Shown here: one piece after another, positions 1 to 64,000 of the stretch
Layout of the letters: each line of letters starts with the position of its first letter
Numbering within the stretch: position 1 is the first letter of the stretch
Assembly: GCA_028822445.1 (NCBI GenBank)
Contig: JAPKDQ010000009.1
Location: forward strand, 6,501-70,500
DNA from: Rhodospirillaceae bacterium
GTDB taxonomy: Bacteria > Pseudomonadota > Alphaproteobacteria > Rhodospirillales > Rhodospirillaceae
Length of the DNA stretch: 64,000 bases
Direction of reading: 5' to 3'
The notes under the pieces: generated by a model
What the model saw: the letters and a program-made list of their open reading frames with translations, nothing else
Database searches by the model: none
What the model was told of the DNA's origin: nothing
Made by a program: the position numbers and the translations under genes

Positions 1-61
1 GATAAGGGGATGGTTAAGCTAAGAGCAGAGGTCTATCGATAACATTGTTATTAGCGAGTGA

Positions 62-1237
62 ATGGAGCATACCGACGTGGACCTTACTGAAAACATGAAC
101 AGCCTCGGAACGGAGACGGCCTTTGAGGTGTTGGCCCGGGCTGAACAACTCATGGCCGAGGGGCGTGACATTATCAACCTGGGTATTGGTCAACCTGATT
201 TTCGGACACCGGACCACGTCGTTGAGGCTGCTGTAAAAGCGTTGCGCGACGGGCACCATGGGTACACACCTGCGCAGGGCATTCTTCCCTTGCGGGAAGC
301 TGTGGCTGAGGACCTTCATGCTCACCACGGTGCTACCGTTAGCCCAGCGAACATAGCGATTATGCCCGGTGGTAAACCTACCATGTTCTTCGCCATCCTC
401 ATGTTTGGCGAACCAGGTTTCGAAATTATGTATCCCGACCCAGGGTTTCCCATTTACCGGTCGATGATTGAGTTTACCGGTGCCACACCTGTTCCTATTG
501 CACTGCGTATGGAAAATAATTTCGCGTTCTCAGCAGACGAAGTGTTGGAGAACATAAGTGATAAGACACGCCTTATTATCGTGAATTCTCCCGGCAATCC
601 GACTGGTGGTGTTACGCCCAAGGAAGAAGTCGATAAGCTGGTTTCTGGGCTAGCCGATTGGCCAGAAGTTGCTATTATGTCTGACGAAATCTATAGCCGC
701 ATGCTCTACGATGGGCTGGAACACGTTAGCTTTCTTAACTACCCAGAAATTCGCGACCGGCTCATCGTTTTGAACGGTTGGTCCAAGACTTACGCCATGA
801 CCGGCTGGCGCCTTGGGTTCTCGGTATGGCCGGATTCCCTCATCGAGAAGGTGGTGCGTTTGTCGGTGAATAATCATTCTTGCGTCAATGCGGCAACCCA
901 ATTTGCGGGGATAGCGGCTTTAACCGGCACACAAGATGCGGTTGACGCCATGATGATGGAATTTGATGCACGGCGGAGGATGATAGTGCCTCTCCTTAAT
1001 GAAATACCGGGCTTTCGGTGTCTAGAGCCAGGTGGTGCATTCTACGTTTTCCCGAATATTGAAGAGACCGGTCGCACGGGTAAAGAATTGCAGACTGAAA
1101 TGCTTGAGGTTGCTGGCGTTGCGGCGGTGCCTGGGAATAGCTTTGGTATTTATGGAGATGGGTTCGTCCGGTTCTCCTACGCCAACTCAACTGAAAAGAT
1201 ACGGGAAGCAATTCAGCGGGTTGGCAATCTGTTTTGA
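62..1237 (+). CDS. PLP-dependent class I/II aminotransferase (aspartate/aromatic aminotransferase-like)
   Basis: 391-aa ORF; NSPGNPTG region and LNGWSKTYAMTGWRLG motif (Schiff-base Lys in SKT) typical of fold-type I aminotransferases. Confidence 0.9.
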   Translation: MEHTDVDLTENMNSLGTETAFEVLARAEQLMAEGRDIINLGIGQPDFRTPDHVVEAAVKALRDGHHGYTPAQGILPLREAVAEDLHAHHGATVSPANIAIMPGGKPTMFFAILMFGEPGFEIMYPDPGFPIYRSMIEFTGATPVPIALRMENNFAFSADEVLENISDKTRLIIVNSPGNPTGGVTPKEEVDKLVSGLADWPEVAIMSDEIYSRMLYDGLEHVSFLNYPEIRDRLIVLNGWSKTYAMTGWRLGFSVWPDSLIEKVVRLSVNNHSCVNAATQFAGIAALTGTQDAVDAMMMEFDARRRMIVPLLNEIPGFRCLEPGGAFYVFPNIEETGRTGKELQTEMLEVAGVAAVPGNSFGIYGDGFVRFSYANSTEKIREAIQRVGNLF

Positions 1238-1336
1238 CGCATGGGCGAACGGCGGTTAAGGCTGGGGTTGTAATTTGTACCGTCGGACAAGATATTGGCA
1301 TACGAATTTCCCCTTAGTTTGGCCCTGAAGTATCCA

Positions 1337-1912
1337 ATGGACCCCGGAAAACGACGTATTATTGCTCTTGCGCTAGGGCTGCTTCTGATGCTGGCTGTCG
1401 TTGGTGCTCAAACCTTCTTCATCGGTCCGAAGCCCGAGCCTATAGATGTGGCGACCGAGGAACAGCAGGCTTTGCTCAGTGAAGTTTTTCCTGAGGCCAA
1501 TATTTTTTCCGTCAAAGGCGGCAGATTGCCCCACCATAAGGCCTACCGTGTCGACGAGAATACGGGCGAGAATATTTTGTTGGGTTTTGCCTTCATGACA
1601 CATGAGGTAGAACCGGAAGAATGGGCTTATGAAAGCGAGCTTGAGATTTTAGTCGGGTTGACCCTTGGGGGGGCAATTACGGGCATTAAAGTCGTCGATC
1701 ACTATGAACCGTTTGGCTACTTCTCAATTGACACGCCTGATTTTTCCGAGCAGTTCAAGGGCAAGAGTATACTGGATGCTTTCGAAGAAGGGCGTGATGT
1801 GGACGCAGTTTCTAGGGCAACAATTTCCATAGAAAGTGCCGCGCGTGTCATTAGAAAAAGTGCTCGCCAGATTGCACGGCAACACCTGAAGCAGGAGCGA
1901 CCTAAACCGTGA
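1337..1912 (+). CDS. Membrane-anchored FMN-binding domain protein (NosR N-terminal / RnfG-like)
   Basis: ATG at 1337 gives an N-terminal TM anchor (RRIIALALGLLLMLAVVGA). C-terminal DAVSRATIS fits the FMN_bind flavinylation site. Stop overlaps the next gene's start (GTGA at 1909-1912). ORF track maximum starts at 1295 (TTG). Confidence 0.7.
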   Translation: MDPGKRRIIALALGLLLMLAVVGAQTFFIGPKPEPIDVATEEQQALLSEVFPEANIFSVKGGRLPHHKAYRVDENTGENILLGFAFMTHEVEPEEWAYESELEILVGLTLGGAITGIKVVDHYEPFGYFSIDTPDFSEQFKGKSILDAFEEGRDVDAVSRATISIESAARVIRKSARQIARQHLKQERPKP

Positions 1913-2871
1913 CGAGGTCAGCAATTGTTATAATAGCAGCACTAGTTTGTTTTTTTACCGTGTCGGGCGTATTTGCGCAGGACGGTGCGTTGCCACTGAT
2001 TTCACTATCCGAGCTGGATGCCCTCATTGCCCAGGATAAAGAATCGCAACCTATCTTAGACCAAAGCGGGGTTGTAGATTTGGCACTTCTTGTGGCGTTC
2101 TTGTCTTTAGCCGTCTTCAGTTTTCTAAAAAAAAGCAAAACCCTTAAGTATGTCACGATGGTATCGGCCGTCGTCTACATGGGGTTCATAAAGGGCAACC
2201 TTGTTTCGGTGGTTCATCTGTTCGCCCTCATGGAATGGTCATTCCCACTCTTTCAATACAACATCACATGGTACTTACTCATGGGCTTCACGGTCGTTTC
2301 CACTGTGCTGTGGGGGCGGTTGTATTGCGGGCGAATTTGCGCCTTTGGATCGCTGACCCAATTAATGGACCGGGTTCTACCGTCGCGGTGGCGGGTTGAG
2401 CTGCCAGCTTGGATTGATAGGCGTGCCATCTACTTTAAGTACGTGCTGCTAGTTATTGTTTTGGTCTATTTCTTGATCACGAAGGACACTTTAGTCTACC
2501 GATACGTTGAACCATTCTGGATGTTCACCCTCAGTGGTTCAGTGGTGATGTGGTCTCTACTGGCCGCTCTTCTTTTGACGACAGTTTTTATTAGAAACTT
2601 CTATTGTAGGTACCTCTGCATTGTTGGTGCAGGGTTAGGCCTTCTGTCGAACTTAACGGTTTTCGGAATCAAAAGATGGCAGGAATGCAATACTTGCAAG
2701 TTGTGTGAAAAAGAATGTGAGTGGGGTGCAATTCAAGGCCCCAAGATCTCCGTTTCTGAATGTGTTAGGTGCGATGATTGCGAGATTTTGTACGATGATA
2801 AAGCGCGGTGTCCCCATTGGTTAATGATTGGAAAAAAAGAGGCCAAGCGTGAGATTCCAGACTCTCATTAA
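1909..2871 (+). CDS. Multi-TM 4Fe-4S polyferredoxin, NapH / NosR C-terminal-like
   Basis: 320 aa with several hydrophobic helices. CGRICAFG and CRYLCIVG (CX3C) motifs plus CNTCKLCEKEC and CVRCDDCE ferredoxin-type cysteine clusters. Confidence 0.8.
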   Translation: MTRSAIVIIAALVCFFTVSGVFAQDGALPLISLSELDALIAQDKESQPILDQSGVVDLALLVAFLSLAVFSFLKKSKTLKYVTMVSAVVYMGFIKGNLVSVVHLFALMEWSFPLFQYNITWYLLMGFTVVSTVLWGRLYCGRICAFGSLTQLMDRVLPSRWRVELPAWIDRRAIYFKYVLLVIVLVYFLITKDTLVYRYVEPFWMFTLSGSVVMWSLLAALLLTTVFIRNFYCRYLCIVGAGLGLLSNLTVFGIKRWQECNTCKLCEKECEWGAIQGPKISVSECVRCDDCEILYDDKARCPHWLMIGKKEAKREIPDSH

Positions 2872-3961
2872 CGTAATCTGCCTTTTGACATTTATGGTTC
2901 TGGGTTCCTGTTCGGATTCTTCTGACAAACTAAAGCGAACACGCCAGGCCTGGATGGTCATGGGGACGACGCTGGAGATCACGGTCTACAGGCCGGCCTC
3001 TGAATCGGCCCAATCGGCAGGTGACCTTGAGGCGGCTTACCAGGAAATACTCGAAATCGATGCCCGCATGAGCCTCTACCGCCCGAATAGTGAGTTGGTT
3101 CAACTCAATACCCGCGCCGGGAAGGGGGGCGTCACGGTGAGTGAGAAAACGTTAAATGTACTTAGAGCCGCGAACCACTTTTCGAACCTGTCAGACTTAG
3201 CATTCGATATAAGTGTCAAGCCGTTGATTGACCTCTGGGGCTTCTATGATGTCGCGACCGCATCTGTTCCAGAGCGAGCAGAAATTGAGGCGGTTCAAAA
3301 TCAGATTGGGTTTGGGAGCGTTGAGTATAATGAATACACCCGCCTGGTCACGCTTGAAGCAGGTGCTGGCATAGATCTCGGTGCTATAGCGAAGGGGTAC
3401 GCGGTCGACATGGCAATCTCTGTGTTACGAAGCCGCAGTGTCCCGTCTGCTTTGGTTAATCTCGGTGGCAATGTCGGTGTGTTAGGGCTTGCTCCAGGGG
3501 GCAAGCCGTGGGTGGTCGGTATTCGCCACCCGCGTAGCGATAAACTGATCAGCATGGTCAGTTTAACCGAGGGTGCGGTCGCGACATCCGGAGATTACGA
3601 CCGTTACTTCGAGGTGGATGGTCAGCGATACAGTCACTTACTTAACCCCCGCACGGGCTATCCCGTTGATGGGTTGTATTCCCTCTCAGTTGTAGCCTCC
3701 AATGCCATAACAGCCGATGCATTATCCACAGCTGCATTTATTCTTGGCCCCGAGGTTGGCGCAAAGTTGCTCTCTGATTGCTTAGGTGTTGAAGGATTGT
3801 TTGTTGAAGTCGGCGACGGTTCAGAGGGCCTTTTAGCGACCATCACGGATGGTCCCGCTGGCGCCGTGTTTGAGTTGGGTGCGGGCATATCTGGCATGTC
3901 TCCGCGAGGTTCCACCTCGGAGGTTGAAACGCTACGCCTAGATTGTCTCTGGCCGTCCTGA
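2828..3961 (+). CDS. apbE: FAD:protein FMN transferase ApbE (lipoprotein-type signal)
   Basis: GAIAKGYAVD and ATSGDYDRYF...HLLNPRTGYP motifs of the ApbE family. N-terminus has lipobox-like LGSC. Start is TTG 2828 or GTG 2849; both overlap the 3' end of the previous gene. Confidence 0.85.
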   Translation: MEKKRPSVRFQTLINVICLLTFMVLGSCSDSSDKLKRTRQAWMVMGTTLEITVYRPASESAQSAGDLEAAYQEILEIDARMSLYRPNSELVQLNTRAGKGGVTVSEKTLNVLRAANHFSNLSDLAFDISVKPLIDLWGFYDVATASVPERAEIEAVQNQIGFGSVEYNEYTRLVTLEAGAGIDLGAIAKGYAVDMAISVLRSRSVPSALVNLGGNVGVLGLAPGGKPWVVGIRHPRSDKLISMVSLTEGAVATSGDYDRYFEVDGQRYSHLLNPRTGYPVDGLYSLSVVASNAITADALSTAAFILGPEVGAKLLSDCLGVEGLFVEVGDGSEGLLATITDGPAGAVFELGAGISGMSPRGSTSEVETLRLDCLWPS

Positions 3962-3968
3962 CGCGACA

Positions 3969-5513
3969 CTAGGGGAGCTCTGCTGCATCCGTTAATTCTT
4001 GTGTTGCTTTCTTAAGTCCACTCACTGATTTTGTGCGGTTAGGTGTTCGTAATAGAGATTGTTCGAATTGTTCTGCCGCCTCGCTCATACGACCGGCCGC
4101 TAACAAGAATTCACCGTACATCTCAAAGGACGGCTTCACCGGCAGTGGCGGGCCCGATGGGGCATTGAGGGTAGCCTCTATCGCAACGGCGTTCTTTAGG
4201 AGCTCTTCCGCAGCAATCATATCGTTTTGAGCTGTAGCGATGGCAGCTTGGACTTCAAGTTCCGATATGGTGATTATTTTTGCGCGATAGACTCCATTCT
4301 GTTGCCCCCTTGTGTTTTCGTGCAGGGCTTTAAGATGTGTGGCAGCGTTATTAGCTTTCTCTAGGTCCCCGCGTTTTGCAGCACTAAGACCAAGAGCAAA
4401 CTGTAAATCGAGATGTTTATAATTTTTCTTTTCCGATGATAAGCCTGCTAGTTCGGTCCAGTTCTCAGTCTCTACAACGTAGCGTGCAAGCATCGCCATC
4501 GCACCGTTGTGAACTCTGCGCGTGGGGGAGTCTTTTTCTGTTTTTTTTGCGAGCTCAAGCGCCGCTTTTGCTTCGGTGAAGTTGCCAAGTTGCGTGTACC
4601 CATACAGGAGCCACGACAGGGAATGGAATTCGGACCGACCGCGTTCCATGTTATTTTTTAAAGCAACTTTTTCCGCAGCCTCATAAGATTTGATATTGGA
4701 GGATACGACGTCTTCCCACATGCCTAGTTGCACAAAAATGTGAGATGGCATGTGAAGGGCGTGAGGTGCACCCGGTGCTATTCCCGCATAGGTGCGGGCT
4801 GCTGGTAGGGCTAAGACTGCATGCTCCGGATCATCGAGTGCATGAATGATAAAGTGTGCGGCTCCAGGGTGATTTGGGTTCTTCGTGAGAACGGATTGAG
4901 CAATCGCCGCAGCATGCATCTGTCGGCCAACCCCTTTATCACCTTGCCGCACAGTACCGAGTATAGAGAGTGAGTAAAGGGCAGCAACTTCATTATCATC
5001 AGGGTAGGCTTGGTGCAGGTTCTTCATGGCCTCAGAATATGCAATATCCCGTCTTAACTTGTTTCCGTTTCCAAACAGCGTATCGACAGCACTCATTAGG
5101 CCGCGTTGAATACCGGCTGGCGTTTTTATCTGCCTAGCTTCAGGCGAAGGCGCGAATTTATTGAGAACTGAAAGCGCGGTTCCAGGGTCTGTCTCCTGCC
5201 AAAGGGCATGGTTGTAGCTTATCGCCTCGCCCCAATACGCCAAGGCGAAACCTGGATCCGTTGCTTGAGCAATACGGAAGGCATCTGCGGCCTCGTTAAA
5301 TTCAAAACTATAAAGCGCCTTGACGCCTGTCAGAAAAGCTTGCTGAGCGTCTTGTGCTCCATCGTTGGGGAAGTCGATGGTTCCAAGGTCATTACGGATG
5401 AGCATGGGTTGCGCAGCGGAAGCTGTTTCTGCTCCAACTTGCGGGCAAACTGAGGGTCCAACTAAGGCTACTGTTGCAACGAACACGCGCAGCCCAATGG
5501 TGTACCGATTCAT
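3969..5513 (-). CDS. Secreted TPR-like helical repeat protein of unknown function
   Basis: 514 aa with an N-terminal signal-like segment (VFVATVALVGPSV...GAETASA). Helical-repeat-like composition and His-rich motifs HFIIHALDDPEH and HALHMPSH. Convergent with apbE. Confidence 0.55.
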   Translation of the reverse strand: MNRYTIGLRVFVATVALVGPSVCPQVGAETASAAQPMLIRNDLGTIDFPNDGAQDAQQAFLTGVKALYSFEFNEAADAFRIAQATDPGFALAYWGEAISYNHALWQETDPGTALSVLNKFAPSPEARQIKTPAGIQRGLMSAVDTLFGNGNKLRRDIAYSEAMKNLHQAYPDDNEVAALYSLSILGTVRQGDKGVGRQMHAAAIAQSVLTKNPNHPGAAHFIIHALDDPEHAVLALPAARTYAGIAPGAPHALHMPSHIFVQLGMWEDVVSSNIKSYEAAEKVALKNNMERGRSEFHSLSWLLYGYTQLGNFTEAKAALELAKKTEKDSPTRRVHNGAMAMLARYVVETENWTELAGLSSEKKNYKHLDLQFALGLSAAKRGDLEKANNAATHLKALHENTRGQQNGVYRAKIITISELEVQAAIATAQNDMIAAEELLKNAVAIEATLNAPSGPPLPVKPSFEMYGEFLLAAGRMSEAAEQFEQSLLRTPNRTKSVSGLKKATQELTDAAELP

Positions 5514-5582
5514 TTGCCTTCTCCGCCAACCTTATTGTTAGGATTAGACTAGGCTTTTATGACGTTTGGACCAAAGGTTTCA

Positions 5583-5891
5583 TTAGTGGAATGATTTTCT
5601 TTTCTGCCCGCTGACACCGACGATTTCAGTGTTCAGGGCGGTTTTATCGGGAGAACTTAAGCCTATTGCGCCTGTATCCGGCATGACACGACCGTACCCA
5701 AGGGAACAGTCTCGTTTCTTAGTGGCCTGAATGCCTTGCTGTATCTCATCTAAAGTAACTTTAGCCGCTAAGAATATTCCGGCACGATACGCACGATTTA
5801 AAACTCTTCCGAGCTGTGATTTATTCAGGGCCGATAGGTAGGCAATGCCGACAGCGCTAGCTAGAATCGGTGCCATCAATCCATCTTGCAA
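5583..5891 (-). pseudogene. Possible relic of an IclR-family effector-binding domain (no HTH, truncated both ends)
   Basis: The 102-aa ORF resembles the middle of IclR C-terminal domains (PILASAVGIAYLSAL...; GYGRVMPDTGAIGL...IVGVSG). The frame is closed by TGA a few codons upstream, and the flanks are too short to hold the missing HTH or C-terminus. Confidence 0.3.
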
Positions 5892-6055
5892 AGCTAAGGA
5901 AATCGAGAATTTGCTCAGTCACAAATAGTGGGTGCTTCTTAAACCATAGGGACCTTTATGCATATTTCGGTTATATGACAATTCTGTGCGTATAGAAGTA
6001 ATTAAGTTGCTCTTCGACCTTGATTAGAGGTCCAGCCGGCGGCACTGTAATATTT

Positions 6056-6733
6056 ATGCAAGAGTCTACCGTCCCACAGTTCATCATCTTAGAGGTGTCG
6101 TCTGCGTTTAGTGGAGCTCTGCTTTCCTATGCGACGGTAATAGAGAGAGTACTTAAAGATTATTGTGGCATTCTTGTGCTCGCTGCTGCTGCTGACAAGG
6201 CTGAGGTTTTGGAAGAGGGAAGTACGGCCCACGCCGTTGTCGTAATCAAATTCCCATCTGATGAGGTTGCGGCCGCTTTTTGGTCTAGCCCAGAAAATCA
6301 GGAGATGTTCGCGCAAGTGTTTTCAGATGGCGGCGTTCTGCATGTCATTTCTGTGCCCGGCATTCCCGAAGTAGGGTTGCCAGATGAGCCGCTTCCTACT
6401 GTGGCTAACGTTAAAGTGCCTAAGAGCACCGGCCCCAAAGCCTTTATGCTGGTTCAGGGAACCGTGAGTGACCCGGGGCCCGTCAGCGCTTATATGGAGA
6501 CGATTATTCCAATGATTATCGAGCGCGGCGGAGTTTACCGGGCTTGGGCTTCGCCCGAAGGACCGGTAGTGCTCGCTGGTGAGTGGCAGCCTCAGTACCT
6601 TGTTCTGTCTGAGTGGCCGTCCATCAGAGAACCACGGGATTTCTGGTATTCAGACACCTATCAAAACATCGCTATTCCGACCCGAAGACCTGCATCGGAA
6701 TTTACTGTTTTATTATTTGAGGCCGCGCCATGA
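6056..6733 (+). CDS. Tandem DUF1330-domain protein (two fused Dabb-like domains)
   Basis: Two halves each end in a DUF1330-like signature (VVVIKFPSDEVAAAFWSSPENQ and LVLSEWPSIREPRDFWYSDTYQ). ATG at 6056. Stop overlaps the next start (ATGA at 6730-6733). Confidence 0.7.
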   Translation: MQESTVPQFIILEVSSAFSGALLSYATVIERVLKDYCGILVLAAAADKAEVLEEGSTAHAVVVIKFPSDEVAAAFWSSPENQEMFAQVFSDGGVLHVISVPGIPEVGLPDEPLPTVANVKVPKSTGPKAFMLVQGTVSDPGPVSAYMETIIPMIIERGGVYRAWASPEGPVVLAGEWQPQYLVLSEWPSIREPRDFWYSDTYQNIAIPTRRPASEFTVLLFEAAP

Positions 6734-7218
6734 AACGTCGAACCTTCTTAGCTAGCACAAGTGTTCTGGCCATCGCCATGATGGCGCGGCCGCGGCGATT
6801 GGCCCTTGCCAGCGAACGGCTGACGGATGCCCACACGACAACATTGCTGCGCATGGTGAAAGATATCTTTCCGCATGACATGCTAAATGATGATCCGTAC
6901 CTGGCTGTGGTATCTCAGCTTAAGGGGGCCGCAGCCGATCCAGATATGTCCGGTATGCTGGTGAGCGGATTGGCAGGCTTGGACGCAGTTAGTGAAGGCC
7001 CGTGGGCTGACCGCGATAGTGGGCAGCGGGTCAGTGACCTCAAGGCCATAGAAGCAACACCGTTCTTTATTACCGTGCGGGTCTCTGCGCTGTTCGGATT
7101 ATACGGTAACCCCGAGATTTGGCCTGCCTTCGGATACGAGGGTGCGTCCTATGAGCAAGGGGGCTACCTGTTTCGTGGTTTCGATGATTTGGGTTGGTTA
7201 CCGGAGCCATTGTCATGA
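6730..7218 (+). CDS. Gluconate 2-dehydrogenase subunit 3-family small subunit (Tat signal)
   Basis: Twin-arginine motif KRRTFLAS at the N-terminus. 162 aa, lying directly upstream of and overlapping a GMC oxidoreductase gene, as in membrane/periplasmic GMC dehydrogenases. Confidence 0.7.
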   Translation: MKRRTFLASTSVLAIAMMARPRRLALASERLTDAHTTTLLRMVKDIFPHDMLNDDPYLAVVSQLKGAAADPDMSGMLVSGLAGLDAVSEGPWADRDSGQRVSDLKAIEATPFFITVRVSALFGLYGNPEIWPAFGYEGASYEQGGYLFRGFDDLGWLPEPLS

Positions 7219-8783
7219 GCAATTTTGATTACTATGACGACAGTATCGTAGTCGTAATTGGGTCTGGTGCTGGCGGCGCGACCGTTGCCCACGAACTTTG
7301 TGAGAAGGGCATTAAGGTCGTTGTGCTCGAAGCGGGGCCTCGCTTTACCGTTGATGACTTTCATAACAATGAACTCGCGGCCTACCAACAATTAACCTGG
7401 GCGGATAAGCGTTACGCCACTGGGGATTGGCCAGCCGCGACACTGGCTGCCGAGGGCCCTAACTGGATTGTTAAAGCGGTTGGTGGATCGACGATCCATT
7501 GGAATGGCCTCAGTTTTCGTGCACAGCCACACGAGTTCCAGGCGAGAACGGTTTATGGGGATGTCGATGGTGCCTCGTTGGCGGATTGGCCGATCACCTA
7601 TGACGATCTCGACACCTACTACAGTCGAGCGGAAGACAAAATGGGTGTGACCGGAACCCACGGTATTGAACGGCACCCGCCTAACAACAATTACAAGGTG
7701 CTCTACAACGGTGCGAAGCGTATTGGGTACACGCAAATTTCGAATGCGCGTCAGGCCATCAATTCCGAATTTCGTGATGGACGTGGTGCTTGCATCCAAA
7801 TGGGCTTTTGTAACCAGGGCTGCAAGATGGGAGCGAAGTGGTCCACGTTGTATTCTGAGATTCCCAAAGCTGAAGAAACTGGAAACCTAGATCTGCGCAG
7901 TGGCTGCATGGTTCTCCGCATCGAGCACGATAAAACTGGTAAGGCGAACGGTGTTGTTTATGTCGATAGTGATGGTGTTGAGCACCGCCAGAGTGCGCGC
8001 GTTGTGTGTGTTGCAGGCAATTCCATAGAAACACCAAGGCTCTTGCTGAATTCAAATTCATCCATGTTCCCTGATGGATTAGGAAATTCGTCTGGTGAAG
8101 TAGGCCGCAACTATACGCACCATGTCGGTGCTATCGTATTCGGTGAGTTTGATAAGCCGGTGAATATGCATCGCGGCATTACAGTTCCAGGGACGGTCTT
8201 TGATGAAGCCCGGTCTGATCCCTCCCGTGGTTTCGCGGGCGGATATCTCATTGAAGCGGTTAGCCTTGGGCTGACCAACTTAGCCGTCGTTGGTGATGCC
8301 TCTGGGTGGGGTACAGACTACGCGTCTTTCCTAGAGAAGTATTCGCATCTCGCCGGTGTGTTGCTCAACGGCGAGGACATGCCTCGCTCTCAAAACGGCG
8401 TGACACTCCATGATACGGAACGCGATAAATATGGATTACCGATACCGGTCGTCCACGTTGAAGAACATGCGAACGACCATGCCATGTCAAAGCACTTCAA
8501 GGGGCAGGCAGAAGCTCTGTTGGGCGCTGTTGGCGCGAAGAAGATGCATCACATTGTTACAGCGGCCGCCACACACAACATGGGCACCTGTCGCATGAGT
8601 GCTGATGCAGGTGACGGTGTGGTTAACGGCTTTGGCCGAACCCACGACGTGCCTAATTTGTTTGTATCAGACGGCAGTCAATTCACCACGGCCACGGCAG
8701 AAAACCCAACACTCACGATTGTGGCACTTGCCATACGCCAGGCGGAACACATTGCAGCGGAGTTGAGCGCGAAGAACCTTTAG
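7215..8783 (+). CDS. GMC-family FAD oxidoreductase, large subunit
   Basis: FAD fold VVVIGSGAGGATVAHELCEKGIKVVVLEAG. C-terminal HNMGTCRM and PNLFVSDGS motifs. ATG 7215 overlaps the upstream stop (ATGA). Confidence 0.9.
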   Translation: MSNFDYYDDSIVVVIGSGAGGATVAHELCEKGIKVVVLEAGPRFTVDDFHNNELAAYQQLTWADKRYATGDWPAATLAAEGPNWIVKAVGGSTIHWNGLSFRAQPHEFQARTVYGDVDGASLADWPITYDDLDTYYSRAEDKMGVTGTHGIERHPPNNNYKVLYNGAKRIGYTQISNARQAINSEFRDGRGACIQMGFCNQGCKMGAKWSTLYSEIPKAEETGNLDLRSGCMVLRIEHDKTGKANGVVYVDSDGVEHRQSARVVCVAGNSIETPRLLLNSNSSMFPDGLGNSSGEVGRNYTHHVGAIVFGEFDKPVNMHRGITVPGTVFDEARSDPSRGFAGGYLIEAVSLGLTNLAVVGDASGWGTDYASFLEKYSHLAGVLLNGEDMPRSQNGVTLHDTERDKYGLPIPVVHVEEHANDHAMSKHFKGQAEALLGAVGAKKMHHIVTAAATHNMGTCRMSADAGDGVVNGFGRTHDVPNLFVSDGSQFTTATAENPTLTIVALAIRQAEHIAAELSAKNL

Positions 8784-8938
8784 GTGCCTAGGAAGTCTCG
8801 AATAACTTTGGCGCAGGCTTCTGGTTGTTTGTAGAAAAGCGATGTGTCTCCATTAGCGATTTTTATGTGGGTGCTATTTGGCATCTGCCTGTGCTGAGCG
8901 GCGAGATCGCCGCTAAGAAGGCCTAGCGGAGGGGCGCC
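8780..8938 (-). pseudogene. Possible C-terminal relic of an alpha/beta hydrolase
   Basis: Hand translation of the minus strand gives GAPPLGLLSGDLAAQHRQMPNSTHIKIANGDTSLFYKQPEACAKVIRDFLGT-stop. This resembles alpha/beta-hydrolase C-termini (..P.A.l..i.gaGH....E.PE.f...i..FL) with Asp where the catalytic His is expected. No upstream remainder: it starts right after the VOC gene stop, in the same frame. Confidence 0.3.
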
Positions 8939-9583
8939 TTACTCCGGGAACGGCATCGTCTGTGTAACACCGTCCCAATTCTTTGCGGCGTCACGCATGT
9001 AGTGGAGTAATCCGCCAATGAATTCGTTGTATTCGACATACTCCATGTACCCGCCATAGGTAGAGCGGGCATCCACATAGGCTAGCCGATTGTTGGGTTC
9101 GAAATGCCCAAGCACGGCGAGGGGGTACCCGGCCGCTTCTGACTCGGCAATTGATGCGTCCAAATCGTTCGTTAATTTGGCGATGTGATGGAATCCTCCG
9201 CCATTTTTGGCGACTTCTGAGTAAATACTAGGGCGGTCATCATTTGGTTGAATCAATTCAATGAAACTGTCACCCGAGTAGGCCAAGCCTATTTTGATGT
9301 CGAACGGTAATGGTGCGCCTTCTTTATCGTTCATGACAAAACTCTCAAAGACCAGGAATGGGCCAATTTTAAGTTTTTCCGTCCATTCTTTGATGCTGGC
9401 TTCTAGATCCGTGACGACAAAACAGGTTTGGTAAATCGTGTTGATGAGGTGTTCTGTTCGTTCAGGCGTGGCCTCCGTGTCGGCCTCGGCGCATCCTGCA
9501 ACACCAAGGGCAGCCGTCGTAGCGGCGAGTGTTGAGACGGTACCGAACGAACGGCGTGATATTGGGGGGCTTGGGTTGGCCAT
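8939..9583 (-). CDS. VOC (glyoxalase/dioxygenase-like) family protein with Tat-lipoprotein signal
   Basis: N-terminus has ISRRSFG (twin-Arg) and lipobox-like GVAGC. Body has VOC-like FHHIAKLTNDLDASIAESEAAGY. Last gene of the E1-lipoyl operon. Confidence 0.6.
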   Translation of the reverse strand: MANPSPPISRRSFGTVSTLAATTAALGVAGCAEADTEATPERTEHLINTIYQTCFVVTDLEASIKEWTEKLKIGPFLVFESFVMNDKEGAPLPFDIKIGLAYSGDSFIELIQPNDDRPSIYSEVAKNGGGFHHIAKLTNDLDASIAESEAAGYPLAVLGHFEPNNRLAYVDARSTYGGYMEYVEYNEFIGGLLHYMRDAAKNWDGVTQTMPFPE

Positions 9584-9600
9584 GGGGTTAACCTTTCTGA

Positions 9601-9846
9601 CTATTGTTCAATTTCAGCGATTGGGTATCCAACCTTATAGGTTTCACCGACTTCGCCTAATCGTTTGAAGGTGCCCTCAAAGGGGCACTCAATTTCCATT
9701 GTCGTTTTCTCGGTCTCAATGGCATAGATAGCTTGGCCCAGCGACACCGGATCGCCGTCGTTGACAAACCATTCAACCAACTTGCCTTCTTGCATGGACA
9801 CGGCACCTTTGGGCACCTTCAGTGTGATTTTTGCCAACGTGAGCAA
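9601..9846 (-). CDS. Stand-alone lipoyl-attachment domain protein (81 aa)
   Basis: KITLKVPKGAVSMQEGKLVEWFV...AIYAIETEKTTMEIECPFEG matches E2 lipoyl domains (lipoyl-Lys in ETEKT). TTG start 3 nt after the E1 stop. No E2 catalytic domain follows. Confidence 0.8.
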   Translation of the reverse strand: MLTLAKITLKVPKGAVSMQEGKLVEWFVNDGDPVSLGQAIYAIETEKTTMEIECPFEGTFKRLGEVGETYKVGYPIAEIEQ

Positions 9847-9849
9847 CTC

Positions 9850-11901
9850 CTACTTCATCAGGCTTTCGGCCGTATCCTTAATCCGCGCAGCGTTCGGAAA
9901 GTGCATGGATTCAAGGCTGGGGGTAAACGGAACGGGTGTGTAACGGGCGCCCACCCGCTTTATGGGTGCCTTGAGCTGGCCATACAGCTCTTCGCTTAAT
10001 TTAGCAGCTAACTCTGCGCCGAAACCTGAAAACTCAACAGCGGCATGAGCAATGACACATCGTCCGGTTTTTTTGACAGATGTCACACAGGTGTCGAGAT
10101 CAAGAGGAACCAAGGAGCGCAGGTCAATAACTTCTGCACTGACACCTACTTCAGCCAAAGCGTCTGCAGCGGCATTCGCCTCGACAGAACACCACCCATA
10201 GGAAATCAGTGTTACGTCAGTCCCCTCGCGGCGCACGGCAGCCTTGCCTAGGGGTATCTCATAGCGCCCAACAGGAACTTCATCGGGTACGAAGTAACAG
10301 CGCATGGGTTCCAGTACGAGGACGGGGTCAGGATCAGCGATGGCTGCTAACAACAAGCCTTTTGCATCTGCCGCCGTGCTCGGAGCGACAACTTTTATTC
10401 CGGGAATGTGGGTAAACCACGCTTCAAGAGATTGTGAGTGTTGGGCTGCGAAGTTACCGACGTTGCCTGCCGTGACCGTGCGAATAACAATTGGAACACT
10501 GGTGCGACCGCCAGACATGTAGCGTAGTTTAGCCGCATGGTTAGCAATCTGATCCATACACACCATAGAAAAATCATTAATCATGATTTCTGCCACAGGC
10601 TTCATGCCATTAAGCGAAGCACCGATGGCTGCGCCAATGATGGCTTGTTCAGAGATGGGTGACGGTCGCACGCGGTCTACGCCGTGCTTGGTCGATAGAC
10701 CGGCCGTTGCTTTGGCCACGCCACCCGCAGGATCAGCGATATCCTCACCAATTAAAAATACGTCGGGGTCTTCACCAAGGGCGATGTCTAAGGCTTCGGT
10801 AATGGCCACAACCATGGGGACCGTAACGACCTCGCGGTCAGATAGGTCGGGTTCTGCTGCGGTGGTTGTTGGAGAGGAGTAGGGTACGGCAGATGCGTCC
10901 GCAAAAATATCCGTATACAACTCAGACTCGTTTGGCATGTCAGCGGCCATGGATTTCTCAACAGCGTCTTCCACTTCCTGCTTGGCATCAGCATCGATCG
11001 TATCCAGGTCTTCAGCCGTGGCGTTGCCTCGCTCAATCAGACTGGCGCGGAACTTAGCGATGGGCGGATTAGCCCTCGCTGCAGCCAGTTTCTCTTGATC
11101 CATGTGGCCTTCTTCACTGCCGAAGGAGTGACCTTGCAAGCGAAGCGCCATACATTCCAATAGGGTCGGGCCTTCGCCATTGCGTGCCCGGGTAATCGCG
11201 CGTCCAGCAGCGGCGTGCATGGCGTCTGGATCCGTGCCGTCGACAGTCTCACCTGCCATGCCATAGCCTGCCGCACGGTCTGCAATGTTTGCGCTCTTGG
11301 TTGAGCCTTCAAAGGATGTGTATTCAGCGTATGCGTTGTTCTGGCATAGGAAGACGATGGGTAGGTCCCACAGCGCTGCCATATTTACACTCTCGTTAAA
11401 GGCACCGATGTTGGATGCACCATCGCCAAAGTTCACGACAACAACGCGGCCGGTACCTTTCAATTTCGCGGCCAAAGCAAGGCCGTTGGCAATGGGCATG
11501 CCCGCGCCAACGATGCCGGTTGTGACCATCAGACCCGCGTCGGGATCTGACAAGTGCATGGCACCTCCTTTGCCTTTCGATGTCCCCGTAATTTTGCCCA
11601 TCATCTCTGCGATGATCTCAACCATCGGTGTGCCTTTGGCAACAATGTCGTGGACGCCCCGGTAGGTAGTGACGACTTGGTCTTCTTTGTGGAGGTGAGG
11701 GGCAATGGATGCCGGGATCGCTTCCTGTCCACCGCAAGGGTAATATTGAAACTGTAATGCACCAGCTGCTAGCAGCTGCTGAATGCGTTGGTCGCAGGCA
11801 TGAATGCGAACCATTGTCGTATAAATTAAAAGCGCGATGTCTTGCGGCAGCGCGTTCGGTAAAGCTTGATTAGACATTGATGCACCCCGAGTATTCGTCA
11901 A
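9850..11901 (-). CDS. Fused E1 alpha-beta thiamine-diphosphate-dependent 2-oxoacid/acetoin dehydrogenase component
   Basis: 683 aa. The N-terminal half has the TPP motif GDGASNIGAFNES...LCQNN. The C-terminal half is transketolase-pyrimidine/E1-beta-like (FLIGEDIADPAGG, EQAIIGAAIGASLNG). A more likely start is ATG 11877 (MSNQALP...). Confidence 0.9.
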   Translation of the reverse strand: MTNTRGASMSNQALPNALPQDIALLIYTTMVRIHACDQRIQQLLAAGALQFQYYPCGGQEAIPASIAPHLHKEDQVVTTYRGVHDIVAKGTPMVEIIAEMMGKITGTSKGKGGAMHLSDPDAGLMVTTGIVGAGMPIANGLALAAKLKGTGRVVVVNFGDGASNIGAFNESVNMAALWDLPIVFLCQNNAYAEYTSFEGSTKSANIADRAAGYGMAGETVDGTDPDAMHAAAGRAITRARNGEGPTLLECMALRLQGHSFGSEEGHMDQEKLAAARANPPIAKFRASLIERGNATAEDLDTIDADAKQEVEDAVEKSMAADMPNESELYTDIFADASAVPYSSPTTTAAEPDLSDREVVTVPMVVAITEALDIALGEDPDVFLIGEDIADPAGGVAKATAGLSTKHGVDRVRPSPISEQAIIGAAIGASLNGMKPVAEIMINDFSMVCMDQIANHAAKLRYMSGGRTSVPIVIRTVTAGNVGNFAAQHSQSLEAWFTHIPGIKVVAPSTAADAKGLLLAAIADPDPVLVLEPMRCYFVPDEVPVGRYEIPLGKAAVRREGTDVTLISYGWCSVEANAAADALAEVGVSAEVIDLRSLVPLDLDTCVTSVKKTGRCVIAHAAVEFSGFGAELAAKLSEELYGQLKAPIKRVGARYTPVPFTPSLESMHFPNAARIKDTAESLMK

Positions 11902-11952
11902 CGAAAAAGACAGCCAGGCGGCCTCGAAAGTTGCCGGTTCTCAGCTCGTCCA

Positions 11953-11966
11953 TGCAATAGATTGCA
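11953..11966. promoter_or_regulatory. Perfect 6-2-6 palindrome TGCAAT-AG-ATTGCA upstream of the E1 operon (candidate operator)
   Basis: Read directly from the sequence. Lies about 50-75 nt upstream of the E1 start in the 160-bp gap between the E1 operon start and the 3' end of the MFS gene. Confidence 0.2.
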
Positions 11967-12061
11967 CGCTATGGCGGCAGTTGAATAGTCTCAATATATA
12001 GACATGATAAGCTAAAAACTTAACAAATAGATAATTTGTGGCTGGCTTTTGTGAAGTGTCT

Positions 12062-13270
12062 TTATGGTTCTATTTTTTTACGCGCAAATATGCAGGCGCA
12101 AAGCACCGAAAACGTACCCGCAATTTGTAGGCTGGTTTGCGGGCTAATACTTTCGGCTATTAGGCCCCAGACCGGGCTGGATAGGGCTGTAGCGCCCATG
12201 AAGACGGTTGTCATGAGGGCAAGGCCGCGCCCTCGTATAGCGTCCGGTAATTGCAATTGAGCGCTGACTTGGAACGTCGTCATGATAAAAAATGATGCGA
12301 CACCAATTATGCCCATCAACAACGCTTTCGCAATGAAGGGGTCGGCGATAGAGAGGAGACCGATGCATGTGGCGTGTACAAGAATTGCAATTGTCACTGC
12401 CTGAGTTCTAGACGACACTCTTGAAAGGTATCCATAGAGTGTTGCTCCGGCAATCGCACCAAAACCGAATAAGCCATATAGTAGACCGAATTCAGCCGCA
12501 CTTTCTGTGATCAGGGGAACGATTGCCAATACGGTTGACCAAACGCAGAAATACAAGCCACCGCGCAATAAGATGGCTCCAAAGCTTGGGGTCTGTTTCA
12601 CCCAAATCTTTAAGTTTACCAGCCCTTGAAAAAACGACGGGCGGTCTGCTTTCGATACGATGTCGAAGGACGGGAGGCGCAAAAGAACCGCCACATAGAG
12701 TAGGTAGATACCGGAATTTGCGAGAAAGAGCGCCATTGCCCCGATAACGGGGAGAAGGGCGCCGGCTATTGCTGGCCCGACAATACGTCCGCCATTGACG
12801 GCCATACTGTTTAAACTAATCGCGAAGGGCAGTCGGTCCTTATCGATTAAGGACGGTAGCAAGGCGGACTGGCTCGGCAGCTTCATCGCATTGCCCACTG
12901 CAAGAAGGGCCGTGCAGAGCAACAAGGCGATAGGGCTGCGAATATCAAGGATTGCCAGGGCTGCGACGGCCAGGGGAGCCGTCATCATCCACACTTGCGA
13001 TAAAATCAGAAACTTTCGGCGATCAAACATGTCGGCAATCGCGCCGGCAGGAAGAGAAAGCAGCATAACCGGCAGAAAAAGTGCGGTTTGAACTAGCGAG
13101 ATCATGACGGCATCGCCATCGGTCCAAGACCGCATCAACCACGTTACGGCAATGTTTTGCATCCAGAATGCCGTCGTTGAGAGGGACATACCTACCCAGA
13201 ACGCCCGAAAGTTTGGCTCGCTTAAGGGCGACCAGACAGAGGTCGCGATGGGGCTGTGGTTCTCTATCAT
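12062..13270 (-). CDS. MFS transporter
   Basis: 402 aa, about 12 hydrophobic helices. MFS-like loop GAIADMFDRRKF after TM2. Confidence 0.85.
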   Translation of the reverse strand: MIENHSPIATSVWSPLSEPNFRAFWVGMSLSTTAFWMQNIAVTWLMRSWTDGDAVMISLVQTALFLPVMLLSLPAGAIADMFDRRKFLILSQVWMMTAPLAVAALAILDIRSPIALLLCTALLAVGNAMKLPSQSALLPSLIDKDRLPFAISLNSMAVNGGRIVGPAIAGALLPVIGAMALFLANSGIYLLYVAVLLRLPSFDIVSKADRPSFFQGLVNLKIWVKQTPSFGAILLRGGLYFCVWSTVLAIVPLITESAAEFGLLYGLFGFGAIAGATLYGYLSRVSSRTQAVTIAILVHATCIGLLSIADPFIAKALLMGIIGVASFFIMTTFQVSAQLQLPDAIRGRGLALMTTVFMGATALSSPVWGLIAESISPQTSLQIAGTFSVLCACIFARKKIEP

Positions 13271-13392
13271 GCCTTTTTCTTTGTGATCAAACGCGCTATT
13301 GCGATCAGAAGACGTTCATGTTGAATACTCATAGGTGCACCTAGACTGATCTGCTTTCCCTGCGCAATCCCAAATTAAAGGACGCGTTCATA

Positions 13393-14439
13393 GTGCCGAC
13401 GTTAATTGAACAGACCGAGACGCCGCTAAATTTTCCTTGGACTGATGCGCCAGGGCCTGCAACGGCAAAGGAGGTCGCGCCGGGCGTGCATTGGATCCGG
13501 ATGCCTCTGCCATTTGCACTCGATCACATTAATTTGTGGTTGCTAGATGACGGCGAGGGTCTGGCGTTAGTGGATAGTGGTTTTGATTCGGTTGCAACGA
13601 AGGAAAATTGGGACACTCTCTTTAAATCCCACTTCACCGGTAAGAAACCTACGCGACTGCTCTGTACACATCACCACCCGGACCATATGGGCTTGGCGGG
13701 GTGGCTCACCAAGACCTACGGCATTTCGCTGTCGACCACCCAAAAGGAGTGGGACGCGTTTCACCAATGGTCACGTCTTGAGCCCGATGACCTTACGGAC
13801 ATTATGCGTGCATTCTATGTGACCTGCGGTGTCTCGGAAGAGCGACAAAATTCCGACTTGAAGCGCCGGAAAGGCCTATCGATACTCAAGCGCATAGAGT
13901 TAACTAAATTCGAGCGTCTCGAAGACGGGGATACGGTTCAGGTTGGCGGACAATCTTGGGCCGTTAATATCGGCACCGGGCACGCACCTGAGCTTGCAGC
14001 GCTCTACCGGGCTGAAGACAGAGTTCTTATTTCGGGCGATCAGGTCCTGCCTAAGATATCCCCCAATGTTAGCGTGATGCCGTTCGCACTAGACGGTAAC
14101 CCCCTCAAAGGTTTTATGGATAGCTTAGATCGCTTCCGCGGCTTACCGGTTGATACGCTTGTCCTGCCTTCTCACAAGTTACCGTTCTATGGTTTGCATG
14201 ATCGCATTGATGCCTTGAAGTCGCACCATATGGACCGGCTTGATGATGCGTTGAATGCGTCTGCTACGTCAGTAACGGCAGCCATCGCAACGACGGTTCT
14301 GTTCCCCAGGGCGTTGAATGATCACCAGTACTTCTTCGCTCTTGGCGAGACCTTAGCGCACCTAAATTACTTGTGGCATGCCGGGCAGATTTCCCGAACA
14401 GAATCTAAGACTGGGGCCCACACTTTTCAGCGTGCCTAA
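13393..14439 (+). CDS. MBL-fold metallo-hydrolase
   Basis: HHHPDH metal-binding motif (LLCTHHHPDHMG) and further conserved His/Asp (GTGHAPE, SGDQVLP). GTG start. Confidence 0.85.
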   Translation: MPTLIEQTETPLNFPWTDAPGPATAKEVAPGVHWIRMPLPFALDHINLWLLDDGEGLALVDSGFDSVATKENWDTLFKSHFTGKKPTRLLCTHHHPDHMGLAGWLTKTYGISLSTTQKEWDAFHQWSRLEPDDLTDIMRAFYVTCGVSEERQNSDLKRRKGLSILKRIELTKFERLEDGDTVQVGGQSWAVNIGTGHAPELAALYRAEDRVLISGDQVLPKISPNVSVMPFALDGNPLKGFMDSLDRFRGLPVDTLVLPSHKLPFYGLHDRIDALKSHHMDRLDDALNASATSVTAAIATTVLFPRALNDHQYFFALGETLAHLNYLWHAGQISRTESKTGAHTFQRA

Positions 14440-14483
14440 TTGCTTGCCCCACCTTGAATCGTTTCCATTCCGGCCATATAGTA

Positions 14484-14515
14484 TAGCTCGAAATGCGAGC
14501 TACATAGAAACTATG
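14484..14515. promoter_or_regulatory. Two adjacent perfect inverted repeats (TAGCTCG-AAATG-CGAGCTA, CATAG-AAA-CTATG): candidate IclR operator or weak terminator
   Basis: Read from the sequence. Located 20-50 nt upstream of the IclR gene start (14535) and about 45 nt after the MBL gene stop. No T-run follows, so a terminator is less likely. Confidence 0.3.
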
Positions 14516-14534
14516 TGGCGCTCTGTGAAGGCGT

Positions 14535-15317
14535 ATGACCCAACCCGTCCAATCCTTTAATCGCGGACTTCAAATTCTCGAGTACTTGAATTTGTACAAC
14601 GGTTCGAATGCGAATGCCGTCTCTCGGGGGACGGGGCTAACGCGGGGCACGACCTTTCGTCTTCTTGAAACGCTACGGCAATCAAACTTTGTCCGCCGAG
14701 ATTCTAAGTCTGGTCAGTATTGGCTTGAACGCCAGGTGCGGGGGCTCTCTGATGGATATTCCGACGAGCAATGGGTTGATGATTTCGCGCGCTCCAAGTT
14801 GAAACAGGTTGGGGAAGAGCTGGTTTGGCCGCTAACTTTATCGACGCCGTCAGGCATCTTCATGCTGATCCGTCTTAATACGGATTTCGAAAGCCCTTTG
14901 TCACAAAACCGATTCCTTACGGGGCATAGGGTGCCTTTACTCGATAGTGCATCTGGTCTCGTCTTTCTGAGCTTCTGTGACGAGGAACAGCGGCAAACGC
15001 TGATTGAGATGGCGGCACAGGCTGGCCAGTTCAAATCCAATTCCCTGTTTTCAAATGAGAAAGCGCTTTCTATTCGTATGGATAAGGTCCGAGCTATGGG
15101 CTTTGCGAAGCGACAGGAAAAAACGCGATCGGTTTTGTCTGTTCCTATCTTTTCGAATAAACGCATTTTTGCATGCGTCGCCATGAGATATTTCTCGTCG
15201 GCTGTGAGTGAGAAAGACATTAAATCTAAATATCTTCCGGCTCTCTTGGAAATATCTAATGCAATTGGTCAGGCGTTTGGGGTGGGCCGAAAGGCGGCCC
15301 AAAGAAAGCTCGAATAG
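14535..15317 (+). CDS. IclR-family transcriptional regulator
   Basis: N-terminal winged HTH (FNRGLQILEYL...VSRGTGLTRGTTFRLLETL) and a C-terminal effector domain of IclR length. Confidence 0.85.
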   Translation: MTQPVQSFNRGLQILEYLNLYNGSNANAVSRGTGLTRGTTFRLLETLRQSNFVRRDSKSGQYWLERQVRGLSDGYSDEQWVDDFARSKLKQVGEELVWPLTLSTPSGIFMLIRLNTDFESPLSQNRFLTGHRVPLLDSASGLVFLSFCDEEQRQTLIEMAAQAGQFKSNSLFSNEKALSIRMDKVRAMGFAKRQEKTRSVLSVPIFSNKRIFACVAMRYFSSAVSEKDIKSKYLPALLEISNAIGQAFGVGRKAAQRKLE

Positions 15318-15407
15318 TGAGCGCGGTAGGTTATAGATATAGAGTCCTCCGCCGCAGACGCTATTTAATCTTAGAAAATAAGGGGTTTTGCGAGTGAGGG
15401 TGGGATT

Positions 15408-17741
15408 ATGACAGTGAAAGTGAGCGGCCCTCTATCAGGCTTGCGCGTGCTAGACTGCGGGACCGCTATTGTTGGTCCGTGGAGCGCCACCTTGCTTGCG
15501 TTCCTGGGTGCTGATGCGATCAAAGTTGAACGCCCGTCCGGCGAGATCACGCGTCTGGCGCGGCCACAGCAAAGGGGTTGGTCGACGGCCTATACGATTG
15601 CCAATCTCTGCAAGCGTTCTATAGAGCTCGATTTTAAAGATAAGGCCAATAAGCCTGCCGTGGAGCGGCTGCTCAGCCAGGCGGACGTCGTCATTGAGAA
15701 TTACCGCCCTGGCGTCTCAGACCGGATTGGGATCGGGTATTCTCAAGCTAAAGTCATGAATCGAAATGTTGTCTATGGCTCCAGCTCTGGCTGGGGGCAT
15801 GTTGGGCCAATGCGCGATATGTCGGCTGTTGATAGCCATTTGCAGGCTTTTAGTGGGTTTGCATCACTCAATGGGTCTCCAAACGGTTCGCCTGAAATGC
15901 TGCGGTATACGCATATTGATCCGAGCGGGGGCACTTTTCTGGCTGCAGGCGTGTTGCTCGGTTTAATCGGGCGGCAACGGTTTGGAGCTGGTGCGCACAT
16001 TGTAACCAGCCACCTTGCGATGACCTTGGCGATGCAAGCCAGCAGAGTGGCCGAAACCCTCGGAACAGGAAAAGCTTTACCAAGACAGGGGAGCGCGAGC
16101 TCAGCGAGTGCGCCCAATCAGTGTTTTGCCACACAAGATGAAACTTACATTGCAGTAACGGCACAGACGCAATCCCAGTGGGTAGCGTTATGCGATGTGA
16201 TCGGTTTGCCATACCTGACGGAAGACCCAAAGTTTTCAACGAACGTTAACCGTGTCCAGAACCAAGCGGCACTGGCGCAAATGATCGGTGACAAGATCAG
16301 CACGAAGCCTTCGCGCTGGTGGATCATTCGATTTGCTCAGGCTGGTGTGCCGGCCAGTCCGTTGTTCGACGCTAATACGCTCGTCAACAATGCCCATATT
16401 CGCGATAATAATTACCTTGTCGATGTTGCGCCTGACCATACCGGACCGATGATGTGTGGCGGGCTGCCTTGGAGGTTCTCGAAGACACCGGCCTCCATGG
16501 CGCAGCCGACGCCAGCACCGGGTGCAGATACTGAAGCAGTGTTACGCGGAGGCTTTGGCCCGGACGTTGAGGGTCATGGCTCAGGCGAGGCTTCTGAAGC
16601 ATCTGACCGGCCGTTGTCTGGATTGCGCGTTGTTGAGTTCTGTTCGGGCTATGCCGGGCCGAACGTCGGGCTGCTCTTGGCCGAAGTGGGCGCTTTAGTC
16701 ACGAAAGTCGAAACCCCGTCTGGGGATTGGTCCAAAGACCTTGCACCTTCGAATTCGAATGGTCGCGGCGAAGTCTTCGACGCGCTGAACCGCAATAAAA
16801 AGATTGTCACACTTAATCCATCTAACCCTATAGATGCCCAGAAAATTAGAGTACTTTTGGCTAAAGCCGACATTGTTCTGACCGACTGGTCTACCGGTAC
16901 GGACGAGGCATTAGCATCTATGGTTAGTGCAGCCGCCCATGAGAAACTGATCACGCTTAATCTGTCCTATTATGGCGAAGAGGGGGCTCTGGCCGGGCAG
17001 ACTGGCAGCGAACTCACCATTCAAGCGATGACTGGCTACCTCCGTGCCCTTGGTGCGCTTGACGGTGAGCCCGTGCGCGTCGGTGCTGATGTGGCTGAGA
17101 GTGCGGCAACTGGTATGGGGTTGCTCGGCATTCTCGCTGCGCTGTATCACCGCGAGAATGTGGGCGAGGGACAAACCGTTTCTGTCAGCCGTTTGGGAGC
17201 GATGATGTCTCTGCGGTCATTGCAGTGGGCAGCAATTTCAAATCCCGACGACTGGTTAGGGCCATCCTACTGTTTAGCGGAAACGGACCCACCGCGGCAC
17301 GGCTACCGCACCAAAGACAACAACATCTTTGTCTCAATGATGAACCTTCGAGATGAAAATAATTTTACTTCAATGTTGGCTGAGCTCAATATGCTAGACG
17401 AAGTCAAGGATAATGAGCGCTTCATTAATGAAGGGCGCATGACCATCGGCATGGGTTTTCTTAGTGGCGAATATCACGGCCTTTGGGAAAAATACCTTAC
17501 GCAAGTGCCGGCCCAAGAAGCTCTGGAGATTTTCAATCGGCTCGGGGGCACAGCGGTCGAGTTTCCAGAGCTCAACCAGCTTATGTGTCACCCACAGGTC
17601 GAGGCCTTGGACTTGTTACAAACGCATAGAGACCGTCAGTTCTTACGCGCGCCCTGGAGCGGGCCTTGGTCTCACCCAGAGCTCGTTGCCGTGGATGATG
17701 AGATGACCGGCGCAGGCCTGCCGCACTCGGCTGAAGGATAA
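15408..17741 (+). CDS. Tandem-fused family III (CaiB/BaiF) CoA-transferase, two complete domains
   Basis: 777 aa. Both halves begin with the family signature (LSGLRVLDCGTAIVGPWSATLLAFLGADAIKVERP and LSGLRVVEFCSGYAGPNVGLLLAEVGALVTKVETP) and are joined by an acidic/Gly-Ser linker. Confidence 0.85.
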   Translation: MTVKVSGPLSGLRVLDCGTAIVGPWSATLLAFLGADAIKVERPSGEITRLARPQQRGWSTAYTIANLCKRSIELDFKDKANKPAVERLLSQADVVIENYRPGVSDRIGIGYSQAKVMNRNVVYGSSSGWGHVGPMRDMSAVDSHLQAFSGFASLNGSPNGSPEMLRYTHIDPSGGTFLAAGVLLGLIGRQRFGAGAHIVTSHLAMTLAMQASRVAETLGTGKALPRQGSASSASAPNQCFATQDETYIAVTAQTQSQWVALCDVIGLPYLTEDPKFSTNVNRVQNQAALAQMIGDKISTKPSRWWIIRFAQAGVPASPLFDANTLVNNAHIRDNNYLVDVAPDHTGPMMCGGLPWRFSKTPASMAQPTPAPGADTEAVLRGGFGPDVEGHGSGEASEASDRPLSGLRVVEFCSGYAGPNVGLLLAEVGALVTKVETPSGDWSKDLAPSNSNGRGEVFDALNRNKKIVTLNPSNPIDAQKIRVLLAKADIVLTDWSTGTDEALASMVSAAAHEKLITLNLSYYGEEGALAGQTGSELTIQAMTGYLRALGALDGEPVRVGADVAESAATGMGLLGILAALYHRENVGEGQTVSVSRLGAMMSLRSLQWAAISNPDDWLGPSYCLAETDPPRHGYRTKDNNIFVSMMNLRDENNFTSMLAELNMLDEVKDNERFINEGRMTIGMGFLSGEYHGLWEKYLTQVPAQEALEIFNRLGGTAVEFPELNQLMCHPQVEALDLLQTHRDRQFLRAPWSGPWSHPELVAVDDEMTGAGLPHSAEG

Positions 17742-17745
17742 GTTA

Positions 17746-18903
17746 ATGGATTTCGACCTTCCCGAAGAAACCCGAATGCTGAAAGACACCATTCGTCGTT
17801 TTGTCGATACAGAACTCATGCCGCTTGAAACGTCGTTGCCGGACAGACCGAACTCGCACGAACTGCCGAAGGACGTGCTAGAGCCGCTGGAAAAGAAAAT
17901 CCGGGACCTTGGGCTTTGGGCAATGGATGCGCCAGAGGATGTCGGTGGCGCTGGGCTTGGCTTGCTCGATCATTGCATCGTCATGGAGGAGGCTTTTCGC
18001 TGTACTGCGGGTCGCGGCCTATGGTCTTCGCTGTTCTTCCCCGTGCTGTACAATCTCGGCTCAGACGAGCAGAAGGCAAAATATCTTATTCCATCTGTGC
18101 GTGGAGATTTTCATGGCGCGGCGGCATTCAGTGAACCCAATGCGGCGGGGGACCTTGCGGGTATTCAAACCTCGGCTGAAAAGGTCGATGGTGGCTGGAA
18201 GCTGAATGGCTCTAAGTGCTGGATTAGTCATGCCAAGACCGCACGCTATATTCTGGTGTTAACACGCCTCAAAGGAACCTCCCGACACGAGGGAATTACG
18301 TGGTTTATTGTTGATACCGATGCGGAGGGTTTCTCCGTCGGGCGCGAACAGAAAATGATTCACGGCCAATCAACCTATGAGCTGTTCTTTAATGACTGCG
18401 TGGTGCCTGAGAACCAGCTACTCGGGGAACCCGGTCAAGGTTGGAGTGCTAGTGAGACGGCACTGTATCGTGGCCGTGTCATGATTTCGGCGCGAGCGAT
18501 TGGTATCGCCCAACGGTGCTATGAAATGATGGTCGACTACGCCCAAGAACGCCATACGTTCGGAAAGCCCTTGTCGTCACGCCAGGCCATTCAATGGATG
18601 ATCGCGGATTCAGCGACAGACCTCCATGCCTCACGTCTGATGGTCTACGATGCTGCGTGGCGCGCTCAGCAGGGGCAGCAAGTGCGAACCCAAATGGCCA
18701 TGATTAAAGCGTTTACTTCTGAAATGGCGGGGCGTGTCGTTGATCGCGCCGTCCAAGTTCATGGCGCATCTGGCCTGTCCGACGAGACGATTCTGGAACG
18801 CTGTTATCGTGATGTGCGGCCTATGCGGACCTATGAAGGGTCTTCCGAAGCCATGCGCAGTGTTATCGCGAAGAACATTCTTCAAGAAGGACGCAATCGC
18901 TAA
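17746..18903 (+). CDS. Acyl-CoA dehydrogenase
   Basis: 385 aa. ACAD architecture with C-terminal TYEGSSEAMRSVIAKNIL. Starts 5 nt after the CoA-transferase stop. Confidence 0.9.
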   Translation: MDFDLPEETRMLKDTIRRFVDTELMPLETSLPDRPNSHELPKDVLEPLEKKIRDLGLWAMDAPEDVGGAGLGLLDHCIVMEEAFRCTAGRGLWSSLFFPVLYNLGSDEQKAKYLIPSVRGDFHGAAAFSEPNAAGDLAGIQTSAEKVDGGWKLNGSKCWISHAKTARYILVLTRLKGTSRHEGITWFIVDTDAEGFSVGREQKMIHGQSTYELFFNDCVVPENQLLGEPGQGWSASETALYRGRVMISARAIGIAQRCYEMMVDYAQERHTFGKPLSSRQAIQWMIADSATDLHASRLMVYDAAWRAQQGQQVRTQMAMIKAFTSEMAGRVVDRAVQVHGASGLSDETILERCYRDVRPMRTYEGSSEAMRSVIAKNILQEGRNR

Positions 18904-20426
18904 TAGGCGAGGCGGATGCCTTCGTATGCGATGCCGACCGGGCGAATTTTTACGTTTTTAATACGCTCCGCGTATCCGATGACGCTGCCGTATTCAATCA
19001 GGTTGATTGTCGGCGCTAACGTCTGCATGTCCGCCATAATCCCGCGAAGGATACGGGCTCTTTTTTCAGGGTCCATTTCCTGATTACTTGCGACGATCTG
19101 TTCCGAGACTGCATCATCGCAGAAGAATGGATTAGCTTTCAGGCACGAGAAGTCTTTTAGTGCGCGTCCTGTGTCGTTGTAGGGGGCATTATTCCAAAGG
19201 ATGGAGAAGCCGTCGACATTCCCCCAATCTCCGCTGAAGTATTTCCGTGTTCGTTCCGGATAGGTTGTCGTTCTCAGGTCTACGGTGATACCCACCTGGG
19301 ACAAGTCTTGAGCGACTTGTTGGTAAATCAGAGAATCCGATGGCCCCATGCCGACCAAGACTTCGATGACAAGCTCGATGCCATCAGCGTACCCAGCCTC
19401 GCTCAGCAATGCCTTTGCGCGCTCGACGTCATAGGTATAGGGCATGATGCTGGGGTTATGCCCCACGTTAGCTGGTGTCGCGCCTTGGGTGGCGAGTGGG
19501 AACATGCCGCCAAGAATGTAATCAACGATTGCCGTGCGATTGACTGCATAGTTGATAGCCTGTCTCACTCGTTGATCATTGAGCGGAGACTCGCCTTTCA
19601 ATGCATTGGGAAGACCAATAGCCATCACCTGATTGCCATAATGAACCTTAACGTTCATACCCTGGCTCTCAATGAGAGGCGCATCCTCCGGCGTCAACCC
19701 TAATGCCAGATCAATCTGACCCGCGATGAGAGATTGCGTCCGCGCGATTGAGTCTTTCAGAGTGAAAATGCGGAGCCTGGAAAAGTCTCCAGGGTCACGC
19801 CAGGAGTGCTTAAACGCGGCGAATGCGATGGCTCCGCCTTGGTTCCAAGAATCCAATACGAAGGGGCCTGTTCCTATCGGCGCTCGAGCGTATGCGTCAG
19901 GCCCAATCTCCGACCAAAGCTCAAAATCCACAATGCGCAGAAGGCTGAATCGTTTTGCCAGCATCGGATCCGGAAACTTCGTGATGACCTCAACCGTCTG
20001 TTCATCGATCGCCCGTGCAAATTCAATGGCTGACATTTCTGTCGCGATTGGATAGCCCGCGTTTTCGGGAAGAGTAAGAAAGTTGATGTTCGCTGCGACG
20101 TTTTCTGATGTTAATGAGGCGCCATTTTGAAACTGCACGCCTGGGCGTAATTTGAATTTCCACCGTCGGTCGCCATCATTTACCCAAGAAACGGCGAGTG
20201 CTGGTTTTAGGCTCCCGTCAGAATCAATTTGGGTGAGCCCGTCGTAGATTGACCCCAGAATGGAGCCAGGTGTTACGCCGATTGCAGCATATGGGTTGCC
20301 GAGGCTGGCAGGAAGCTCTGTGCCACCCACGTTTAGCGTCTCAGCTGATGTTGGGTCTGCACAGAGAAGAACCAAACTCAGCGCAAAACCGTTAGCGGTC
20401 GATGATAATCTCTTGGGAATGATCAA
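18900..20426 (-). CDS. ABC-type solute-binding protein, family 5 (peptide/opine/nickel type), orphan
   Basis: PIGTGPFVLDSW motif and SBP5 length. TTG at 20426 with AAGGG 7 nt upstream gives signal peptide MIIPKRLSSTANGFALSLVLLCADPTSAE. The longer track ORF (to 20546) overlaps the upstream gene. Confidence 0.85.
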   Translation of the reverse strand: MIIPKRLSSTANGFALSLVLLCADPTSAETLNVGGTELPASLGNPYAAIGVTPGSILGSIYDGLTQIDSDGSLKPALAVSWVNDGDRRWKFKLRPGVQFQNGASLTSENVAANINFLTLPENAGYPIATEMSAIEFARAIDEQTVEVITKFPDPMLAKRFSLLRIVDFELWSEIGPDAYARAPIGTGPFVLDSWNQGGAIAFAAFKHSWRDPGDFSRLRIFTLKDSIARTQSLIAGQIDLALGLTPEDAPLIESQGMNVKVHYGNQVMAIGLPNALKGESPLNDQRVRQAINYAVNRTAIVDYILGGMFPLATQGATPANVGHNPSIMPYTYDVERAKALLSEAGYADGIELVIEVLVGMGPSDSLIYQQVAQDLSQVGITVDLRTTTYPERTRKYFSGDWGNVDGFSILWNNAPYNDTGRALKDFSCLKANPFFCDDAVSEQIVASNQEMDPEKRARILRGIMADMQTLAPTINLIEYGSVIGYAERIKNVKIRPVGIAYEGIRLAY

Positions 20427-20437
20427 AGGTACTGCCC

Positions 20438-21391
20438 TTACTGTTCTAGATCGCGTGCCACTCGGAAGCCAAAGATGTGAGAAGCTAGGGTTTCTGGGTC
20501 GCGGCCGCGAAAAGCTGGGCGGTGACGTGAGATCATTGAGAACCAACTGCCCCCTTTAACACTGCGAAGGTCGCAGTGCCCAGTCACTTGGTTAGGCTCT
20601 TCGTTGATATCTTCTTCGTCATAGAGCCAAAGCGAGCAATCTTCATTCCATTCCCAGACATTGCCACCAAGGTCATGGAGGCCGAATCCATTCGCAGGGA
20701 AGGACCCAACAGGGGCAACGCGGCCAAAGCCGTCATCACAATTCACTGGCTCCCAAGACGAATGCTCTTTGGCGTAATCCGTCTGGGCTCCTGATAGGTC
20801 AAAAACGTTTCCAGTCTTGCAGGCTAGACCGGCGTCTTCACCCCAAGCCCAAGTCGACTGTGTGCCGTCGCGTGCGACGTATTCCCATTCGGCTTCCGAA
20901 AGAAGGCGATACCGTTCGCCAGTTCTGCCGCTGAGCCATGTCGTGAAAGCCTTGGCGTCATGCCAAGAGACGCAAACAACGGGTTCGTTCTCTGTCGGAG
21001 GTCTACCGTAGTCCGGATCCATCCAATTTCCGCCAAAGAAATCTACTTGGCCAAGCCACTTTGAACAGGCTGCTGAAGGTCTGTATCCGGTTGCGGCTAG
21101 AAACATACCAAATTGTGCATTCGTTACCTCTGTCTTGCCAGCCGCAAAGGCATGGCGAATTGTGCGTTTGTGCACTGGTGTCTCAGGCCGTGTTTCATTG
21201 AGCACAAACTCACCGCGCTCCGATCCCATGGTGAATTCCCCAGGTGGAACAACGACCATCTCAGGGCAGTGGTCACAATCCGTAAAGGTCTCTCCCGGCG
21301 TCATATCTGCAGCATTGGCGGATTGGGTAATACTTATTCCTGAAATGATGGCTAGCGTCGAAAAAAGGCGATGCAGCATATTAGGCTCCAA
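20438..21391 (-). CDS. Secreted formylglycine-generating-enzyme (SUMF1/FGE-sulfatase) family protein
   Basis: Signal peptide. CDHCPEMVVVPPGEFTMGS, NGFGLHDLGGNVWEW and SVKGGSWF motifs of the FGE-sulfatase domain. Confidence 0.85.
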   Translation of the reverse strand: MEPNMLHRLFSTLAIISGISITQSANAADMTPGETFTDCDHCPEMVVVPPGEFTMGSERGEFVLNETRPETPVHKRTIRHAFAAGKTEVTNAQFGMFLAATGYRPSAACSKWLGQVDFFGGNWMDPDYGRPPTENEPVVCVSWHDAKAFTTWLSGRTGERYRLLSEAEWEYVARDGTQSTWAWGEDAGLACKTGNVFDLSGAQTDYAKEHSSWEPVNCDDGFGRVAPVGSFPANGFGLHDLGGNVWEWNEDCSLWLYDEEDINEEPNQVTGHCDLRSVKGGSWFSMISRHRPAFRGRDPETLASHIFGFRVARDLEQ

Positions 21392-21550
21392 AATCTAAAA
21401 GGTGCTGAGATTACTGGCACTTGTCTCACGGTTCTAACGGCCAATCCGGAAAGATGACAGCTCTAATAGTGAGCTTATCTTACCCGCGATGTAGGCCGGT
21501 GAAGCGAGCCTGATTATGAGTTAGTTTGGTGTGCATTTTAGGAAAACACA

Positions 21551-22273
21551 ATGAAAAGAGTTCTCTGCATTATCGCATTGCTTACCGCTGGAATAAGCGC
21601 ATCACCCACAGTTTCTGCTGAAGGTGTTCTCATATTCGGCGCCACACGCAATACTGGCCTAGAGATCGCGAAGATACTCGTCGCCCGGGGTGAGCCGGTT
21701 ACGGCTTTTGTACGGCCGACGTCTAATCTTGAGAATCTAGCGCTGTTGGGCGTCACCTATTTTAAAGGTGACGCATTGAATGCCGACGACGTGGAGCGCG
21801 CTATACTGGCGAAGAATTACAAAGCCGTGATTTCAACCTTGGGCGGCGGACGCGGCGAGCGGCCACCCGACTTGGTCGGTGCGATCAACATGGTCGACGC
21901 CATGACAAAGTCGAAAACCAAGCGGTTCTTATTGGTGACGATCATTGGTCCGGGCAAGAGCATTAGTATGGTGCCGCGGCAACAGCGCGAGGCTATGGGG
22001 AGCATCATTAAACTCAAAGCCGAAGCTGAGAACTATGCCATCGCGAGTGATTTGGATTACACCATTATTAGGCCTGGTCAGCTCACCTCTAATCCGAGGT
22101 CAGGAATTATCCGTATGGATTTGGAACCGGCTCCGACCGGTCCTATCACGCGGGCTGACCTCGCGGATATGGTTGTCAGTGCGTTCTATGATGACGCGAC
22201 TATTCGCAAGGTTTATCAGACTATAGGTGATGATCCGTTGGCGACCGTCCGCATGGATCGCCAGCCGCAATAA
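21551..22273 (+). CDS. NAD(P)H-binding (NmrA/atypical SDR-like) protein with N-terminal signal/anchor
   Basis: Rossmann motif LIFGATRNTGLEIAKILVARGEPVTAFVR immediately after a hydrophobic leader MKRVLCIIALLTAGISASPTVSA. Confidence 0.75.
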   Translation: MKRVLCIIALLTAGISASPTVSAEGVLIFGATRNTGLEIAKILVARGEPVTAFVRPTSNLENLALLGVTYFKGDALNADDVERAILAKNYKAVISTLGGGRGERPPDLVGAINMVDAMTKSKTKRFLLVTIIGPGKSISMVPRQQREAMGSIIKLKAEAENYAIASDLDYTIIRPGQLTSNPRSGIIRMDLEPAPTGPITRADLADMVVSAFYDDATIRKVYQTIGDDPLATVRMDRQPQ

Positions 22274-22402
22274 ACCGGCTATTACGATCAAAATACATGT
22301 CAAGAAACGCTGCCCGCCCTGGGGAGGCGATTGTATGCCTAGAAGGCATTTGGTGGCTTAGCGGGTATAGATCATATAGGCCTATTAAAACCTTATTCAT
22401 GA

Positions 22403-23962
22403 ATGTTTGAGCGTTGTATGTCTGAACACGTTGGTTTGCGTCTGATCACAAAAGGTATGTTGATTGCGGCATTCGCATCGCTGCAGTTTTTCTTTGTTTG
22501 CGGCCAAGCCTTTGCCAATAGCACGATATTGCGCGTCGGTTTTCCGGTCGCGGCTGCAACGGGCGGCTATCCGTTCGGGCGCGACGATGGTGGCGGTCTT
22601 AGATTCTCATTTTATGACGGTTTAACTCGTTTTTCCCCAACGGGTGAGTTGCAATCGGCACTGGCCGATTCTTGGCAAAACGAGACGCCAACGACGTGGG
22701 TATTTCAGCTTAAAGAGGGCGTTGTGTTTAGCAATGGCGAACCGTTTGATGCGCACTCCGTCGTTGCCACCTTGACCGAACTCTACAACCCCGGTGTTCT
22801 ACATCCAAAGAAAGCCGATATGGGGGCAATCAGCGGGTACCGTGCGCGCGCGCGCTACACCGTTGAGATTGTGACATCTGAACCCGACCCTTTGGTCCCC
22901 AATCGCATGGCCCAGCTTCCTATGATCGAGCCGAAAGCCTGGGCCTCGATGGGCAAGGATGCATATGCCCGAACGCCGATTGGAACCGGGCCTTACACTG
23001 TTGAATCTTGGGGGCCGAATAACACCAAACCCGTTTTGGTCGTGGCGGAAACGTCTTGGCGCAAAGTGAAGCACATTACGCGGGTGGAAATGACCGTCAT
23101 TCCCGACCCTGGAACGCGTGTCGGCGGGCTTCTATCTGAAGAATTAGACATGGCGATTAGTTTGGCTAGCGATGATATAGCGATGCTGGAAGCCAACGAT
23201 ATAACTGTCCAGATGACAACGAATCCAAGCATCCTATCCATTGCATTCGTAACTGTACGCAATGATGAATCGCCGATTAAGAATGCGCGTGTCCGGCAGG
23301 CGCTAAACTATGCGGTCGACAAGCAATCCATTGCAGATTTTATTTTGGGTGGAACTAGTCGTGTCGCGCACCAGCCGTCCACGCCTGAACTCATAGGCTA
23401 CAATCCCGAAGCTGAGCCTTTTTATTACAATCCTGAGAAGGCGAAGCAGTTGCTTGCAGAGGCAGGTTACCCAGATGGGTTTCCGCTCAAGTTTTACGTA
23501 TATGGCGGTGTTCTGCCGGGCGATACGCTGATTTTCCAGAAGCTAGCACAAGACCTGGCAGCCATAGGCGTGAAGGTCGAATTACGACAGATATCATTTC
23601 CTGATTATGTCCGCCGGTTATTCAATGCGGACTGGGAAGGCATCGATGGCTTCTCAATGGGATGGTTGAACATGCAGCTCTGGGACCCACAGAAATCGTT
23701 CGAGCAGTTTTCTTGCATGTACTCTGCACCATTCTTTTGCGATGAAAGTATGATGACCCTCATAGACGGTGCCCGCACAGAAATGGACGCGGTCAAACGA
23801 GAATCTTTACTCAAGAACATTGTCTTGAGATTTAGGGATCAAGCACCCGCTTTATGGCTAGTGGAATTTGCTGGCGCCAATGGGCTGCAACCCAATTACA
23901 AAGTTGGTCTGTTTCGGCTTGATGGCAGCGTGTACGAGCAGATCGAATATATCGGAGACTAA
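22403..23962 (+). CDS. ABC-type solute-binding protein, family 5, orphan
   Basis: PIGTGPYTVESW motif and a signal-like N-terminus. Paralogous to 18900-20426 and 61089-62606, including the shared FSC....PFFC cysteine pair. Confidence 0.85.
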   Translation: MFERCMSEHVGLRLITKGMLIAAFASLQFFFVCGQAFANSTILRVGFPVAAATGGYPFGRDDGGGLRFSFYDGLTRFSPTGELQSALADSWQNETPTTWVFQLKEGVVFSNGEPFDAHSVVATLTELYNPGVLHPKKADMGAISGYRARARYTVEIVTSEPDPLVPNRMAQLPMIEPKAWASMGKDAYARTPIGTGPYTVESWGPNNTKPVLVVAETSWRKVKHITRVEMTVIPDPGTRVGGLLSEELDMAISLASDDIAMLEANDITVQMTTNPSILSIAFVTVRNDESPIKNARVRQALNYAVDKQSIADFILGGTSRVAHQPSTPELIGYNPEAEPFYYNPEKAKQLLAEAGYPDGFPLKFYVYGGVLPGDTLIFQKLAQDLAAIGVKVELRQISFPDYVRRLFNADWEGIDGFSMGWLNMQLWDPQKSFEQFSCMYSAPFFCDESMMTLIDGARTEMDAVKRESLLKNIVLRFRDQAPALWLVEFAGANGLQPNYKVGLFRLDGSVYEQIEYIGD

Positions 23963-24882
23963 CCCGCTTTCCTTGCCAACTTGCTGAACAGAGCGTCTTC
24001 ATTCACCGTATCCCGGCGTTGTGCCTTCCATGTGGTCGCAAAACCATTTGGATAGTTAGCGTCGCCGTCTCGTTTTCCGTCTTCGGACCACAACATGGGG
24101 AACAAGGCACCCGCTGGCGGGTTACCTTCGACCATTTCATCAAATGACACTCCGGCAATGTTAAGGCAGTCCGGGCGTGGGGCCCACCGAATGTCATCGC
24201 CAAAAATGCGAGCAGATATAGCGATGCGCCAGTCTTCACTGGTGTTGCCCGATGAGTAATGAAGCGTCCACGGGTGTAAGACCAACATGTCGCCCGGATC
24301 CATTTCCCAATTTAGAAAGTGCGCATCTGGGTCGGCACGCAGCTTCGCCTCATCGGGGTGAGGCGCCCTGTCATCGGGCTTGATCATCTTGCGGGCATTG
24401 GGTGAGAAAAGCCAATAGGGTACGTCTTGTGATTGAGACCCAGCTAGGACTTCTAAGGAGTTTTCCGGAGAGACTGTGTTCAAAGGAATCCACAGTGACG
24501 GGACCATGCGACCAGACACAGGCCAGCCCATGCGGTCGCAATGCCACAGCGTTTTAGACTCTGACCGCGGTGGTTTGGCAAAAATTTCTTCAAAGAAAAA
24601 GCGCGCCGTCTTCGATCCAATCACCTCAGCCGCTGCCTGTCCCATGGGTGAGTCGAAAATAAATCGACGAAATTCCGGAATAATCCGAGACATATATCTG
24701 CCGGGTGCGGATGGAAGTAGACCAATGTCTTCTTCGTCGACGGAAATTCGCAGCGCCGTAGGTTGCATACTTTTCATCCAGTCAGGATCAAAGACTTTGC
24801 GCAGGCATACAACGCCGTCGCGTGCATATGTTTCGCGGTCTTCATCGTTGATGGCGCGAAGAGGTTCAGCGTTAAAGCCCAT
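23959..24882 (-). CDS. Phytanoyl-CoA dioxygenase (PhyH) family Fe(II)/2-oxoglutarate oxygenase
   Basis: N-terminal F..DGVVCLRKVF, H-x-D (WHCDRM) and distal His (LHPWTLHYS), consistent with the PhyH facial triad. Confidence 0.8.
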   Translation of the reverse strand: MGFNAEPLRAINDEDRETYARDGVVCLRKVFDPDWMKSMQPTALRISVDEEDIGLLPSAPGRYMSRIIPEFRRFIFDSPMGQAAAEVIGSKTARFFFEEIFAKPPRSESKTLWHCDRMGWPVSGRMVPSLWIPLNTVSPENSLEVLAGSQSQDVPYWLFSPNARKMIKPDDRAPHPDEAKLRADPDAHFLNWEMDPGDMLVLHPWTLHYSSGNTSEDWRIAISARIFGDDIRWAPRPDCLNIAGVSFDEMVEGNPPAGALFPMLWSEDGKRDGDANYPNGFATTWKAQRRDTVNEDALFSKLARKAG

Positions 24883-24992
24883 AGAGTAGTCTTTCTTTTA
24901 GTATGGGTTTAATTTCAACCGAATAACGGCACGGTGCAAATAGAAAATTTGGCCAATGGCATGCATTATTTTCATGGCATGTTGATATGCAC

Positions 24993-26582
24993 CTAAAGCC
25001 CTAGTGCGCCAGGGTTTAAGAGATTATCCGGGTCGATTATTGACTTTACCCGTTTGACCAAATTGAGGGTCATTTCAGATCGATCTCGCGTGTAGGGATA
25101 GGCTTTACCAATCTGCAAATGTACACCGCTGTGATCGTGCATAATTGTCACCATCTCTTCAAACATCTCTTTCGCTAATAAGCGACCGCGCTCGTTGGGC
25201 GCGTTCTCACGCATGGGCGCCAATAATTTTTCGGGCGTGTTGCGTTCATGAAAAATATTCGGTTGATCCGGCCAATAGAGAACCGGCTCGTACAAAAAGC
25301 CGTTGGTGCTCAGTGTACCAAAGATGGAGGGGGTCGTCATTTTAAGCGCGTCCATTTCCGCTTTCCGTTTTTGAAAATAGGACTCTAGGGCAGTATGAAA
25401 TGCCACCACCTTCGAGAATGGCAAGATCGCATGGAGAGGTAACATGCGTTTCGCATCCATGCCGACGACGGGGTAGGGCATGAATGGTGTTGCACGCATC
25501 ACCGTGGGCATGGTGTTTGGAATATCACGGCCTAAACCGCCAACGGCATCACTGACGGTTTGTATGTGCCCTTTAAGCTCAGTTGGGTTGTCGGCCTCGA
25601 CGGCGCAGTGAACAAAGCACTCCGAGTTCGACGACCAGCGGCGTCCTGACAGAGCCATCTTTGCGACTTGAAGCAGGCCGCTCAAGACACCGCCAGACGC
25701 TGTGCCCACGTCGTACATGATTCTAAGGTCTTCCCACAGCCCTTTGCTCGCAATTGCACCCTCCATTGCACGTCGGGTGAACCCAAAGACTTCTGTGGCG
25801 CGGTTCGACGCTGCAATGGCCGCCAAAGCTTTATGGGTATCCTCAAAGGTGTCAAATCCAAACGACAGGCCTTGTGTGAACCTTGCCCTGCGTTGGAGGC
25901 GCAGTGTAATGGTTGCTTTAATGCCCAAGGCGCCCGCATCACCGCAGAATAAACCTGTTAAATCTGGTCCGTAGTTCCTGAAGAACGGCGATTTACCATT
26001 TTGCGCAGCAGAACCAGTTGCGAACACAGTGCCGTCCGCGGTGACAATCTCCATACCAAGAACAGCTTCAGCTGATATGCCATCTTTTGAAGACCCAAGG
26101 CTTGCCGCGCCCTGTGATATTCCGCCGCCAATAGTTGCTTTGAAGCCCGATAGCGGCCCCCAGAACTCAGCGCGCACGCCATGGGGCGCTAGGGCATTAT
26201 CCAAAGCCTCCCACGTGCACCCGGCCTGCACCGTTACGAACATATCTTCCGTGCTGATCTCCAAGACCTGGTTTAAGCCTGATGTGTCCAGAGACACGCC
26301 ATTGGGGCAGGTCGGCAGATAGGCGTCTGTGTAAGAATATCCACCGCCTCGTGGGAAGATGGCGATGCCTGCGGTCGTTAAAACCTTTACCGTCTTGGCA
26401 AGGTGTCTAATGGATGTCGGTCGGATAACCGCGGCTACGGTTGGTCCTGTCGCAAAGACGTCCTGCGAATGATAAGCGCATGTGACTGGGTCTGTAATGA
26501 CTGCACCGTCACCGATGGCCTGGCGCGTTACGGCCAGGGCTTTATCGATCACGTCACTATGAACAGGGGTAATGTTCGTCAC
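24993..26582 (-). CDS. FAD-binding oxidoreductase (PCMH / FAD_binding_4 type)
   Basis: PRGGGYSYT and TVQAGCTWEAL motifs. 529 aa. Paralogue of 51589-53034. Confidence 0.85.
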   Translation of the reverse strand: MTNITPVHSDVIDKALAVTRQAIGDGAVITDPVTCAYHSQDVFATGPTVAAVIRPTSIRHLAKTVKVLTTAGIAIFPRGGGYSYTDAYLPTCPNGVSLDTSGLNQVLEISTEDMFVTVQAGCTWEALDNALAPHGVRAEFWGPLSGFKATIGGGISQGAASLGSSKDGISAEAVLGMEIVTADGTVFATGSAAQNGKSPFFRNYGPDLTGLFCGDAGALGIKATITLRLQRRARFTQGLSFGFDTFEDTHKALAAIAASNRATEVFGFTRRAMEGAIASKGLWEDLRIMYDVGTASGGVLSGLLQVAKMALSGRRWSSNSECFVHCAVEADNPTELKGHIQTVSDAVGGLGRDIPNTMPTVMRATPFMPYPVVGMDAKRMLPLHAILPFSKVVAFHTALESYFQKRKAEMDALKMTTPSIFGTLSTNGFLYEPVLYWPDQPNIFHERNTPEKLLAPMRENAPNERGRLLAKEMFEEMVTIMHDHSGVHLQIGKAYPYTRDRSEMTLNLVKRVKSIIDPDNLLNPGALGL

Positions 26583-26605
26583 GAGCAGTTCCTACTCAGT
26601 ATCCA

Positions 26606-27691
26606 CTATGCTGGCTTCGTCGCAACGATGGTTTGTAAAAACCCGTTAGAGTTCTTCGGTCCAGGTTTCACATTAAATCCGGCATCTTTGAGTTCTTTGT
26701 GGAAGTCCATGTAGACAAAGCCCGGAGAGTAGGGTTCGCAATTATTGATGGAGTCATAGTCGATCATCCACCGCTGTGAGGCTGGCATGTTTGGTCCCGC
26801 GCTTGGGAACTCGTAAATACAGAAGGTGCCGCCAGGCCGCAGAATACGGAACATCTCCTTGACCGTTTCTTTAATCACCCGGACCGGAATCTCATGGAAC
26901 AAGATGTATGATAAAACCATATCGAACTTGTCAGCATCAATTTTGGTTTCTTCTGATAGGCCTTGAACGAAGTTAACATCGACCCCGCGTTTTACCGCTT
27001 GCCAGTGGGCGTACTTAACCATCGGCAACCCGACATCTAAGCCGGTTATTTCTGAGTCGGGATAGCGGTCTTTGAGGATTAAAGTGCACTGGCCAATGCT
27101 GCAGGCCAGGTCGAGAATTTTATCGACTTTGCCGTCTTCTGGTGGGGTTAGCGTATCGACAATTTCCGCATGAAGTTCGTCTTGGTCATTGGCGCCAGCG
27201 TAGAAAACTTTAGTACCATAATGGTACACGATGCCCCCGATGGGGTCGTCCGTGTAGCCGCCCGGTTGAAGGTGAATTTCACGGCGGGCGTAATTCGGCA
27301 CTTTAAAATTCGGATCAAGGGTCAGTTTGCCAGGGCCTTTGTTCTGGGCGTCATCCATGGCGTTGACTAAATCGTCCTGAAACGGCTCAAAGGAGCCTCG
27401 TGTCCGACGCCACATCATTTCCTGGTGGGTGCGCATGTAGCGCTGCCAGGTGGCCGGCAGAGGCAATTTGTTGATCACCTCTTTGATATCTTTGATATCG
27501 GTCGTGTCGTTGGTTTCGCCCAGGGCTTCAGCCACAGCCTTCTCACCTTCGGCGGCGACGGTCGCAAAGGTACCGTATCCGGCAATGCCGCGGAATGTTT
27601 CTACGAAATCGAGGTAACTCTCGTCCGATAGTCTGGTCGTGCGCGGTAAAATGCCGTTGTAGCCACGGGATAAGGCGACAGAGGTACTCAT
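26606..27691 (-). CDS. Class I SAM-dependent methyltransferase with ~180-aa N-terminal extension (cassette copy 1)
   Basis: Motif I variant ILDLACSIGQCT, post-I GLDVG and LRPGG. N-terminal region has IHLQPGGYT. Start overlaps the stop of the upstream small gene (ATGA at 27688-27691). Paralogue of 38947-40134. Confidence 0.8.
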   Translation of the reverse strand: MSTSVALSRGYNGILPRTTRLSDESYLDFVETFRGIAGYGTFATVAAEGEKAVAEALGETNDTTDIKDIKEVINKLPLPATWQRYMRTHQEMMWRRTRGSFEPFQDDLVNAMDDAQNKGPGKLTLDPNFKVPNYARREIHLQPGGYTDDPIGGIVYHYGTKVFYAGANDQDELHAEIVDTLTPPEDGKVDKILDLACSIGQCTLILKDRYPDSEITGLDVGLPMVKYAHWQAVKRGVDVNFVQGLSEETKIDADKFDMVLSYILFHEIPVRVIKETVKEMFRILRPGGTFCIYEFPSAGPNMPASQRWMIDYDSINNCEPYSPGFVYMDFHKELKDAGFNVKPGPKNSNGFLQTIVATKPA

Positions 27692-28053
27692 GATTGTTCT
27701 CCTGGTTCATCTGCAGGGTCCATGCCGAATTTAACGTCAACTGAGCCGCGAGACATGCGCCTAAACACATTTGACACAAGTTCAGCGCGCTCGGCGGCGC
27801 GCGCGGCATTGTCTTCTGGGGTGGGCTCGTAAGCTTCGATCAGCGCGCTAATGTTCTTGCCATTGCCTACAACGTCTTGCAACACGCGCTCGAGGATCAT
27901 TGAGCGATCCCGGTAGGTCCATACGGCCGCTGTTAATTCCAGCAAGGACTCATGGAGGTTATCGATTACTTGGTTGTCGAAGAACTGCTTGCCGGCGCCG
28001 TTTATTTCGTCGCCGAATACGAAGCGGGGGTCTTCTGGGGGCATGTTGTCCAT
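27688..28053 (-). CDS. Small (121 aa) acidic protein of unknown family (cassette copy 1)
   Basis: ORF with tight coupling on both sides (12 nt after the MFS stop, ATGA overlap with the MTase). Distant but recognisable similarity to 38596-38937 (FD.., ERVL/ERLL, A(Y/F)(E/R)P, RAEL/REAL, SNVF/SNRVF). Confidence 0.6.
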   Translation of the reverse strand: MDNMPPEDPRFVFGDEINGAGKQFFDNQVIDNLHESLLELTAAVWTYRDRSMILERVLQDVVGNGKNISALIEAYEPTPEDNAARAAERAELVSNVFRRMSRGSVDVKFGMDPADEPGEQS

Positions 28054-28065
28054 CTGTCTCTTCCT

Positions 28066-29436
28066 TTACGCGAGTTCTGCATCAATTTTACGAATATGTT
28101 CAGCATAGGGTTTCTTGCCGTAGAACAATATGGCGGCACCAATCAGCATGACGGTTGGGCAAACAACGCTGATTGAGTAACGAATAAGGTTTGGGTCGCC
28201 TAGAACATAGTCTGTGAAGACTGCCACTAAAAATGGCCCTCCGCCTTGACCTATGACATTAGCCACAAGAAGATATATAGCGACCATTTGCCCTCGCAGC
28301 CTGTTAGGCACAATCAACGGCAGGGCAGACGGCCCAGTGCCAAAGGGCATGGTGCCAAAGAAGACGACAGGCGCGAGTAAAATCAGCGACAGATCTTTGT
28401 CGGGAACTAGGGTGAAGGTGGCGAGAAACGGCGTTGCTAAAAGGGCGGAGATAAATCCGGCGCGCATATTTGAATCATTGTAGCCGCGACCCTTAAGCCA
28501 GTCTGAAAATAGCCCCCCGGTTACTACACCGGCGGAACCCAGGGTTACGAAATAGAGTCCAAAAATACTACCGATCTCGCCCGCCGTCATACCGTGGGTG
28601 CGCATAAAATAAGCTGGGACCCAGGCGCTGACTGAAAACATTGCAACGGTTAAGAATGTAAAGCCGAAGACAACAGGCAAGATCACTGTGTTATGGTCGA
28701 CTAAATATTGCCACGCCTGACCCAAAGAGAGGGCCTCATCTGTATGGCTGGCGGTTTTTGGCGTTGGAGTTCCAAGGCGTGGAGGTTCCCTTACCAGTAG
28801 CCATACGATCAGTGCAAATATAAGCCCGGGGATAGACACAATCAGAAAGGTCATTTGCCAAGGCCGAATGGTCCCTAGTAGCCCCATATCAACCGGGCCG
28901 ATTTCTGTCATTTTGCTAATCACAAAGCCACCGACCAGCAGCGCAATTCCAGTGCCGAGAAAACTTGATCCCGTGAACACGCTCAACGCCCGCGTGAGAC
29001 TCTTGCGCGGGAAGTAGTCAGCGAGCATAGAAAACCCAGCCGGAGACAAAGTCGCTTCGCCAACCCCAACCATCATCCGCGCTATAAACAATTGCCAAAA
29101 TACTTTCGCGAGGCCGCAGATGGTCGTGGCGATGGACCACAGCACCATACCCGCAAGAATGATGGTCTTACGATTTTTGGAATCGACCAGTCGCCCCATG
29201 GGAATGGCCGCAGCGCTATAGAACAACGCGAACGCAAACCCTTGCAGCAAACTCACCTGCGTATCAGAAATGCCCAAATCTTCTTTGATCGGGTCTACCA
29301 AAAGGCTAATGATTTGGCGATCAATAAAAGAAATAATTGCAGCTAGACACAACATAAGAACCACGAACCAGGCATATCCGTCGGTTCGAAACGCGAAGTT
29401 TGGATCAGGCTTGGTCTCGCTCGTTACGTCATTCAT
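28066..29436 (-). CDS. MFS transporter (anion/organic-acid permease-like)
   Basis: 456 aa, about 12 TM helices. MFS signature GRLVDSKNRK after TM2. Confidence 0.85.
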   Translation of the reverse strand: MNDVTSETKPDPNFAFRTDGYAWFVVLMLCLAAIISFIDRQIISLLVDPIKEDLGISDTQVSLLQGFAFALFYSAAAIPMGRLVDSKNRKTIILAGMVLWSIATTICGLAKVFWQLFIARMMVGVGEATLSPAGFSMLADYFPRKSLTRALSVFTGSSFLGTGIALLVGGFVISKMTEIGPVDMGLLGTIRPWQMTFLIVSIPGLIFALIVWLLVREPPRLGTPTPKTASHTDEALSLGQAWQYLVDHNTVILPVVFGFTFLTVAMFSVSAWVPAYFMRTHGMTAGEIGSIFGLYFVTLGSAGVVTGGLFSDWLKGRGYNDSNMRAGFISALLATPFLATFTLVPDKDLSLILLAPVVFFGTMPFGTGPSALPLIVPNRLRGQMVAIYLLVANVIGQGGGPFLVAVFTDYVLGDPNLIRYSISVVCPTVMLIGAAILFYGKKPYAEHIRKIDAELA

Positions 29437-29445
29437 AGAATGGTC

Positions 29446-31035
29446 CTAGCCAGCAATTAGGTCGGCGGCTTTCTCGCCGATCATCAGTGCAGTTGCATTG
29501 GTGTTGCCGCTAATAAGGTCAGGCATAATGGACGCGTCGGCAACACGCAGGCCGTCTACGCCACGGACCTTTAAATCAGGCGTCACCACAGAATCAGAAT
29601 CTGATCCCATGCGGCAGGTGCCGACGACATGGTAGCCAAGAAACGCGGTCTTGCGGAGGAACGCAGCCCACTCATCGTCACTCTGTACATCTTCGCCTGG
29701 CAGGAGTTCAGCTGTACGGTGTTGGGCAAAAGCAGGGCCAGATAATAGTTGTCGCACAGACCGGCACCCTTCGATCAGTTTCACCAAGTCTTCTTCATTG
29801 TCAAAAAGATTATGGGTGATGATTGGCGACGCCAACGGGTCGTTCGACTTTAACCTCACAGTGCCGCGTGTCTTGGGGTAGGCGATATTGACGGCAGCCG
29901 AAATCGCGGGCTTATCGTGGGGAATGACCCCATTCTCATCAAAGCTAAAGGCGTAGGGCCCCAGTTGAATTTGCAAGTCAGCGTAATTCTGAGCGGGGTC
30001 CGATTTGGTGAATGCTACAGCATGCGGGTAGGGGCTGGTTGCTGGTCCGCGACCGAATAGCAACCAATTAGCGGCATGCAGGATAATCTTCCAGCTGTTG
30101 ATTTCTGTATTGTAGGTCGACTGGTTGACCTCAATACTCACCATGCCCTCGGGATGTTCTTGCAAGTTTTGTCCGACGCCGGGTGCATTGTGTCTCACAT
30201 CGATGCCATGGTTTTTCAAGTCTTCTTCCGGACCGATGCCACTGAGCATGAGTATTTTCGGTGTTGAAAGTGTGCCAGCGCTGATCGTCACACTGGCGCT
30301 TGCTTTTACCGTTTTGACCGAGGCGCCCTTTTGGTAACGAACGCCGGTACATCGCGATCCGTCAAAGGTCAGGTTTGTCACCATAGCCCTGGTTATAATC
30401 TTAAGGTTGCGTGGTTTTTTCCCTGGCCACAGATAGGCACGGGCAGCGTGATAGCGCCATCCCCGGGACTGGGTTACTTGGCTATAGGCGACACCAAGTT
30501 GTTCGACACCGTTGTAGTCCTCGTTGAAGGGTATGCCGGACTCTTTTGCGGCCTCAACAAACACATGGGCGAGCGGATGCGTGGTGCGCAAATGGTTAAC
30601 GTTTATAGGGCCGGTGCGGCCTCGTACCGCATGGTCACCAATCAAGGTTTGTTCAAGCCTTTTAAATACAGGGAGGAGGTCATCATAGGCCCACCCGGCA
30701 CACCCGTTCTCTGCCCAACGGTTGTAGTCATGGGCCTGGCCTCTAACGTAAAGCATGCCATTAATGGAGCTGGAGCCTCCAAGAACTTTTCCAGCAGGCC
30801 ATAGATCAACTTTGCCATTTCGACTTTGGTCTGGTTCAGCCATATGCATCCAATCCAGACTTGGATTGCCCATGGCCTTTATGATGGCGGCAGGAACGTG
30901 AATGAACGGAGAAAAGTCACGCCCACCGGCTTCAAGCAGCAGAACTGTTTCCGCCGGTCGGTGTTTGGCTAGGCGATACCCCAGCGCAGACCCTGCAGAT
31001 CCACCGCCGATTATGATGTGGTCAAATGATGTCAT
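29446..31035 (-). CDS. GMC-family FAD oxidoreductase (choline/alcohol dehydrogenase-like)
   Basis: FDHIIIGGGSAGSALGYRLA FAD motif and C-terminal HVVGTCRMG...ADASIMP. ATG at 31035 overlaps the LysR stop (ATGA). Confidence 0.9.
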   Translation of the reverse strand: MTSFDHIIIGGGSAGSALGYRLAKHRPAETVLLLEAGGRDFSPFIHVPAAIIKAMGNPSLDWMHMAEPDQSRNGKVDLWPAGKVLGGSSSINGMLYVRGQAHDYNRWAENGCAGWAYDDLLPVFKRLEQTLIGDHAVRGRTGPINVNHLRTTHPLAHVFVEAAKESGIPFNEDYNGVEQLGVAYSQVTQSRGWRYHAARAYLWPGKKPRNLKIITRAMVTNLTFDGSRCTGVRYQKGASVKTVKASASVTISAGTLSTPKILMLSGIGPEEDLKNHGIDVRHNAPGVGQNLQEHPEGMVSIEVNQSTYNTEINSWKIILHAANWLLFGRGPATSPYPHAVAFTKSDPAQNYADLQIQLGPYAFSFDENGVIPHDKPAISAAVNIAYPKTRGTVRLKSNDPLASPIITHNLFDNEEDLVKLIEGCRSVRQLLSGPAFAQHRTAELLPGEDVQSDDEWAAFLRKTAFLGYHVVGTCRMGSDSDSVVTPDLKVRGVDGLRVADASIMPDLISGNTNATALMIGEKAADLIAG

Positions 31036-31943
31036 GCAGCAAGCGCGGGCCAATCTGAGAACGACGCGCGGGCTGCTTCAATAAAGTGCTGAACTGCTGG
31101 GCGACGGGCTTCTGAATAGCGCAAAATAAGACCTGATGATCGTTCAAAGGTCGCGCCCTTCAATTCTAAGCATTTTATCCGGCCACCTGCTATGTCCTCT
31201 TCGAGGAGATGCTCTGGCAAGATGCTCGCGTAATTACCGGACAGAACGAGTGAGCGGAGGAGGGAGAGAGAGTTAGTTTCAATTGCCGGCCGACCCATTG
31301 TCAAATTCTCTGTCGCAAATAGGTCGGCGAGCAACGACGACACATGCGCTTGGCGCACAAGTGCGAGGTTACAGCCTCTTACATCGGCCCAGGTGGTGCG
31401 TGACTTTCTGGCTAAGGGATGACCTGCGCTGATGACGAATTGAGATCGCACGGTTATCAGCGGCTCGAAGACTAACTCTTCATCAGCTATACCCGGCGGA
31501 AAATTCGTGATCAGGGCTTCGACGTGCGCGGTCTTTAGGTCCATGATGAGGTCTTCATAAAACCCCTCGGTGACGTTGAGGGTAAGGCCTGGAACTGCTT
31601 TGGCGAGACGGACCAACACCTTAGCCATGGGATCTCCTGCAAACATTGCTGCAACGCCAATATTGAGGGAGCCTAGCTCGCCCTTGGCCGTTGCGGTGAC
31701 GTCGCTTGCTGTGTTCTCTGTCTCATTCAAAATCATCTTGGCTCGATGGTAGAGCCGCGTTCCGGCCTCAGTCGGCGCGATGCCGCGCGGCTGTCGTTCT
31801 AGAAGTTTTGCGTGCAGTCGGGCTTCTAGGTTTTTGATGCTGCGGGTCAGAGCGGGCTGGGTGATGCACAAAACAACGGCGGCGGCGGATACTGTTCCAC
31901 TCTCTATGACGGCGACAAAATGCCGCAATTGCTTAAATTCCAT
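31032..31943 (-). CDS. LysR-family transcriptional regulator
   Basis: MEFKQLRHFVAVIESGTVSAAAVVLCITQPALTRSIKNLE HTH. 303 aa. Confidence 0.9.
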   Translation of the reverse strand: MEFKQLRHFVAVIESGTVSAAAVVLCITQPALTRSIKNLEARLHAKLLERQPRGIAPTEAGTRLYHRAKMILNETENTASDVTATAKGELGSLNIGVAAMFAGDPMAKVLVRLAKAVPGLTLNVTEGFYEDLIMDLKTAHVEALITNFPPGIADEELVFEPLITVRSQFVISAGHPLARKSRTTWADVRGCNLALVRQAHVSSLLADLFATENLTMGRPAIETNSLSLLRSLVLSGNYASILPEHLLEEDIAGGRIKCLELKGATFERSSGLILRYSEARRPAVQHFIEAARASFSDWPALAA

Positions 31944-31975
31944 AACCTACCTCGATTTTTCAGTCTAAGTATGGC

Positions 31976-31990
31976 TATATAAAAACTATA
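31976..31990. promoter_or_regulatory. Candidate LysR-type box (TAT-N9-ATA dyad, TATATAAAAACTATA)
   Basis: AT-rich dyad in the 189-bp divergent region between the LysR gene and the 32133 operon. Only a pattern match. Confidence 0.2.
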
Positions 31991-32132
31991 ACTTCCAGTG
32001 TTTTTTCATACTTTATCTATAAAAATAATGAATGGATTTATTATCACTTTGATTTGGCCCTTTGTTATTCCAAAAGGCACACTTCGGATAGAATGCGTGG
32101 GGGTTCTGCGGCGTATTAAATGGGGTTTTTCT

Positions 32133-32936
32133 ATGCAAATGATCGATATAGGGGATGCGGAGTTGGCGACGTGGCGCGAGGGTAAGGGAGACCCGGTTTT
32201 TCTGATTTCTGGTTTAGGCGGTCGGGCCGCGTTCTGGTCTGAATTGATCACAGGCCTCGCACCGCACTTTGACGTCATTTCACATGATCACCGTGGCACA
32301 GGCGCGAGTACGAAATCCAAAATTGACTACTCGATATCTCAGATGGCCGATGATGTAATGAAGCTGATGGGCGCGTTGAATATTCCCAAGGCGGCCTTGG
32401 TCGGGCATTCCACCGGCGGTGCGATCGCCCAGCACCTTGCGCTTAATCATGCAGAACGTATTACGAAAATTGTTTTAAGCGCAACATGGGCGGGGCCCAA
32501 CCTCTATTTCAAGACTTTGTTTGAGTTACGGTCTCAGATTCTTCGTGATGCTGGACCAGAGGCCTATATGATCGACGGAATTTTACGGGCGCACCCTCAT
32601 GATACTGTCTCGAATACCCCGGCATTGTTGGCGGCAACTAACGAAGAGCGACTTGCTGCATTCCCTGGAGAAGAGATTGAACAGTCTCGTATTCGCGCCG
32701 TGTTGGCCCATGATCTTCGAGCTCAAGTTCCCAACATTGCTTTGCCGTCCTTCGTTATTTGTGCAGAAGATGATCAAATCACGCCGGTTGGTTTTTCCCA
32801 TGAGCTGATCGATCTTATTCCAAACGTCCAAAGCACCCTCCTGCCACGTGGCGGGCACTTCATGCCGCGCGTGGAACCAGATGCTTATAATGCAGCGGTG
32901 TTATCTTTTCTTACCAATACACAATCGGAGATGTAG
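32133..32936 (+). CDS. Alpha/beta hydrolase (3-oxoadipate enol-lactonase-like)
   Basis: PVFLISGLGGRAAFW, nucleophile elbow GHSTGG and C-terminal GGHF. ATG at 32133; the track ORF from 31998 adds an implausible extension. Confidence 0.85.
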   Translation: MQMIDIGDAELATWREGKGDPVFLISGLGGRAAFWSELITGLAPHFDVISHDHRGTGASTKSKIDYSISQMADDVMKLMGALNIPKAALVGHSTGGAIAQHLALNHAERITKIVLSATWAGPNLYFKTLFELRSQILRDAGPEAYMIDGILRAHPHDTVSNTPALLAATNEERLAAFPGEEIEQSRIRAVLAHDLRAQVPNIALPSFVICAEDDQITPVGFSHELIDLIPNVQSTLLPRGGHFMPRVEPDAYNAAVLSFLTNTQSEM

Positions 32937-32938
32937 TC

Positions 32939-33448
32939 ATGGCGACAGAGGTTGATGTCAAAGCACCATGGTGGGCAGTTGTTGGTCCAGACGAAGGTGA
33001 GTCTATTTGGCAGCCAGAACCATCGGAGGGTTATGTGACCGTCAACCTGACGCCAGAGAACACTCCCTATGACGGCTTTTCATCGGGTATTCAAGTTCTG
33101 CCGCCGGGATGCCATGTCCGCGAACATGGGCATTTGCAAAATCACGAATTAATCTTCATCTATGAAGGTACTGGCCGGTGTGAAATCGAAGACGAGATGT
33201 ATGAGATTGGTCCTGGCTCGACCGTGATGTTCGGGCGCTATGCAAAACACTTACTTGAAAATACGGGCGACATAGATATGAAGTTGTTCTGGGTTTTCAT
33301 GCCGCCAGGACTGGAAGATTGGTTTCGCGCAATCGGTAAAGTCCGCACGCCGGGTGAGCCCATACCAAAAAAATTCTCGCGACCGGAAGATGTGATGGAC
33401 GTGATGAAGGCTATGAAATTTGTGCCGCGACCGGCAGACGCAAAATAA
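32939..33448 (+). CDS. Cupin-domain protein
   Basis: Cupin motifs HGHLQNHELIFIYEGTG and GPGSTVMFGRYAKHLLEN. GGAG RBS. Confidence 0.8.
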   Translation: MATEVDVKAPWWAVVGPDEGESIWQPEPSEGYVTVNLTPENTPYDGFSSGIQVLPPGCHVREHGHLQNHELIFIYEGTGRCEIEDEMYEIGPGSTVMFGRYAKHLLENTGDIDMKLFWVFMPPGLEDWFRAIGKVRTPGEPIPKKFSRPEDVMDVMKAMKFVPRPADAK

Positions 33449-33472
33449 TCTTACGGAGACCAGGAAATAGAA

Positions 33473-34462
33473 ATGTTAGTGCTTAATCGAGACGCTGTAT
33501 CAGCTAGCCTCAGTCATGCTGAATGTGTCGACCTCATGGCTGCGGCCATGCGTGTAGTTTCCAGCCGAGATATCGTCATGCCACTGCGTCAGTTTATGGC
33601 CGTGCCCGATACCGAAGGAAAGTTGGGCATGATGCCTGGGTACTTGGGTAAGACCAATGATACCGAGCCTACTTTTGGTATTAAGGTCGTGAGTAAGTTC
33701 CCGCGAGAATCTGGCAGCCCCCTTTCAAGCCATGTGGGTGCGGTTATTTTGTTTGAAGCTAAATACGGCCTACCTATCGCGTTTATGGATGGCCGAGAAC
33801 TGACAGCTATCCGCACCTCAGCAACGACGGCGATGGCGACGCGGGTGTTGGCGCGTGAAGATGCAGCATCAATTACATTCATTGGCTGTGGTGAAGAAGC
33901 CCGGCATCACATTCAAGCTATTCTGTCAGTACGCCCGATCAAAAAGATCACCGTTTGGGGTCGCAATTTGAATCGCGCCAAGGCCTTTGCTGCTGCGCAA
34001 GACTTGCCGTTGGGCGTTGCTATTGAAGTCGAGTCTGACCTTGAAACAGCAGTGCGAGAGTCAGAAATTTTATGTACGGTGACGTCATCGACGCAGCCGA
34101 TCCTCAAAGGCTCATGGTTGCAGTCAGGTGTTCACGTTAACCTTGTCGGCGCGGCGGTTCGGACGTCTGCGGAAGCCGATTCGGATGTGGTGAAATGTAG
34201 CCGATTCTATGTCGATTATCTGCCATCTGCGATGGAGCAAGCGGGTGAATTAGTTAACGCTATTGAAGCAGGCCTGGTGACGCCCGGGCATGTTGTTGGT
34301 GAAATTGGCGGCGTCCTAAATGGTGATGCACCGGGTAGGGCCTCGGCCCAAGAGATAACAGTGTATAAGTCTTTGGGTGTGGCGGCGCAGGATTTAGCTG
34401 CCGGTGTGGCCGCCGCGAAGAATGCAGAAGCGGGTAATATTGGCACGTCTGTTGAGTGGTAA
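33473..34462 (+). CDS. Ornithine cyclodeaminase / mu-crystallin family protein
   Basis: TAIRTSATTAMATRVLAR and Rossmann FIGCGEEARHH, typical of the OCD/mu-crystallin family. Confidence 0.85.
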   Translation: MLVLNRDAVSASLSHAECVDLMAAAMRVVSSRDIVMPLRQFMAVPDTEGKLGMMPGYLGKTNDTEPTFGIKVVSKFPRESGSPLSSHVGAVILFEAKYGLPIAFMDGRELTAIRTSATTAMATRVLAREDAASITFIGCGEEARHHIQAILSVRPIKKITVWGRNLNRAKAFAAAQDLPLGVAIEVESDLETAVRESEILCTVTSSTQPILKGSWLQSGVHVNLVGAAVRTSAEADSDVVKCSRFYVDYLPSAMEQAGELVNAIEAGLVTPGHVVGEIGGVLNGDAPGRASAQEITVYKSLGVAAQDLAAGVAAAKNAEAGNIGTSVEW

Positions 34463-34472
34463 GGAAAGCAGA

Positions 34473-35294
34473 ATGATCTCTTTGAAAAAGCGCTTAGAGC
34501 AAAAGGAAATCGTTCGGGTGCCTGGCATCTATGATGCGCTGACCGCAACGCTGGCAGAAAAGGCCGGGTTCGAGGCTACGTTCATCTCGGGCTCTGCCGT
34601 ATCCTTTAGCCAACTCGCTAGGCCCGACATTGGGTTTGTGACGCAAACAGAAATGGCTCAGGTGGTGGACCGTGTACGCGATCGAATCTCAATCCCTTTG
34701 TTCGTTGACGCGGACTCTGGGTTTGGTAATGCGTTTAATGTGGCGCGTACGGTACGAATGTTTGAACGGGCCGGGGCCTCCGGTATTCAGATCGAAGATC
34801 AACTCAATACTAAGGTCGTTACTGAAGTTAGCAGTCGCCCCTTAGTGCCCACCGACGCGATGGTCGGCAAAATTAAAGCTGCATTGGATGCCCGCCAGTC
34901 CGAGGACACTATCATTAGTGCCCGTAGCGATGCGATGTTCACTGAAGGGGTGGGCGCCGCTTTGGAACGCGCTGTCGCCTATGCCGATGCGGGCGCGGAT
35001 ATGGTTTTCGTCGAGGGCCTGACAGAAGCCGATGACAGAACAAAACTCTGTGACGCGTTGAAAGACCGCGTTCTGCTGTTGTTTAACCTGTTGAAGCCCG
35101 GGGCGCTGGGTACACCATCGCCGGAAGATTTAGAAGTCCAGGGCTACGACATCGTGTTGTTTCCATCGGCTGTCATCGGCCCAGTCGCCAACGCGGCGTG
35201 GCAATCGTTAAACCAGCTCGCTGGAAACGATGTCCCTAAAGACTCTATTCCTGTGACAAATCTGATTGATATCAACGCGCAGTCGAAGTGTTAA
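34473..35294 (+). CDS. Isocitrate lyase/PEP mutase superfamily protein (lacks canonical KxCGH loop)
   Basis: VPGIYDALTATLAEKAGFEA, LFVDADSGFGNAFNVARTV and GIQIEDQ motifs. After EDQ the sequence reads LNTKVVTEVSSRP instead of K(R/K)CGH. ATG 34473 with AAGGAAAG upstream. Confidence 0.8.
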   Translation: MISLKKRLEQKEIVRVPGIYDALTATLAEKAGFEATFISGSAVSFSQLARPDIGFVTQTEMAQVVDRVRDRISIPLFVDADSGFGNAFNVARTVRMFERAGASGIQIEDQLNTKVVTEVSSRPLVPTDAMVGKIKAALDARQSEDTIISARSDAMFTEGVGAALERAVAYADAGADMVFVEGLTEADDRTKLCDALKDRVLLLFNLLKPGALGTPSPEDLEVQGYDIVLFPSAVIGPVANAAWQSLNQLAGNDVPKDSIPVTNLIDINAQSKC

Positions 35295-35510
35295 TGTTGT
35301 AGGGCCGTGCCTTAAGCTGTTTCATGACTGCCATTTTTATCTCATCCTTAAACTATAATAAATAAAATTGTTAAATTTAGTGACTTGCTCAAAAGCCTGC
35401 TCTTTATAATAATCTTCCGCGGTGTTTTCAGGCGTGCATGGGCTCATTACGAGCAAAGTCGATTTTTGGTTATTGGGTCGGGAACCTTACATTTTTCTCC
35501 AGGGCCCGAA

Positions 35511-35540
35511 CTGACTCATCTCTAACCGTTTGTGTATAAT
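35511..35540 (+). promoter_or_regulatory. Sigma70-like promoter candidate (CTGACT-N18-TGTG-TATAAT, extended -10)
   Basis: Read from the sequence in a 270-bp AT-rich gap. The -10 ends about 25 nt upstream of ATG 35566, which is preceded by GGAGA. Confidence 0.35.
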
Positions 35541-35565
35541 CACCGCGACTGAATTGGAGAGTGTC

Positions 35566-37806
35566 ATGAACACGTATGTCTCGCGCGATGCCCTGGCCTT
35601 TGGAACCCCAGAGGAGGGCCCCGAACTTTCGCGACGCTCAATTTTAAAGATGACCGGAGCAGCCAGTGGCGGCCTGGTTCTGGGTGTTATTATTAGCACT
35701 CCGGGGGCGTCTCAGTCGGCAAGTGCCGCCACTGGAGATGAAGCGTTTGCGCCGAACGCATTTCTGGAGGTAAACCCAAACGGGCGCATTCTTATCTATT
35801 CCAAGGGCCCGGAGATTGGTCAGGGTATTAAGACCGCCTTTCCGATGATCATTGCCGAGGAACTGGATGCGGCTTGGGCGGATGTTGTGGTTAGGCAAGC
35901 GCCGGTCAACCCAGCTGTCTACGGTCGACAAAGTGCCGGTGGGTCATTCTCAATCCGTGGCTCATGGGATCAATTGCGCCAAGCTGGTGCTGCGGCGCGC
36001 GCTATGCTGGTTTCAGCAGCGGCAGATCAGTGGGATGTTGATGTCAGCGCCTGTGCAACGGCGAACAGTCACGTCATTCATCCCGATGGCGAAGCGCGCC
36101 TGTCCTATGCCTCACTCGCTGTGCTAGCTTCAAAATTCCCGGTTCCGGATGTTGATTCCGTTCCTCTCAAAGAACGGGAAGACTATACACTCATCGGCAC
36201 CTGGGTTGGTGGCGTTGAGAATGAGCAATTAGTTACCGGCCAGCCCCTGTTTGGCAGCGACCAATCTCTGCCGGATATGGTATATGCCACTTATCAGAAG
36301 TGCCCAGCCTTCGGCGGCAAGGTATTGTCTGCAAACTTGGATCATATTCGCTCTCTTGATGGTGTGCTCGATGCCTTCGTGCTTGAGGGTACAGGCGACG
36401 TTAGTGAAATCATGCCTGGTGTTGCCATTGTCGCCACCTCAACATGGCATGCGCTGCAGGCTCAGAGCGCACTCGAAATTGAGTGGGATGAATCTGAGGC
36501 TTCTAAAGACAGTTGGACGGATGCTCTAGCCGAGGCGCGTGGTCTAGCGGGAACGAAGGGATTGGAGACTAAGATTTCTAAGGGCGATGTCGACGCAGCT
36601 ATGGCAAGCGCGGCGCATACGGTGGTCTCCTTTTACACTTATCCGTTTGTCTCCCACGCGCCTATGGAGCCTCAGAATTGCACGGCTTGGTATCGTGGCG
36701 GTGAAGTTGAAATATGGGCGCCCACACAAACGCCAGAACGCGGTGTATCATCCGTCGCGACGGTTTTTGGCTTACCAAGTGAAAAAGTGACGTTGCATCA
36801 AGTCCGGTCTGGCGGGGGCTTTGGTCGCCGTCTCTACAATAACTTTATATGTGAAGCTGTCGCCATTTCTGAACGAATCGGTGGGCCAGTTAAGCTTCAG
36901 TGGAGCCGGGAAGATGATACGCGCCATGACCTCTACCGTGCGGGTGGATTTCATCATATCGAAGGGGCGGTTGATGCCACGGGTAAGCTCGTCGCTTTGC
37001 GCGATCATAATGTGACGTTCACCACCAACGGCGAGCGTGCCGTGACGGGTGGCGACCTCCGTGAGAGCGAATTTCCGGTTCCGTTGATTGAGAATGCTGA
37101 GATCACTCAAACAATGCTGCCGTGGAAAATTCCCTGCGGTGCCTGGCGCGCCCCTGGCTCAAACGTATTCGGTTTTGTTTTCCAATCCTTTTTGAATGAA
37201 CTATCCGTTGCGGCAGGTCGCGATCATGTGGATTTCCTGCTTGATATGCTCGGTGAGCCGCGCTGGCTCGACCCAGGAAGTATTCGCTCTTTGAATACAG
37301 GTCGCACGGCTGATGTGATTCAGCTGGCGGCGGAGAAGGCTGGGTGGGGGACGACCTTGCCGGACGGGCATCACTTGGGCCTTGGTTTTTATTTTAGTCA
37401 CGGTGGGCATATCGCTGAAGTAGCAGAAGTGAGTGTTGAAGCGGGGAATGTATTGAAGATTCACAAAGTGACTGTGGCCGCTGATGTGGGACCAATTGTC
37501 AATATGAGCGGCGCTAAGAACCAGTGCGAAGGCTCGGTGATTGATGGTATCAGTACCATGCTTGGGCAACAGCTCACGATTGAAAACGGTCGCGTCAAAG
37601 AAGGGAACTTCGACCAATATCCGTTGCTGAAGATGGCGGATGCACCGCATGTCGATGTTCACTTCATTCAGTCTGAGTATAGGCCCACGGGTCTTGGTGA
37701 ACCCGCGTTTCCACCCGTTGCACCGGCCGTGTGCAATGCCATTTATGCGGCGACTGGGCAACGGGTTCGCTCCCTCCCGCTCAGTCTTGAAGGCTTTGTT
37801 GTTTAA
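35566..37806 (+). CDS. Molybdopterin-binding xanthine-dehydrogenase-family subunit (IorB / aldehyde oxidoreductase beta-like), Tat signal
   Basis: Twin-Arg LSRRSILKMTGAASGG. EIGQGIKTAFPMIIAEELD, GGGFGRR and GLGEPAFPPVAPAVCNAI motifs. Confidence 0.85.
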   Translation: MNTYVSRDALAFGTPEEGPELSRRSILKMTGAASGGLVLGVIISTPGASQSASAATGDEAFAPNAFLEVNPNGRILIYSKGPEIGQGIKTAFPMIIAEELDAAWADVVVRQAPVNPAVYGRQSAGGSFSIRGSWDQLRQAGAAARAMLVSAAADQWDVDVSACATANSHVIHPDGEARLSYASLAVLASKFPVPDVDSVPLKEREDYTLIGTWVGGVENEQLVTGQPLFGSDQSLPDMVYATYQKCPAFGGKVLSANLDHIRSLDGVLDAFVLEGTGDVSEIMPGVAIVATSTWHALQAQSALEIEWDESEASKDSWTDALAEARGLAGTKGLETKISKGDVDAAMASAAHTVVSFYTYPFVSHAPMEPQNCTAWYRGGEVEIWAPTQTPERGVSSVATVFGLPSEKVTLHQVRSGGGFGRRLYNNFICEAVAISERIGGPVKLQWSREDDTRHDLYRAGGFHHIEGAVDATGKLVALRDHNVTFTTNGERAVTGGDLRESEFPVPLIENAEITQTMLPWKIPCGAWRAPGSNVFGFVFQSFLNELSVAAGRDHVDFLLDMLGEPRWLDPGSIRSLNTGRTADVIQLAAEKAGWGTTLPDGHHLGLGFYFSHGGHIAEVAEVSVEAGNVLKIHKVTVAADVGPIVNMSGAKNQCEGSVIDGISTMLGQQLTIENGRVKEGNFDQYPLLKMADAPHVDVHFIQSEYRPTGLGEPAFPPVAPAVCNAIYAATGQRVRSLPLSLEGFVV

Positions 37807-37811
37807 GACGT

Positions 37812-38594
37812 ATGGCAGACGCTAAAGGCGAAGACGGCGGAACCAAGACCCTTCAGACTGTTTCACGAGCGATGGCCATTCTCGAACTGATTAGTCGGGA
37901 TGGCCCGTTAAACGTGACTTCGATCTCACGCGTCATCGGCATTTCTCGGTCTGCTACGCTGCGCATCCTAAAGACGTTAATCGTTAGTGGGCATGTCGCT
38001 AAACCGCGGAACGCGCGAACTTACTTTCTTACAGAGCGCATTTTAACGCTGTCGTCTGGATACACGCGCAACAACATACTCGCCAAGGTAACAGAACCGA
38101 TCATTCGGAATGCGGCGCAACGCCTTTTGTGGCCTATGGTTTTGACTGTTCCCGTTGGTCCGGAAATGCTCGTTTTGATCACGACGGAACCGGAGAGCCC
38201 TTTGGCCCTGCAACGTATGACAGCTGGTTATCGTATGGCGCTGCCGGACACGGCTTCCGCGAGGGTGATTTTAGCGCAATCGAGACCAGAGGTTTGTGAC
38301 GAATACTTAACCTTCGTCCGCCAATCGCCTGGTACGGCGTCGCAGGCTGGCGTGTTCGAAGGTGGTGTGATGCGCGCGCGCAAGGACGGGTTTGCGTTTC
38401 ATCAGGTTCAGGGGTCGCGGGAGAAGTCCCTCGCAGTCGCAATAGTAGTCGGTGGTACAGCTGTTGCCGGCCTAACCGCTCGCTTTATCGCATCAGCCCT
38501 CACGGACTCGAAGGCACAAGAAACGGTCCTGCCAGTACTGCAAAGCACAGGCTCGCGCATTAGTGATGCGCTGGCTTCAGCACCGACGACTTAA
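37812..38594 (+). CDS. IclR-family transcriptional regulator
   Basis: HTH LQTVSRAMAILELISRDGPLNVTSISRVIGISRSATLRILKTL. 260 aa. Starts 5 nt after the molybdoenzyme stop. Confidence 0.85.
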   Translation: MADAKGEDGGTKTLQTVSRAMAILELISRDGPLNVTSISRVIGISRSATLRILKTLIVSGHVAKPRNARTYFLTERILTLSSGYTRNNILAKVTEPIIRNAAQRLLWPMVLTVPVGPEMLVLITTEPESPLALQRMTAGYRMALPDTASARVILAQSRPEVCDEYLTFVRQSPGTASQAGVFEGGVMRARKDGFAFHQVQGSREKSLAVAIVVGGTAVAGLTARFIASALTDSKAQETVLPVLQSTGSRISDALASAPTT

Positions 38595-38595
38595 A

Positions 38596-38937
38596 TTATA
38601 TGTTGTCTCCGGGTGCATCCCCTGGGATCGCCTTTTCAGCGCGCTCGGCTTGTTGCAAGAGCAGGTAAAATACTCGGTTGCTGATGTCCTCGCGTAAGGC
38701 TTCTCGATCAGTGGTAGCGGCCTCATCTGGTCTGAACGCGTTCACATCAGACTGGTTCAGAATACCCTTTGACTCAAGGAGGCGCTCTACTGCATCTAAA
38801 CGTTGACGAGTGACGATCAGTTCATTGAGAAGCGAGACATTCATCGACAACAAAATATCATTCGCTTCATCGTCGAACATCATCGGTCTCGGACCTTTGG
38901 CAACCCGCGGCAATTTGACTTTCTGTTCGTCACTCAT
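38596..38937 (-). CDS. Small (113 aa) acidic protein of unknown family (cassette copy 2)
   Basis: Starts 9 nt after the MTase stop (TAG-GGGGCGGCT-ATG). Similar to 27688-28053. Confidence 0.6.
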   Translation of the reverse strand: MSDEQKVKLPRVAKGPRPMMFDDEANDILLSMNVSLLNELIVTRQRLDAVERLLESKGILNQSDVNAFRPDEAATTDREALREDISNRVFYLLLQQAERAEKAIPGDAPGDNI

Positions 38938-38946
38938 AGCCGCCCC

Positions 38947-40134
38947 CTATTCTTTGATGCCAATAATAAATGCCATCCCAAGAGGTGATCCCGGAGGTGC
39001 ACCATGTCCAGCGGACCGCGATGTTTCAATAGCGGCATCAATCTTGGCTTGATCCTTACCCCCTTTGACCTGAGAGAAATCTCGGATCACGTTCTCAGGT
39101 AAGAAGCCGGCATCGATCGTGACTTTTTTGAGGTCCAATGTTCGGAATTTTGTCCAAAATGGTTCGTTATTGTAGTGGGTTTCATTGGTGTAGATGAACT
39201 GCCGGTAGGGATCGATTTCGTTAAGCTGAGGCAGATCTGCATGAATCATAATTCCACCTGGGCTAAGAAGGCGGTGGCATTCCTTGATGATTGCGGGCCA
39301 AGCCTTGGTTGACGTTTCATGGGCTAATATGTTTGATGTTATGATGTCAAAGCTACCATCTTCGAATTTGGTATGCTCAGCCGACTGTTGAGAGAAGTGT
39401 ATTTTGTGGCCTAGGGCTTCTGCGCGTGCATGGCCGTAGCGCAGCAGCGCGGGCCCGAGGTCGATGGCGTAAACGTCTGCTTGTGGCCACCGGTTTACGT
39501 AGGCCGCTGTGCTCTGGCCAATGGTGCATCCCATATCAAGAACGCGGGCCGGCTTGAGGTTGGGGAATATGGCGTCTAGGTATTGCGTTACAATACGGCC
39601 TGCCATGTCTGTCATGCCGCTGCTGCCACTATTATAGATATGAATGGCGCGATCATAAATTGCTCCAGCCGCGATATCATCTTCGCAGTGCTCGGCGGTA
39701 AAGCCACCGGGCTGGCAGTGAATATCCACCGCCGTAACATAGCGTGGCAGTTCCAGATCCGGGTCCAGTTCTAGGGTCCCAAGATTCTGTTCCATGTTCT
39801 TCGATCGTTTGATGAGGTCGGGCAGTTGTTCCTCGACCGGAGTGACGAGAGATTCAAACATCAGCTCCTGGACTACGCGATGGAACCCCATTTGGAATTT
39901 CATATATGTGCCCTTGAGCATTTCTTTACGAATTTGTCGGTACTCGTTTAAGGGGGTGCCTGTTTTTTTTTCATAGGCTGGTTTGATTTCACGATAGAAT
40001 TGCTGACGGCTTCCAGCCGCGAATTTACGGAGGAGTGACTGCCTCAGCGTGCGAACATTGTTTTGGCGTTCCGCTTCGTCATGGCTCCGGTTCGTCATCA
40101 TGCCGTGTTCATGCTGGGCTTCAGGCATCATCAT
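38947..40134 (-). CDS. Class I SAM-dependent methyltransferase with long N-terminal extension (cassette copy 2)
   Basis: VLDMGCTIGQST (motif I variant), IDLGP, LSPGG. N-terminal IHCQPGGFT. Paralogue of 26606-27691. Confidence 0.8.
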   Translation of the reverse strand: MMMPEAQHEHGMMTNRSHDEAERQNNVRTLRQSLLRKFAAGSRQQFYREIKPAYEKKTGTPLNEYRQIRKEMLKGTYMKFQMGFHRVVQELMFESLVTPVEEQLPDLIKRSKNMEQNLGTLELDPDLELPRYVTAVDIHCQPGGFTAEHCEDDIAAGAIYDRAIHIYNSGSSGMTDMAGRIVTQYLDAIFPNLKPARVLDMGCTIGQSTAAYVNRWPQADVYAIDLGPALLRYGHARAEALGHKIHFSQQSAEHTKFEDGSFDIITSNILAHETSTKAWPAIIKECHRLLSPGGIMIHADLPQLNEIDPYRQFIYTNETHYNNEPFWTKFRTLDLKKVTIDAGFLPENVIRDFSQVKGGKDQAKIDAAIETSRSAGHGAPPGSPLGMAFIIGIKE

Positions 40135-40370
40135 CCTTTTCGTATGCGCTATTGGTTTTATAGACCTTAGTCTATTCGTTTTTTTTAAGGCAGAATATCT
40201 AGTGCTTCATTCTGAATGTTCAGCTGGTCTCTGAATCCCGTACACAGCGAGTATTCGGCGCTTGCACAGATGCACGGTAGGATCGAGAAGGCGCTTGAGG
40301 AGTAGGCAAAAGAGTTCGACCCGTTACCATCAATGATTATAATCTAAGTACTGTCGCAATCTAATTCAGA

Positions 40371-40838
40371 TTATTGAACTTGGCGGGCCATCGCGCCCAT
40401 GATTTTCCAGTCTCCATCGGTATCTTTCACCCAAACATGGATGGTGTGATATCGCTGATTCACCTCAGTGCCATCCGGCGCGACCGTTCGGTGCGTGTTG
40501 TAATAGATGACACCCGTGTTGCCGTGCATGGCGAAATCATCAAAGTACAATTCTAATTTTTCTGAGTTCGGAAACCTAAATAGGCCAGACTCCTGATTTT
40601 TTTTGAGTTGAGAAATAGGCGATGGCTTCGGTGTACCAGGGGGCCACCCAACATAGTTCGGTGATGAATTTTCGATATAGTAATCGAGGCCCGTTTTGGC
40701 GCGTGCTTTGTAGATGGCCTGTTCTTTTGCCCAAACAATTTTCTTTGCTTCTTCATATTCCCTGGCAGATTGTGCCTGAGACACGTTTGCCGGTCCCATC
40801 GCAATGATGGCGAGTGCGAGAAGTATAATACGGATCAT
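40371..40838 (-). CDS. Secreted DUF4440/SnoaL-like (NTF2-fold) protein
   Basis: Signal peptide MIRIILLALAIIAMGPANVSQA. C-terminal HTIHVWVKDTDGDWKIMGAMA is typical of the NTF2-like fold. Paralogue of 45607-46140. Confidence 0.6.
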   Translation of the reverse strand: MIRIILLALAIIAMGPANVSQAQSAREYEEAKKIVWAKEQAIYKARAKTGLDYYIENSSPNYVGWPPGTPKPSPISQLKKNQESGLFRFPNSEKLELYFDDFAMHGNTGVIYYNTHRTVAPDGTEVNQRYHTIHVWVKDTDGDWKIMGAMARQVQ

Positions 40839-40849
40839 TACTACCTCAT

Positions 40850-42151
40850 TTATGATTGCGGTGTTGGCGGTGTTTCGCCGCGCGCGCGGATAATGCTGCG
40901 CATAATGGTGTTAGGAACGAACGTATTGTCCCAGTGATTATCTTTCGGCGGCGCATTACCTATCCGGAGAATCACGAGACCTTCAGATGGAATAATGTAA
41001 ACGACCTGATTGGAATTGCCATCATAGAGGTATAGGTCTTCGGCGAGATACGGCTCTGCATGATTTGTTACCCCCATATTCGGGACGTCTGGATTAGCCG
41101 CACCACGCGTTTCTACATAGGCGCCAGCAATATAAAGCCCCATACCAGCCCAAAGATTCTGTGGCGTGGCGATTTTCGTCTGCTCAACATAGCCTTCTGG
41201 CAGCAGACGAACCCCATCCCATACGCCGTCAAAGTAGCTCAGTAGACCGAGGCGCATGAATGCTCCAGCCGGGAGCATAATGCAGCAGCCGGAATGGGCT
41301 GTGCCGCCTTCGCGATTAAGCCAAACTTGCCCACCCTTAGAACCAAGAGGCTTGAGTATTTGCTCTGAAACCCATTCGCCATATCGTACACCAGTTGCGC
41401 GCTCTATCAGCGGAGCGACCATTTCTGATGTTGCATTAGAGTAGTCATACCGTTCACCTGGCTTATGGGTGAGTGGGTATTCATTGATAATCACGTCGTC
41501 ATGGTAGGGGTGAAGATACGAGCGATTTAAAATGCTCTCTGGCTCACGCTCCATACCTTGGCGAAGGAAGCCCGTGCGCATATCCAAGAGGTGTCGAATA
41601 AGCATGGGTTCTCTATCCGTACCCTTCCACTCCGTAATGAAATCGCTGACCCGTTGATCAATGGACTTAATGTGGCCCTCCATAATGGCGCGGCCGACTG
41701 CGATGACTGTAACTGGCTTGGCCAGAGAACGGCCAACGATCAAGGTGTCCGCATCAGCGCCATTGAAATATGCTTCACGCTCTAATTTTCCTTTTCGCCA
41801 AACCATGAAAGCCTGTGAGTTTCTTGCCCCTGCATACTCTTCAGCCACATCTAAGGCATCTCGTGTGACAGTGCTTACCTTGTTCTGATCAGTCAGGGGG
41901 AGGGGGGCAAATTCGGCTAAACCCTGAACGTCTTCTAAAACGTCGTATCGAAATCCGCCATTTTGGCCGCCACTACCACCGAACAAGGCGTTGAGACGCA
42001 AGAGGTATAACTCTTTAGCTTCTGGCGGATACTTTGCGTCAACATCTATCTGGGTAATATCTTGGGCTACTACACTTGTGATATTTGTTATACTGAGCAG
42101 CGCGATGATTGGAAAACTTAAAGCAAGTGCGTAACTGCAAAGTCGTAGCAT
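40850..42151 (-). CDS. Secreted serine hydrolase (class C beta-lactamase/esterase family)
   Basis: S-x-x-K (GRSLAKPV) and Y-x-N (YDYSNAT) motifs. ATG 42151 with GGAG 9 nt upstream gives signal peptide MLRLCSYALALSFPIIALL. Confidence 0.8.
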   Translation of the reverse strand: MLRLCSYALALSFPIIALLSITNITSVVAQDITQIDVDAKYPPEAKELYLLRLNALFGGSGGQNGGFRYDVLEDVQGLAEFAPLPLTDQNKVSTVTRDALDVAEEYAGARNSQAFMVWRKGKLEREAYFNGADADTLIVGRSLAKPVTVIAVGRAIMEGHIKSIDQRVSDFITEWKGTDREPMLIRHLLDMRTGFLRQGMEREPESILNRSYLHPYHDDVIINEYPLTHKPGERYDYSNATSEMVAPLIERATGVRYGEWVSEQILKPLGSKGGQVWLNREGGTAHSGCCIMLPAGAFMRLGLLSYFDGVWDGVRLLPEGYVEQTKIATPQNLWAGMGLYIAGAYVETRGAANPDVPNMGVTNHAEPYLAEDLYLYDGNSNQVVYIIPSEGLVILRIGNAPPKDNHWDNTFVPNTIMRSIIRARGETPPTPQS

Positions 42152-42259
42152 GCAGAAAAACTCCAAAGTTTATGTGTGTGAACGTATATATGACTATGCC
42201 ATAGTTACTCAATATTGGTCCATGCCGCTGGGCGATGACAGGCTTTAAGCGGCTGTGTT

Positions 42260-43108
42260 CTAAGTATTTCGCCGCCAAGTGGTCGGGAAGAGTTGCGCCG
42301 GAAGGGGCTCGCCTTCTTTTATGTCCGGGCTATTCTGGAACGGTGATTTTTTTGAGGTCGGGTTATTCTCGTATCTGATGTCACTCCCAAGCCACCGGAG
42401 TGAAAACGCAACTCGGCGCCCAAATTGACCAGCGGTTCTGGGGAGGGACGCGTGGATGGTCTTTGGATGGATAATCAGCATATCGCCGGCTTTAACTTCC
42501 CAAACACGAATGTCTGCATATGGTGCGTGAACGCGTTCTAAGAGCTCCTCCCATGTATGGAAATTCGGTGGCGGTTTAACACCGTCGAGCGCCCATGAGC
42601 TGACATAACGATGCGCATCTTTGTTTGAACCAGAGAGTGTTTGTACTGGAGCGTTGTTTAGGTCGACGTCTGTTAGTGCTATCCACATGGACGGAGCATG
42701 GTGCCCTCGTAACGGAAAAAGACATTCGTCATTATGCCACGGCGTGGCGGTTGCTTCGTCTTCTCCCTCTTTAAGGAATGTTCCGTCAGTCCAAGGTTGC
42801 ATAGTATCTGACCCAATGACGTCGGCGACGATCTGGGCACAGTCGGAATGTTCGACTAAATTGCGCATCTCAGGTAAACGCGGATACAAATTGACTAGCC
42901 GGACATAGCCATCATGATCTTCGTATTGAATATCCGGCATCATCTCTTGGGGACCGAACGCTATAGTGCCGGTGCGTATGCCTAAGATAGCGTCGTCAAT
43001 AACCTTGGTCATGCCGGCGACCCACTCTTGCGTCATTGCACCGACGACGTGTGTTACGCCAACTTCGTTATAGGTCTCTATGATGTCTTGAGTGACTTTT
43101 GGATGCAT
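42260..43108 (-). CDS. Phytanoyl-CoA dioxygenase (PhyH) family Fe(II)/2-oxoglutarate oxygenase
   Basis: H-x-D (PWHNDE) and distal His (IIHPKTIHAS). Paralogue of 23959-24882. Confidence 0.8.
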   Translation of the reverse strand: MHPKVTQDIIETYNEVGVTHVVGAMTQEWVAGMTKVIDDAILGIRTGTIAFGPQEMMPDIQYEDHDGYVRLVNLYPRLPEMRNLVEHSDCAQIVADVIGSDTMQPWTDGTFLKEGEDEATATPWHNDECLFPLRGHHAPSMWIALTDVDLNNAPVQTLSGSNKDAHRYVSSWALDGVKPPPNFHTWEELLERVHAPYADIRVWEVKAGDMLIIHPKTIHASLPRTAGQFGRRVAFSLRWLGSDIRYENNPTSKKSPFQNSPDIKEGEPLPAQLFPTTWRRNT

Positions 43109-43217
43109 TTCTAGCTTTCAAACCTTTAGAATTATTTACGTGTTCGGTTTTGCTCTCTAAAATTTTACTACTGTCCCCTATGAAAGAAAATATTATAAAT
43201 ACTGTTACAAATATCCT

Positions 43218-44105
43218 TTACCCGTAACTTTCTGCTTCTGTCTTTTTCGCCGTCTCAATTGTCTCAAAGTCGTCCATTTCTCCGCTGATGAAGCGGTGCA
43301 ACACCGAAACGTAATCGGCCGTTTTATCAGGGTGGTGGTGCGGATGCCTGCCAACGAATGTATACCCAACAGCTCCATCGGCTAACCTAAGAACTTTTCT
43401 ATGGCAGTCGTTCAATGGATCTGTTTCGGCAGTGAGAGCGAGGGTTGGAACGGTTACTTTCTGTAACGCCTCTTCCATATTGTAGTTTCTAAGTGCGTCG
43501 GCAGAATCGTCGCTTTGCTGAGCGAGCATGCTATCGATAACGGCATTCCGTAAAAAGTCTGCGCCACCCTCATCGAGGACGAAGCTTGAATCCCACATGC
43601 GTTGCAGCCATAAAGAGCGTTCCCAGACCCAGGCGATATGTGATCCGTCTTCTTTCCAGTCCGGCGTTGGCTGGCGTGCTGTCGCAAGAACCTCTTCGCG
43701 GAACGTGCGATCCCAGACAGGGCTCCCATCGAGGATAAGCCTAGAAACTTTTTGTGGATGGCTCAGGGAAAGCTCTACCGCAATCTCGGCGGAGAGATGT
43801 CCACCGAGCACCACAGCCCCTTCGATGTTTAGACCGTCCATAACGGAAGCAATATTGTCTGCGTAGTCGCCGATGGCCCATGGTTTTGGCCTTGGGTCTG
43901 ACTGACCATATCCAAGGTGATCTGGCGCGTAGGCCGCATAACCAAGATTAGCAAGGCAGGATAAAGTCGGTGTGTATTGACGGCTTGACGCGGGGGTCCA
44001 GTGAAGCAAAATTATTGGCATGCCGTTCCCCGCGGAACGCACGTGCACAAAGCCAGATGGTGTTTCTACGAAAGCGCGGTGATTGCGTAAGGATAAGGTA
44101 TGCAT
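43218..44105 (-). CDS. Alpha/beta hydrolase
   Basis: PIILLHWTPASSRQY and nucleophile-elbow-like LGGHLSAE. 295 aa. Nucleophile identity not obvious. Confidence 0.75.
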   Translation of the reverse strand: MHTLSLRNHRAFVETPSGFVHVRSAGNGMPIILLHWTPASSRQYTPTLSCLANLGYAAYAPDHLGYGQSDPRPKPWAIGDYADNIASVMDGLNIEGAVVLGGHLSAEIAVELSLSHPQKVSRLILDGSPVWDRTFREEVLATARQPTPDWKEDGSHIAWVWERSLWLQRMWDSSFVLDEGGADFLRNAVIDSMLAQQSDDSADALRNYNMEEALQKVTVPTLALTAETDPLNDCHRKVLRLADGAVGYTFVGRHPHHHPDKTADYVSVLHRFISGEMDDFETIETAKKTEAESYG

Positions 44106-44274
44106 TGATAATGGGCCTTATTTCCGGCTTTTCTTCTGGGATTCGTAGCTTAAAGGAAAGTTCGCTATCCGGGCAGATTCTATTTCCTATGGCTCGACGC
44201 CTGTCCCAAGCTTGCATCTTGCCCTATGTAAGAAATATCAGTTTGATCATTAATCTGGCAAAAAAGAGAAATCC

Positions 44275-45573
44275 GTGCCTTCAGATACACTGCCGTCAAT
44301 AGACCACATCACTTCGGCTAAACGCCTTCTCAATGTTGAGCGGGCCTACGAGATTATGGACAAGTATGGCCTGGACGGATTGGTCGCAACGACGCCAGTA
44401 AACATCTACTACCTCTCCAGCCATGGCGGGATTATGCAATGGATGGGTCGTCCCTTTTCAACATTCGCATTCTTTCCGCGCAATCCAGCTGCACCTCCCG
44501 CGATTATTTTATCTGCAGTCATGTTGTACCACCTAGACTATCGGCCGACATGGATGCCAACGGTTCAGGCTTACACCATGCCTTTGAAGGGAGAGGGTGG
44601 CGCGGTTCTGTTAAACGGCCATGGCCAGCCAGTGGCAAACCCTAAAACCAGCTTCTGGCCGGTCGGTGATGGCGAGAAGAGCGAGCGGGATAAAATGCAG
44701 CTTGCCTTGTTCGCTGCTTATGAAGGCAAAACGAGTGCAACTCCGTTAGCGGCTCTCGTTAAAGCCATCCAAGACGGTGGGGCGGCCAACGGCACGATTG
44801 GATTTGATGACCCGCGGATTGCGCCGTGGCTTAGGGAGCAAGGTGTGCCGAACATTAAAGGCGTTGATGCGCTCAACGTCTTTAAAGAAATTCGCATGGT
44901 GAAGACAGAGAATGAGATCGATTTGCTGCGCGAGGCAGCGCAGAAAAATGAAGTCGCATTGGATTATGCGATCGAACACATCGAACCTGGGTTTGCCTTA
45001 GAAGACATAGAGCTTGCTCATGCGCGTAAGTGGGGTGAGTTGGGCGGCCGCGGGAAATGGATGATTGCCAATGTTGATGGGTTAAACTCTGGCGTGGTGT
45101 CCAAAGGCGATTTCATGAAGCTTGACAGTGTCGGCGTTTACAAAGGCTACCATGGAGACGTCGGCCGTACGGTCATGGTTGGCGATCCGCCGGATAGTTT
45201 GGTCAAACGCATAGAGGCTGATACAAAGTGCAGTCGAGTTGTCTATGACGCTGTGAGGCCAGGGATGAAATTTTCTGAAGCCTCAAAGATGTTTCATGAT
45301 CTGATGCAACAAGAAGGTGTTCCGAACGGATATGGCGGACCACACAACGTTGGTCTTGAGCATACCGACCAGCCGTTCCCGACAGGGGCAGAGCCTCCCG
45401 GGACCTTCGATCAGGATTTTTTCTTCGAAGATGGAACGGTTTACACGCTTGATATGCCGTATAGCGAGATTGGGTGGGGGACTACTCACGTGGAGGATAT
45501 GATCGTGGTCCGCAAGGATGGCTACGAGGCTTTATCTTCAATGGATACCAGGTTGAGGGTCAGGCCTACGTAG
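44275..45573 (+). CDS. M24-family metallopeptidase-fold protein (creatinase/Xaa-Pro peptidase-like)
   Basis: N-terminal creatinase-like domain (GLDGLVATTPVNIYYLS). Pita-bread motifs YKGYHGDVGRTVMVG, HNVGLEH and THVEDMIVV. GTG start. Confidence 0.8.
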   Translation: MPSDTLPSIDHITSAKRLLNVERAYEIMDKYGLDGLVATTPVNIYYLSSHGGIMQWMGRPFSTFAFFPRNPAAPPAIILSAVMLYHLDYRPTWMPTVQAYTMPLKGEGGAVLLNGHGQPVANPKTSFWPVGDGEKSERDKMQLALFAAYEGKTSATPLAALVKAIQDGGAANGTIGFDDPRIAPWLREQGVPNIKGVDALNVFKEIRMVKTENEIDLLREAAQKNEVALDYAIEHIEPGFALEDIELAHARKWGELGGRGKWMIANVDGLNSGVVSKGDFMKLDSVGVYKGYHGDVGRTVMVGDPPDSLVKRIEADTKCSRVVYDAVRPGMKFSEASKMFHDLMQQEGVPNGYGGPHNVGLEHTDQPFPTGAEPPGTFDQDFFFEDGTVYTLDMPYSEIGWGTTHVEDMIVVRKDGYEALSSMDTRLRVRPT

Positions 45574-45606
45574 GTAGATAAGTCTATCAAGCTGAGGGGC
45601 AGATAT

Positions 45607-46140
45607 ATGGTATTTAAAATCAACGTTCGGGTGATTGTTTCTGTTTTAGTCTTTTTAGGCATTCCCCTTGGGCTATCTGCAGAGGAAGAAAATAACGAAA
45701 TTCCTCTGGCGCGGGAGGCGGACGCAGAAAAGATTTGGGCGCAAGAATTGCATATCTATGAGATGCGCAGTGGCGGTGACATGGGCTACTACCTGTCTCT
45801 CGCCAGTCCGGGCTACATGGCTTGGCCAGCACCAGCTGAAGCACCTCTTAATTTTAAGAAGTTATCAGAGCGTATCGGCGGTGGTCAGCTAATGGAAGCG
45901 GGAGAGCTTATCACTGTCTCTAAAAAAGGCTTGTCGTTCGATGGGGATACTGCACTAGCATTTTTCGAAACACACCGGACGCAAAGGGCAGGCGGCAAAG
46001 CGGTCGACGAGCGCTTCGAGAATATCCATGTCTGGGTGAAGCGTGATGAAGAGTGGCGTTTGATCGCTAATATGTCGCGCGCTGTTGCCGAAAATCGCGA
46101 GAGACTGGGCAACACCACTATAAATCATGATACGGACTAA
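45607..46140 (+). CDS. Secreted DUF4440/SnoaL-like (NTF2-fold) protein
   Basis: Signal-like N-terminus. Aligns with 40371-40838 (EKIWAQELHIYEM / KKIVWAKEQAIYKA; ENIHVWVKRDEEWRLIANMS / HTIHVWVKDTDGDWKIMGAMA). Confidence 0.6.
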   Translation: MVFKINVRVIVSVLVFLGIPLGLSAEEENNEIPLAREADAEKIWAQELHIYEMRSGGDMGYYLSLASPGYMAWPAPAEAPLNFKKLSERIGGGQLMEAGELITVSKKGLSFDGDTALAFFETHRTQRAGGKAVDERFENIHVWVKRDEEWRLIANMSRAVAENRERLGNTTINHDTD

Positions 46141-46196
46141 TCAGCATGCCGTATAAGCGGCGTGACTAGTAACCCTCTCTAAGGCCCATTCAATTC

Positions 46197-47390
46197 ATGT
46201 TCGTCCTATATCTTGTTGTCTTTATTGGCCTGACTGGGGTTGGCATCATAGTTCCATTGTTTCCATTTTTTGGGGAGCAAGTTGGTGCGTCTCCTGCTGA
46301 GATCACTATGCTCATGGCAGTTTTCGCATTAGGGCAATTTATAGCGGCACCTTTTTGGGGGCGGTGGAGTGACCGCGTCGGTCGAAAGCCTATCTTCATC
46401 ATTACTCTGGCGGGATCTGCGGTTGCTTATGTCTTGTTGGGATTGGCGGAGACAGTCCCTGAGCTTTTGTTCTCGCGCCTCGTCGGTGGCCTCATGGCGG
46501 GTAATATTCCTGTCGCTTTTGCAGCTGCCGCAGACGTCACGTCTGGTAAAGACCGGTCTATGATTATGGGGCGTGTAGGGGCTGCATTTTCTCTTGGTTT
46601 TATTTTTGGTCCGGCCATTGGTGGTCTGCTGGCTGGGCCTGCGCCAACAGCGGAAGATTTTCTGTTGATCGCACTTTTGGCAGCAGGGCTATGCCTTTTT
46701 GCCGTTTTGGTGACGGTTTTCTTGTTCAAAGAAACCCACCCGGTCTCCAATAGGAGCGCTAAACCTGTTTCTATGCGTTTAATTTCTTTGAAAGGGGTTG
46801 CTCGTTATCTCACATGGCCGGTACTGGGTGCGCTTATTGGTGTGAATTTCATATTCGTTGCGGGCAGTTCCATGATGGATTCAACATTCGCTCTATATGC
46901 ATCAAAGGAACATGACTTCGGTCCCACTGATATTGGCTTCTTATTCACCTATATGGGCGTGATTATGGCCACCGTTCAGGGTGGTGCAATTGGGCCTCTC
47001 ACTAAGCGCTTTGGTGATGCCCCTGTCCTGAGGCTAGGGATTCTTTTCTATATTACTGGTCTCGGCTTCATGATTGTCGCGTCTGGCCTGTATTCCGTCC
47101 TTTTGGCTCTAACTTTTATAACCGTTGGAGTTGCGCTGTTCGTTCCTGCATCTTCAAGTCTGGCATCGCAGCATGCACCTGGTTCAGAGCAAGGCGCAGC
47201 TCTTGGCGCATTTCAGGCGGCCGGGAACCTAGGCCGAGTATTAACACCCACAGTATCTGGTATGATATTTTCTACCTATGGCACAGCCGCGCCGTTTATG
47301 GTCGCTATTGCGCTTATGTTGCCCACATTTTTTCTTGTTCGTATAGCTATTGCTCAAAGCAACTTGATTAAAACCGAGTCCGCGCTCTAA
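46197..47390 (+). CDS. MFS transporter (drug:H+ antiporter/TCR-like)
   Basis: 397 aa, 12 TM helices. GRWSDRVGRKP signature after TM2. Confidence 0.85.
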   Translation: MFVLYLVVFIGLTGVGIIVPLFPFFGEQVGASPAEITMLMAVFALGQFIAAPFWGRWSDRVGRKPIFIITLAGSAVAYVLLGLAETVPELLFSRLVGGLMAGNIPVAFAAAADVTSGKDRSMIMGRVGAAFSLGFIFGPAIGGLLAGPAPTAEDFLLIALLAAGLCLFAVLVTVFLFKETHPVSNRSAKPVSMRLISLKGVARYLTWPVLGALIGVNFIFVAGSSMMDSTFALYASKEHDFGPTDIGFLFTYMGVIMATVQGGAIGPLTKRFGDAPVLRLGILFYITGLGFMIVASGLYSVLLALTFITVGVALFVPASSSLASQHAPGSEQGAALGAFQAAGNLGRVLTPTVSGMIFSTYGTAAPFMVAIALMLPTFFLVRIAIAQSNLIKTESAL

Positions 47391-47424
47391 CGTCTTTCCT
47401 CGTTTGAGAATTCTGGAGACCCTT

Positions 47425-48861
47425 ATGGTTCAATCTTCACATCCATTGCCTCGGCGCGCAGTTATTGCAGGTGCAGCATCTGCCGCTGCATTAGCGCCCC
47501 GCCCTCTTCATGCTGCTACGGAAAGTGACGTGGTTATAATAGGTGCAGGGCTTTCTGGTTTGTACGCAGCGATGTTGTTGGAAGAATCAGGGTATTCCGT
47601 AACCGTCATTGAGGGGCGGAACCGGATTGGCGGCCGACTTTATACGCTGAGTGACTTGCCTGGGAATCCAGAAGCCGGAGGAAACTCTATTCTTGGCGGG
47701 TACGGACGCATGCGAGACATGTGCGATCGCTTAAACGTGCCGTTGATGAACTACAAAACGCGCGGTGCGATGTCTAAACCTGAAATAGCGCTGAATGGAT
47801 CGGTCATACCAAAGAAAGACTGGCCATCTCATCCACTCAACAAGATGCCCGAAGGCTCGCGGGAGCTTAGCCCAAGTGGTTTTATGTGGGGCGTAATTGC
47901 ACGGAACAACCCACTCGAATCATTTGAAGATTGGTATGACCCGAAGTCATGGAAGTATGATGGCCCCGTTTACGGACTGCTGCGCAATTTGGGATGGTCA
48001 GAAGAAACGATCGCTTTGGTCAACGATACCAATCCCCAATACGGCACATCGGCCCACGATACGTCGTTGCTGATGTGGTACTTTATTCAGAAATGGTTTG
48101 CGACACAGGACGAGATTGAACCCGTTTCCTTGTCTGCGATCGGCGGCAATCAACGTATTCCTGAAGCAATGGCGAATACCCTTAAGTCTGATATTCACTT
48201 AGGTAAGACCGTAGTCGGCGTTAGAAGTGAAGCGTCGCACGCAGAAGTCCATTGTGATGATGGAAGTGTTTACAAAGGCAAACGCGTTATTTGTTCTACG
48301 CCTTTGCCACCGCTGCGGTGGGTGAAGTTCGACCCTGTTCTTCCTGCTACAAAACGATCGGCCATACTGAATATTGGCCAGATGCTGATTACCCAGGTCC
48401 ACATCATTCCCAAGGAACCTTTTTGGGAAGAAGATGGCTTAGACCCATCGATGTGGACGGATACGCCTGCTGGCGTTGTGACGGCGCAGCGCTTCGGTGA
48501 AACTGATGATGAAGTCACTAACTTCTTGTGTTGGGGCCGCGCCCATATTGCTCAGTATTTGGATATCTTGGGCGAGGAAGAGGCAAAGGCGCGCGTGGTC
48601 AAAGAGATTGAGACCCTTCGTCCTGCTGCTAAGGGCAAGATAGAGGCAGCGGGTTTTAAATCCTGGCAGTTGGACCCATTCTCTGGCGGAGACTGGGTTG
48701 TCTGGGCCCCCGGCCAAATTGCCACGCATTTGCTTGATGTTGGCCAGCCTGAAGGGCGTATTCACTTCTGCGGCGAGCATACGGCCTTGTCGAATCGCGG
48801 CATGGAAGGAGCGATGGAGTCCGGTGAGCGCGCTGCATTCGAGGTGCTTGATACCCTCTAG
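47425..48861 (+). CDS. Flavin-dependent amine oxidase family protein with Tat-like signal
   Basis: VVIIGAGLSGLYAAMLLEESGYSVTVIEGRNRIGGR dinucleotide motif. N-terminal PRRAVIAGAASAAALAP. ATG 47425 with GGAGA 5 nt upstream. Confidence 0.85.
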   Translation: MVQSSHPLPRRAVIAGAASAAALAPRPLHAATESDVVIIGAGLSGLYAAMLLEESGYSVTVIEGRNRIGGRLYTLSDLPGNPEAGGNSILGGYGRMRDMCDRLNVPLMNYKTRGAMSKPEIALNGSVIPKKDWPSHPLNKMPEGSRELSPSGFMWGVIARNNPLESFEDWYDPKSWKYDGPVYGLLRNLGWSEETIALVNDTNPQYGTSAHDTSLLMWYFIQKWFATQDEIEPVSLSAIGGNQRIPEAMANTLKSDIHLGKTVVGVRSEASHAEVHCDDGSVYKGKRVICSTPLPPLRWVKFDPVLPATKRSAILNIGQMLITQVHIIPKEPFWEEDGLDPSMWTDTPAGVVTAQRFGETDDEVTNFLCWGRAHIAQYLDILGEEEAKARVVKEIETLRPAAKGKIEAAGFKSWQLDPFSGGDWVVWAPGQIATHLLDVGQPEGRIHFCGEHTALSNRGMEGAMESGERAAFEVLDTL

Positions 48862-48878
48862 TGTCTGTGGACATGAAA

Positions 48879-48916
48879 TAAAAAAAGGGCGGCTCGTTTG
48901 AGCCGCCCTTTCTTTT
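48879..48916. terminator. Bidirectional rho-independent terminator
   Basis: 11-bp perfect stem AAGGGCGGCTC / GAGCCGCCCTT with GTTT loop, flanked by an A-run upstream and TCTTTTG downstream. Sits between the convergent amine oxidase and TonB-receptor genes. Confidence 0.8.
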
Positions 48917-48933
48917 GTTCGCCGTCTTTTCGA

Positions 48934-51447
48934 TTAGAAAGTAATGGAAGACCGAAGGCCAACGGTGCGTCTGTCTTGAGGTAGCAAGATCACACCCAGC
49001 TTATTAAAGTCGAAAATTCCTGGTGCATCGATAAGCGAGAAATCTGTGAACTCCTGACCACCGCGCCAGCTGTCTTCGTTAAACAGATTCTTGACGTAGA
49101 ATTCGACCCTAAGATTTTCCCGTTGAATGCCCATGCGGGTATTGACGAGGAAGTAGGATTCTAGGTACGCCAAGTTAGTGATCCCGACCAAAGACTTACC
49201 CATATAGGTGATGTCGCCACGTGCGAACCACTCCCAATCTCCGGTTAGTGGTGCCGTGTATGAGCTCGAGAAGTTGCCGGACCATTTTGGGAACCTGCCG
49301 GCACGGTTGCCGTCGACAGTTGTAGTGCCAAGTACGGCCTGCTGGGATGAGGTGGCCGTGGTGAATGTCGTAAACTCATTTTCGTTAAACGTAAGGTTCA
49401 AGTTTGCGGACCATTCATCGCTAATCTGGAATGCTGATTCAATTTCCAGCCCATAGTACTTGGAGCTTCCTGATGTCGCTGCGCTATCAAAGTTTGGATT
49501 AACGTTTGGCACGCCGTCTTGGTTGTCATCACGGTAGATTGTGATGAAGGATGAGGAGGGTGAGTTCTTCCACTCTTGAATATAAGCAGCAACGTTTAAG
49601 AGCAAGCGTCCATCCATCCAGGTGGATTTCATGCCGGCTTCGAGAGAATCTAGTTTCTGGTCAGCCGTCAGGAGCGAATACTTGTCACCTAATGCAGATT
49701 TAAACTGCTCACATTCCGACTGAGTGCTCGGCAGACCGGTTCGTGGGTCGGTAAACGGGACCGTGTAAACAATGGTCTGACAGTTAACCAAGTTGGAATT
49801 GATCACACCCGGCAGAATTCCGCGTGATGCTGTCGCATAGACCTTGACGTCGTCTGCGACCTCATAGCTTGCGGAGACGCGGGGAAGCCAGTTCTTAAAC
49901 GTGTTGAAGAATGTTCCAACGCCATCACCGCGTTCGTCTTGTTGGTAGCGCATTTCAACATCGAGGGTGAATTGCTCGGTTATGTCATACGACACCGAAC
50001 CATAGACCCCCCATACGTCAACGGTATCGCCACCGTCGACACTAACGGGGAAGAATCCAGGGCTGTCACAGTTGCTACCGATACCGAACAATGCACCGAA
50101 GTTCGCACACGTGAATACGAGTGTGCCTCCGCCAGCACTGGTGAGGTAATCCTGATTGTAGTAGTTGGCACCGGCCACCCAGCGCAAACGTCCCTCACTG
50201 GAAGATGCGGCGCGTATGTCGACACCGTAGTCTTCGCCAGCCTGCGGATTGGTCACGTACCAAGCTTCCACATCTGTCATGTCCCAATCGCGGAGACCGT
50301 TTGAGGCGTTTTCGTTGTAGGAGGCTGTGCCTGTGATGACGACGCCGTTATCCATTTCGTAATCACCGGTCAGGCTTAACCGCTTGATCTCACGGACCAG
50401 ACCAAACCCATCGATCTGAGGAACACCGGGAACCTGCCCGCCATTCAGAAGGCGGTCGGCAACGATATTTGGGCCTGTTGTAGCCAGAATTTGTGGGAAT
50501 AAGCTGCCGTTGCTAGTGACTAACGGTGCACCTTTGTCTCCAGGACCGGGTAACTTTCCGCACTTGAACAGCGTCGGATTTAATGTAATCGGGTTACGAT
50601 CACTATCCAAGCCGGGTTGACTCAGGCCGGAACAGGAGTCGTTCAAGCGACCTTTCAGGAAAGCAACAGCTTCTGGGCCATCGCTGTCCTCTTGGTAGAA
50701 CGCCCTTAACTTCAGTGTGAAATTCTCTGATGGTTGGGCATATAGCTGGGCGCTAATTGAGTCTGAACCTTGCTCACCAAGATTTGTTCCGTCCGTTGCA
50801 GTGTAATAGCTTCCCCTTTGATAAAGGCGGCCGGCGACACGAAACGCCAATTTGTTTTCAATCAGTGGGCCTTCGAAGCTCGTTTGAACTTCAAAGTTAC
50901 CGTGGGTCCCGGCATCGAACATCACTTTACCGGAATATTCATCAAGGCTGGGGGTTGAGGTAATGTAGTTGATTGCTCCAGCAAAGGAGTTGCGGGAGAA
51001 CGTGGCCGACTGTGGGCCTTTAATAATTTCAACGCGCTCGAGGTCCATCAGGGCGATCGATTGTGCGCCCTGCAAGGCAAACACACCATCGATGAACAAA
51101 GACGCGGTTTGCAGTGTTGAGAACTCAGACCCTTCAACACCACGGAAGCGAATATTGGCGTTTAAGCGGCCTGGGCGGTTTCCGGCCAAGTCGTTGTTGA
51201 ACTGCATCCCCGTGGTTTGCATCGAGATATCTTCGAGGTTCTTGAAGCCTGCTCGGTCAATTTGGTCCGCGGTGAATGCCGTTATTGAAAGTGGAACGTC
51301 TTGAAGACTTTCAGCTCTCCTACGCGCGGTGACTACGATTTCCTCTAGCGCTATGGTCTGCGCCTGAGTTGTATTGAATGACATATCCGGTGCAATTACG
51401 AAGGCGGTAAAAGCGGCAACCGACGTCGCAAGGTATTTTTTGAGCAT
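48934..51447 (-). CDS. TonB-dependent outer-membrane receptor
   Basis: Signal peptide, plug region EEIVVTARRRAESLQDVPLSITAF, 837 aa, C-terminal aromatic residue (..SSITF). Confidence 0.9.
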   Translation of the reverse strand: MLKKYLATSVAAFTAFVIAPDMSFNTTQAQTIALEEIVVTARRRAESLQDVPLSITAFTADQIDRAGFKNLEDISMQTTGMQFNNDLAGNRPGRLNANIRFRGVEGSEFSTLQTASLFIDGVFALQGAQSIALMDLERVEIIKGPQSATFSRNSFAGAINYITSTPSLDEYSGKVMFDAGTHGNFEVQTSFEGPLIENKLAFRVAGRLYQRGSYYTATDGTNLGEQGSDSISAQLYAQPSENFTLKLRAFYQEDSDGPEAVAFLKGRLNDSCSGLSQPGLDSDRNPITLNPTLFKCGKLPGPGDKGAPLVTSNGSLFPQILATTGPNIVADRLLNGGQVPGVPQIDGFGLVREIKRLSLTGDYEMDNGVVITGTASYNENASNGLRDWDMTDVEAWYVTNPQAGEDYGVDIRAASSSEGRLRWVAGANYYNQDYLTSAGGGTLVFTCANFGALFGIGSNCDSPGFFPVSVDGGDTVDVWGVYGSVSYDITEQFTLDVEMRYQQDERGDGVGTFFNTFKNWLPRVSASYEVADDVKVYATASRGILPGVINSNLVNCQTIVYTVPFTDPRTGLPSTQSECEQFKSALGDKYSLLTADQKLDSLEAGMKSTWMDGRLLLNVAAYIQEWKNSPSSSFITIYRDDNQDGVPNVNPNFDSAATSGSSKYYGLEIESAFQISDEWSANLNLTFNENEFTTFTTATSSQQAVLGTTTVDGNRAGRFPKWSGNFSSSYTAPLTGDWEWFARGDITYMGKSLVGITNLAYLESYFLVNTRMGIQRENLRVEFYVKNLFNEDSWRGGQEFTDFSLIDAPGIFDFNKLGVILLPQDRRTVGLRSSITF

Positions 51448-51588
51448 GGCGTTTCCCCAAGAGATAACATTAAGCTTTAAAATATTGATCGTACTTTCGC
51501 CCTAAACTTCAACAAAATCAAAGTTAAACTAGTGTTTTCTTTTAGTAAAAAGTTTATGTGACATTAATAACACATTTTTTCTAAAAAC

Positions 51589-53034
51589 TTATAAACCCAG
51601 AACGCCTGGGTTAATAAGTTTGTCTGGATCTAGAGTTTTCTTAATGTTCTGGAGTAATGAGATGGTCTCGTTATTTGTGACTGAGGCGTAAGAATAGAAT
51701 CGGCCGTACTGCATATGGGCGGCACCCAGATCATCCATCATAGATGAAAATGCGTTCCGAATGAGCCGAATACGTTCATCTCGACGCTCTGCTTTGGCGT
51801 CTTCATCTGCGGGGTTTTCCACCTGAACCATGCCGTTGTGATGTAGTTTTTTGGCCTGGCCGCGCCAATACAACACCGGTTCCACCATCATCGCCGGTCC
51901 AGCGCAGGCGAAGGAAAGGGAGGCGTCTATGTCCAATGAGGCCATGTCTGGGAAGTGATCTTTTAAAACCGTCATGAAGCCATCGTAGGCATCGGTTACA
52001 CGGCCCAGCGGGAAAACGCCGTGGGTCCAGATTTGCATCCGGCCCTTTGCGTCTAGCGGAGACTGAACGAAACTGAACGGATTTCCGCGAATGAAATTGG
52101 GTACGACGGGATCAATTGCAGTCCCTTCCGGTCCCACGATTTCAACGATGGCTGCTAAATGAGCATCAGCGATCCCTTGCGTCCAGCCTTCACACACAAC
52201 ATGAAGTGTTGGGTTGCTTAACTTCTCGTCTCCAAGTGGGGCAGGTCCGACACCGAGGCATTCGGATGCGAGACCGGATTTTCCAATTGCCCGGATGGCT
52301 GTGATAAGCGTATTGAAAGATTCAAAAGAAAACGATGCGGCAGATTGCCCGTCTGGGATTTTCTCGAGGCGGAGTGTGGCGGTAATTTTGACGCCGAGGG
52401 CGCCAGCGTCATTGAGAAATAGGCCCGTCAGATCAGGGCCATTATTGCGGAAAAAGGGTACAGAGTTCTTGGTGGCACCTGTTCCGGTCACTATGACTAT
52501 GCCTTTGGCAGACACCACTTCAAGCCCCAACACGGCATCAGCTGCGGTGCCATTTTTTGCCGACCCGAAGAACATGCAGTTATTGGAAAGGCTGCCACCA
52601 ACCGTTGAATAGCGGCCTGTCGTTGGGCCGGACATTGTGGCGCGCAAGCCATGTTCGGAGGTGGCGGCCATCATGGCTTCCCATGTGCACCCAGCCTCAA
52701 CTGTGACAGTCATATTATCTGGATTAACGTCGAGAATGCGATTGAGCCGCCGCGTATCTAGTACTACTGCGGGAACGGCGGTCGCCTCACTTTGTACATA
52801 ACCTCCTGTGTAGGAGAGGCCACCACCCCTTGGCAGCAACGCTATGCCAACGTTAGTGCAGGCTCTGATCGCTTCACATGTCTCTTCCTTTGAAGCTGGT
52901 GCGATGACCCCAAGAGGCGCTGGCCCTGAGAAGAATAAATCCTCCGCGAATTGGTCACGAGTCTCAACGTCTGTGTGGACGTGTTCACTACCGAGTATGG
53001 ACTCTAGGTCGGCGATGACTTTCTCTGCTTCCAT
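51589..53034 (-). CDS. FAD-binding oxidoreductase (PCMH / FAD_binding_4 type)
   Basis: PRGGGLSYT, TVEAGCTWEAM and FFRNNGPDLTGLF. Paralogue of 24993-26582. ATG 53034 preferred over TTG 53094. Confidence 0.85.
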   Translation of the reverse strand: MEAEKVIADLESILGSEHVHTDVETRDQFAEDLFFSGPAPLGVIAPASKEETCEAIRACTNVGIALLPRGGGLSYTGGYVQSEATAVPAVVLDTRRLNRILDVNPDNMTVTVEAGCTWEAMMAATSEHGLRATMSGPTTGRYSTVGGSLSNNCMFFGSAKNGTAADAVLGLEVVSAKGIVIVTGTGATKNSVPFFRNNGPDLTGLFLNDAGALGVKITATLRLEKIPDGQSAASFSFESFNTLITAIRAIGKSGLASECLGVGPAPLGDEKLSNPTLHVVCEGWTQGIADAHLAAIVEIVGPEGTAIDPVVPNFIRGNPFSFVQSPLDAKGRMQIWTHGVFPLGRVTDAYDGFMTVLKDHFPDMASLDIDASLSFACAGPAMMVEPVLYWRGQAKKLHHNGMVQVENPADEDAKAERRDERIRLIRNAFSSMMDDLGAAHMQYGRFYSYASVTNNETISLLQNIKKTLDPDKLINPGVLGL

Positions 53035-53113
53035 AGGTTTTAATCCAGCAATATAATTTAAAGTGTGGGGTGACACACCCTGCCACGAAAACAACGACGG
53101 AGCACCCAGCCAA

Positions 53114-54097
53114 ATGAAAGTTGCGCGCTATACCCGCACCGGAACTCCAACTGACGTGATCGAGATTGTCGACGAAGACACGCCAGCACCCCAAGCTAAT
53201 GAAGTGACGATCCGAATGGAGGCGGCGCCGGTCCATCTTGCGGATTTGTACTGCATGGCCGGGAAAGAACGATTTAACCTTCCATTGCCTGCGACTCCTG
53301 GGTTTGAGGGTGTGGGGCGTATTAGTGCCCTCGGGTCGGATGTTGCTGATTGGTCAGTCGGTGATCGTGTGTTTCCCCCGTTGGCTTCTGGTACGTGGAG
53401 AACGGAGCTAACGGTAAGCGTGGCGGAATTACTTCCCGCGCCAACTGGAGATGCGGTGCAGTTGTCTCTTCTGCCAATTAATCCGCCAACCTCGTATCTC
53501 ATTCTAGAAGACTACGGCGACCTACAAGAGGGCGATTGGATTATCCAGAATGCCGCTAACTCGAATTGTGGACGGTATTTAATCGAGTTGGCTAAGCTGC
53601 GCGGTATCAAGACTATAAATGTTGTTCGCCGTCCGGAGCTTGTTGATGAGTTGAAGGCGCTCGGTGGGGATATTGTTATGGTTGACGGGGATGATTTGTC
53701 TGATCGCGTTTTAAAAGAAACGGGTGGCGTGCCGGCTAAGCTCGGTGTTGATGCGGTTAATGGAATGGCAACGGCGCGCATTGCGTCTTGTCTGGCTGAT
53801 GGCAGTACGGTCTTGGCTTACGGTATGTTAACCGATGAGCCCTGTATGATTCCCTCTGATGTCGCCTTTCTTCGAGATATACGTCTCGAAGGTTTTTATA
53901 CGGTTCGCCAGTTTAGTAAGCGCACGCCGGAAGCCGTGCGAGGCATTTACACTGAATTGGCTCGGTTATTTGAGGCCGGGAAACTGACTGCTAAGATTGC
54001 TGCCACCTACGCACTCGATGATATTAAAGAAGCGGTTGCCCACGCTGGCCGCCGTGGCGCGGATAGAGATGGCAAGATCATTCTGACAATGGAGTAG
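53114..54097 (+). CDS. Medium-chain dehydrogenase/reductase (quinone oxidoreductase / enoyl reductase-like)
   Basis: GroES-like N-terminus (PGFEGVGRISALG) and a Rossmann region (IIQNAANSNCGRYLIELAKLRGIKTINVVRR). ATG 53114. Confidence 0.85.
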   Translation: MKVARYTRTGTPTDVIEIVDEDTPAPQANEVTIRMEAAPVHLADLYCMAGKERFNLPLPATPGFEGVGRISALGSDVADWSVGDRVFPPLASGTWRTELTVSVAELLPAPTGDAVQLSLLPINPPTSYLILEDYGDLQEGDWIIQNAANSNCGRYLIELAKLRGIKTINVVRRPELVDELKALGGDIVMVDGDDLSDRVLKETGGVPAKLGVDAVNGMATARIASCLADGSTVLAYGMLTDEPCMIPSDVAFLRDIRLEGFYTVRQFSKRTPEAVRGIYTELARLFEAGKLTAKIAATYALDDIKEAVAHAGRRGADRDGKIILTME

Positions 54098-54102
54098 TAG
54101 AA

Positions 54103-55437
54103 ATGAACTGGTATCTCAAACTCTTATGTCTAACGGTAGTCATCGCAAGCACCGCGGTTTTCAATATTGAATATGTCGCCGCCCAATCGGTTCTTATTAA
54201 AAACATAACCCTTATTGATGGGACGGGCGCGGCTCCAGTAGTGGGTGTGTCTGTTCTCGTCGAAGGTGGCCGGTTCTCCAAAATATCGACAAATGTTGTC
54301 GCGGCTCCGGAGGGTATTGCGGTCGTCGACGGCACGGGTAAATTTCTAATACCGGGTATTATTGATAGCCATATTCATTTGCCCGGTGGACGTGCTGGCG
54401 TTGGTAACCGTCAAATGCTGATCAACCGACCTGTCGCCTTAAAGTCATTGGCATCATACCTCTACTCTGGGGTCACAGCCGTTTATGATTCGGGCAACAA
54501 CGCTGAATTTATTTATGGAATACGAGAGGATGAGCGTGCAGGCCGCGTGCTTGCCCCGCGTATTTACGCGACCATAAGTCTGATTGCGCCACCCGATGGA
54601 CATGGGTGCTGTGCTGGGGGCACTGTCGTTTACGACTACGAGGACGGCGTAAAGAAACTTGATGCCCTGTTTAAAATGAAGCCGGATTTGCTCAAGTTCA
54701 CGCGTGAACGCCGCGGCATGGGGCCCGTTGGCCGGGATATCCCTCTGCTTGAAACTGGTTTGATGAATAAGCTTGTCGCTTATGCACACCAGGAGGGGAT
54801 TAGAACAACAGTTCACGTGTCTGAAGTTGAGTTGGCCCGTGAAGCCATTGAGGCGGGCACTGACGCCTTTGCTCATACTGTTTATCTCGATGACGCCAAT
54901 GCAGATTTTGCTGCACTCATCGCGGAGAAGGGTATCATTCTTTCAACCACGATGACGCGTATTGAGGCGGACACTACATTCCTTGATGAGCCGATTTATG
55001 TAGCGACTATCCCAGAGGAAACCCGAAACAAAATTCGGGCGAGTGAGCGCTTCAATGGTTCGCCTTACACGGGTTGGCTGAGTTCGTTGCGTCCGGCTAT
55101 CATGAACAACATTAAAGTGTTGCATGAAGCTGGCGTTATTCTTGCGATGGGGACTGATCGGTCCTTGGGGCCGCTTCCCCATCAGGAACTTGAGGTGATT
55201 GTTGAATCTGGGATTACACCACTTGATGCGATTCGAATAGGGACGCTAAACGCTGCCGCCTACATAGGCGTGGATGATGAGATCGGGTCCATCGAGGAAG
55301 GAAAGCTTGCAGATATGCTTTTGCTTGAGGCCGACCCAAGCGCGGATATCAGAAACACGACGCTGATCCATTCAGTCTATAAGGGTGGCGTTTGGATCGA
55401 CCGCGCCGCTTTAGACGTTCCCGCAAACCTTCGTTGA
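54103..55437 (+). CDS. Secreted amidohydrolase-family metallohydrolase
   Basis: Signal peptide. PGIIDSHIHL (HxH) and later HV / H..Y / GTD metal-ligand motifs. Confidence 0.85.
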   Translation: MNWYLKLLCLTVVIASTAVFNIEYVAAQSVLIKNITLIDGTGAAPVVGVSVLVEGGRFSKISTNVVAAPEGIAVVDGTGKFLIPGIIDSHIHLPGGRAGVGNRQMLINRPVALKSLASYLYSGVTAVYDSGNNAEFIYGIREDERAGRVLAPRIYATISLIAPPDGHGCCAGGTVVYDYEDGVKKLDALFKMKPDLLKFTRERRGMGPVGRDIPLLETGLMNKLVAYAHQEGIRTTVHVSEVELAREAIEAGTDAFAHTVYLDDANADFAALIAEKGIILSTTMTRIEADTTFLDEPIYVATIPEETRNKIRASERFNGSPYTGWLSSLRPAIMNNIKVLHEAGVILAMGTDRSLGPLPHQELEVIVESGITPLDAIRIGTLNAAAYIGVDDEIGSIEEGKLADMLLLEADPSADIRNTTLIHSVYKGGVWIDRAALDVPANLR

Positions 55438-55476
55438 CTTTTGGCTGCGTCGTTCGATGTAAATTTTGGCGACGGC

Positions 55477-57363
55477 CTACCGCACTGAAGGAATTGCGTC
55501 TGGCTCTTTCTCTAGGGTCCATTGCCGCACCTGTCCATCAAAATACCCACCCGTGATTATGATGCTATCGTCCCGTGAGAAGAGGATGCTGTTTGCGGAT
55601 CCATTGTGGCCTAGGAGAGGCTCGCCGACCGTGTCGCCATTGGCAGACCAGACCCGTCCCGCGCCGTCATCGCCTGCTGATGCGAGGAGGGAACCATCGG
55701 AAGAAAAGGCTAACGCGCGGACCCAACCCCTGTGACCGGCCATATTACCCACGCGCGGTGTGCCATCAGAGCCCCATAGCCGAACCACGCCGTCGTCACC
55801 GCCGGTTGCGAAGATAGCACCATCCGGAGAATACGTGATTGTCCGAACGGTCCCCCCGTGCGCTGTCATAGATGATGCTTTTAATTCACCGTCGAACCGC
55901 CAGATTTTCATGGCACTGTCAGATCCACCGCTTAGGAAACTTCTTCCCGATGGCGACATGGCTAGTGCGCTTACTGCTTCTTTGTGCGCCTTGATTGGTC
56001 CGAGGACGAGTGCGCCATTCGAATCCCAGATTCTGATCGACCCTTGTTCATCTCCAGTCGCTACCATTCCGCCATCGGCCGAGAAGGTCACTGCTGTCAC
56101 TCTGCCATTATGGTCGTCCATGGTGAGAAGCGGAGAACCGTTGAGATTCCAAATACGCATAGTTCCGTCGTAGCTTGCGGTGGCAAACCGACCGCCATTC
56201 GGAGAGAACGCAATCGCTTCGACCCATGCGGTATGAACCAGGTTGGGTGACCCAATAGGGTGTCCGTCTGTGTTGTACAGTTGAAAACTGCCGTCGTCGC
56301 CAGCCACTGCGACCAAAGTGCCATCCGGAGAGATTGCGAGAGTGCGAAGCCATGGGTCATAAGCGCGCAAAGGTTCTCCGAGCGGTGACCCATCGATGTT
56401 CCAGAGCCTGACTGTGCCATCGTAGTAACCGCCGGTCGCAAAGAACTCGCCGCCGGATGAAAAGGCTAAAGCCTGAACTGACCCTGCATGTCCTCGCATG
56501 GATGGTTGACGTAGTGACCCATCAAGGTTGCGGAGTAAAACTGAGCCGTCATCACCGGCAGATGCCATAACGTCGCCTTTGGGGGCAAAGTCGACGACCC
56601 ATGCGCGATGTCCTGACAATGGGTTTGCCCGCGGCGTGCCGTTTAGGTTCCAGAGGCGAACGAGCCCGTCATCGCCCGCTGATGCAATAAAGTCTCCACG
56701 TGGAGAAAAGTTTACGGCTTCCACCCATCGCTCATGACCCAATAGTGGTCCGGCGAGAAGTTCGCCACGTGTATTCCAAAGCCTGATTGTGCCATCGATA
56801 CTCGATGATGCAATTTTTGTTCCGTCTGGTGAAAAGGAAACGGCTCGAACCCATTCCGTATGGCCGATGAAGGGCTTTCCGATTTGTTTACCGTCCAAAG
56901 ACCAGAGCCGCACCGTGCTGTCATACCCTGCAGAAGCAAGTTTTAATCCGTCGGGTGAGAAGTCGAGGTCCTGCACAGACCCGTCATGGCCTAAGAATGT
57001 ATCTCCCCGTTGGGTGCCGTCTCTATTCCAAAGAAAAATCTGGCCGCGGACCGTACTAGACGCAATCGTCTTTCCATCAGGCGAAATCGCAACTGCGACA
57101 GCTCCTGCATCTAGGTCGAGTTCTTTTGTAAATGCGCCGTCGTAAGACCAAACTGTAATGCTGCCATCAGATACATCAACGACTGCAAATCGATTGGGGT
57201 CTGTTGGGTCAAAGGTGAGGCGAACGGGAGTAAGTGGACCACCTTGCGCCTTGATGCGAATGTTTGCTTCTGATTTTAGCACATACGTTTGTGCGTGTGT
57301 CGGTGTCATCCAAAAAAGCAGCGCCGCTGCCAAACTTATTATAGCTAGGCTCTTTGTTTTCAT
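55477..57363 (-). CDS. Secreted WD40-repeat protein, 14 repeats (two predicted 7-bladed propellers)
   Basis: ATG 57363 gives signal peptide MKTKSLAIISLAAALLFWMTPTHAQ. 14 units of about 41-42 aa, each ending in a (V/I)R(L/I)W(N/S).(D/N)G-type strand (TVRLWSLDG, TIRLWNTRG, LVRLWNLNG, TVRLWNIDG ...) and containing GH...V..(L/V).FSPDG. Confidence 0.85.
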   Translation of the reverse strand: MKTKSLAIISLAAALLFWMTPTHAQTYVLKSEANIRIKAQGGPLTPVRLTFDPTDPNRFAVVDVSDGSITVWSYDGAFTKELDLDAGAVAVAISPDGKTIASSTVRGQIFLWNRDGTQRGDTFLGHDGSVQDLDFSPDGLKLASAGYDSTVRLWSLDGKQIGKPFIGHTEWVRAVSFSPDGTKIASSSIDGTIRLWNTRGELLAGPLLGHERWVEAVNFSPRGDFIASAGDDGLVRLWNLNGTPRANPLSGHRAWVVDFAPKGDVMASAGDDGSVLLRNLDGSLRQPSMRGHAGSVQALAFSSGGEFFATGGYYDGTVRLWNIDGSPLGEPLRAYDPWLRTLAISPDGTLVAVAGDDGSFQLYNTDGHPIGSPNLVHTAWVEAIAFSPNGGRFATASYDGTMRIWNLNGSPLLTMDDHNGRVTAVTFSADGGMVATGDEQGSIRIWDSNGALVLGPIKAHKEAVSALAMSPSGRSFLSGGSDSAMKIWRFDGELKASSMTAHGGTVRTITYSPDGAIFATGGDDGVVRLWGSDGTPRVGNMAGHRGWVRALAFSSDGSLLASAGDDGAGRVWSANGDTVGEPLLGHNGSANSILFSRDDSIIITGGYFDGQVRQWTLEKEPDAIPSVR

Positions 57364-57498
57364 CCTGTCTGCCTCATCATTCCACCCTATGGATCGCATA
57401 GTTTTTAGTCGTCACTAAGTATGGCGTCTTCATGGTACTTTCCGCTAGCCTTAGTGCACGGGAATTTCAATTACGCGACTATAAAGGAGTATGCTTCG

Positions 57499-58428
57499 AT
57501 GGCCGAAGAAAAAGAGAGTTTTGAGTTAGAAGGTCGGAACTCTGTCCGGGGCATACTAGCAATGCTCTTCGTAATCATTCTTGGCTTTGCAGCATCATAT
57601 TATTTGAGCCGCCCTTTGACCGAACAGGCGAGGGCGGATTGGAATGCTCAAGCAGATGAGGATGCAAAGGTGCTCGCATCTACGTTTACTGTTTTGCTTG
57701 ATCATGCCAACAGCCCTCTCCAAAGTCTCGCCACACTGTTTAACGGGTCAGGCCGTGTTGCTGCCGACGAGTTTGAAAATACGATTAAGTTCCTCAAAGG
57801 GCATCAGTCAGGAGCCTTTCCTGCATCGATGGGTTTCCTGACGAAGTCTCAACCACCCAGTTGCGGGACGGAAGATGGGTGTTGGATGGTTGCGTATTCG
57901 ACGGATACCAATGGTGTGTTGAGGCCGGGGTCCGATGCTTCGCGTTTTGGCCCGATGGTTGAGACCGTTGATACCGCGTTGGTTGATGAAAATACTCTGG
58001 TGGTCGGATCTGTTTTCCAGGGTGAGGATGGCAAGCCTTACTCATATTATGCAGTGACGATCCGCAACACGCGTCAGTTCGGCGTTGTGGTTAGTCTCAT
58101 CGACTACCAAAGCCTTGTTGAGCGTCTGTATGAAGAATGGATTCCCGAAGGTTTGTCTCTGCGCCTTGAAGCTTCGTTCTCAAACGGTGAGGAAATGTCT
58201 GACCCTTTGTTTATCGTCGGTTCATCAGATCCAGATGCAGGTGCTGTGAGGTCTGTCAGCGTTCCGGCGGAAATTGATGGCGCAAAATTTAATCTGGTCC
58301 TGGATGTGACGAATAAGTATGCCGACGGGCCCAAGCTTCTAGCCGGAACGTTTACTCTCTATGCTGGAATTTTCGCGACCCTCTTTTTGGTTATGCTCAT
58401 TCGATTGTTGTTTAGGGTTAGAGATTAA
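57499..58428 (+). CDS. Two-TM membrane protein with CHASE-like periplasmic domain and no output domain
   Basis: ATG 57499 preceded by AAGGAG. TM1 (GILAMLFVIILGFAASYYL), then an extracytoplasmic domain of about 250 aa whose layout resembles CHASE (..LLDHANSPLQSLATLFNGSGRVAADEFENTIKFL.., GVVVSLIDYQSLVERL), then TM2. The protein ends about 7 aa after TM2. Confidence 0.5.
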   Translation: MAEEKESFELEGRNSVRGILAMLFVIILGFAASYYLSRPLTEQARADWNAQADEDAKVLASTFTVLLDHANSPLQSLATLFNGSGRVAADEFENTIKFLKGHQSGAFPASMGFLTKSQPPSCGTEDGCWMVAYSTDTNGVLRPGSDASRFGPMVETVDTALVDENTLVVGSVFQGEDGKPYSYYAVTIRNTRQFGVVVSLIDYQSLVERLYEEWIPEGLSLRLEASFSNGEEMSDPLFIVGSSDPDAGAVRSVSVPAEIDGAKFNLVLDVTNKYADGPKLLAGTFTLYAGIFATLFLVMLIRLLFRVRD

Positions 58429-59243
58429 CCGCCCTCGGAAACCCTGGCAAACATCTGGGCTGTTTCTATGGGTAGAATAATCATTGAATCGTGCCCGCAG
58501 GGTAGTTCTTCATAACCCCACGTTGGGTCATCTCGGAATACTTGCAGGCGGGTCTCTTGAGTTTGCGAGAGCGGTGGTTTGTCAGAGCAGTATATAAAAG
58601 TACGGTCGATACCGTCCGAACCACCATTTAGTAGAGAGATCGGCTGCAGCCATGTGCCGAGTGGTTGTGGTGTGACGTTTTTGCGGAGCCAAGCCAACTC
58701 GCCTGCCATGTGGTCTGGAACACCAAAAGAGATGGGTTCTCTAGCATGGGCGAGATACCCATCTTCCAATGGTCCGAAATTTTTTTCAGCGATTTTCTTC
58801 GTCCCGCCGCGAAGCACGGTGTCGCCATCATTGGGGACGGTAGCATCCAAGAAAATGGCATGGGCGACACGATCCTTATGGGCGTCGCACACGCCACTGA
58901 TAATAACCCCGCCGTAGCTATGGCCAACGAGGACTATATTCTCGAGGTCTTCCCAAATCATCAGGTTGGCGATATCCGCTATGTGTGTATCCAAATTAAT
59001 CTCGGGAGAGATAAGGTGCTGTCGATCTCCTAAGCCGGTTAAGCTTGGTGTGAAGACCCTGTGTCCCTTATTCTGCAAGTGCTCGCGAACCATTTTCCAG
59101 CACCAGCCTCCATGCCAGGCGCCATGAACCAGCACGAATGTCTTTTTGCTGTGTTCTATTGCGCTCGATTTAGCAGGGGTGCCTAAGACGGATCCAAGAG
59201 CAAGCGCGACTGCTCCCTGTGCGGCTATTCTTCTAGAAATCAT
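58425..59243 (-). CDS. Exported alpha/beta hydrolase (methylesterase/hydroxynitrile-lyase-like subgroup)
   Basis: FVLVHGAWHGGWCWKMV and nucleophile elbow LVGHSYGG. ATG 59243 gives Tat-like MISRRIAAQGAVALALGS. Confidence 0.8.
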   Translation of the reverse strand: MISRRIAAQGAVALALGSVLGTPAKSSAIEHSKKTFVLVHGAWHGGWCWKMVREHLQNKGHRVFTPSLTGLGDRQHLISPEINLDTHIADIANLMIWEDLENIVLVGHSYGGVIISGVCDAHKDRVAHAIFLDATVPNDGDTVLRGGTKKIAEKNFGPLEDGYLAHAREPISFGVPDHMAGELAWLRKNVTPQPLGTWLQPISLLNGGSDGIDRTFIYCSDKPPLSQTQETRLQVFRDDPTWGYEELPCGHDSMIILPIETAQMFARVSEGG

Positions 59244-59345
59244 AGGGCCGTCTCCGTCATTAATTCTTATCAGTTTAAAATTATGCAACGATGTATGGAA
59301 TAGAAAAGAAATGGTCGCGATCAAGCGGTATTATTAAGAGGGCCC

Positions 59346-61088
59346 ATGTCTGAAAAATCTAATCGGCTGACAGGTGGCCAAGTTATTAGCCGAATTCTCA
59401 AAGGGTACGGCATTGAAACGGCCTTTGTGCTCGCCGGTGCCGCTCATTCGCATACGTTGTACGCTTTTCAAGATGACGGAATGACGGTGATCTCCGGGCG
59501 TCACGAAACCGGGACAGTCGGGGCTGCCGATGGCTATGCCCGAATCACAGGGAAACCAGGCATTGCCATGATCTCTGGCAAGCAGGGGATGCCCAATGCC
59601 ATGGGCGGTATTCAAACCGCGCGTATGGCCTGTTCACCTGTTGTTGTGTTCGCGTCCGTGTACGCGGACCCATCCCGAGAATCTTTGGGTGACGAGGGGG
59701 AAGACCCCTTGGAGATGGCTAAGCCGTACGCCAAGTGGTGTCGCGTTGTGCCGACCGTTGATCGACTCGCAGAATTTGTGCATGCGGCACTCCGTGCAGC
59801 CATGTCGGGTCGCCCAGGTGTTGCCGTCATCGGTGTGCCATTGAGTATTCAAAGCGCGATAGTCGATGGCGATGCGGCATTAGGTGTTCGTCCGCTGAGT
59901 ACGAATGGTTCTGAGGCTTCCGCAGACTCGATTGAAGCTGCAGTAGAGATGCTCTCTAACGCAAAACGTCCCTTAGTGCTGGTGGGCAGTGGAGCGGGAT
60001 TATCCAATGCCGGTTCAGCGCTTCGCTCCCTTGCCGAGACATATCGATTGCCAGTGCTGGGTCATGCGCTGGGTCGTGGTCTTGTTCCTGAAGACCATGT
60101 CCTGGGGTTTAGTTGGCCATTGGCTCAGGTTGCAGCAAAAGAGGCTGATGCGGTTCTTGTTGTTGGTATGAGGTTATCTCAACGCATTGGCTATGGATTA
60201 GCACCACGTTTTAATCCCAAGGCGAAAATTGCACAAATTGACCTTGTTGCAAACGAGTTCGGTCGCAATCGAGTGATTGATGTGCCGATGCTTGGTGACG
60301 CTGCACTGACGGTGAGCAAACTTAGTGAGGCGCTTTCGAAAGCTGGCAGCAGTGCTTTCGGCGATCCCACGTGGGTGAATGACGCCATGTCAGCGCGGTT
60401 AAAACGGATTGATGAGTTAGGCCGCAATGAAACCGGACTAATCCACCCTACACGTATTGGTCGAGACTTGATGGATGTCATGCCCGATAACGCTATTTTT
60501 GTTGGAGATGGGGCAGATGCATTGAACTGGATGTTTGGCGTTACCCGGGTGTCTGGTGATCGGTGCTACCTGGATCATTACCCTCTCGGCTCAATGGGCA
60601 TAGGTACTGCGCTTTCTATTGGGGCGGCGGCAGCCGAGCGGGAGCTGTCACGACAAGAGAATAGAGATGCACGCGAGGTTGTCCTCGTGACCGGCGATGG
60701 GTCTTTTGGATTCTACGCTAGCGAATGGAATGCCGCCACACTGGCTGGGTTGAAAGTGGTTTGTGTAATAGCTAACGATGGCGCTTGGGGAACAGAAAAA
60801 AATGGTCAGTTGGCCTCTACGGGTCGCAATGTGAATTGTGAACTTGGTCAGGCGAACTACGAACTCATCGGCCAAGCATTCGGCTGCTTCGGTGAATGCG
60901 TTGAGAATCCGAAAGATATTAAGCCTGCGTTGCAGAGAGCATTTGCAGCAAGCCGTACGACAATTATAAACATTCTGACGGACCCCGACGCGGGCCTAGA
61001 GCGTAAAAAGGACCCAAGATTGCAGATGATAACCTTCGAAGACTTGCCCTCGAGTCACAGAGCCCACTATTCACCAGAGGTCGCGTAA
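59346..61088 (+). CDS. Thiamine-diphosphate-dependent enzyme (acetolactate synthase / oxalyl-CoA decarboxylase-like)
   Basis: Three-domain length (580 aa). TPP motif GDGSFGFYASEWNAATLAGLKVVCVIANDGAWG. Confidence 0.9.
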   Translation: MSEKSNRLTGGQVISRILKGYGIETAFVLAGAAHSHTLYAFQDDGMTVISGRHETGTVGAADGYARITGKPGIAMISGKQGMPNAMGGIQTARMACSPVVVFASVYADPSRESLGDEGEDPLEMAKPYAKWCRVVPTVDRLAEFVHAALRAAMSGRPGVAVIGVPLSIQSAIVDGDAALGVRPLSTNGSEASADSIEAAVEMLSNAKRPLVLVGSGAGLSNAGSALRSLAETYRLPVLGHALGRGLVPEDHVLGFSWPLAQVAAKEADAVLVVGMRLSQRIGYGLAPRFNPKAKIAQIDLVANEFGRNRVIDVPMLGDAALTVSKLSEALSKAGSSAFGDPTWVNDAMSARLKRIDELGRNETGLIHPTRIGRDLMDVMPDNAIFVGDGADALNWMFGVTRVSGDRCYLDHYPLGSMGIGTALSIGAAAAERELSRQENRDAREVVLVTGDGSFGFYASEWNAATLAGLKVVCVIANDGAWGTEKNGQLASTGRNVNCELGQANYELIGQAFGCFGECVENPKDIKPALQRAFAASRTTIINILTDPDAGLERKKDPRLQMITFEDLPSSHRAHYSPEVA

Positions 61089-62606
61089 ATGCGGACCCTT
61101 ATAGCTTCTGTCATCGCCGCTATCTTTTTTGTTAGTGCCGCAATGAGCAACGCGCAGACTTTGCGCGTTGCTGTTTCTGCGTACCCACCGACGTTGGGAA
61201 ACCCGTTCACCGGGGTAAGCCAACCATCCGCTGAGTTGTGGTGGTCCATATACGATGGTCTAACCCGTTTCAACTGGACTGGCGGGCCAGCGCCTGCTCT
61301 AGCCTTGTCGTGGGAAAATACATCGCCCACGACCTGGGTATTTAAGCTCCGGCCCGGTGTTACATACCATTCTGGTAAGCCGTTTACGGCGCAGGATGTG
61401 GTTGATGTGCTTGCGCTGATGAAACGCAAGGATATGTCGAGGTATTTGATCCCCAACGAATTATCCTTGGTCTCAGGCAGTCGCGCGCTCGATGACTTGA
61501 CGGTCGAAATCAAAACTACGGAACCGGATGCCATTTTACCGAAACGTCTTTCGACTCTGATGATGGTCGACCCCGAACTATGGAATAAGATTGGTGCGGA
61601 TGGTTACACCCTTGCTCCGGTGGGGACGGGTCCGTTCAAACTGTCGACATTTGGGCGGGGCAACGCGGCTGCCGTTTTGGACGCGAACCCAACGTCATGG
61701 CGCGCCTCGAAAAATGTGCAGCGTGTCGAGTATAAATTAGTTGCCGATAAAACGTCGCGTATCCAGGCGCTCTTATCTGGACAAGTTGACCTGGTTACGG
61801 GCCTCCACGTTGATGATGTCACGGTCGTGGAAGGGCGGGGGTTCGGCGTGATTGTTCAGCCCAACCATCAGGTTAAATCTATCGCGCTTCCCAATGTTTT
61901 GCGGGAAGACCCTTACCCTCTGAACGATGCGCGTGTCCGGCGGGCTTTGAACTATGCAGTCGATAAAGAATCAATCGCGAAGTTTATCATGTTTGGCTAC
62001 GCCGATGTTGTGAGTCAGGGCGTGACGCAAAATACGATCGGATACAATCCAGACCTAAAGCCATTTTCCTACGACCCGGAACGTGCGAGGGCGCTTCTGG
62101 TTGAGGCGGGGTACCCCGATGGTTTTACGATGAAAATTGAAGTCGTAACTGACAGTACGACGCCGGATGGACTGATGTACCAACGCGTTGCGCAGGATTT
62201 AGAGGCCATTGGAATAGATGTCACGTTGCGTGCTATTCCCTATTCCGAGTACTCGCGCAAATATGCTCTGTCTGAGTGGGGGGATGCTGATGGGTTTCAC
62301 CTGGTGTGGAACAATGCCGCGTTCCAAGACCCTATTCGTCCAATCGAATATTTCTCTTGTATGAGAGCTAATCCCTTTTTCTGCGTGCCCGAGATGATCG
62401 ATACGATTAAGCAATCTAACGCGGAGATGAACCCGGAGAAACGCATTCTCTTGTTGCAAAATATTATGGCGGAGTATCATGAGTTAGCGCCGGCAATTTG
62501 GTTGACTAACGCGGTTTACACTACGGCGTATAGCGACCGTGTTGTGTCATTTGATTACCGACCCACGGGCACAGTGTTCGAAACGCTTATCATGAAGGAC
62601 GATTAA
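61089..62606 (+). CDS. ABC-type solute-binding protein, family 5, orphan
   Basis: Signal peptide and PVGTGPFKLSTF motif. The ATG abuts the TAA of the TPP enzyme (TAAATG). Paralogue of the two other SBP5 genes. Confidence 0.85.
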   Translation: MRTLIASVIAAIFFVSAAMSNAQTLRVAVSAYPPTLGNPFTGVSQPSAELWWSIYDGLTRFNWTGGPAPALALSWENTSPTTWVFKLRPGVTYHSGKPFTAQDVVDVLALMKRKDMSRYLIPNELSLVSGSRALDDLTVEIKTTEPDAILPKRLSTLMMVDPELWNKIGADGYTLAPVGTGPFKLSTFGRGNAAAVLDANPTSWRASKNVQRVEYKLVADKTSRIQALLSGQVDLVTGLHVDDVTVVEGRGFGVIVQPNHQVKSIALPNVLREDPYPLNDARVRRALNYAVDKESIAKFIMFGYADVVSQGVTQNTIGYNPDLKPFSYDPERARALLVEAGYPDGFTMKIEVVTDSTTPDGLMYQRVAQDLEAIGIDVTLRAIPYSEYSRKYALSEWGDADGFHLVWNNAAFQDPIRPIEYFSCMRANPFFCVPEMIDTIKQSNAEMNPEKRILLLQNIMAEYHELAPAIWLTNAVYTTAYSDRVVSFDYRPTGTVFETLIMKDD

Positions 62607-63054
62607 TCAATGCCGATGCCTGGCAAGCTTGGTCACGGTGGCCTTGCTATGCTGTTTTTAACCGTATTAACGGCCTACGATCCGGAGGGGGTTATTGCCT
62701 CGTGCTAGCTAGGTACGAAGTGCCCGTTTTTTTCGAGTGGACGGGGACGTGGTTGTTGGAATAATGGACTGTGTCTGCTGGGAAGTATTTACAAACGGTG
62801 GCGAGCTTATGTCGTTTTAGCGGCATTGGATCTTAAGTGAAGGCGGACTATCTGTCATGGATCAGGCCTTTGCGTTAACCGTAACCTTGTTTAAGGGCCG
62901 TTTAGATATGGGCCTGGCAGAGAATAAAGCGTTTCGATTAGGCAGGGGCCGAGCAAGCTAAGAACGCACAGCGAGCGCGAAAGCGCATGTCCTTTCCGGA
63001 ATGCTGCAACGAGCATACAGTAAGCTCGTATTATCGAATGCTTAAGGGGCTTCT

Positions 63055-64000
63055 ATGGCACGTATGTGGATCGGTCTGCTATCTGCTCTACCCATTTTAA
63101 TTGCTATTTTGGTTCCAGCCCTGGCGGTAGGCATTGCCGGGACAGGTTCGCTTGTTGGAACCGTAACGGCGGATCAATCGTTTGTTGCGGCGAAGGTGTA
63201 TGCGCAGCATCAGAGCAAGCCCATTCTTTTCATGGTGTATACGCAAGGGGGTAAATACCGGGCGCCTAATCTATTGCCCGGACGTTATGAGGTCACTGTG
63301 CGCAAGGTTGGCTTTTCTTCTGAGCCACAGATGATAACTATCGTATCAGAAGTGTCGGTGACGGGAGATTTTGTTCTCCAACCGGTTAAGAGAGACGTCA
63401 AGTATACTGGGTCGCGCACGTTAGAGACGTTGCACGATGAACCGTTGGTAGTGGCGACCTATGAGGAAATTTTTCCGCCTGGGCTGGGACGAGATATTCT
63501 CGAGGAATGGTGCATCGTCTGCCACGGCGTAAATTTCATTCCGCGCCAGCCTACCTTCCGAGAGGGCTGGGAAGCCCACATTGATTACATGACGGCTTCA
63601 TCAGCGTTTGGGCTGGAGGGCGCTGCGTCCATGATGCCGCCGGAAGCGTTAGCAAATGGAAAACGAGAACAGGTACTCAATTATCTGACCGAGAACTTTG
63701 GCGAAGATAAGCCGCCGCGTGCCGTGATGTCGCCCGGAGAAGCACCGCTAGATGAAGGTGCGCTCGGTAAAGCTATGTATATTGAATATCAGTTTAGCAA
63801 CACTGAAAAGCGACCGGGACGTTGGACCCAGGAGCCCCATTTCGACAAAGACGGACACGTATGGGTAACCGAGCGTGGCGTACCCAGCGGTATGACCATG
63901 CTTGATCCATGGACCGGTGATTATGTTGATTACGATAACCCGTCACCAAAGGGTTCACCCCATGGTGTGGTGATCGATAGCCTTGGCGATGTGTGGTGGG
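63055..64000 (+). CDS. Partial (3'-truncated by window) secreted protein: carboxypeptidase-regulatory-like domain + c-type haem motif + Vgb/beta-propeller-like region
   Basis: Not in the ORF track because it has no stop. Hand translation from ATG 63055 is open to the window end. Signal peptide MARMWIGLLSALPILIAILVPALA, then GSLVGTV...LLPGRYEVTVRKVGF (CarboxypepD_reg-like), then CIVCH at 63511-63525 (CXXCH), then GSPHGVVIDSLGDVWW (propeller-like). Confidence 0.65.
   Translation, partial: MARMWIGLLSALPILIAILVPALAVGIAGTGSLVGTVTADQSFVAAKVYAQHQSKPILFMVYTQGGKYRAPNLLPGRYEVTVRKVGFSSEPQMITIVSEVSVTGDFVLQPVKRDVKYTGSRTLETLHDEPLVVATYEEIFPPGLGRDILEEWCIVCHGVNFIPRQPTFREGWEAHIDYMTASSAFGLEGAASMMPPEALANGKREQVLNYLTENFGEDKPPRAVMSPGEAPLDEGALGKAMYIEYQFSNTEKRPGRWTQEPHFDKDGHVWVTERGVPSGMTMLDPWTGDYVDYDNPSPKGSPHGVVIDSLGDVWW

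What the first reader, a model, noticed from the sequence alone, without database searches (positions are those of the whole stretch)
26606..28053. Recurrent cassette: atypical SAM-methyltransferase plus ~115-aa protein of unknown family, present twice with swapped gene order
Copy 1 is the small gene 27688-28053 followed by MTase 26606-27691, with an ATGA overlap. Copy 2 is MTase 38947-40134 followed by the small gene 38596-38937, with a 9-nt spacer containing GGGG.

The two MTases are clear paralogues. They share a non-canonical motif I ((I/V)LD(L/M)(A/G)C(S/T)IGQ(C/S)T instead of the usual GxGxG). They also share an N-terminal extension of about 180 aa with IH(L/C)QPGG(Y/F)T.

The two small proteins are diverged (rough visual estimate of 20-25% identity, not computed) but align along their length: FD(N/D), ..LL.EL.., R.R, ER(V/L)L, A(Y/F)(E/R)P, R(A/E)(E/A)L, SN(V/R)(V)F, and acidic tails. 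I recognise no known domain in them.

Persistent tight coupling despite inverted order argues for a functional pair (obligate partner, substrate, carrier or regulator of the MTase) rather than a recent segmental duplication. Both copies lie near PhyH-type oxygenase genes.
Basis: partly seen in the sequence, partly recalled or inferred. Interest (0 to 1): 0.8.

Follow-up and report, generated by a model that had tools for sequence, protein, structure and literature searches.

The report
Methyltransferase with obligate small helical partner
The two gene pairs are real and belong to a very widespread but undescribed bacterial two-gene module: a roughly 385-residue SAM-dependent methyltransferase that almost always sits next to a roughly 110-residue helical protein of unknown family, most likely its non-catalytic partner subunit.

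Summary

- **The two pairs.** MT1 and MT2 are 30% identical (E 6e-37). S1 and S2 are 23% identical (E 0.003), and their homology holds at profile level (hhalign 92.6%, E 4.6e-7; the S2-family HMM hits S1 at 1.2e-6).
- **Linkage from the methyltransferase side.** In 80 of 80 species-representative genome loci, spanning cyanobacteria, Binatia, Proteobacteria, an actinomycete, Myxococcota and others, a small-protein gene lies on the same strand close to the methyltransferase gene, abutting it in 79. Order is MT then S in 82 pairs and S then MT in 8.
- **Linkage from the small-protein side.** In metagenome contigs, 94 of 103 small-protein genes have an adjacent methyltransferase. Eight lie too near a contig end to assess, and one is the second gene of a tandem.
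- **Co-evolution.** Distances in the two families correlate (r = 0.86), and paralogous pairs duplicate as units.
- **The small protein.** It matches nothing in Pfam, NCBIfam or PDB. The model shows a disordered conserved N-terminal motif followed by a helical hairpin.
- **The methyltransferase.** It has a SAM-binding core plus an unmatched N-terminal helical hairpin.
- **Neighbours.** They are catabolic: hydantoinase A/B, FAD oxidases, aldehyde dehydrogenases, hydrolases and transporters.

The best model is a heteromeric small-molecule methyltransferase. The substrate is unknown, and I found no published characterisation.

The parts
27688..28053 (-). S1: small partner protein, 121 aa. A divergent member of the small helical-hairpin family; its stop codon overlaps the MT1 start (ATGA).
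   Evidence: ORF and translation. Junction. Own subfamily of 38 clusters in marine alphaproteobacterial MAGs. Homology to the S2 family: hhalign 92.6%, E 4.6e-7; HMM E 1.2e-6.
26606..27691 (-). MT1: class I SAM-dependent methyltransferase, 361 aa. A divergent member of the roughly 385-aa family with the N-terminal extension.
   Evidence: Pfam Methyltransf_25/11 at residues 192-292. 30% identical to MT2, E 6e-37. Family HMM E 3e-121, positions 3-348.
38947..40134 (-). MT2: class I SAM-dependent methyltransferase, 395 aa. A canonical member of the family (motifs DIHCQPGG, LDMGCTIG, HET, NNEPFW).
   Evidence: AF2 model: pLDDT 91.6, with an N-terminal helical hairpin (H17-57, H75-111) plus a Rossmann core. 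Foldseek matches only the core, to NovO/CouO, PMT and RebM, with TMq at most 0.44.
38596..38937 (-). S2: small partner protein, 113 aa. A canonical member of the small family, 9 nt downstream of MT2.
   Evidence: AF2 model: residues 1-22 are disordered and carry the conserved RVAKGxRPxxFDD motif; helices at 23-55, 61-65 and 71-102. No PDB fold match.
24993..26582 (-). FAD_binding_4 (GlcD / D-lactate dehydrogenase-like) flavoprotein, immediately downstream of MT1. A recurrent neighbour of the module.
   Evidence: Pfam PF01565. Partial GlcD and PDB matches. The same cluster (c14) lies next to MT-S in 12 of 84 loci, and also in L179, L180 and pJE1.
23959..24882 (-). PhyH-family Fe(II)/2-oxoglutarate dioxygenase, the last gene of operon 1.
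   Evidence: Pfam PF05721. Also present downstream of the S1-type pair in L180.
28066..29436 (-). MFS transporter (organic-anion, D-galactonate-transporter-like), upstream of S1.
   Evidence: Pfam MFS_1. NCBIfam TIGR00893, partial match.
29446..31053 (-). GMC oxidoreductase (choline-dehydrogenase-like), operon 1.
   Evidence: Pfam GMC_oxred_N/C. NCBIfam choline dehydrogenase subfamily, 517 bits, below the cutoff of 605.
31032..31943 (-). LysR-type regulator at the head of operon 1.
   Evidence: Pfam HTH_1 plus LysR_substrate.
40371..40838 (-). SnoaL/DUF4440-like small protein, upstream of MT2.
   Evidence: Pfam DUF4440, weak.
40850..42166 (-). Beta-lactamase-family serine hydrolase, operon 2. 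It recurs upstream of MT-S in sphingomonads.
   Evidence: Pfam PF00144. Cluster c34 in L049, L060, L069, L075 and L080.
42260..43108 (-). PhyH-family dioxygenase, operon 2.
   Evidence: Pfam PF05721.
43218..44105 (-). Alpha/beta hydrolase, operon 2. A recurrent neighbour.
   Evidence: Pfam Abhydrolase_1. Cluster c16 in 11 loci.

Best explanation
Each cassette encodes a two-subunit SAM-dependent methyltransferase.

The large protein carries a normal SAM-binding Rossmann core. It also has a family-specific N-terminal helical hairpin and a conserved lid containing NNEPFW. The small protein is a non-catalytic partner made in fixed proportion to it. This is inferred from the overlapping or near-abutting coding regions.

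I infer that the small protein's disordered, conserved N-terminal motif (AKGxRPxYFDDP in the main family) docks on the enzyme. I also infer that its helical hairpin packs against the enzyme's helical elements, so completing, capping or oligomerising the active enzyme.

The window holds two ancient paralogous holoenzymes. Each is embedded in its own operon for uptake and oxidation of small organic acids or amines:

- **Operon 1:** LysR, GMC oxidase, anion MFS transporter, S1, MT1, GlcD-like flavoprotein, PhyH.
- **Operon 2:** alpha/beta hydrolase, PhyH, serine hydrolase, SnoaL-like protein, MT2, S2.

The enzymes therefore most likely methylate a small-molecule intermediate. One concrete possibility is transient methyl-esterification of a carboxylate that is later removed by the co-encoded hydrolases, as in BioC/BioH.

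**Shown:** the homology, the near-obligate linkage, the co-evolution, the fold classes and the neighbour statistics.

**Inferred:** the physical complex, the role of the motif, and the nature of the substrate.
For: **Linkage**
- 80 of 80 species-representative genome loci have a small-protein gene on the same strand close to the methyltransferase gene, abutting it in 79.
- Across 90 pairs, 82 are MT then S and 8 are S then MT. The distance from the upstream stop codon to the start of the downstream gene's HMM match is mostly between about -90 and +140 nt, with a median near 0-3.
- From the small-protein side, 94 of 103 genes in metagenome contigs have an adjacent methyltransferase, 8 cannot be assessed, and 1 is the second small-protein gene of a tandem.
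- The linkage survives inversion of gene order and spans more than ten phyla.

**Co-evolution**
- Pairwise distances of the two families correlate (r = 0.857; the maximum over 2000 permutations was 0.17).
- In genomes with two pairs, each small protein groups with the partner of the orthologous methyltransferase.
- The most divergent methyltransferase (MT1) is paired with the most divergent small protein (S1).

**Stand-alone small proteins**
- The small-protein family comprises 1554 representative clusters, all stand-alone proteins of about 90-240 aa.

**Structure**
- S2 has a disordered but conserved N-terminal motif plus a helical hairpin, and only moderate self-confidence (pTM 0.49). This is typical of a protein that folds onto a partner.
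- MT2 has a confident extra helical hairpin that no solved methyltransferase matches.

**Catalytic competence**
- The SAM-binding motifs are conserved: LDxGC..G, the acidic residue after beta2, and the HE after beta4.

**No carrier-type residue**
- The columns conserved across the small-protein family are G, P, F, D, L, E and R. No Ser, Cys or Lys is conserved.

**Context**
- Recurrent neighbours are hydantoinase A/B (22-23 of 84 loci), amine oxidase (16), FAD_binding_4 (12), aldehyde dehydrogenase (11), alpha/beta hydrolase (11), MFS (10) and CoA-transferase III (10).
- All of the main ones are united in one annotated operon on Sphingomonas sp. JE1 plasmid pJE1.

**Weak covariation**
- After correcting for column entropy, MT-S covariation is highest at methyltransferase positions about 297-340 (the lid), and next at about 68-103.
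Against: - **No direct evidence of a complex.** No multimer prediction could be run and no experiment exists.
- **Covariation is underpowered.** Neff is 84, no pair stands out (top z = 5.4), and the regional signal is only about 2 standard errors.
- **Methyltransferases without a partner.** Methyltransferase paralogues without their own adjacent small-protein gene exist next to some pairs (L019, L022, L087, L094, L179).
- **Variable stoichiometry.** S'-MT-S, S-MT-MT-S and MT-S-S arrangements occur, so a simple 1:1 heterodimer may be wrong.
- **Uninformative neighbours in Nostocales.** There the neighbours are unrelated housekeeping genes, so the catabolic context is not universal.
- **Substrate unknown.** The methyl-ester idea rests only on co-occurrence with hydrolases.
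- **Basic tails.** Some small proteins carry Lys/Ala/Pro-rich tails that a plain enzyme subunit does not obviously need.
Confidence: 0.5

Rival explanations
1. The small protein is the methyl acceptor. The pair would be a dedicated protein-methylation switch (for example on the invariant Arg, or on a conserved Glu or Asp of the helical hairpin), analogous to CheR acting on receptor hairpins, and the methylated small protein would then regulate something in the surrounding operon.
For: - The pairing is strict, one enzyme with one small protein, and the two co-evolve.
- The small protein is a helical hairpin with an invariant Arg (R45 in S2 numbering) and conserved E50, D26, R77 and R81.
- It has a disordered conserved N-terminal motif that could act as a docking peptide.
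- Tandem or flanking extra copies of the small-protein gene exist.
Against: - The small protein is conserved along its whole length rather than around one site.
- The methyltransferase's nearest structural relatives are small-molecule methyltransferases: NovO/CouO, PMT, RebM and GPP methyltransferase.
- Neither protein has a DNA-binding or signalling domain.
- The operons already encode their own LysR and IclR regulators.
- There is no CheR or protein-arginine methyltransferase family signal.
Confidence: 0.12
2. The small protein is an accessory factor that is not part of the active enzyme. It could be a folding or assembly chaperone, an inhibitor that stops wasteful SAM use until substrate appears, or an adaptor that tethers the enzyme to another component such as hydantoinase, the membrane, or a hydrophobic or polyanionic surface.
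For: - The linkage and co-evolution are as above.
- In some lineages the small protein has basic Lys/Ala/Pro-rich N-terminal tails of the histone-H1 (HC2) type, which suggest binding to a polyanion or surface.
- The number of small-protein genes per methyltransferase varies.
- The pair is often co-operonic with HyuA/HyuB.
Against: - Overlapping or near-abutting coding regions suggest translational coupling, which fits a stoichiometric subunit better than a catalytic chaperone.
- The pair persists where no hydantoinase or other constant third partner is present (Nostocales, and the window itself).
- No phasin, chaperone or antitoxin family matches.
Confidence: 0.15
3. The adjacency reflects only shared regulation in one pathway. 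The small protein would have an independent role, for example binding a ligand or intermediate, and would never touch the methyltransferase.
For: No interaction has been demonstrated. The covariation analysis was inconclusive.
Against: - Every other neighbour varies between lineages, while this one gene stays adjacent in 79 of 80 genome loci (1.5 kb downstream in the other) and 94 of 95 assessable metagenome cases, in either order and on the same strand.
- Pairs duplicate as units.
- A two-helix protein of about 110 aa has no obvious ligand pocket.
Confidence: 0.08
4. The resemblance is an artefact: chance small ORFs beside two unrelated methyltransferases, or a recent segmental duplication.
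For: Pairwise BLASTP of S1 against S2 is weak on its own (E 0.003).
Against: - The profile-level homology is significant.
- Both small ORFs have dozens of conserved orthologues, and the family has 1554 representative clusters.
- The paralogues are only 30% and 23% identical, so the duplication is ancient.
Confidence: 0.01

Closest known systems
Trm112-activated class I methyltransferases (Trm9, Trm11, Mtq2, Bud23; METTL5-TRMT112)
   Same: A class I SAM methyltransferase depends on a small non-catalytic partner that stabilises or activates it. This is the closest functional analogy to the proposed mechanism (background knowledge; reviewed in PMC5389515 and PMC6735865, which surfaced).
   Different: - Trm112 is a zinc-knuckle, beta-containing protein that extends the methyltransferase's beta-sheet. 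Here the partner is predicted to be all-helical with a disordered N-terminal motif, and it has no Trm112 or any other Pfam match.
- Trm112 serves several RNA- or protein-modifying enzymes from an unlinked gene. Here the pairing is one-to-one, the genes are adjacent, they co-duplicate, and they mostly sit in small-molecule catabolic operons.
BioC/BioH logic (carboxyl O-methylation followed by esterase removal)
   Same: A class I methyltransferase occurs together with alpha/beta-hydrolase or serine-hydrolase genes in the same operons. MT2 gives a partial hit to the BioC model (TIGR02072, E 1e-14).
   Different: The score is far below the BioC cutoff (55 against 185 bits). There is no biotin or fatty-acid synthesis context. 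BioC has no partner protein and no N-terminal extension of about 180 aa.
UbiE/COQ5 quinone C-methylases (the label given by JGI annotation) and the UbiE-family thiol methyltransferase MddH
   Same: The same Rossmann superfamily. Automated pipelines name many members 'UbiE'.
   Different: - The match covers only about 110 core residues and scores 35-41 bits against a cutoff of 158-216.
- MddH is a genuine UbiE-family protein, 37% identical to E. coli UbiE, and no partner protein is mentioned in the passages I read (PMC11445057).
- The family here has its own motifs: DIHCxPGGY, HET and NNEPFW.
Small-molecule methyltransferases NovO/CouO, phosphoethanolamine N-methyltransferase, RebM, GPP C-methyltransferase (nearest solved structures)
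   Same: The best Foldseek matches, at probability 1.0, indicating the core architecture of a small-molecule methyltransferase.
   Different: Only the core aligns (TMq 0.34-0.44, 13-19% identity). The N-terminal helical hairpin is unmatched, and none of these enzymes has a dedicated small partner.
nmp-type lactam catabolic cluster (N-methylpyrrolidone: hydantoinase-like NmpA/B, amino-acid oxidase NmpC, SSADH NmpF)
   Same: The recurrent neighbours of the module, HyuA/HyuB, an FAD amine or amino-acid oxidase and a semialdehyde dehydrogenase, form the same enzyme set. They appear together with MT-S on pJE1 (PMC12866759 and its Table S3).
   Different: The nmp cluster has no methyltransferase and no small helical protein (nmpD is a cupin, nmpE a PucR regulator). 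The window's two operons lack hydantoinase genes.
CheR and chemoreceptor helical hairpins
   Same: A class I methyltransferase acts on Glu residues of a helical hairpin and is recruited by a short docking peptide. This resembles the rival 'substrate' reading.
   Different: There is no CheR family match. The small protein is not a receptor domain, and there is no chemotaxis context.

Membership tests
Class I (Rossmann-fold) SAM-dependent methyltransferase superfamily | Significant match to class I methyltransferase domain models above the curated cutoff | tested here: met
   Methyltransf_25 scores 65.6 bits (MT1) and 75.0 bits (MT2) against a cutoff of 27. Methyltransf_11 scores 55.1 and 65.0 bits against a cutoff of 21.2.
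Class I (Rossmann-fold) SAM-dependent methyltransferase superfamily | SAM-binding motifs: motif I, an acidic residue at the end of beta2, and the motif after beta4 | tested here: met
   LD(L/M)(A/G)C(S/T)IG, (L/I)D(V/L)G and xIL(F/A)HE are present in both proteins and conserved family-wide. The central Gly of GxGxG is replaced by Thr, Ala or Ser in every sequence of the 21-sequence alignment. Actual SAM binding was not tested.
Class I (Rossmann-fold) SAM-dependent methyltransferase superfamily | Seven-stranded alpha/beta fold | tested here: met
   AF2 model with pLDDT 91.6. Foldseek gives probability 1.0 to many solved class I methyltransferases.
UbiE/MenG quinone C-methyltransferase | Score above the curated equivalog or subfamily cutoff, over the full length | tested here: not met
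   TIGR01934 scores 41 bits against a cutoff of 158. PRK00216 models score 22-40 bits against cutoffs of 216-378. Only about 110 residues align.
BioC malonyl-ACP O-methyltransferase | Score above the TIGR02072 cutoff; biotin-synthesis context | tested here: not met
   35.5 and 55 bits against a cutoff of 185. No bio genes lie nearby.
Corrinoid-protein-associated methyltransferase CpaM | Score above the NF043040 cutoff; adjacent corrinoid protein | tested here: not met
   44 and 55 bits against a cutoff of 180. No corrinoid-binding protein lies in either operon.
Trm112-methyltransferase holoenzymes | The partner belongs to the Trm112 family (zinc-knuckle, beta-strand addition) | tested here: not met
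   No Pfam or NCBIfam hit for S1, S2 or 40 diverse relatives. The predicted structure is all-helical. No PDB fold match.
Trm112-methyltransferase holoenzymes | The partner is required for solubility or activity of the methyltransferase | not testable with these tools
   This needs co-expression and activity assays. Only genomic linkage and co-evolution are available.
RiPP precursor plus tailoring methyltransferase | A short precursor with a conserved leader and hypervariable core; other RiPP maturation genes nearby | tested here: not met
   The small protein is conserved along its whole length of about 110 aa across phyla. The neighbours are catabolic enzymes and transporters, not proteases, cyclases or exporters.
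Carrier proteins (ACP/PCP, biotinyl or lipoyl) | An invariant Ser (phosphopantetheine) or Lys (biotin or lipoyl) attachment site | tested here: not met
   The invariant or nearly invariant columns are G, P, F, D, L, E, R and V. No conserved Ser, Cys or Lys.
Anti-phage defence or phage proteins | Match to PADLOC or PHROGs models | tested here: not met
   The small proteins give no hits. The methyltransferases give only generic methyltransferase-domain hits (mad2, E 1e-14 to 1e-16, over the core only).

The most novel reading that the evidence does not exclude
The pair is not an enzyme plus subunit. Instead it is a self-contained protein-methylation switch. The methyltransferase would methylate the invariant arginine, or a conserved acidic residue, of its dedicated helical-hairpin partner. 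The modified partner would then control flux or expression in the surrounding catabolic operons. That would be a widespread and previously unrecognised bacterial post-translational signalling module, present in more than ten phyla.
Probability: 0.12. Interest if true: 0.85.

Novelty: new variant of a known kind. Interest (0 to 1): 0.62.

Why it matters
- **Annotation.** Thousands of genes currently labelled 'UbiE-like' or 'class I SAM-dependent methyltransferase' belong to one coherent family: 2729 clusters at E <= 1e-5, and at least 585 loci in species-representative genomes. The family almost never occurs without a small protein that no database describes (1554 representative clusters).
- **Why the function may have been missed.** If the small protein is an obligate subunit, expressing the methyltransferase alone would give misleading negative results. 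That could explain why no function has been assigned.
- **Ecological relevance.** The module is multi-copy in the catabolic islands of abundant marine and freshwater heterotrophs, and it sits beside hydantoinase- and lactamase-type, flavin-oxidase and hydrolase genes. It may therefore mark an unrecognised methylation step in the turnover of dissolved organic acids, amines or lactams.
- **Tractable hosts.** The pair is also present in cultured isolates that should be workable, including Sphingomonas sp. JE1 (plasmid pJE1), Novosphingobium, Niveispirillum irakense, Pseudorhodoferax sp. Leaf274, Alteromonas and Nostoc. The hypothesis can be tested directly.

Tried and rejected
1. **Known family for the small protein.** Nothing significant in Pfam, NCBIfam, PADLOC or PHROGs, in a PDB sequence search with a single sequence and with a profile, or in a PDB fold search. 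The only hit was a low-complexity HC2 match in 1 of 40 relatives.
2. **Specific identity for the methyltransferase.** The UbiE, BioC, Tam, ArsM, RquA and CpaM models all score far below their cutoffs. PDB sequence and fold searches match only the core.
3. **Natural MT-S fusions**, which would prove a complex. Long ORFs spanning both genes in high-GC loci are in different frames. None of the top 150 small-protein representatives exceeds 240 aa.
4. **Inter-protein covariation** (MI with APC on 173 pairs, Neff 84). There are no outlier pairs. A weak entropy-corrected enrichment appears at methyltransferase positions about 297-340 and 68-103. I treat this as suggestive only.
5. **Literature.**
   - Searches on DUF1838 plus methyltransferase, on hydantoinase plus methyltransferase plus small subunit, and on an adjacent small obligate partner found nothing relevant.
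   - A search on pJE1 also found nothing relevant.
   - MddH was checked and is a different, UbiE-type family.
   - The nmp lactam cluster shares neighbours with the module but contains no methyltransferase. The original nmp paper is not held.
7. **PhyH as a general partner.** Rejected. PhyH is not among the recurrent neighbour clusters, although it recurs with the S1-type pair.
8. **Recent segmental duplication.** Rejected on divergence.
Full report
**1. Observation**

| Gene | Coordinates (minus strand) | Length |
|---|---|---|
| S1 | 27688-28053 | 121 aa |
| MT1 | 26606-27691 | 361 aa |
| MT2 | 38947-40134 | 395 aa |
| S2 | 38596-38937 | 113 aa |

- **Junctions.** The S1 stop overlaps the MT1 start (…TCATGA…). 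MT2 and S2 are separated by GGGGCGGCT.
- **Methyltransferases.** MT1 and MT2 are 30% identical over 281 residues (E 6e-37). Both have a class I methyltransferase domain at about residues 190-295 and roughly 180-190 N-terminal residues with no Pfam match.
- **Small proteins.** S1 and S2 are 23% identical (E 0.003 for the single comparison), which alone would be marginal.
  - I collected homologues of each: 38 clusters for S1 and 56 for S2.
  - Profile-profile comparison of the two alignments gives 92.6% probability and E 4.6e-7 over 85 columns.
  - An HMM of the S2 family picks out S1 at E 1.2e-6 from all ORFs of about 90 loci.

**2. What the pair belongs to**

- **Size and spread of the methyltransferase family.**
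  - MT2 is a typical member of a large family of proteins of about 385 aa: 2729 clusters at E <= 1e-5, many at 42-48% identity over 87-99% of the length. Members come from Rhodospirillaceae, Steroidobacteraceae, Thermodesulfobacteriota, Binatia and cyanobacteria.
  - Alignments A3 and A5 show invariant or near-invariant motifs outside the usual SAM motifs: DIHC(M/Q)PGGY, AAGAIYD, LRYAHARAE, HFSQQNAE, SxILxHET and NNEPFW. Motif I always lacks the central glycine (DMGC[TAS][VI]G).
  - MT1 is a divergent member (24-25% identical to MT2 in the alignment).
- **Linkage from the methyltransferase side.**
The 80 best span Nostocales and other cyanobacteria, Binatia, Thermodesulfobacteriota, Sphingomonadaceae, Caulobacterales, Burkholderiales, Alteromonas, Marinomonas, Niveispirillum, Myxococcota, Anaerolineaceae, Spirochaetales and the actinomycete Luedemannella.
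  - Searching stop-to-stop ORFs of these loci with the small-protein HMM gave a hit in every one of the 80 (E 1e-22 to 1e-52). All are on the same strand as the methyltransferase and abut it, except L041, where the small-protein gene lies 1.5 kb downstream.
  - Over 90 pairs, 82 are MT then S and 8 are S then MT. The distance from the upstream stop codon to the start of the downstream gene's HMM match clusters around 0-3 nt.
- **Linkage from the small-protein side.** The reciprocal test started from the small protein in metagenome contigs. Of 103 small-protein genes, 94 have an adjacent same-strand methyltransferase, 8 lie too close to a contig end to judge, and 1 is the second small-protein gene of an MT-S-S tandem.
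- **Size of the small-protein family.** An exhaustive profile search finds 1554 representative small-protein clusters (711 at E <= 1e-10). All are stand-alone proteins of about 90-240 aa.
- **Other architectures.** These include S'-MT-S (one methyltransferase flanked by two small-protein paralogues), S-MT-MT-S and MT-S-MT-S. Some pairs have a neighbouring methyltransferase paralogue without a small-protein gene of its own.

**3. Co-evolution**

- Pairwise distances among the methyltransferases and among their adjacent small proteins correlate at r = 0.857. The maximum over 2000 permutations was 0.17.
- Part of this correlation reflects species phylogeny. However, in genomes with two pairs (L023, L028, L050), each small protein's nearest relative is the partner of the orthologous methyltransferase in another genome, not the other small protein in its own genome. 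Pairs are therefore inherited and duplicated as units.
- In the window, the divergent MT1 is paired with the divergent S1. The S1 subfamily keeps its own order (S then MT, with overlapping codons) in relatives as distant as about 60% identity (L179, L180).
- A mutual-information analysis on 173 pairs (Neff 84) found no outlier contacts. After correction for column entropy, the weakly highest signal lies at methyltransferase positions about 297-340 (the lid after beta5 that carries NNEPFW), and next at about 68-103 in the N-terminal hairpin. I treat this as suggestive only.

**4. Structures**

- **S2** (AF2 with 70 sequences, pLDDT 78.7, pTM 0.49). Residues 1-22 are disordered. They carry the most conserved motif of the family, RVAKGxRPxxFDD (consensus AKGxRPxYFxDP). 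Helices follow at 23-55, 61-65 and 71-102, forming a helical hairpin. Foldseek against the PDB finds nothing (best E 4.4).
- **MT2** (pLDDT 91.6, pTM 0.92). It has a long N-terminal helical hairpin (H17-57, H75-111), a loop region bearing DIHCQPGG, and then the Rossmann core. Foldseek returns small-molecule methyltransferases (NovO/CouO, phosphoethanolamine N-methyltransferases, AtmM/RebM, GPP C-methyltransferase). Only the core aligns (TMq 0.34-0.44, 13-19% identity). PDB sequence profiles also cover only residues about 160-320.
- **Conserved columns in the small protein.** Across the small-protein family these are G, P, F, D, L, E and several R (R45 invariant). No Ser, Cys or Lys is conserved. 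This argues against a carrier protein and against Lys or Cys as a methyl acceptor.

**5. Genomic context**

In the window, both pairs sit in minus-strand catabolic operons (Pfam annotations from identical contigs; NCBIfam):

- **Operon 1:** LysR, choline-dehydrogenase-like GMC oxidase, organic-anion MFS transporter, S1, MT1, GlcD/D-lactate-dehydrogenase-like FAD_binding_4 flavoprotein, PhyH.
- **Operon 2:** alpha/beta hydrolase, PhyH, beta-lactamase-family serine hydrolase, SnoaL/DUF4440-like protein, MT2, S2.

Clustering the neighbours across 84 loci gives these recurrent partners:

| Neighbour | Loci (of 84) |
|---|---|
| Hydantoinase A/B (often MT-S-HyuA-HyuB in one operon) | 22-23 |
| Flavin amine oxidase | 16 |
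| SDR | 15 |
| FAD_binding_4 (including the window) | 12 |
| Aldehyde dehydrogenase | 11 |
| Alpha/beta hydrolase (including the window) | 11 |
| MFS transporter | 10 |
| Family III CoA-transferase | 10 |
| DUF1838-like protein (Pfam DUF1838 seen beside the pair in L094) | 10 |

Beta-lactamase-family hydrolase, LeuC/D-like dehydratase, HMG-CoA-lyase-like and isochorismatase genes also recur.

- **An annotated isolate example unites most of these.** On Sphingomonas sp. JE1 plasmid pJE1 the gene order is: class I SAM-dependent methyltransferase (WP_087573421.1), 'hypothetical protein' (WP_087573420.1), FAD-dependent oxidoreductase, FAD-binding oxidoreductase, Zn-dehydrogenase, hydantoinase A, hydantoinase B, succinate-semialdehyde dehydrogenase. 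The hypothetical protein is a small-protein family member (E 5e-28).
- **Resemblance to a known cluster.** That enzyme set resembles the nmp lactam (N-methylpyrrolidone) cluster: NmpA/B hydantoinase-type amidohydrolase, NmpC amino-acid oxidase and NmpF SSADH. The nmp cluster contains no methyltransferase (PMC12866759 and its Table S3).
- **Nostocales.** There the neighbours are unrelated housekeeping genes (TrpB, an RNase-D-like exonuclease, rhodanese).

The only constant is the pair itself.

**6. Mechanism**

- **Best-supported reading (confidence about 0.5).** The pair forms a heteromeric small-molecule SAM methyltransferase in which the small protein is an obligate non-catalytic partner. 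It is probably produced in step with the enzyme through translational coupling, inferred from the overlapping or near-abutting genes. Its conserved N-terminal peptide docks on the enzyme, and its hairpin packs against the enzyme's helical elements or lid.
- **Shown.** Homology, near-obligate linkage in both directions, co-duplication, retention of the SAM motifs, the fold classes and the neighbour statistics.
- **Inferred.** The physical complex, the role of the motif and the substrate class.
- **A specific low-confidence sub-hypothesis.** The enzyme may transiently methyl-esterify a carboxylate intermediate, for example a hydroxy acid or beta-keto acid produced or taken up by the operon's enzymes. 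The co-encoded serine or alpha/beta hydrolases would later remove the methyl group, as in BioC/BioH. This rests only on co-occurrence.
- **Rivals.**

| Rival | Confidence |
|---|---|
| The small protein is the methyl acceptor (a protein-methylation switch) | 0.12 |
| The small protein is a chaperone, inhibitor or adaptor | 0.15 |
| Co-regulation without contact | 0.08 |
| Artefact or recent duplication | 0.01 |

**7. Comparison with what is known**

- **Closest analogy.** Functionally this is the Trm112-methyltransferase system. Membership fails, because the partner is all-helical with no Trm112 signature, the pairing is one-to-one and genomically fixed, and the context is small-molecule catabolism.
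- **Other candidate families.** The 'UbiE' labels given by automated annotation are not supported: 41 bits against a cutoff of 158. BioC, Tam, ArsM, CpaM and RquA all score far below their cutoffs. MddH, a recently described marine thiol methyltransferase, is a genuine UbiE-type enzyme and a different family (PMC11445057).
- **Literature.** Full-text searches found no paper describing this pair.

**8. Verdict**

The finding is a member of a widespread, strictly coupled, uncharacterised two-gene module. It is a new variant of the known 'methyltransferase plus small partner' theme, built on an undescribed small-protein family. The substrate and the exact role of the small protein remain open, but they can be tested directly in cultured hosts.

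Noticed in passing
L122, L128, L131, L135, L139, L141, L143, L146, L152, L155, L156, L159, L168, L169, L173, L176 (S'-MT-S); L012, L145, L153 (S-MT-MT-S); L170, L171 (MT-S-S): In many contigs of the metagenome scan, one methyltransferase gene is flanked by two different small-protein paralogues: a shorter upstream one (E about 1e-20 to 1e-26) and the canonical downstream one. Other loci have two back-to-back methyltransferases bracketed by small-protein genes, or a tandem of two small-protein genes. The stoichiometry may therefore not be 1:1, and the small proteins may act as dimers.
   Followed up: partly
P0075, P0079-P0094 (alignment A2, columns 1-100); one member of alignment A6: Small-protein homologues of the group represented by a Steroidobacteraceae MAG (P0075) carry 30-90-residue Lys/Ala/Pro/Arg-rich N-terminal tails. 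One relative even matches the Pfam histone-H1-like HC2 family (E 1.9e-7). Such tails usually bind polyanions or surfaces, and the subunit model does not explain them.
   Followed up: no
L019 1862-2830(-), L022 4814-5785(-), L087 2154-3266(-), L094 7761-8849(-), L179 11393-13824(-): Additional paralogues of the same methyltransferase family lie next to a complete MT-S pair, often divergently oriented, without a small-protein gene of their own. They might share the neighbouring small protein or form mixed oligomers.
   Followed up: no
window 1-64000 overall (e.g. GMC oxidases 7194-8783 and 29446-31053; IclR 14535-15317 and 37812-38594; PhyH 23959-24882 and 42260-43108; SBP_bac_5 about 18900-20546 and 22403-23962): The whole window is a catabolic island built from repeated gene families: two GMC oxidases, two IclR regulators, two PhyH genes, several alpha/beta hydrolases, two orphan SBP_bac_5 binding proteins and several MFS transporters. 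The duplicated MT-S pair is part of a broader pattern of paralogous modules.
   Followed up: partly
window 15408-17741 (+): A family III CoA-transferase (CoA_transf_3) of 777 aa, about twice the usual length, is followed by an acyl-CoA dehydrogenase (17746-18903). It may be a tandem-domain fusion.
   Followed up: no
window 9850-11901 (-): A single 683-aa ORF combines E1_dh (alpha) with Transket_pyr and Transketolase_C (beta). It is a fused alpha-beta E1 component of a 2-oxoacid or acetoin dehydrogenase, and no E2 or E3 was seen beside it in the ORFs I annotated.
   Followed up: no
window 35530-37806 (+): A 758-aa molybdopterin-binding subunit of the aldehyde oxidase / xanthine dehydrogenase family (MoCoBD_1/2) is preceded by a PEP_mutase-family gene rather than by the usual 2Fe-2S and FAD subunit genes.
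   Followed up: no
window 3969-5513 (-): A 514-aa ORF with no Pfam match at E <= 1e-5.
   Followed up: no
L179 10147-11307 and 14565-15907: In a relative that carries an S1-type pair plus two further methyltransferase paralogues, IS elements (rve integrase-family transposases) are interspersed among the methyltransferase genes. This suggests that mobile elements may help to shuffle these modules.
   Followed up: no

Follow-up and report, generated by a model that had tools for sequence, protein, structure and literature searches.

Trm112-activated methyltransferases (MTases), among them Trm9, Trm11, Mtq2, Bud23 and METTL5-TRMT112, are class I enzymes that modify RNA or protein, and Trm112, which serves several MTases, is a zinc-knuckle/β-sheet protein. 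Other class I enzymes, namely NovO/CouO, PMT and RebM-type enzymes, are the best Protein Data Bank matches, by both sequence and fold, of an MTase (MT2) that is encoded beside a small protein (small2) in the window, the whole 64,000-nucleotide stretch of Rhodospirillaceae DNA analyzed here. A gene for a PhyH-family Fe(II)/2-oxoglutarate dioxygenase (PhyH2) lies close to this pair (cassette 2), and another (PhyH1) lies close to a second MTase/small protein pair (MT1 and small1, cassette 1). An initial annotation had taken this recurrence to suggest that oxygenase, MTase and small protein form a conserved core, with accessory enzymes that vary. In the following, the region is compared with its counterparts in related genomes and with the described systems.

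Gene Organization of the 38.6–44.1-kb Region

The ORF listing revealed five minus-strand genes, with the positions and gaps previously reported: PhyH2 (42260–43108, 282 aa), a β-lactamase-fold serine hydrolase of the family VIII esterase/NylB-like type (40850–42151), a DUF4440-like protein (40371–40838, 155 aa), MT2 (38947–40134, 395 aa) and small2 (38596–38937, 113 aa), separated in this order by 108, 11, 236 and 9 nt. A convergent gene for an IclR-family regulator (37812–38594, plus strand; Pfam HTH_IclR) ends 1 nt from the small2 stop, also as described. This regulator is variable within the genus, having no counterpart in L001 and L006 and a 75% identical one in L005; IclR genes are also close to MT2 orthologues in L004, L210 and L212. 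The PhyH, β-lactamase and methyltransferase assignments were upheld by Pfam, whereas that of DUF4440 narrowly missed the gathering score of PF14534 (24.4 versus 25.2 bits). The earlier gene series included neither an α/β-hydrolase gene (44105–43218, minus strand; 295 aa, Pfam Abhydrolase_1 53 bits) nor a gene remnant in the 236-bp gap.

A Probable PhyH2 Operon

The α/β-hydrolase gene lies on the same strand as PhyH2, 109 nt upstream, is divergent from an M24 gene at 44275, and is probably the first gene of the PhyH2 operon. The order α/β-hydrolase then PhyH2-like gene (48% identity) was found again in L123, and an orthologue of the hydrolase is present in L006 and absent from L001.

Both PhyH2 and PhyH1 pass the Pfam gathering score of PF05721 (67.8 and 70.7 bits, respectively, against a cut-off of 22). 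The HxD motif is H125-x-D127 in PhyH2 and H114/D116 in PhyH1, and pairwise alignment showed the His residues to be conserved within a common HPxT[IL]H segment, with 33% identity between the two proteins (E = 2e-24). The PhyH2 sequence lacks a signal peptide. Its nearest solved relative is MysH of mycosporine-like amino-acid biosynthesis (53 bits), with SnoK as a further relative. Orthologues were confined to the same genus; elsewhere among 300 sampled alphaproteobacterial genomes, identity did not exceed 34%.

The serine hydrolase, for which an alternative TTG start is present at 42166, scores 85.5 bits for PF00144, above the cut-off of 27 bits, and has all of its motifs intact (S147xxK150, Y242-S-N244 and H291-S-G293). 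Its nearest structures are 8rlj, a class-C-like serine hydrolase, and the 6-aminohexanoate-dimer hydrolase NylB, and ∼10 paralogues are present in this genome. Signal-peptide-like N termini were found on both the serine hydrolase and the DUF4440-like protein, and both are predicted to be secreted. The latter matches only the C-terminal half of the DUF4440 model and has a weak Protein Data Bank match to the CaMKII association domain, which has an NTF2-like fold (E = 0.014). This product is best called NTF2-like, DUF4440-related. Paralogues of it occur at 45607–46140 (28% identity, E = 4e-24) and on contig C28.

These four genes would constitute an operon (Unit A, 44105–40371, minus strand) with putative boundaries, comprising a probably cytoplasmic PhyH2 and a serine hydrolase and NTF2-like protein that are both predicted to be periplasmic. 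Unit A may have a catabolic role in the breakdown of an ester- or amide-linked organic compound, in which hydrolysis in the periplasm would be followed by hydroxylation and renewed hydrolysis, both cytoplasmic.

MT2 and Its Small Partner Protein

MT2 matches Pfam Methyltransf_11/25 at 65–75 bits, the best being Methyltransf_25 (75 bits), and scores 424 bits against the HMM of its own family, as compared with <120 bits for generic MTases. In the AF2 model (pLDDT 93.1), a Rossmann core is accompanied by an N-terminal pair of long helices that form a hairpin, and Foldseek matched only the core to NovO/CouO/PMT/RebM, with query TM-scores of ≤0.43. The predicted Rossmann-like core, the invariant residues G202/C203/G206 and an acidic residue (D225) after strand 2 are consistent with a class I MTase. 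Paralogues of this enzyme number 45–46 and form the largest gene family of the genome, which has three PhyH genes. Across its 38 MTase operons the operon-mates are heterogeneous, and numerous MTase/small protein pairs are isolated. MT1 and MT2 share 30% identity (E = 6e-37) but belong to separate deep clades and have reversed gene order, from which it follows that the two cassettes did not arise by block duplication.

No match to small2 was found in Pfam or NCBIfam. Small1 and small2 are hardly alike in pairwise comparison (E = 0.11) but were placed in one family by an iterated HMM (99 and 112 bits, respectively; 111.7 bits for small2 before rounding). The AF2 model of small2 (pLDDT 78) has helices at residues 24–56 and 72–102, and a fold search of the Protein Data Bank with this model gave no match. 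A Trm112-type activator was considered for small2 and rejected, the model being all-helical and without a fold match, with no Cys/His cluster and a Cys frequency of 0.2% in the family.

In a six-frame survey of 1.35 Mb, in which partners were counted within 2.2 kb, the small partner adjoined the MTase in all 80 species-representative loci. It also lies beside the MT2 orthologue in 7/7 contexts outside the genus synteny. Within the genome itself, 22 of the 46 MTase copies have an adjacent partner gene and tandem MTase arrays occur without a partner of their own; the small protein is the sole strongly enriched MTase neighbor (19/21, p = 1.6e-15). Distances among MTases and among partners are correlated (Mantel r = 0.735, with none of 5000 permutations as high), and remain so inside the gene-order classes (r = 0.76 and 0.80). 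The linkage between MTase and small protein is thus strict and accompanied by co-diversification, and the MTase with its small helical partner is an undescribed two-gene module. Co-duplication of MTase and partner as a unit would yield the same Mantel result without physical binding.

MT2 and small2 (Unit B, 40134–38596, minus strand) would represent an autonomous copy of this module, one of 45 MTase copies of which about half have a partner. Together they would make up a SAM-dependent methyltransferase of two subunits acting on small molecules, in which the helical hairpin of small2 would dock on the N-terminal helical hairpin unique to MT2.

A Deletion Scar in the 236-bp Gap

The gap between the DUF4440-like gene and MT2 contains the remnant of a FAD_binding_3 monooxygenase gene. 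Residues 352–383 (58% identity) and 378–395 (61% identity) of the L001 protein matched 40228–40361 on the plus strand in two different frames (tblastn), corresponding to the last ∼44 codons in frameshifted form. L001, L005 and L006, which are from the same genus, have an intact 395-aa FAD_binding_3 gene at this place, oriented opposite to the DUF4440-like gene and MT2 that flank it. Given that only a frameshifted tail is left in this gap and that the gene is intact in relatives, the adjacency of Unit A and MT2 is attributable to deletion. The units would be direct neighbors here only through loss of the intervening opposite-strand gene, of which the 3′ remnant was left behind.

A search of the 236-bp gap gave neither a terminator nor a convincing promoter, and read-through from Unit A into MT2 may therefore be possible in this genome. 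In the relatives G001 and G008, 10.6 kb separates the orthologues of PhyH2 and MT2, between which a transglutaminase/CP-ATP-grasp/DUF2126 block is inserted. The distance from the PhyH2 block to MT2 is 3.4–10.6 kb in all nine genomes of the genus, and a weak functional link, instead of mere inheritance, could account for this proximity.

Distribution of PhyH Genes around the MTase Family

A PhyH gene does lie near both MTase/small protein pairs of the window, and these are two of the three PhyH genes of the genome. With 13% of all genes located no more than 5 kb from an MTase copy (46 copies), this proximity is only marginally unexpected (hypergeometric p of about 0.05), and only 2/45 MTases of the genome are near a PhyH gene. 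When four genomes were considered together (G000, G001, G008 and G012, which are not independent), PhyH genes lay no more than 5 kb from an MTase copy ∼3 times as often as expected (8/21 versus ∼2.3). Three more PhyH-MTase proximities were observed in relatives, in each of which PhyH was outside the MTase transcription unit.

Beyond the genus synteny, PhyH was found near none of seven MT2 orthologues (L003, L004, L007 and L209–L212; 52–78% identity). It was present in 1 of the 80 family loci of the six-frame survey, the single case being the same-genus L006. Conversely, neither an MTase nor a small protein gene was found in 15 other alphaproteobacterial loci with PhyH1- or PhyH2-like genes (flanks of ∼1.5 kb, shorter on one side at two loci). 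PhyH is thus not conserved around MT2 orthologues or in the wider family. The initial annotation had named a lack of PhyH enrichment next to the cassette in other genomes as the outcome that would count against its proposal, and the absence of PhyH from the seven MT2 contexts and from 79 of 80 loci is that outcome, both across the family and at cassette 2.

Cassette 1 and its supercluster (23959–35294, both strands) present a different picture. The gene content agrees with that originally described, in which PhyH has GMC, PCMH and MFS partners: PhyH1, FAD_binding_4, MT1, small1, MFS, GMC and LysR genes are on the minus strand, and α/β-hydrolase, cupin, OCD and PEP-mutase-like genes are on the plus strand. 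This set was found again, in shuffled order, around MT1 orthologues of many other lineages. Among loci with MT1 orthologues (49–79% identity), a PhyH1 orthologue (60–78% identity) was present in 10 of the 20 that were well flanked (≥4 kb on each flank); when all loci are counted, the figure is 20 of 59. At least five gene arrangements were seen, small>MT>PhyH and PhyH<small>MT among them. The well-flanked loci without PhyH1 comprised one syntenic group of eight and two others. The cassette 1 PhyH, frequent without being a universal core member, is an accessory gene that accompanies the GMC oxidase, and of the two cassettes this one alone appears to have a conserved oxygenase link.

Discussion

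Taken with the gene content, the deletion scar and the non-conservation of PhyH around MT2 indicate that the 38.6–44.1-kb region is probably two evolutionarily separable units side by side, the PhyH2 operon and the MT2-small2 module, joined by deletion of the FAD gene.

A broader possibility, which we regard as unlikely, is that all of the 24–49-kb region belongs to a single co-adapted island for the catabolism of related compounds, in which MT2 and the PhyH2 operon cooperate loosely without a fixed core. Its members would be the MT1 supercluster, a MoCo enzyme, MT2-small2, the PhyH2 operon and an M24/amine-oxidase operon. The synteny of the region across the genus fits this idea but is expected from descent alone. 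Further points in its favor are a second, non-orthologous MTase/small protein module beside the MT1 supercluster in L152, L162, L166 and L178, MoCoBD genes that, as in the window, are close to MT2 orthologues in L210 and L211, and the modest excess of PhyH genes around MTase copies. On one distant contig, L212, the MT2 orthologue adjoins a 50% identical serine hydrolase orthologue and is near a PAP_fibrillin-like gene, as in L001, so the serine hydrolase, unlike PhyH, may be loosely linked to MT2. By contrast, MT2-small2 occurs without the island genes in L003, where the context is polysaccharide synthesis, and in L007. Moreover, the junctions are rearrangement hot spots, with the deletion in this genome and, in G008, an insertion of 8.5 kb, and a shared regulator is not evident.

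It is improbable that PhyH, MTase and small protein form, in both cassettes, a conserved functional core with a single substrate, only the accessory enzymes being variable. This model draws on the PhyH gene near each cassette and on the recurrence of PhyH1 in several arrangements, and to that extent it holds in part for cassette 1, although even there half of the well-flanked loci are without PhyH. For cassette 2 it is largely refuted by the 0/7 orthologue contexts and 1/80 family loci, by the scar that separates the PhyH2 operon from MT2-small2, by the 2/45 MTases near PhyH and by the low identity of PhyH2 to PhyH1 (33%, as compared with 60–78% among PhyH1 orthologues), of which it is not an orthologue.

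Very improbable is a BioC/BioH-like role, in which the MTase would methyl-esterify a carboxylate for downstream processing and the neighboring esterases (α/β-hydrolase and β-lactamase-fold hydrolase) would later strip the methyl group: the best NCBIfam matches of the Rossmann core do include BioC (55 bits) and trans-aconitate MTase, α/β-hydrolases recur near MT1 and MT2 orthologues, and one α/β-hydrolase family is the second most enriched MTase neighbor (11/30 within 5 kb, p = 8e-4), but these matches are far under the cut-offs and reflect generic Rossmann similarity, the p value is lost on correction for ∼100 families tested, that family occurs in just 2/38 MTase operons, the serine hydrolase is predicted to be exported and the MTase to be cytoplasmic, and acceptor chemistry is unreadable from sequence.

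Among known systems, PhyH2 has the PF05721 score and the HxD motif in common with MysH, SnoK, phytanoyl-CoA hydroxylase and EctD, at low overall similarity. The serine hydrolase shares SxxK, YxN and HxG with family VIII carboxylesterases, NylB and class-C-like enzymes, but here belongs to a ∼10-copy family and is predicted to be exported. Features that MT2 shares with the NovO/CouO C-methyltransferases, the phosphoethanolamine N-methyltransferases (PMT) and RebM/AtmM are the Rossmann core, LDMGCTxG, which resembles motif I, and an acidic residue following strand 2. It differs from them in ∼190 additional N-terminal residues, modeled as two helices of ∼40 residues each for which there is no solved counterpart, and its family differs from these enzymes in invariant motifs of its own (DIHCQPGGY, ILxHET and NNEPFW), in an obligatory neighboring partner gene of ∼110 aa and in its 30–52 copies per genome within one genus. 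Like Trm112, the small protein is a putative small, dedicated, non-catalytic partner of a class I MTase. Unlike Trm112, it is modeled as a helical hairpin and is present as one co-diversifying copy for each MTase, and the genes around these pairs suggest small-molecule metabolism rather than modification of RNA or protein.

Gene content of cassette 2

The initial annotation of cassette 2 proved exact in its gene layout. ORF checking returned five minus-strand reading frames separated by gaps of 108, 11, 236 and 9 nt, with a convergent IclR gene 1 nt from the end of the series. These frames encode PhyH2, a serine hydrolase, a DUF4440-like protein, the N-terminally extended class I SAM-dependent methyltransferase (MTase) MT2 and its ∼110-residue partner, small2. 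Pfam searches upheld the domain calls for PhyH2 (PhyH, 67.8 bits), the serine hydrolase (Beta-lactamase, 85.5 bits) and MT2 (Methyltransf_25, 75 bits). For DUF4440, the match reached only 24.4 bits, slightly short of the 25.2-bit cut-off. No family match to small2 was obtained in Pfam or NCBIfam. Motif inspection revealed that PhyH2 retains H125-x-D127 and that the serine hydrolase retains its SxxK, YSN and HSG motifs. The N termini of the hydrolase and of the DUF4440-like protein resemble signal peptides.

A sixth minus-strand gene, missed in the initial annotation, encodes an alpha/beta-hydrolase (44105-43218) and is followed after 109 nt by PhyH2. Both this gene and the IclR gene are variably present among relatives. 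The order alpha/beta-hydrolase then PhyH2, which occupies 42260-44105, is seen again at locus L123 of the same-genus genome G008 (contig C60, 5894-7819), where the PhyH2-like gene shares 48% identity and the two genes are divergent from another MTase copy; they may form a real conserved pair. Secreted paralogues of the DUF4440-like protein are encoded after an M24 creatinase-like gene on the plus strand of the window (45607-46140), a position at which the paralogue is absent from the relative L001, and elsewhere in the window's own genome, G000 (C28:6714-7163).

A deletion scar separates PhyH2 from MT2

The 236-bp gap upstream of MT2 contains the frameshifted 3' remnant of a FAD_binding_3 monooxygenase gene, detected by tblastn at 40228-40361 on the plus strand as residues 352-395, the last ∼44 codons, in two frames. 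In loci L001/L002 and L006, with MT2 identities of 83 and 82%, respectively, the DUF4440-like gene and MT2 flank an opposite-strand gene for a 395-aa FAD_binding_3 monooxygenase, and this gene is intact at the corresponding position in L001, L005 and L006. The current adjacency is therefore a deletion scar.

The same junction has been altered in other members of the genus. The orthologues of PhyH2 and MT2 lie 10.6 kb apart in G001 and G008, the latter represented by L005 (G008:C53). At L005, a conserved block at 2880-9735, flanked by the FAD monooxygenase gene and MT2, encodes a transglutaminase-like protein, a circularly permuted ATP-grasp protein with Alpha-E and a DUF2126 amidoligase with a transglutaminase domain. 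The matching spacing indicates that this three-gene block is probably inserted at the corresponding junction of G001 as well. The PhyH2-MT2 junction is a rearrangement hot spot. A promoter and terminator scan of the 236-bp gap was uninformative, match counts being equal to the shuffled expectation, and no minus-strand terminator was found in 40135-40370; read-through across the gap may occur in G000.

Cassette 2 is a genus-specific juxtaposition of a hydrolase/dioxygenase operon with the MT2-small2 module, which is autonomous. The putative operon would comprise the alpha/beta-hydrolase, PhyH2, the exported serine hydrolase and the exported NTF2-like (DUF4440-like) protein, a gene content that suggests periplasmic hydrolysis followed by cytoplasmic hydroxylation.

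PhyH is not a conserved neighbor of MT2 or of the MTase family

From the recurrence of PhyH beside both MTase/small-protein pairs, the initial annotation had proposed a conserved core of oxygenase, MTase and small protein with variable accessory enzymes. Seven MT2 orthologues outside the genus synteny were available for comparison (L003, 78% identity; L007, 77%; L004, 60%; L209, 58%; L210, 57%; L211, 56%; L212, 52%). All seven are accompanied by the small partner and none by PhyH. Their recurrent neighbors are MFS_2, CN_hydrolase, alpha/beta-hydrolase, DUF1838, MoCoBD+Fer2 and IclR genes, and a serine hydrolase orthologue (50%) occurs once, at L212.

The wider family was surveyed by six-frame translation of 80 species-representative loci (1.35 Mb) from Rhodospirillaceae, Binatia, Nostocales, Gammaproteobacteria, sphingomonads and Caulobacterales, using a PhyH profile derived from a diverse set of 23 PhyH genes verified with Pfam. 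The small partner was present within 2.2 kb of the MTase in 80/80 loci, and PhyH in a single one, the same-genus locus L006; a narrower six-sequence HMM gave an equal result (1/80). These counts, together with the deletion scar, largely overturn the proposed core for cassette 2.

From complete coordinate lists, PhyH genes lying no more than 5 kb from an MTase were counted genome by genome. In G000, which carries only three genes matching the Pfam PhyH model, two of them within the window, the count was 2/3 (p about 0.05, uncorrected), with 2/45 MTases near PhyH. The corresponding values were 2/9 and 2/43 in G001, 3/6 and 3/42 in G008, and 1/3 and 1/17 in the sister-genus genome G012. Over the four genomes, 8 of 21 PhyH genes lie near an MTase, against about 2.3 expected by chance, a mild over-representation among genomes that are non-independent. 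PhyH was inside the MTase transcription unit in none of three extra PhyH-MTase cases inspected. At 15 other alphaproteobacterial loci with PhyH1- or PhyH2-like genes, flanks of ∼1.5 kb (shorter on one side in two) contained no MTase, small-protein, hydrolase or DUF4440-like gene.

PhyH1 is a recurrent accessory of the MT1 gene set

Cassette 1 (23959-31943) has the order GMC, MFS, small1, MT1, FAD_binding_4, PhyH1. In comparisons between the cassettes, MT1 and MT2 are 30% identical, N-terminal extension included, PhyH1 and PhyH2 are 33% identical, and the homology of small1 and small2 is visible only at the profile level (99 and 112 bits with the iterated family HMM). In a maximum likelihood tree of 45 paralogues, MT1 belongs to a 14-member clade (support 100/100) in which the partner is upstream wherever it is present, and MT2 to a 25-member clade (100/99) in which it is usually downstream. 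Each clade-specific order can be seen in the window, at 26606-28053 (small then MTase) and 38596-40134 (MTase then small). These separate deep clades and the opposite partner order mark the two cassettes as old subfamilies and lead to rejection of a duplicated PhyH-MTase-small block, a scenario also contradicted by the finding that at least 25 paralogues are nearer to MT2 than is MT1.

A class-level search of 400 genomes yielded only three MT1 orthologues besides the window's own. Contigs from outside the genus bearing further orthologues (49-79% identity) were obtained by encoding-contig search and a metagenome scan, and their gene orders were read by tblastn. The gene set around these orthologues is shuffled but conserved: small1 then MT1, FAD_binding_4, FAD_binding_3, an OATP-like MFS transporter, LysR, alpha/beta-hydrolase, cupin, OCD and PEP-mutase-like genes, with occasional addition of a GMC oxidase and a PhyH1 orthologue (60-78% identity). 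The set occurs in many lineages (loci L125-L187), including Erythrobacter (L127) and Henriciella (L128). In the window, the cassette 1 genes together with the neighboring operon of alpha/beta-hydrolase, cupin, OCD and PEP-mutase-like genes span 23959-35294.

Among the 20 MT1 loci flanked on each side by 4 kb or more, 10 have a PhyH1 orthologue (20/59 overall). Its position differs among at least five arrangements: immediately following the MTase, after FAD_binding_4 and FAD_binding_3, after a divergent LysR gene, in a divergent GMC-PhyH-LysR unit, or convergent. PhyH1 tends to accompany GMC, and both are missing from one syntenic locus group that includes Erythrobacter. The recurrence of PhyH1 in varied arrangements shows that the link to the MT1 orthogroup is real, although PhyH1 is accessory rather than a universal core member.

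Four PhyH-less MT1 clusters (L152, L162, L166 and L178) carry a second, non-orthologous MTase-then-small module ∼8.5 kb upstream (positions ∼340-1770), with 30-35% identity to MT2, so that the presence of two modules in one cluster is seen again in other lineages.

The MTase and its small partner form an amplified two-gene module

An iterated HMM search of the G000 assembly (2.85 Mb, 98.9% complete), where the window occupies C1:6501-70500, identified 45 full-length members and one fragment of the MTase family, scoring 248-473 bits versus <120 bits for generic MTases. In all-against-all clustering, this was the largest paralogous family of the genome, ahead of SDRs (41 members) and ABC ATPases; SBP5 proteins number 31 and one alpha/beta-hydrolase family 30. 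Also expanded in G000 are Tat-signal DUF1838-like proteins (25) and beta-lactamase-fold hydrolases (about 10-12). DUF1838 genes recur near the MT2 orthologues of L004, L210 and L211. Each of the eight same-genus genomes carries 30-52 MTase copies, and one sister genus has 17; a search of 11 further genomes from the family and order detected none at E ≤ 1e-40.

In G000 the small-protein family comprises 25 members, adjoins 22 of the 46 MTase genes and is the sole family strongly enriched within 5 kb of MTase copies (19/21, p = 1.6e-15). Operon-mates are otherwise heterogeneous, no family occurring in more than 3 of 38 MTase operons, and numerous MTase/small pairs occur on their own. For "orphan" small genes the neighbors, namely an ABC exporter and SBP5 genes, are unrelated and were uninformative. 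Tandem MTase arrays without partner genes of their own also occur, for example at C7:176738-181117 and C7:53438-57020. MTase and partner distances are correlated across 19 adjacent pairs (Mantel r = 0.735, with 0/5000 permutations as high), as they are within each gene-order class (r = 0.76 and 0.80).

Discussion

The cassette arrangements first described stand as observed, and their interpretation is partly supported. The main value of the present finding is corrective, in that the context of cassette 2 should not serve as evidence for an oxygenase-MTase-small core, and the two-gene pair is the proper unit for comparative work on this uncharacterized family. New here are the orthogroup specificity of the PhyH link, the deletion scar, and the amplification of the MTase to about 45 copies throughout the genus; a literature search on the MTase expansion and on the gene combination found nothing relevant. 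For a SAM-dependent enzyme, such amplification in one marine genus is unusual as a genomic signature, and it hints that the metabolic role is broad. The cassette 1 cluster is real, widespread and present in cultured genera (Erythrobacter, Henriciella), and so offers a tractable place for finding the substrate of the family.

A tentative proposal, which we regard as somewhat unlikely, is that the pair acts as a modular "methylation adaptor," amplified to 30-52 copies per genome in one marine Rhodospirillaceae genus and scattered among transporter, oxidase and hydrolase operons. If so, two-subunit SAM-dependent methylation would be a routine step in processing many environmental organic compounds, an undescribed strategy, and the cassette 1 type (small, MT1, PhyH1, flavin oxidases and hydrolase-cupin-OCD genes) would be the adaptor's most widely conserved pathway. 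A BioC/BioH-like ester logic, pairing the MTase with esterases, is a weak rival to the two-unit reading of cassette 2, as the enrichment of alpha/beta-hydrolases is modest and their family seldom shares an operon with the MTase.

MT2 and small2 would together constitute a two-subunit SAM-dependent small-molecule methyltransferase. In its AF2 model (pLDDT 93.1), MT2 has two ∼40-residue helices followed by a Rossmann core, and the structure predicted for small2 (pLDDT 78) is a helical hairpin whose N-terminal tail is conserved and disordered. A fold search of the PDB with small2 returned no match, and sequence and fold searches with MT2 returned generic Rossmann-core matches only. Likeness to the known methyltransferases NovO/CouO, the PMTs and RebM is confined to the Rossmann core of MT2, with query TM-scores of at most 0.43 (Foldseek).
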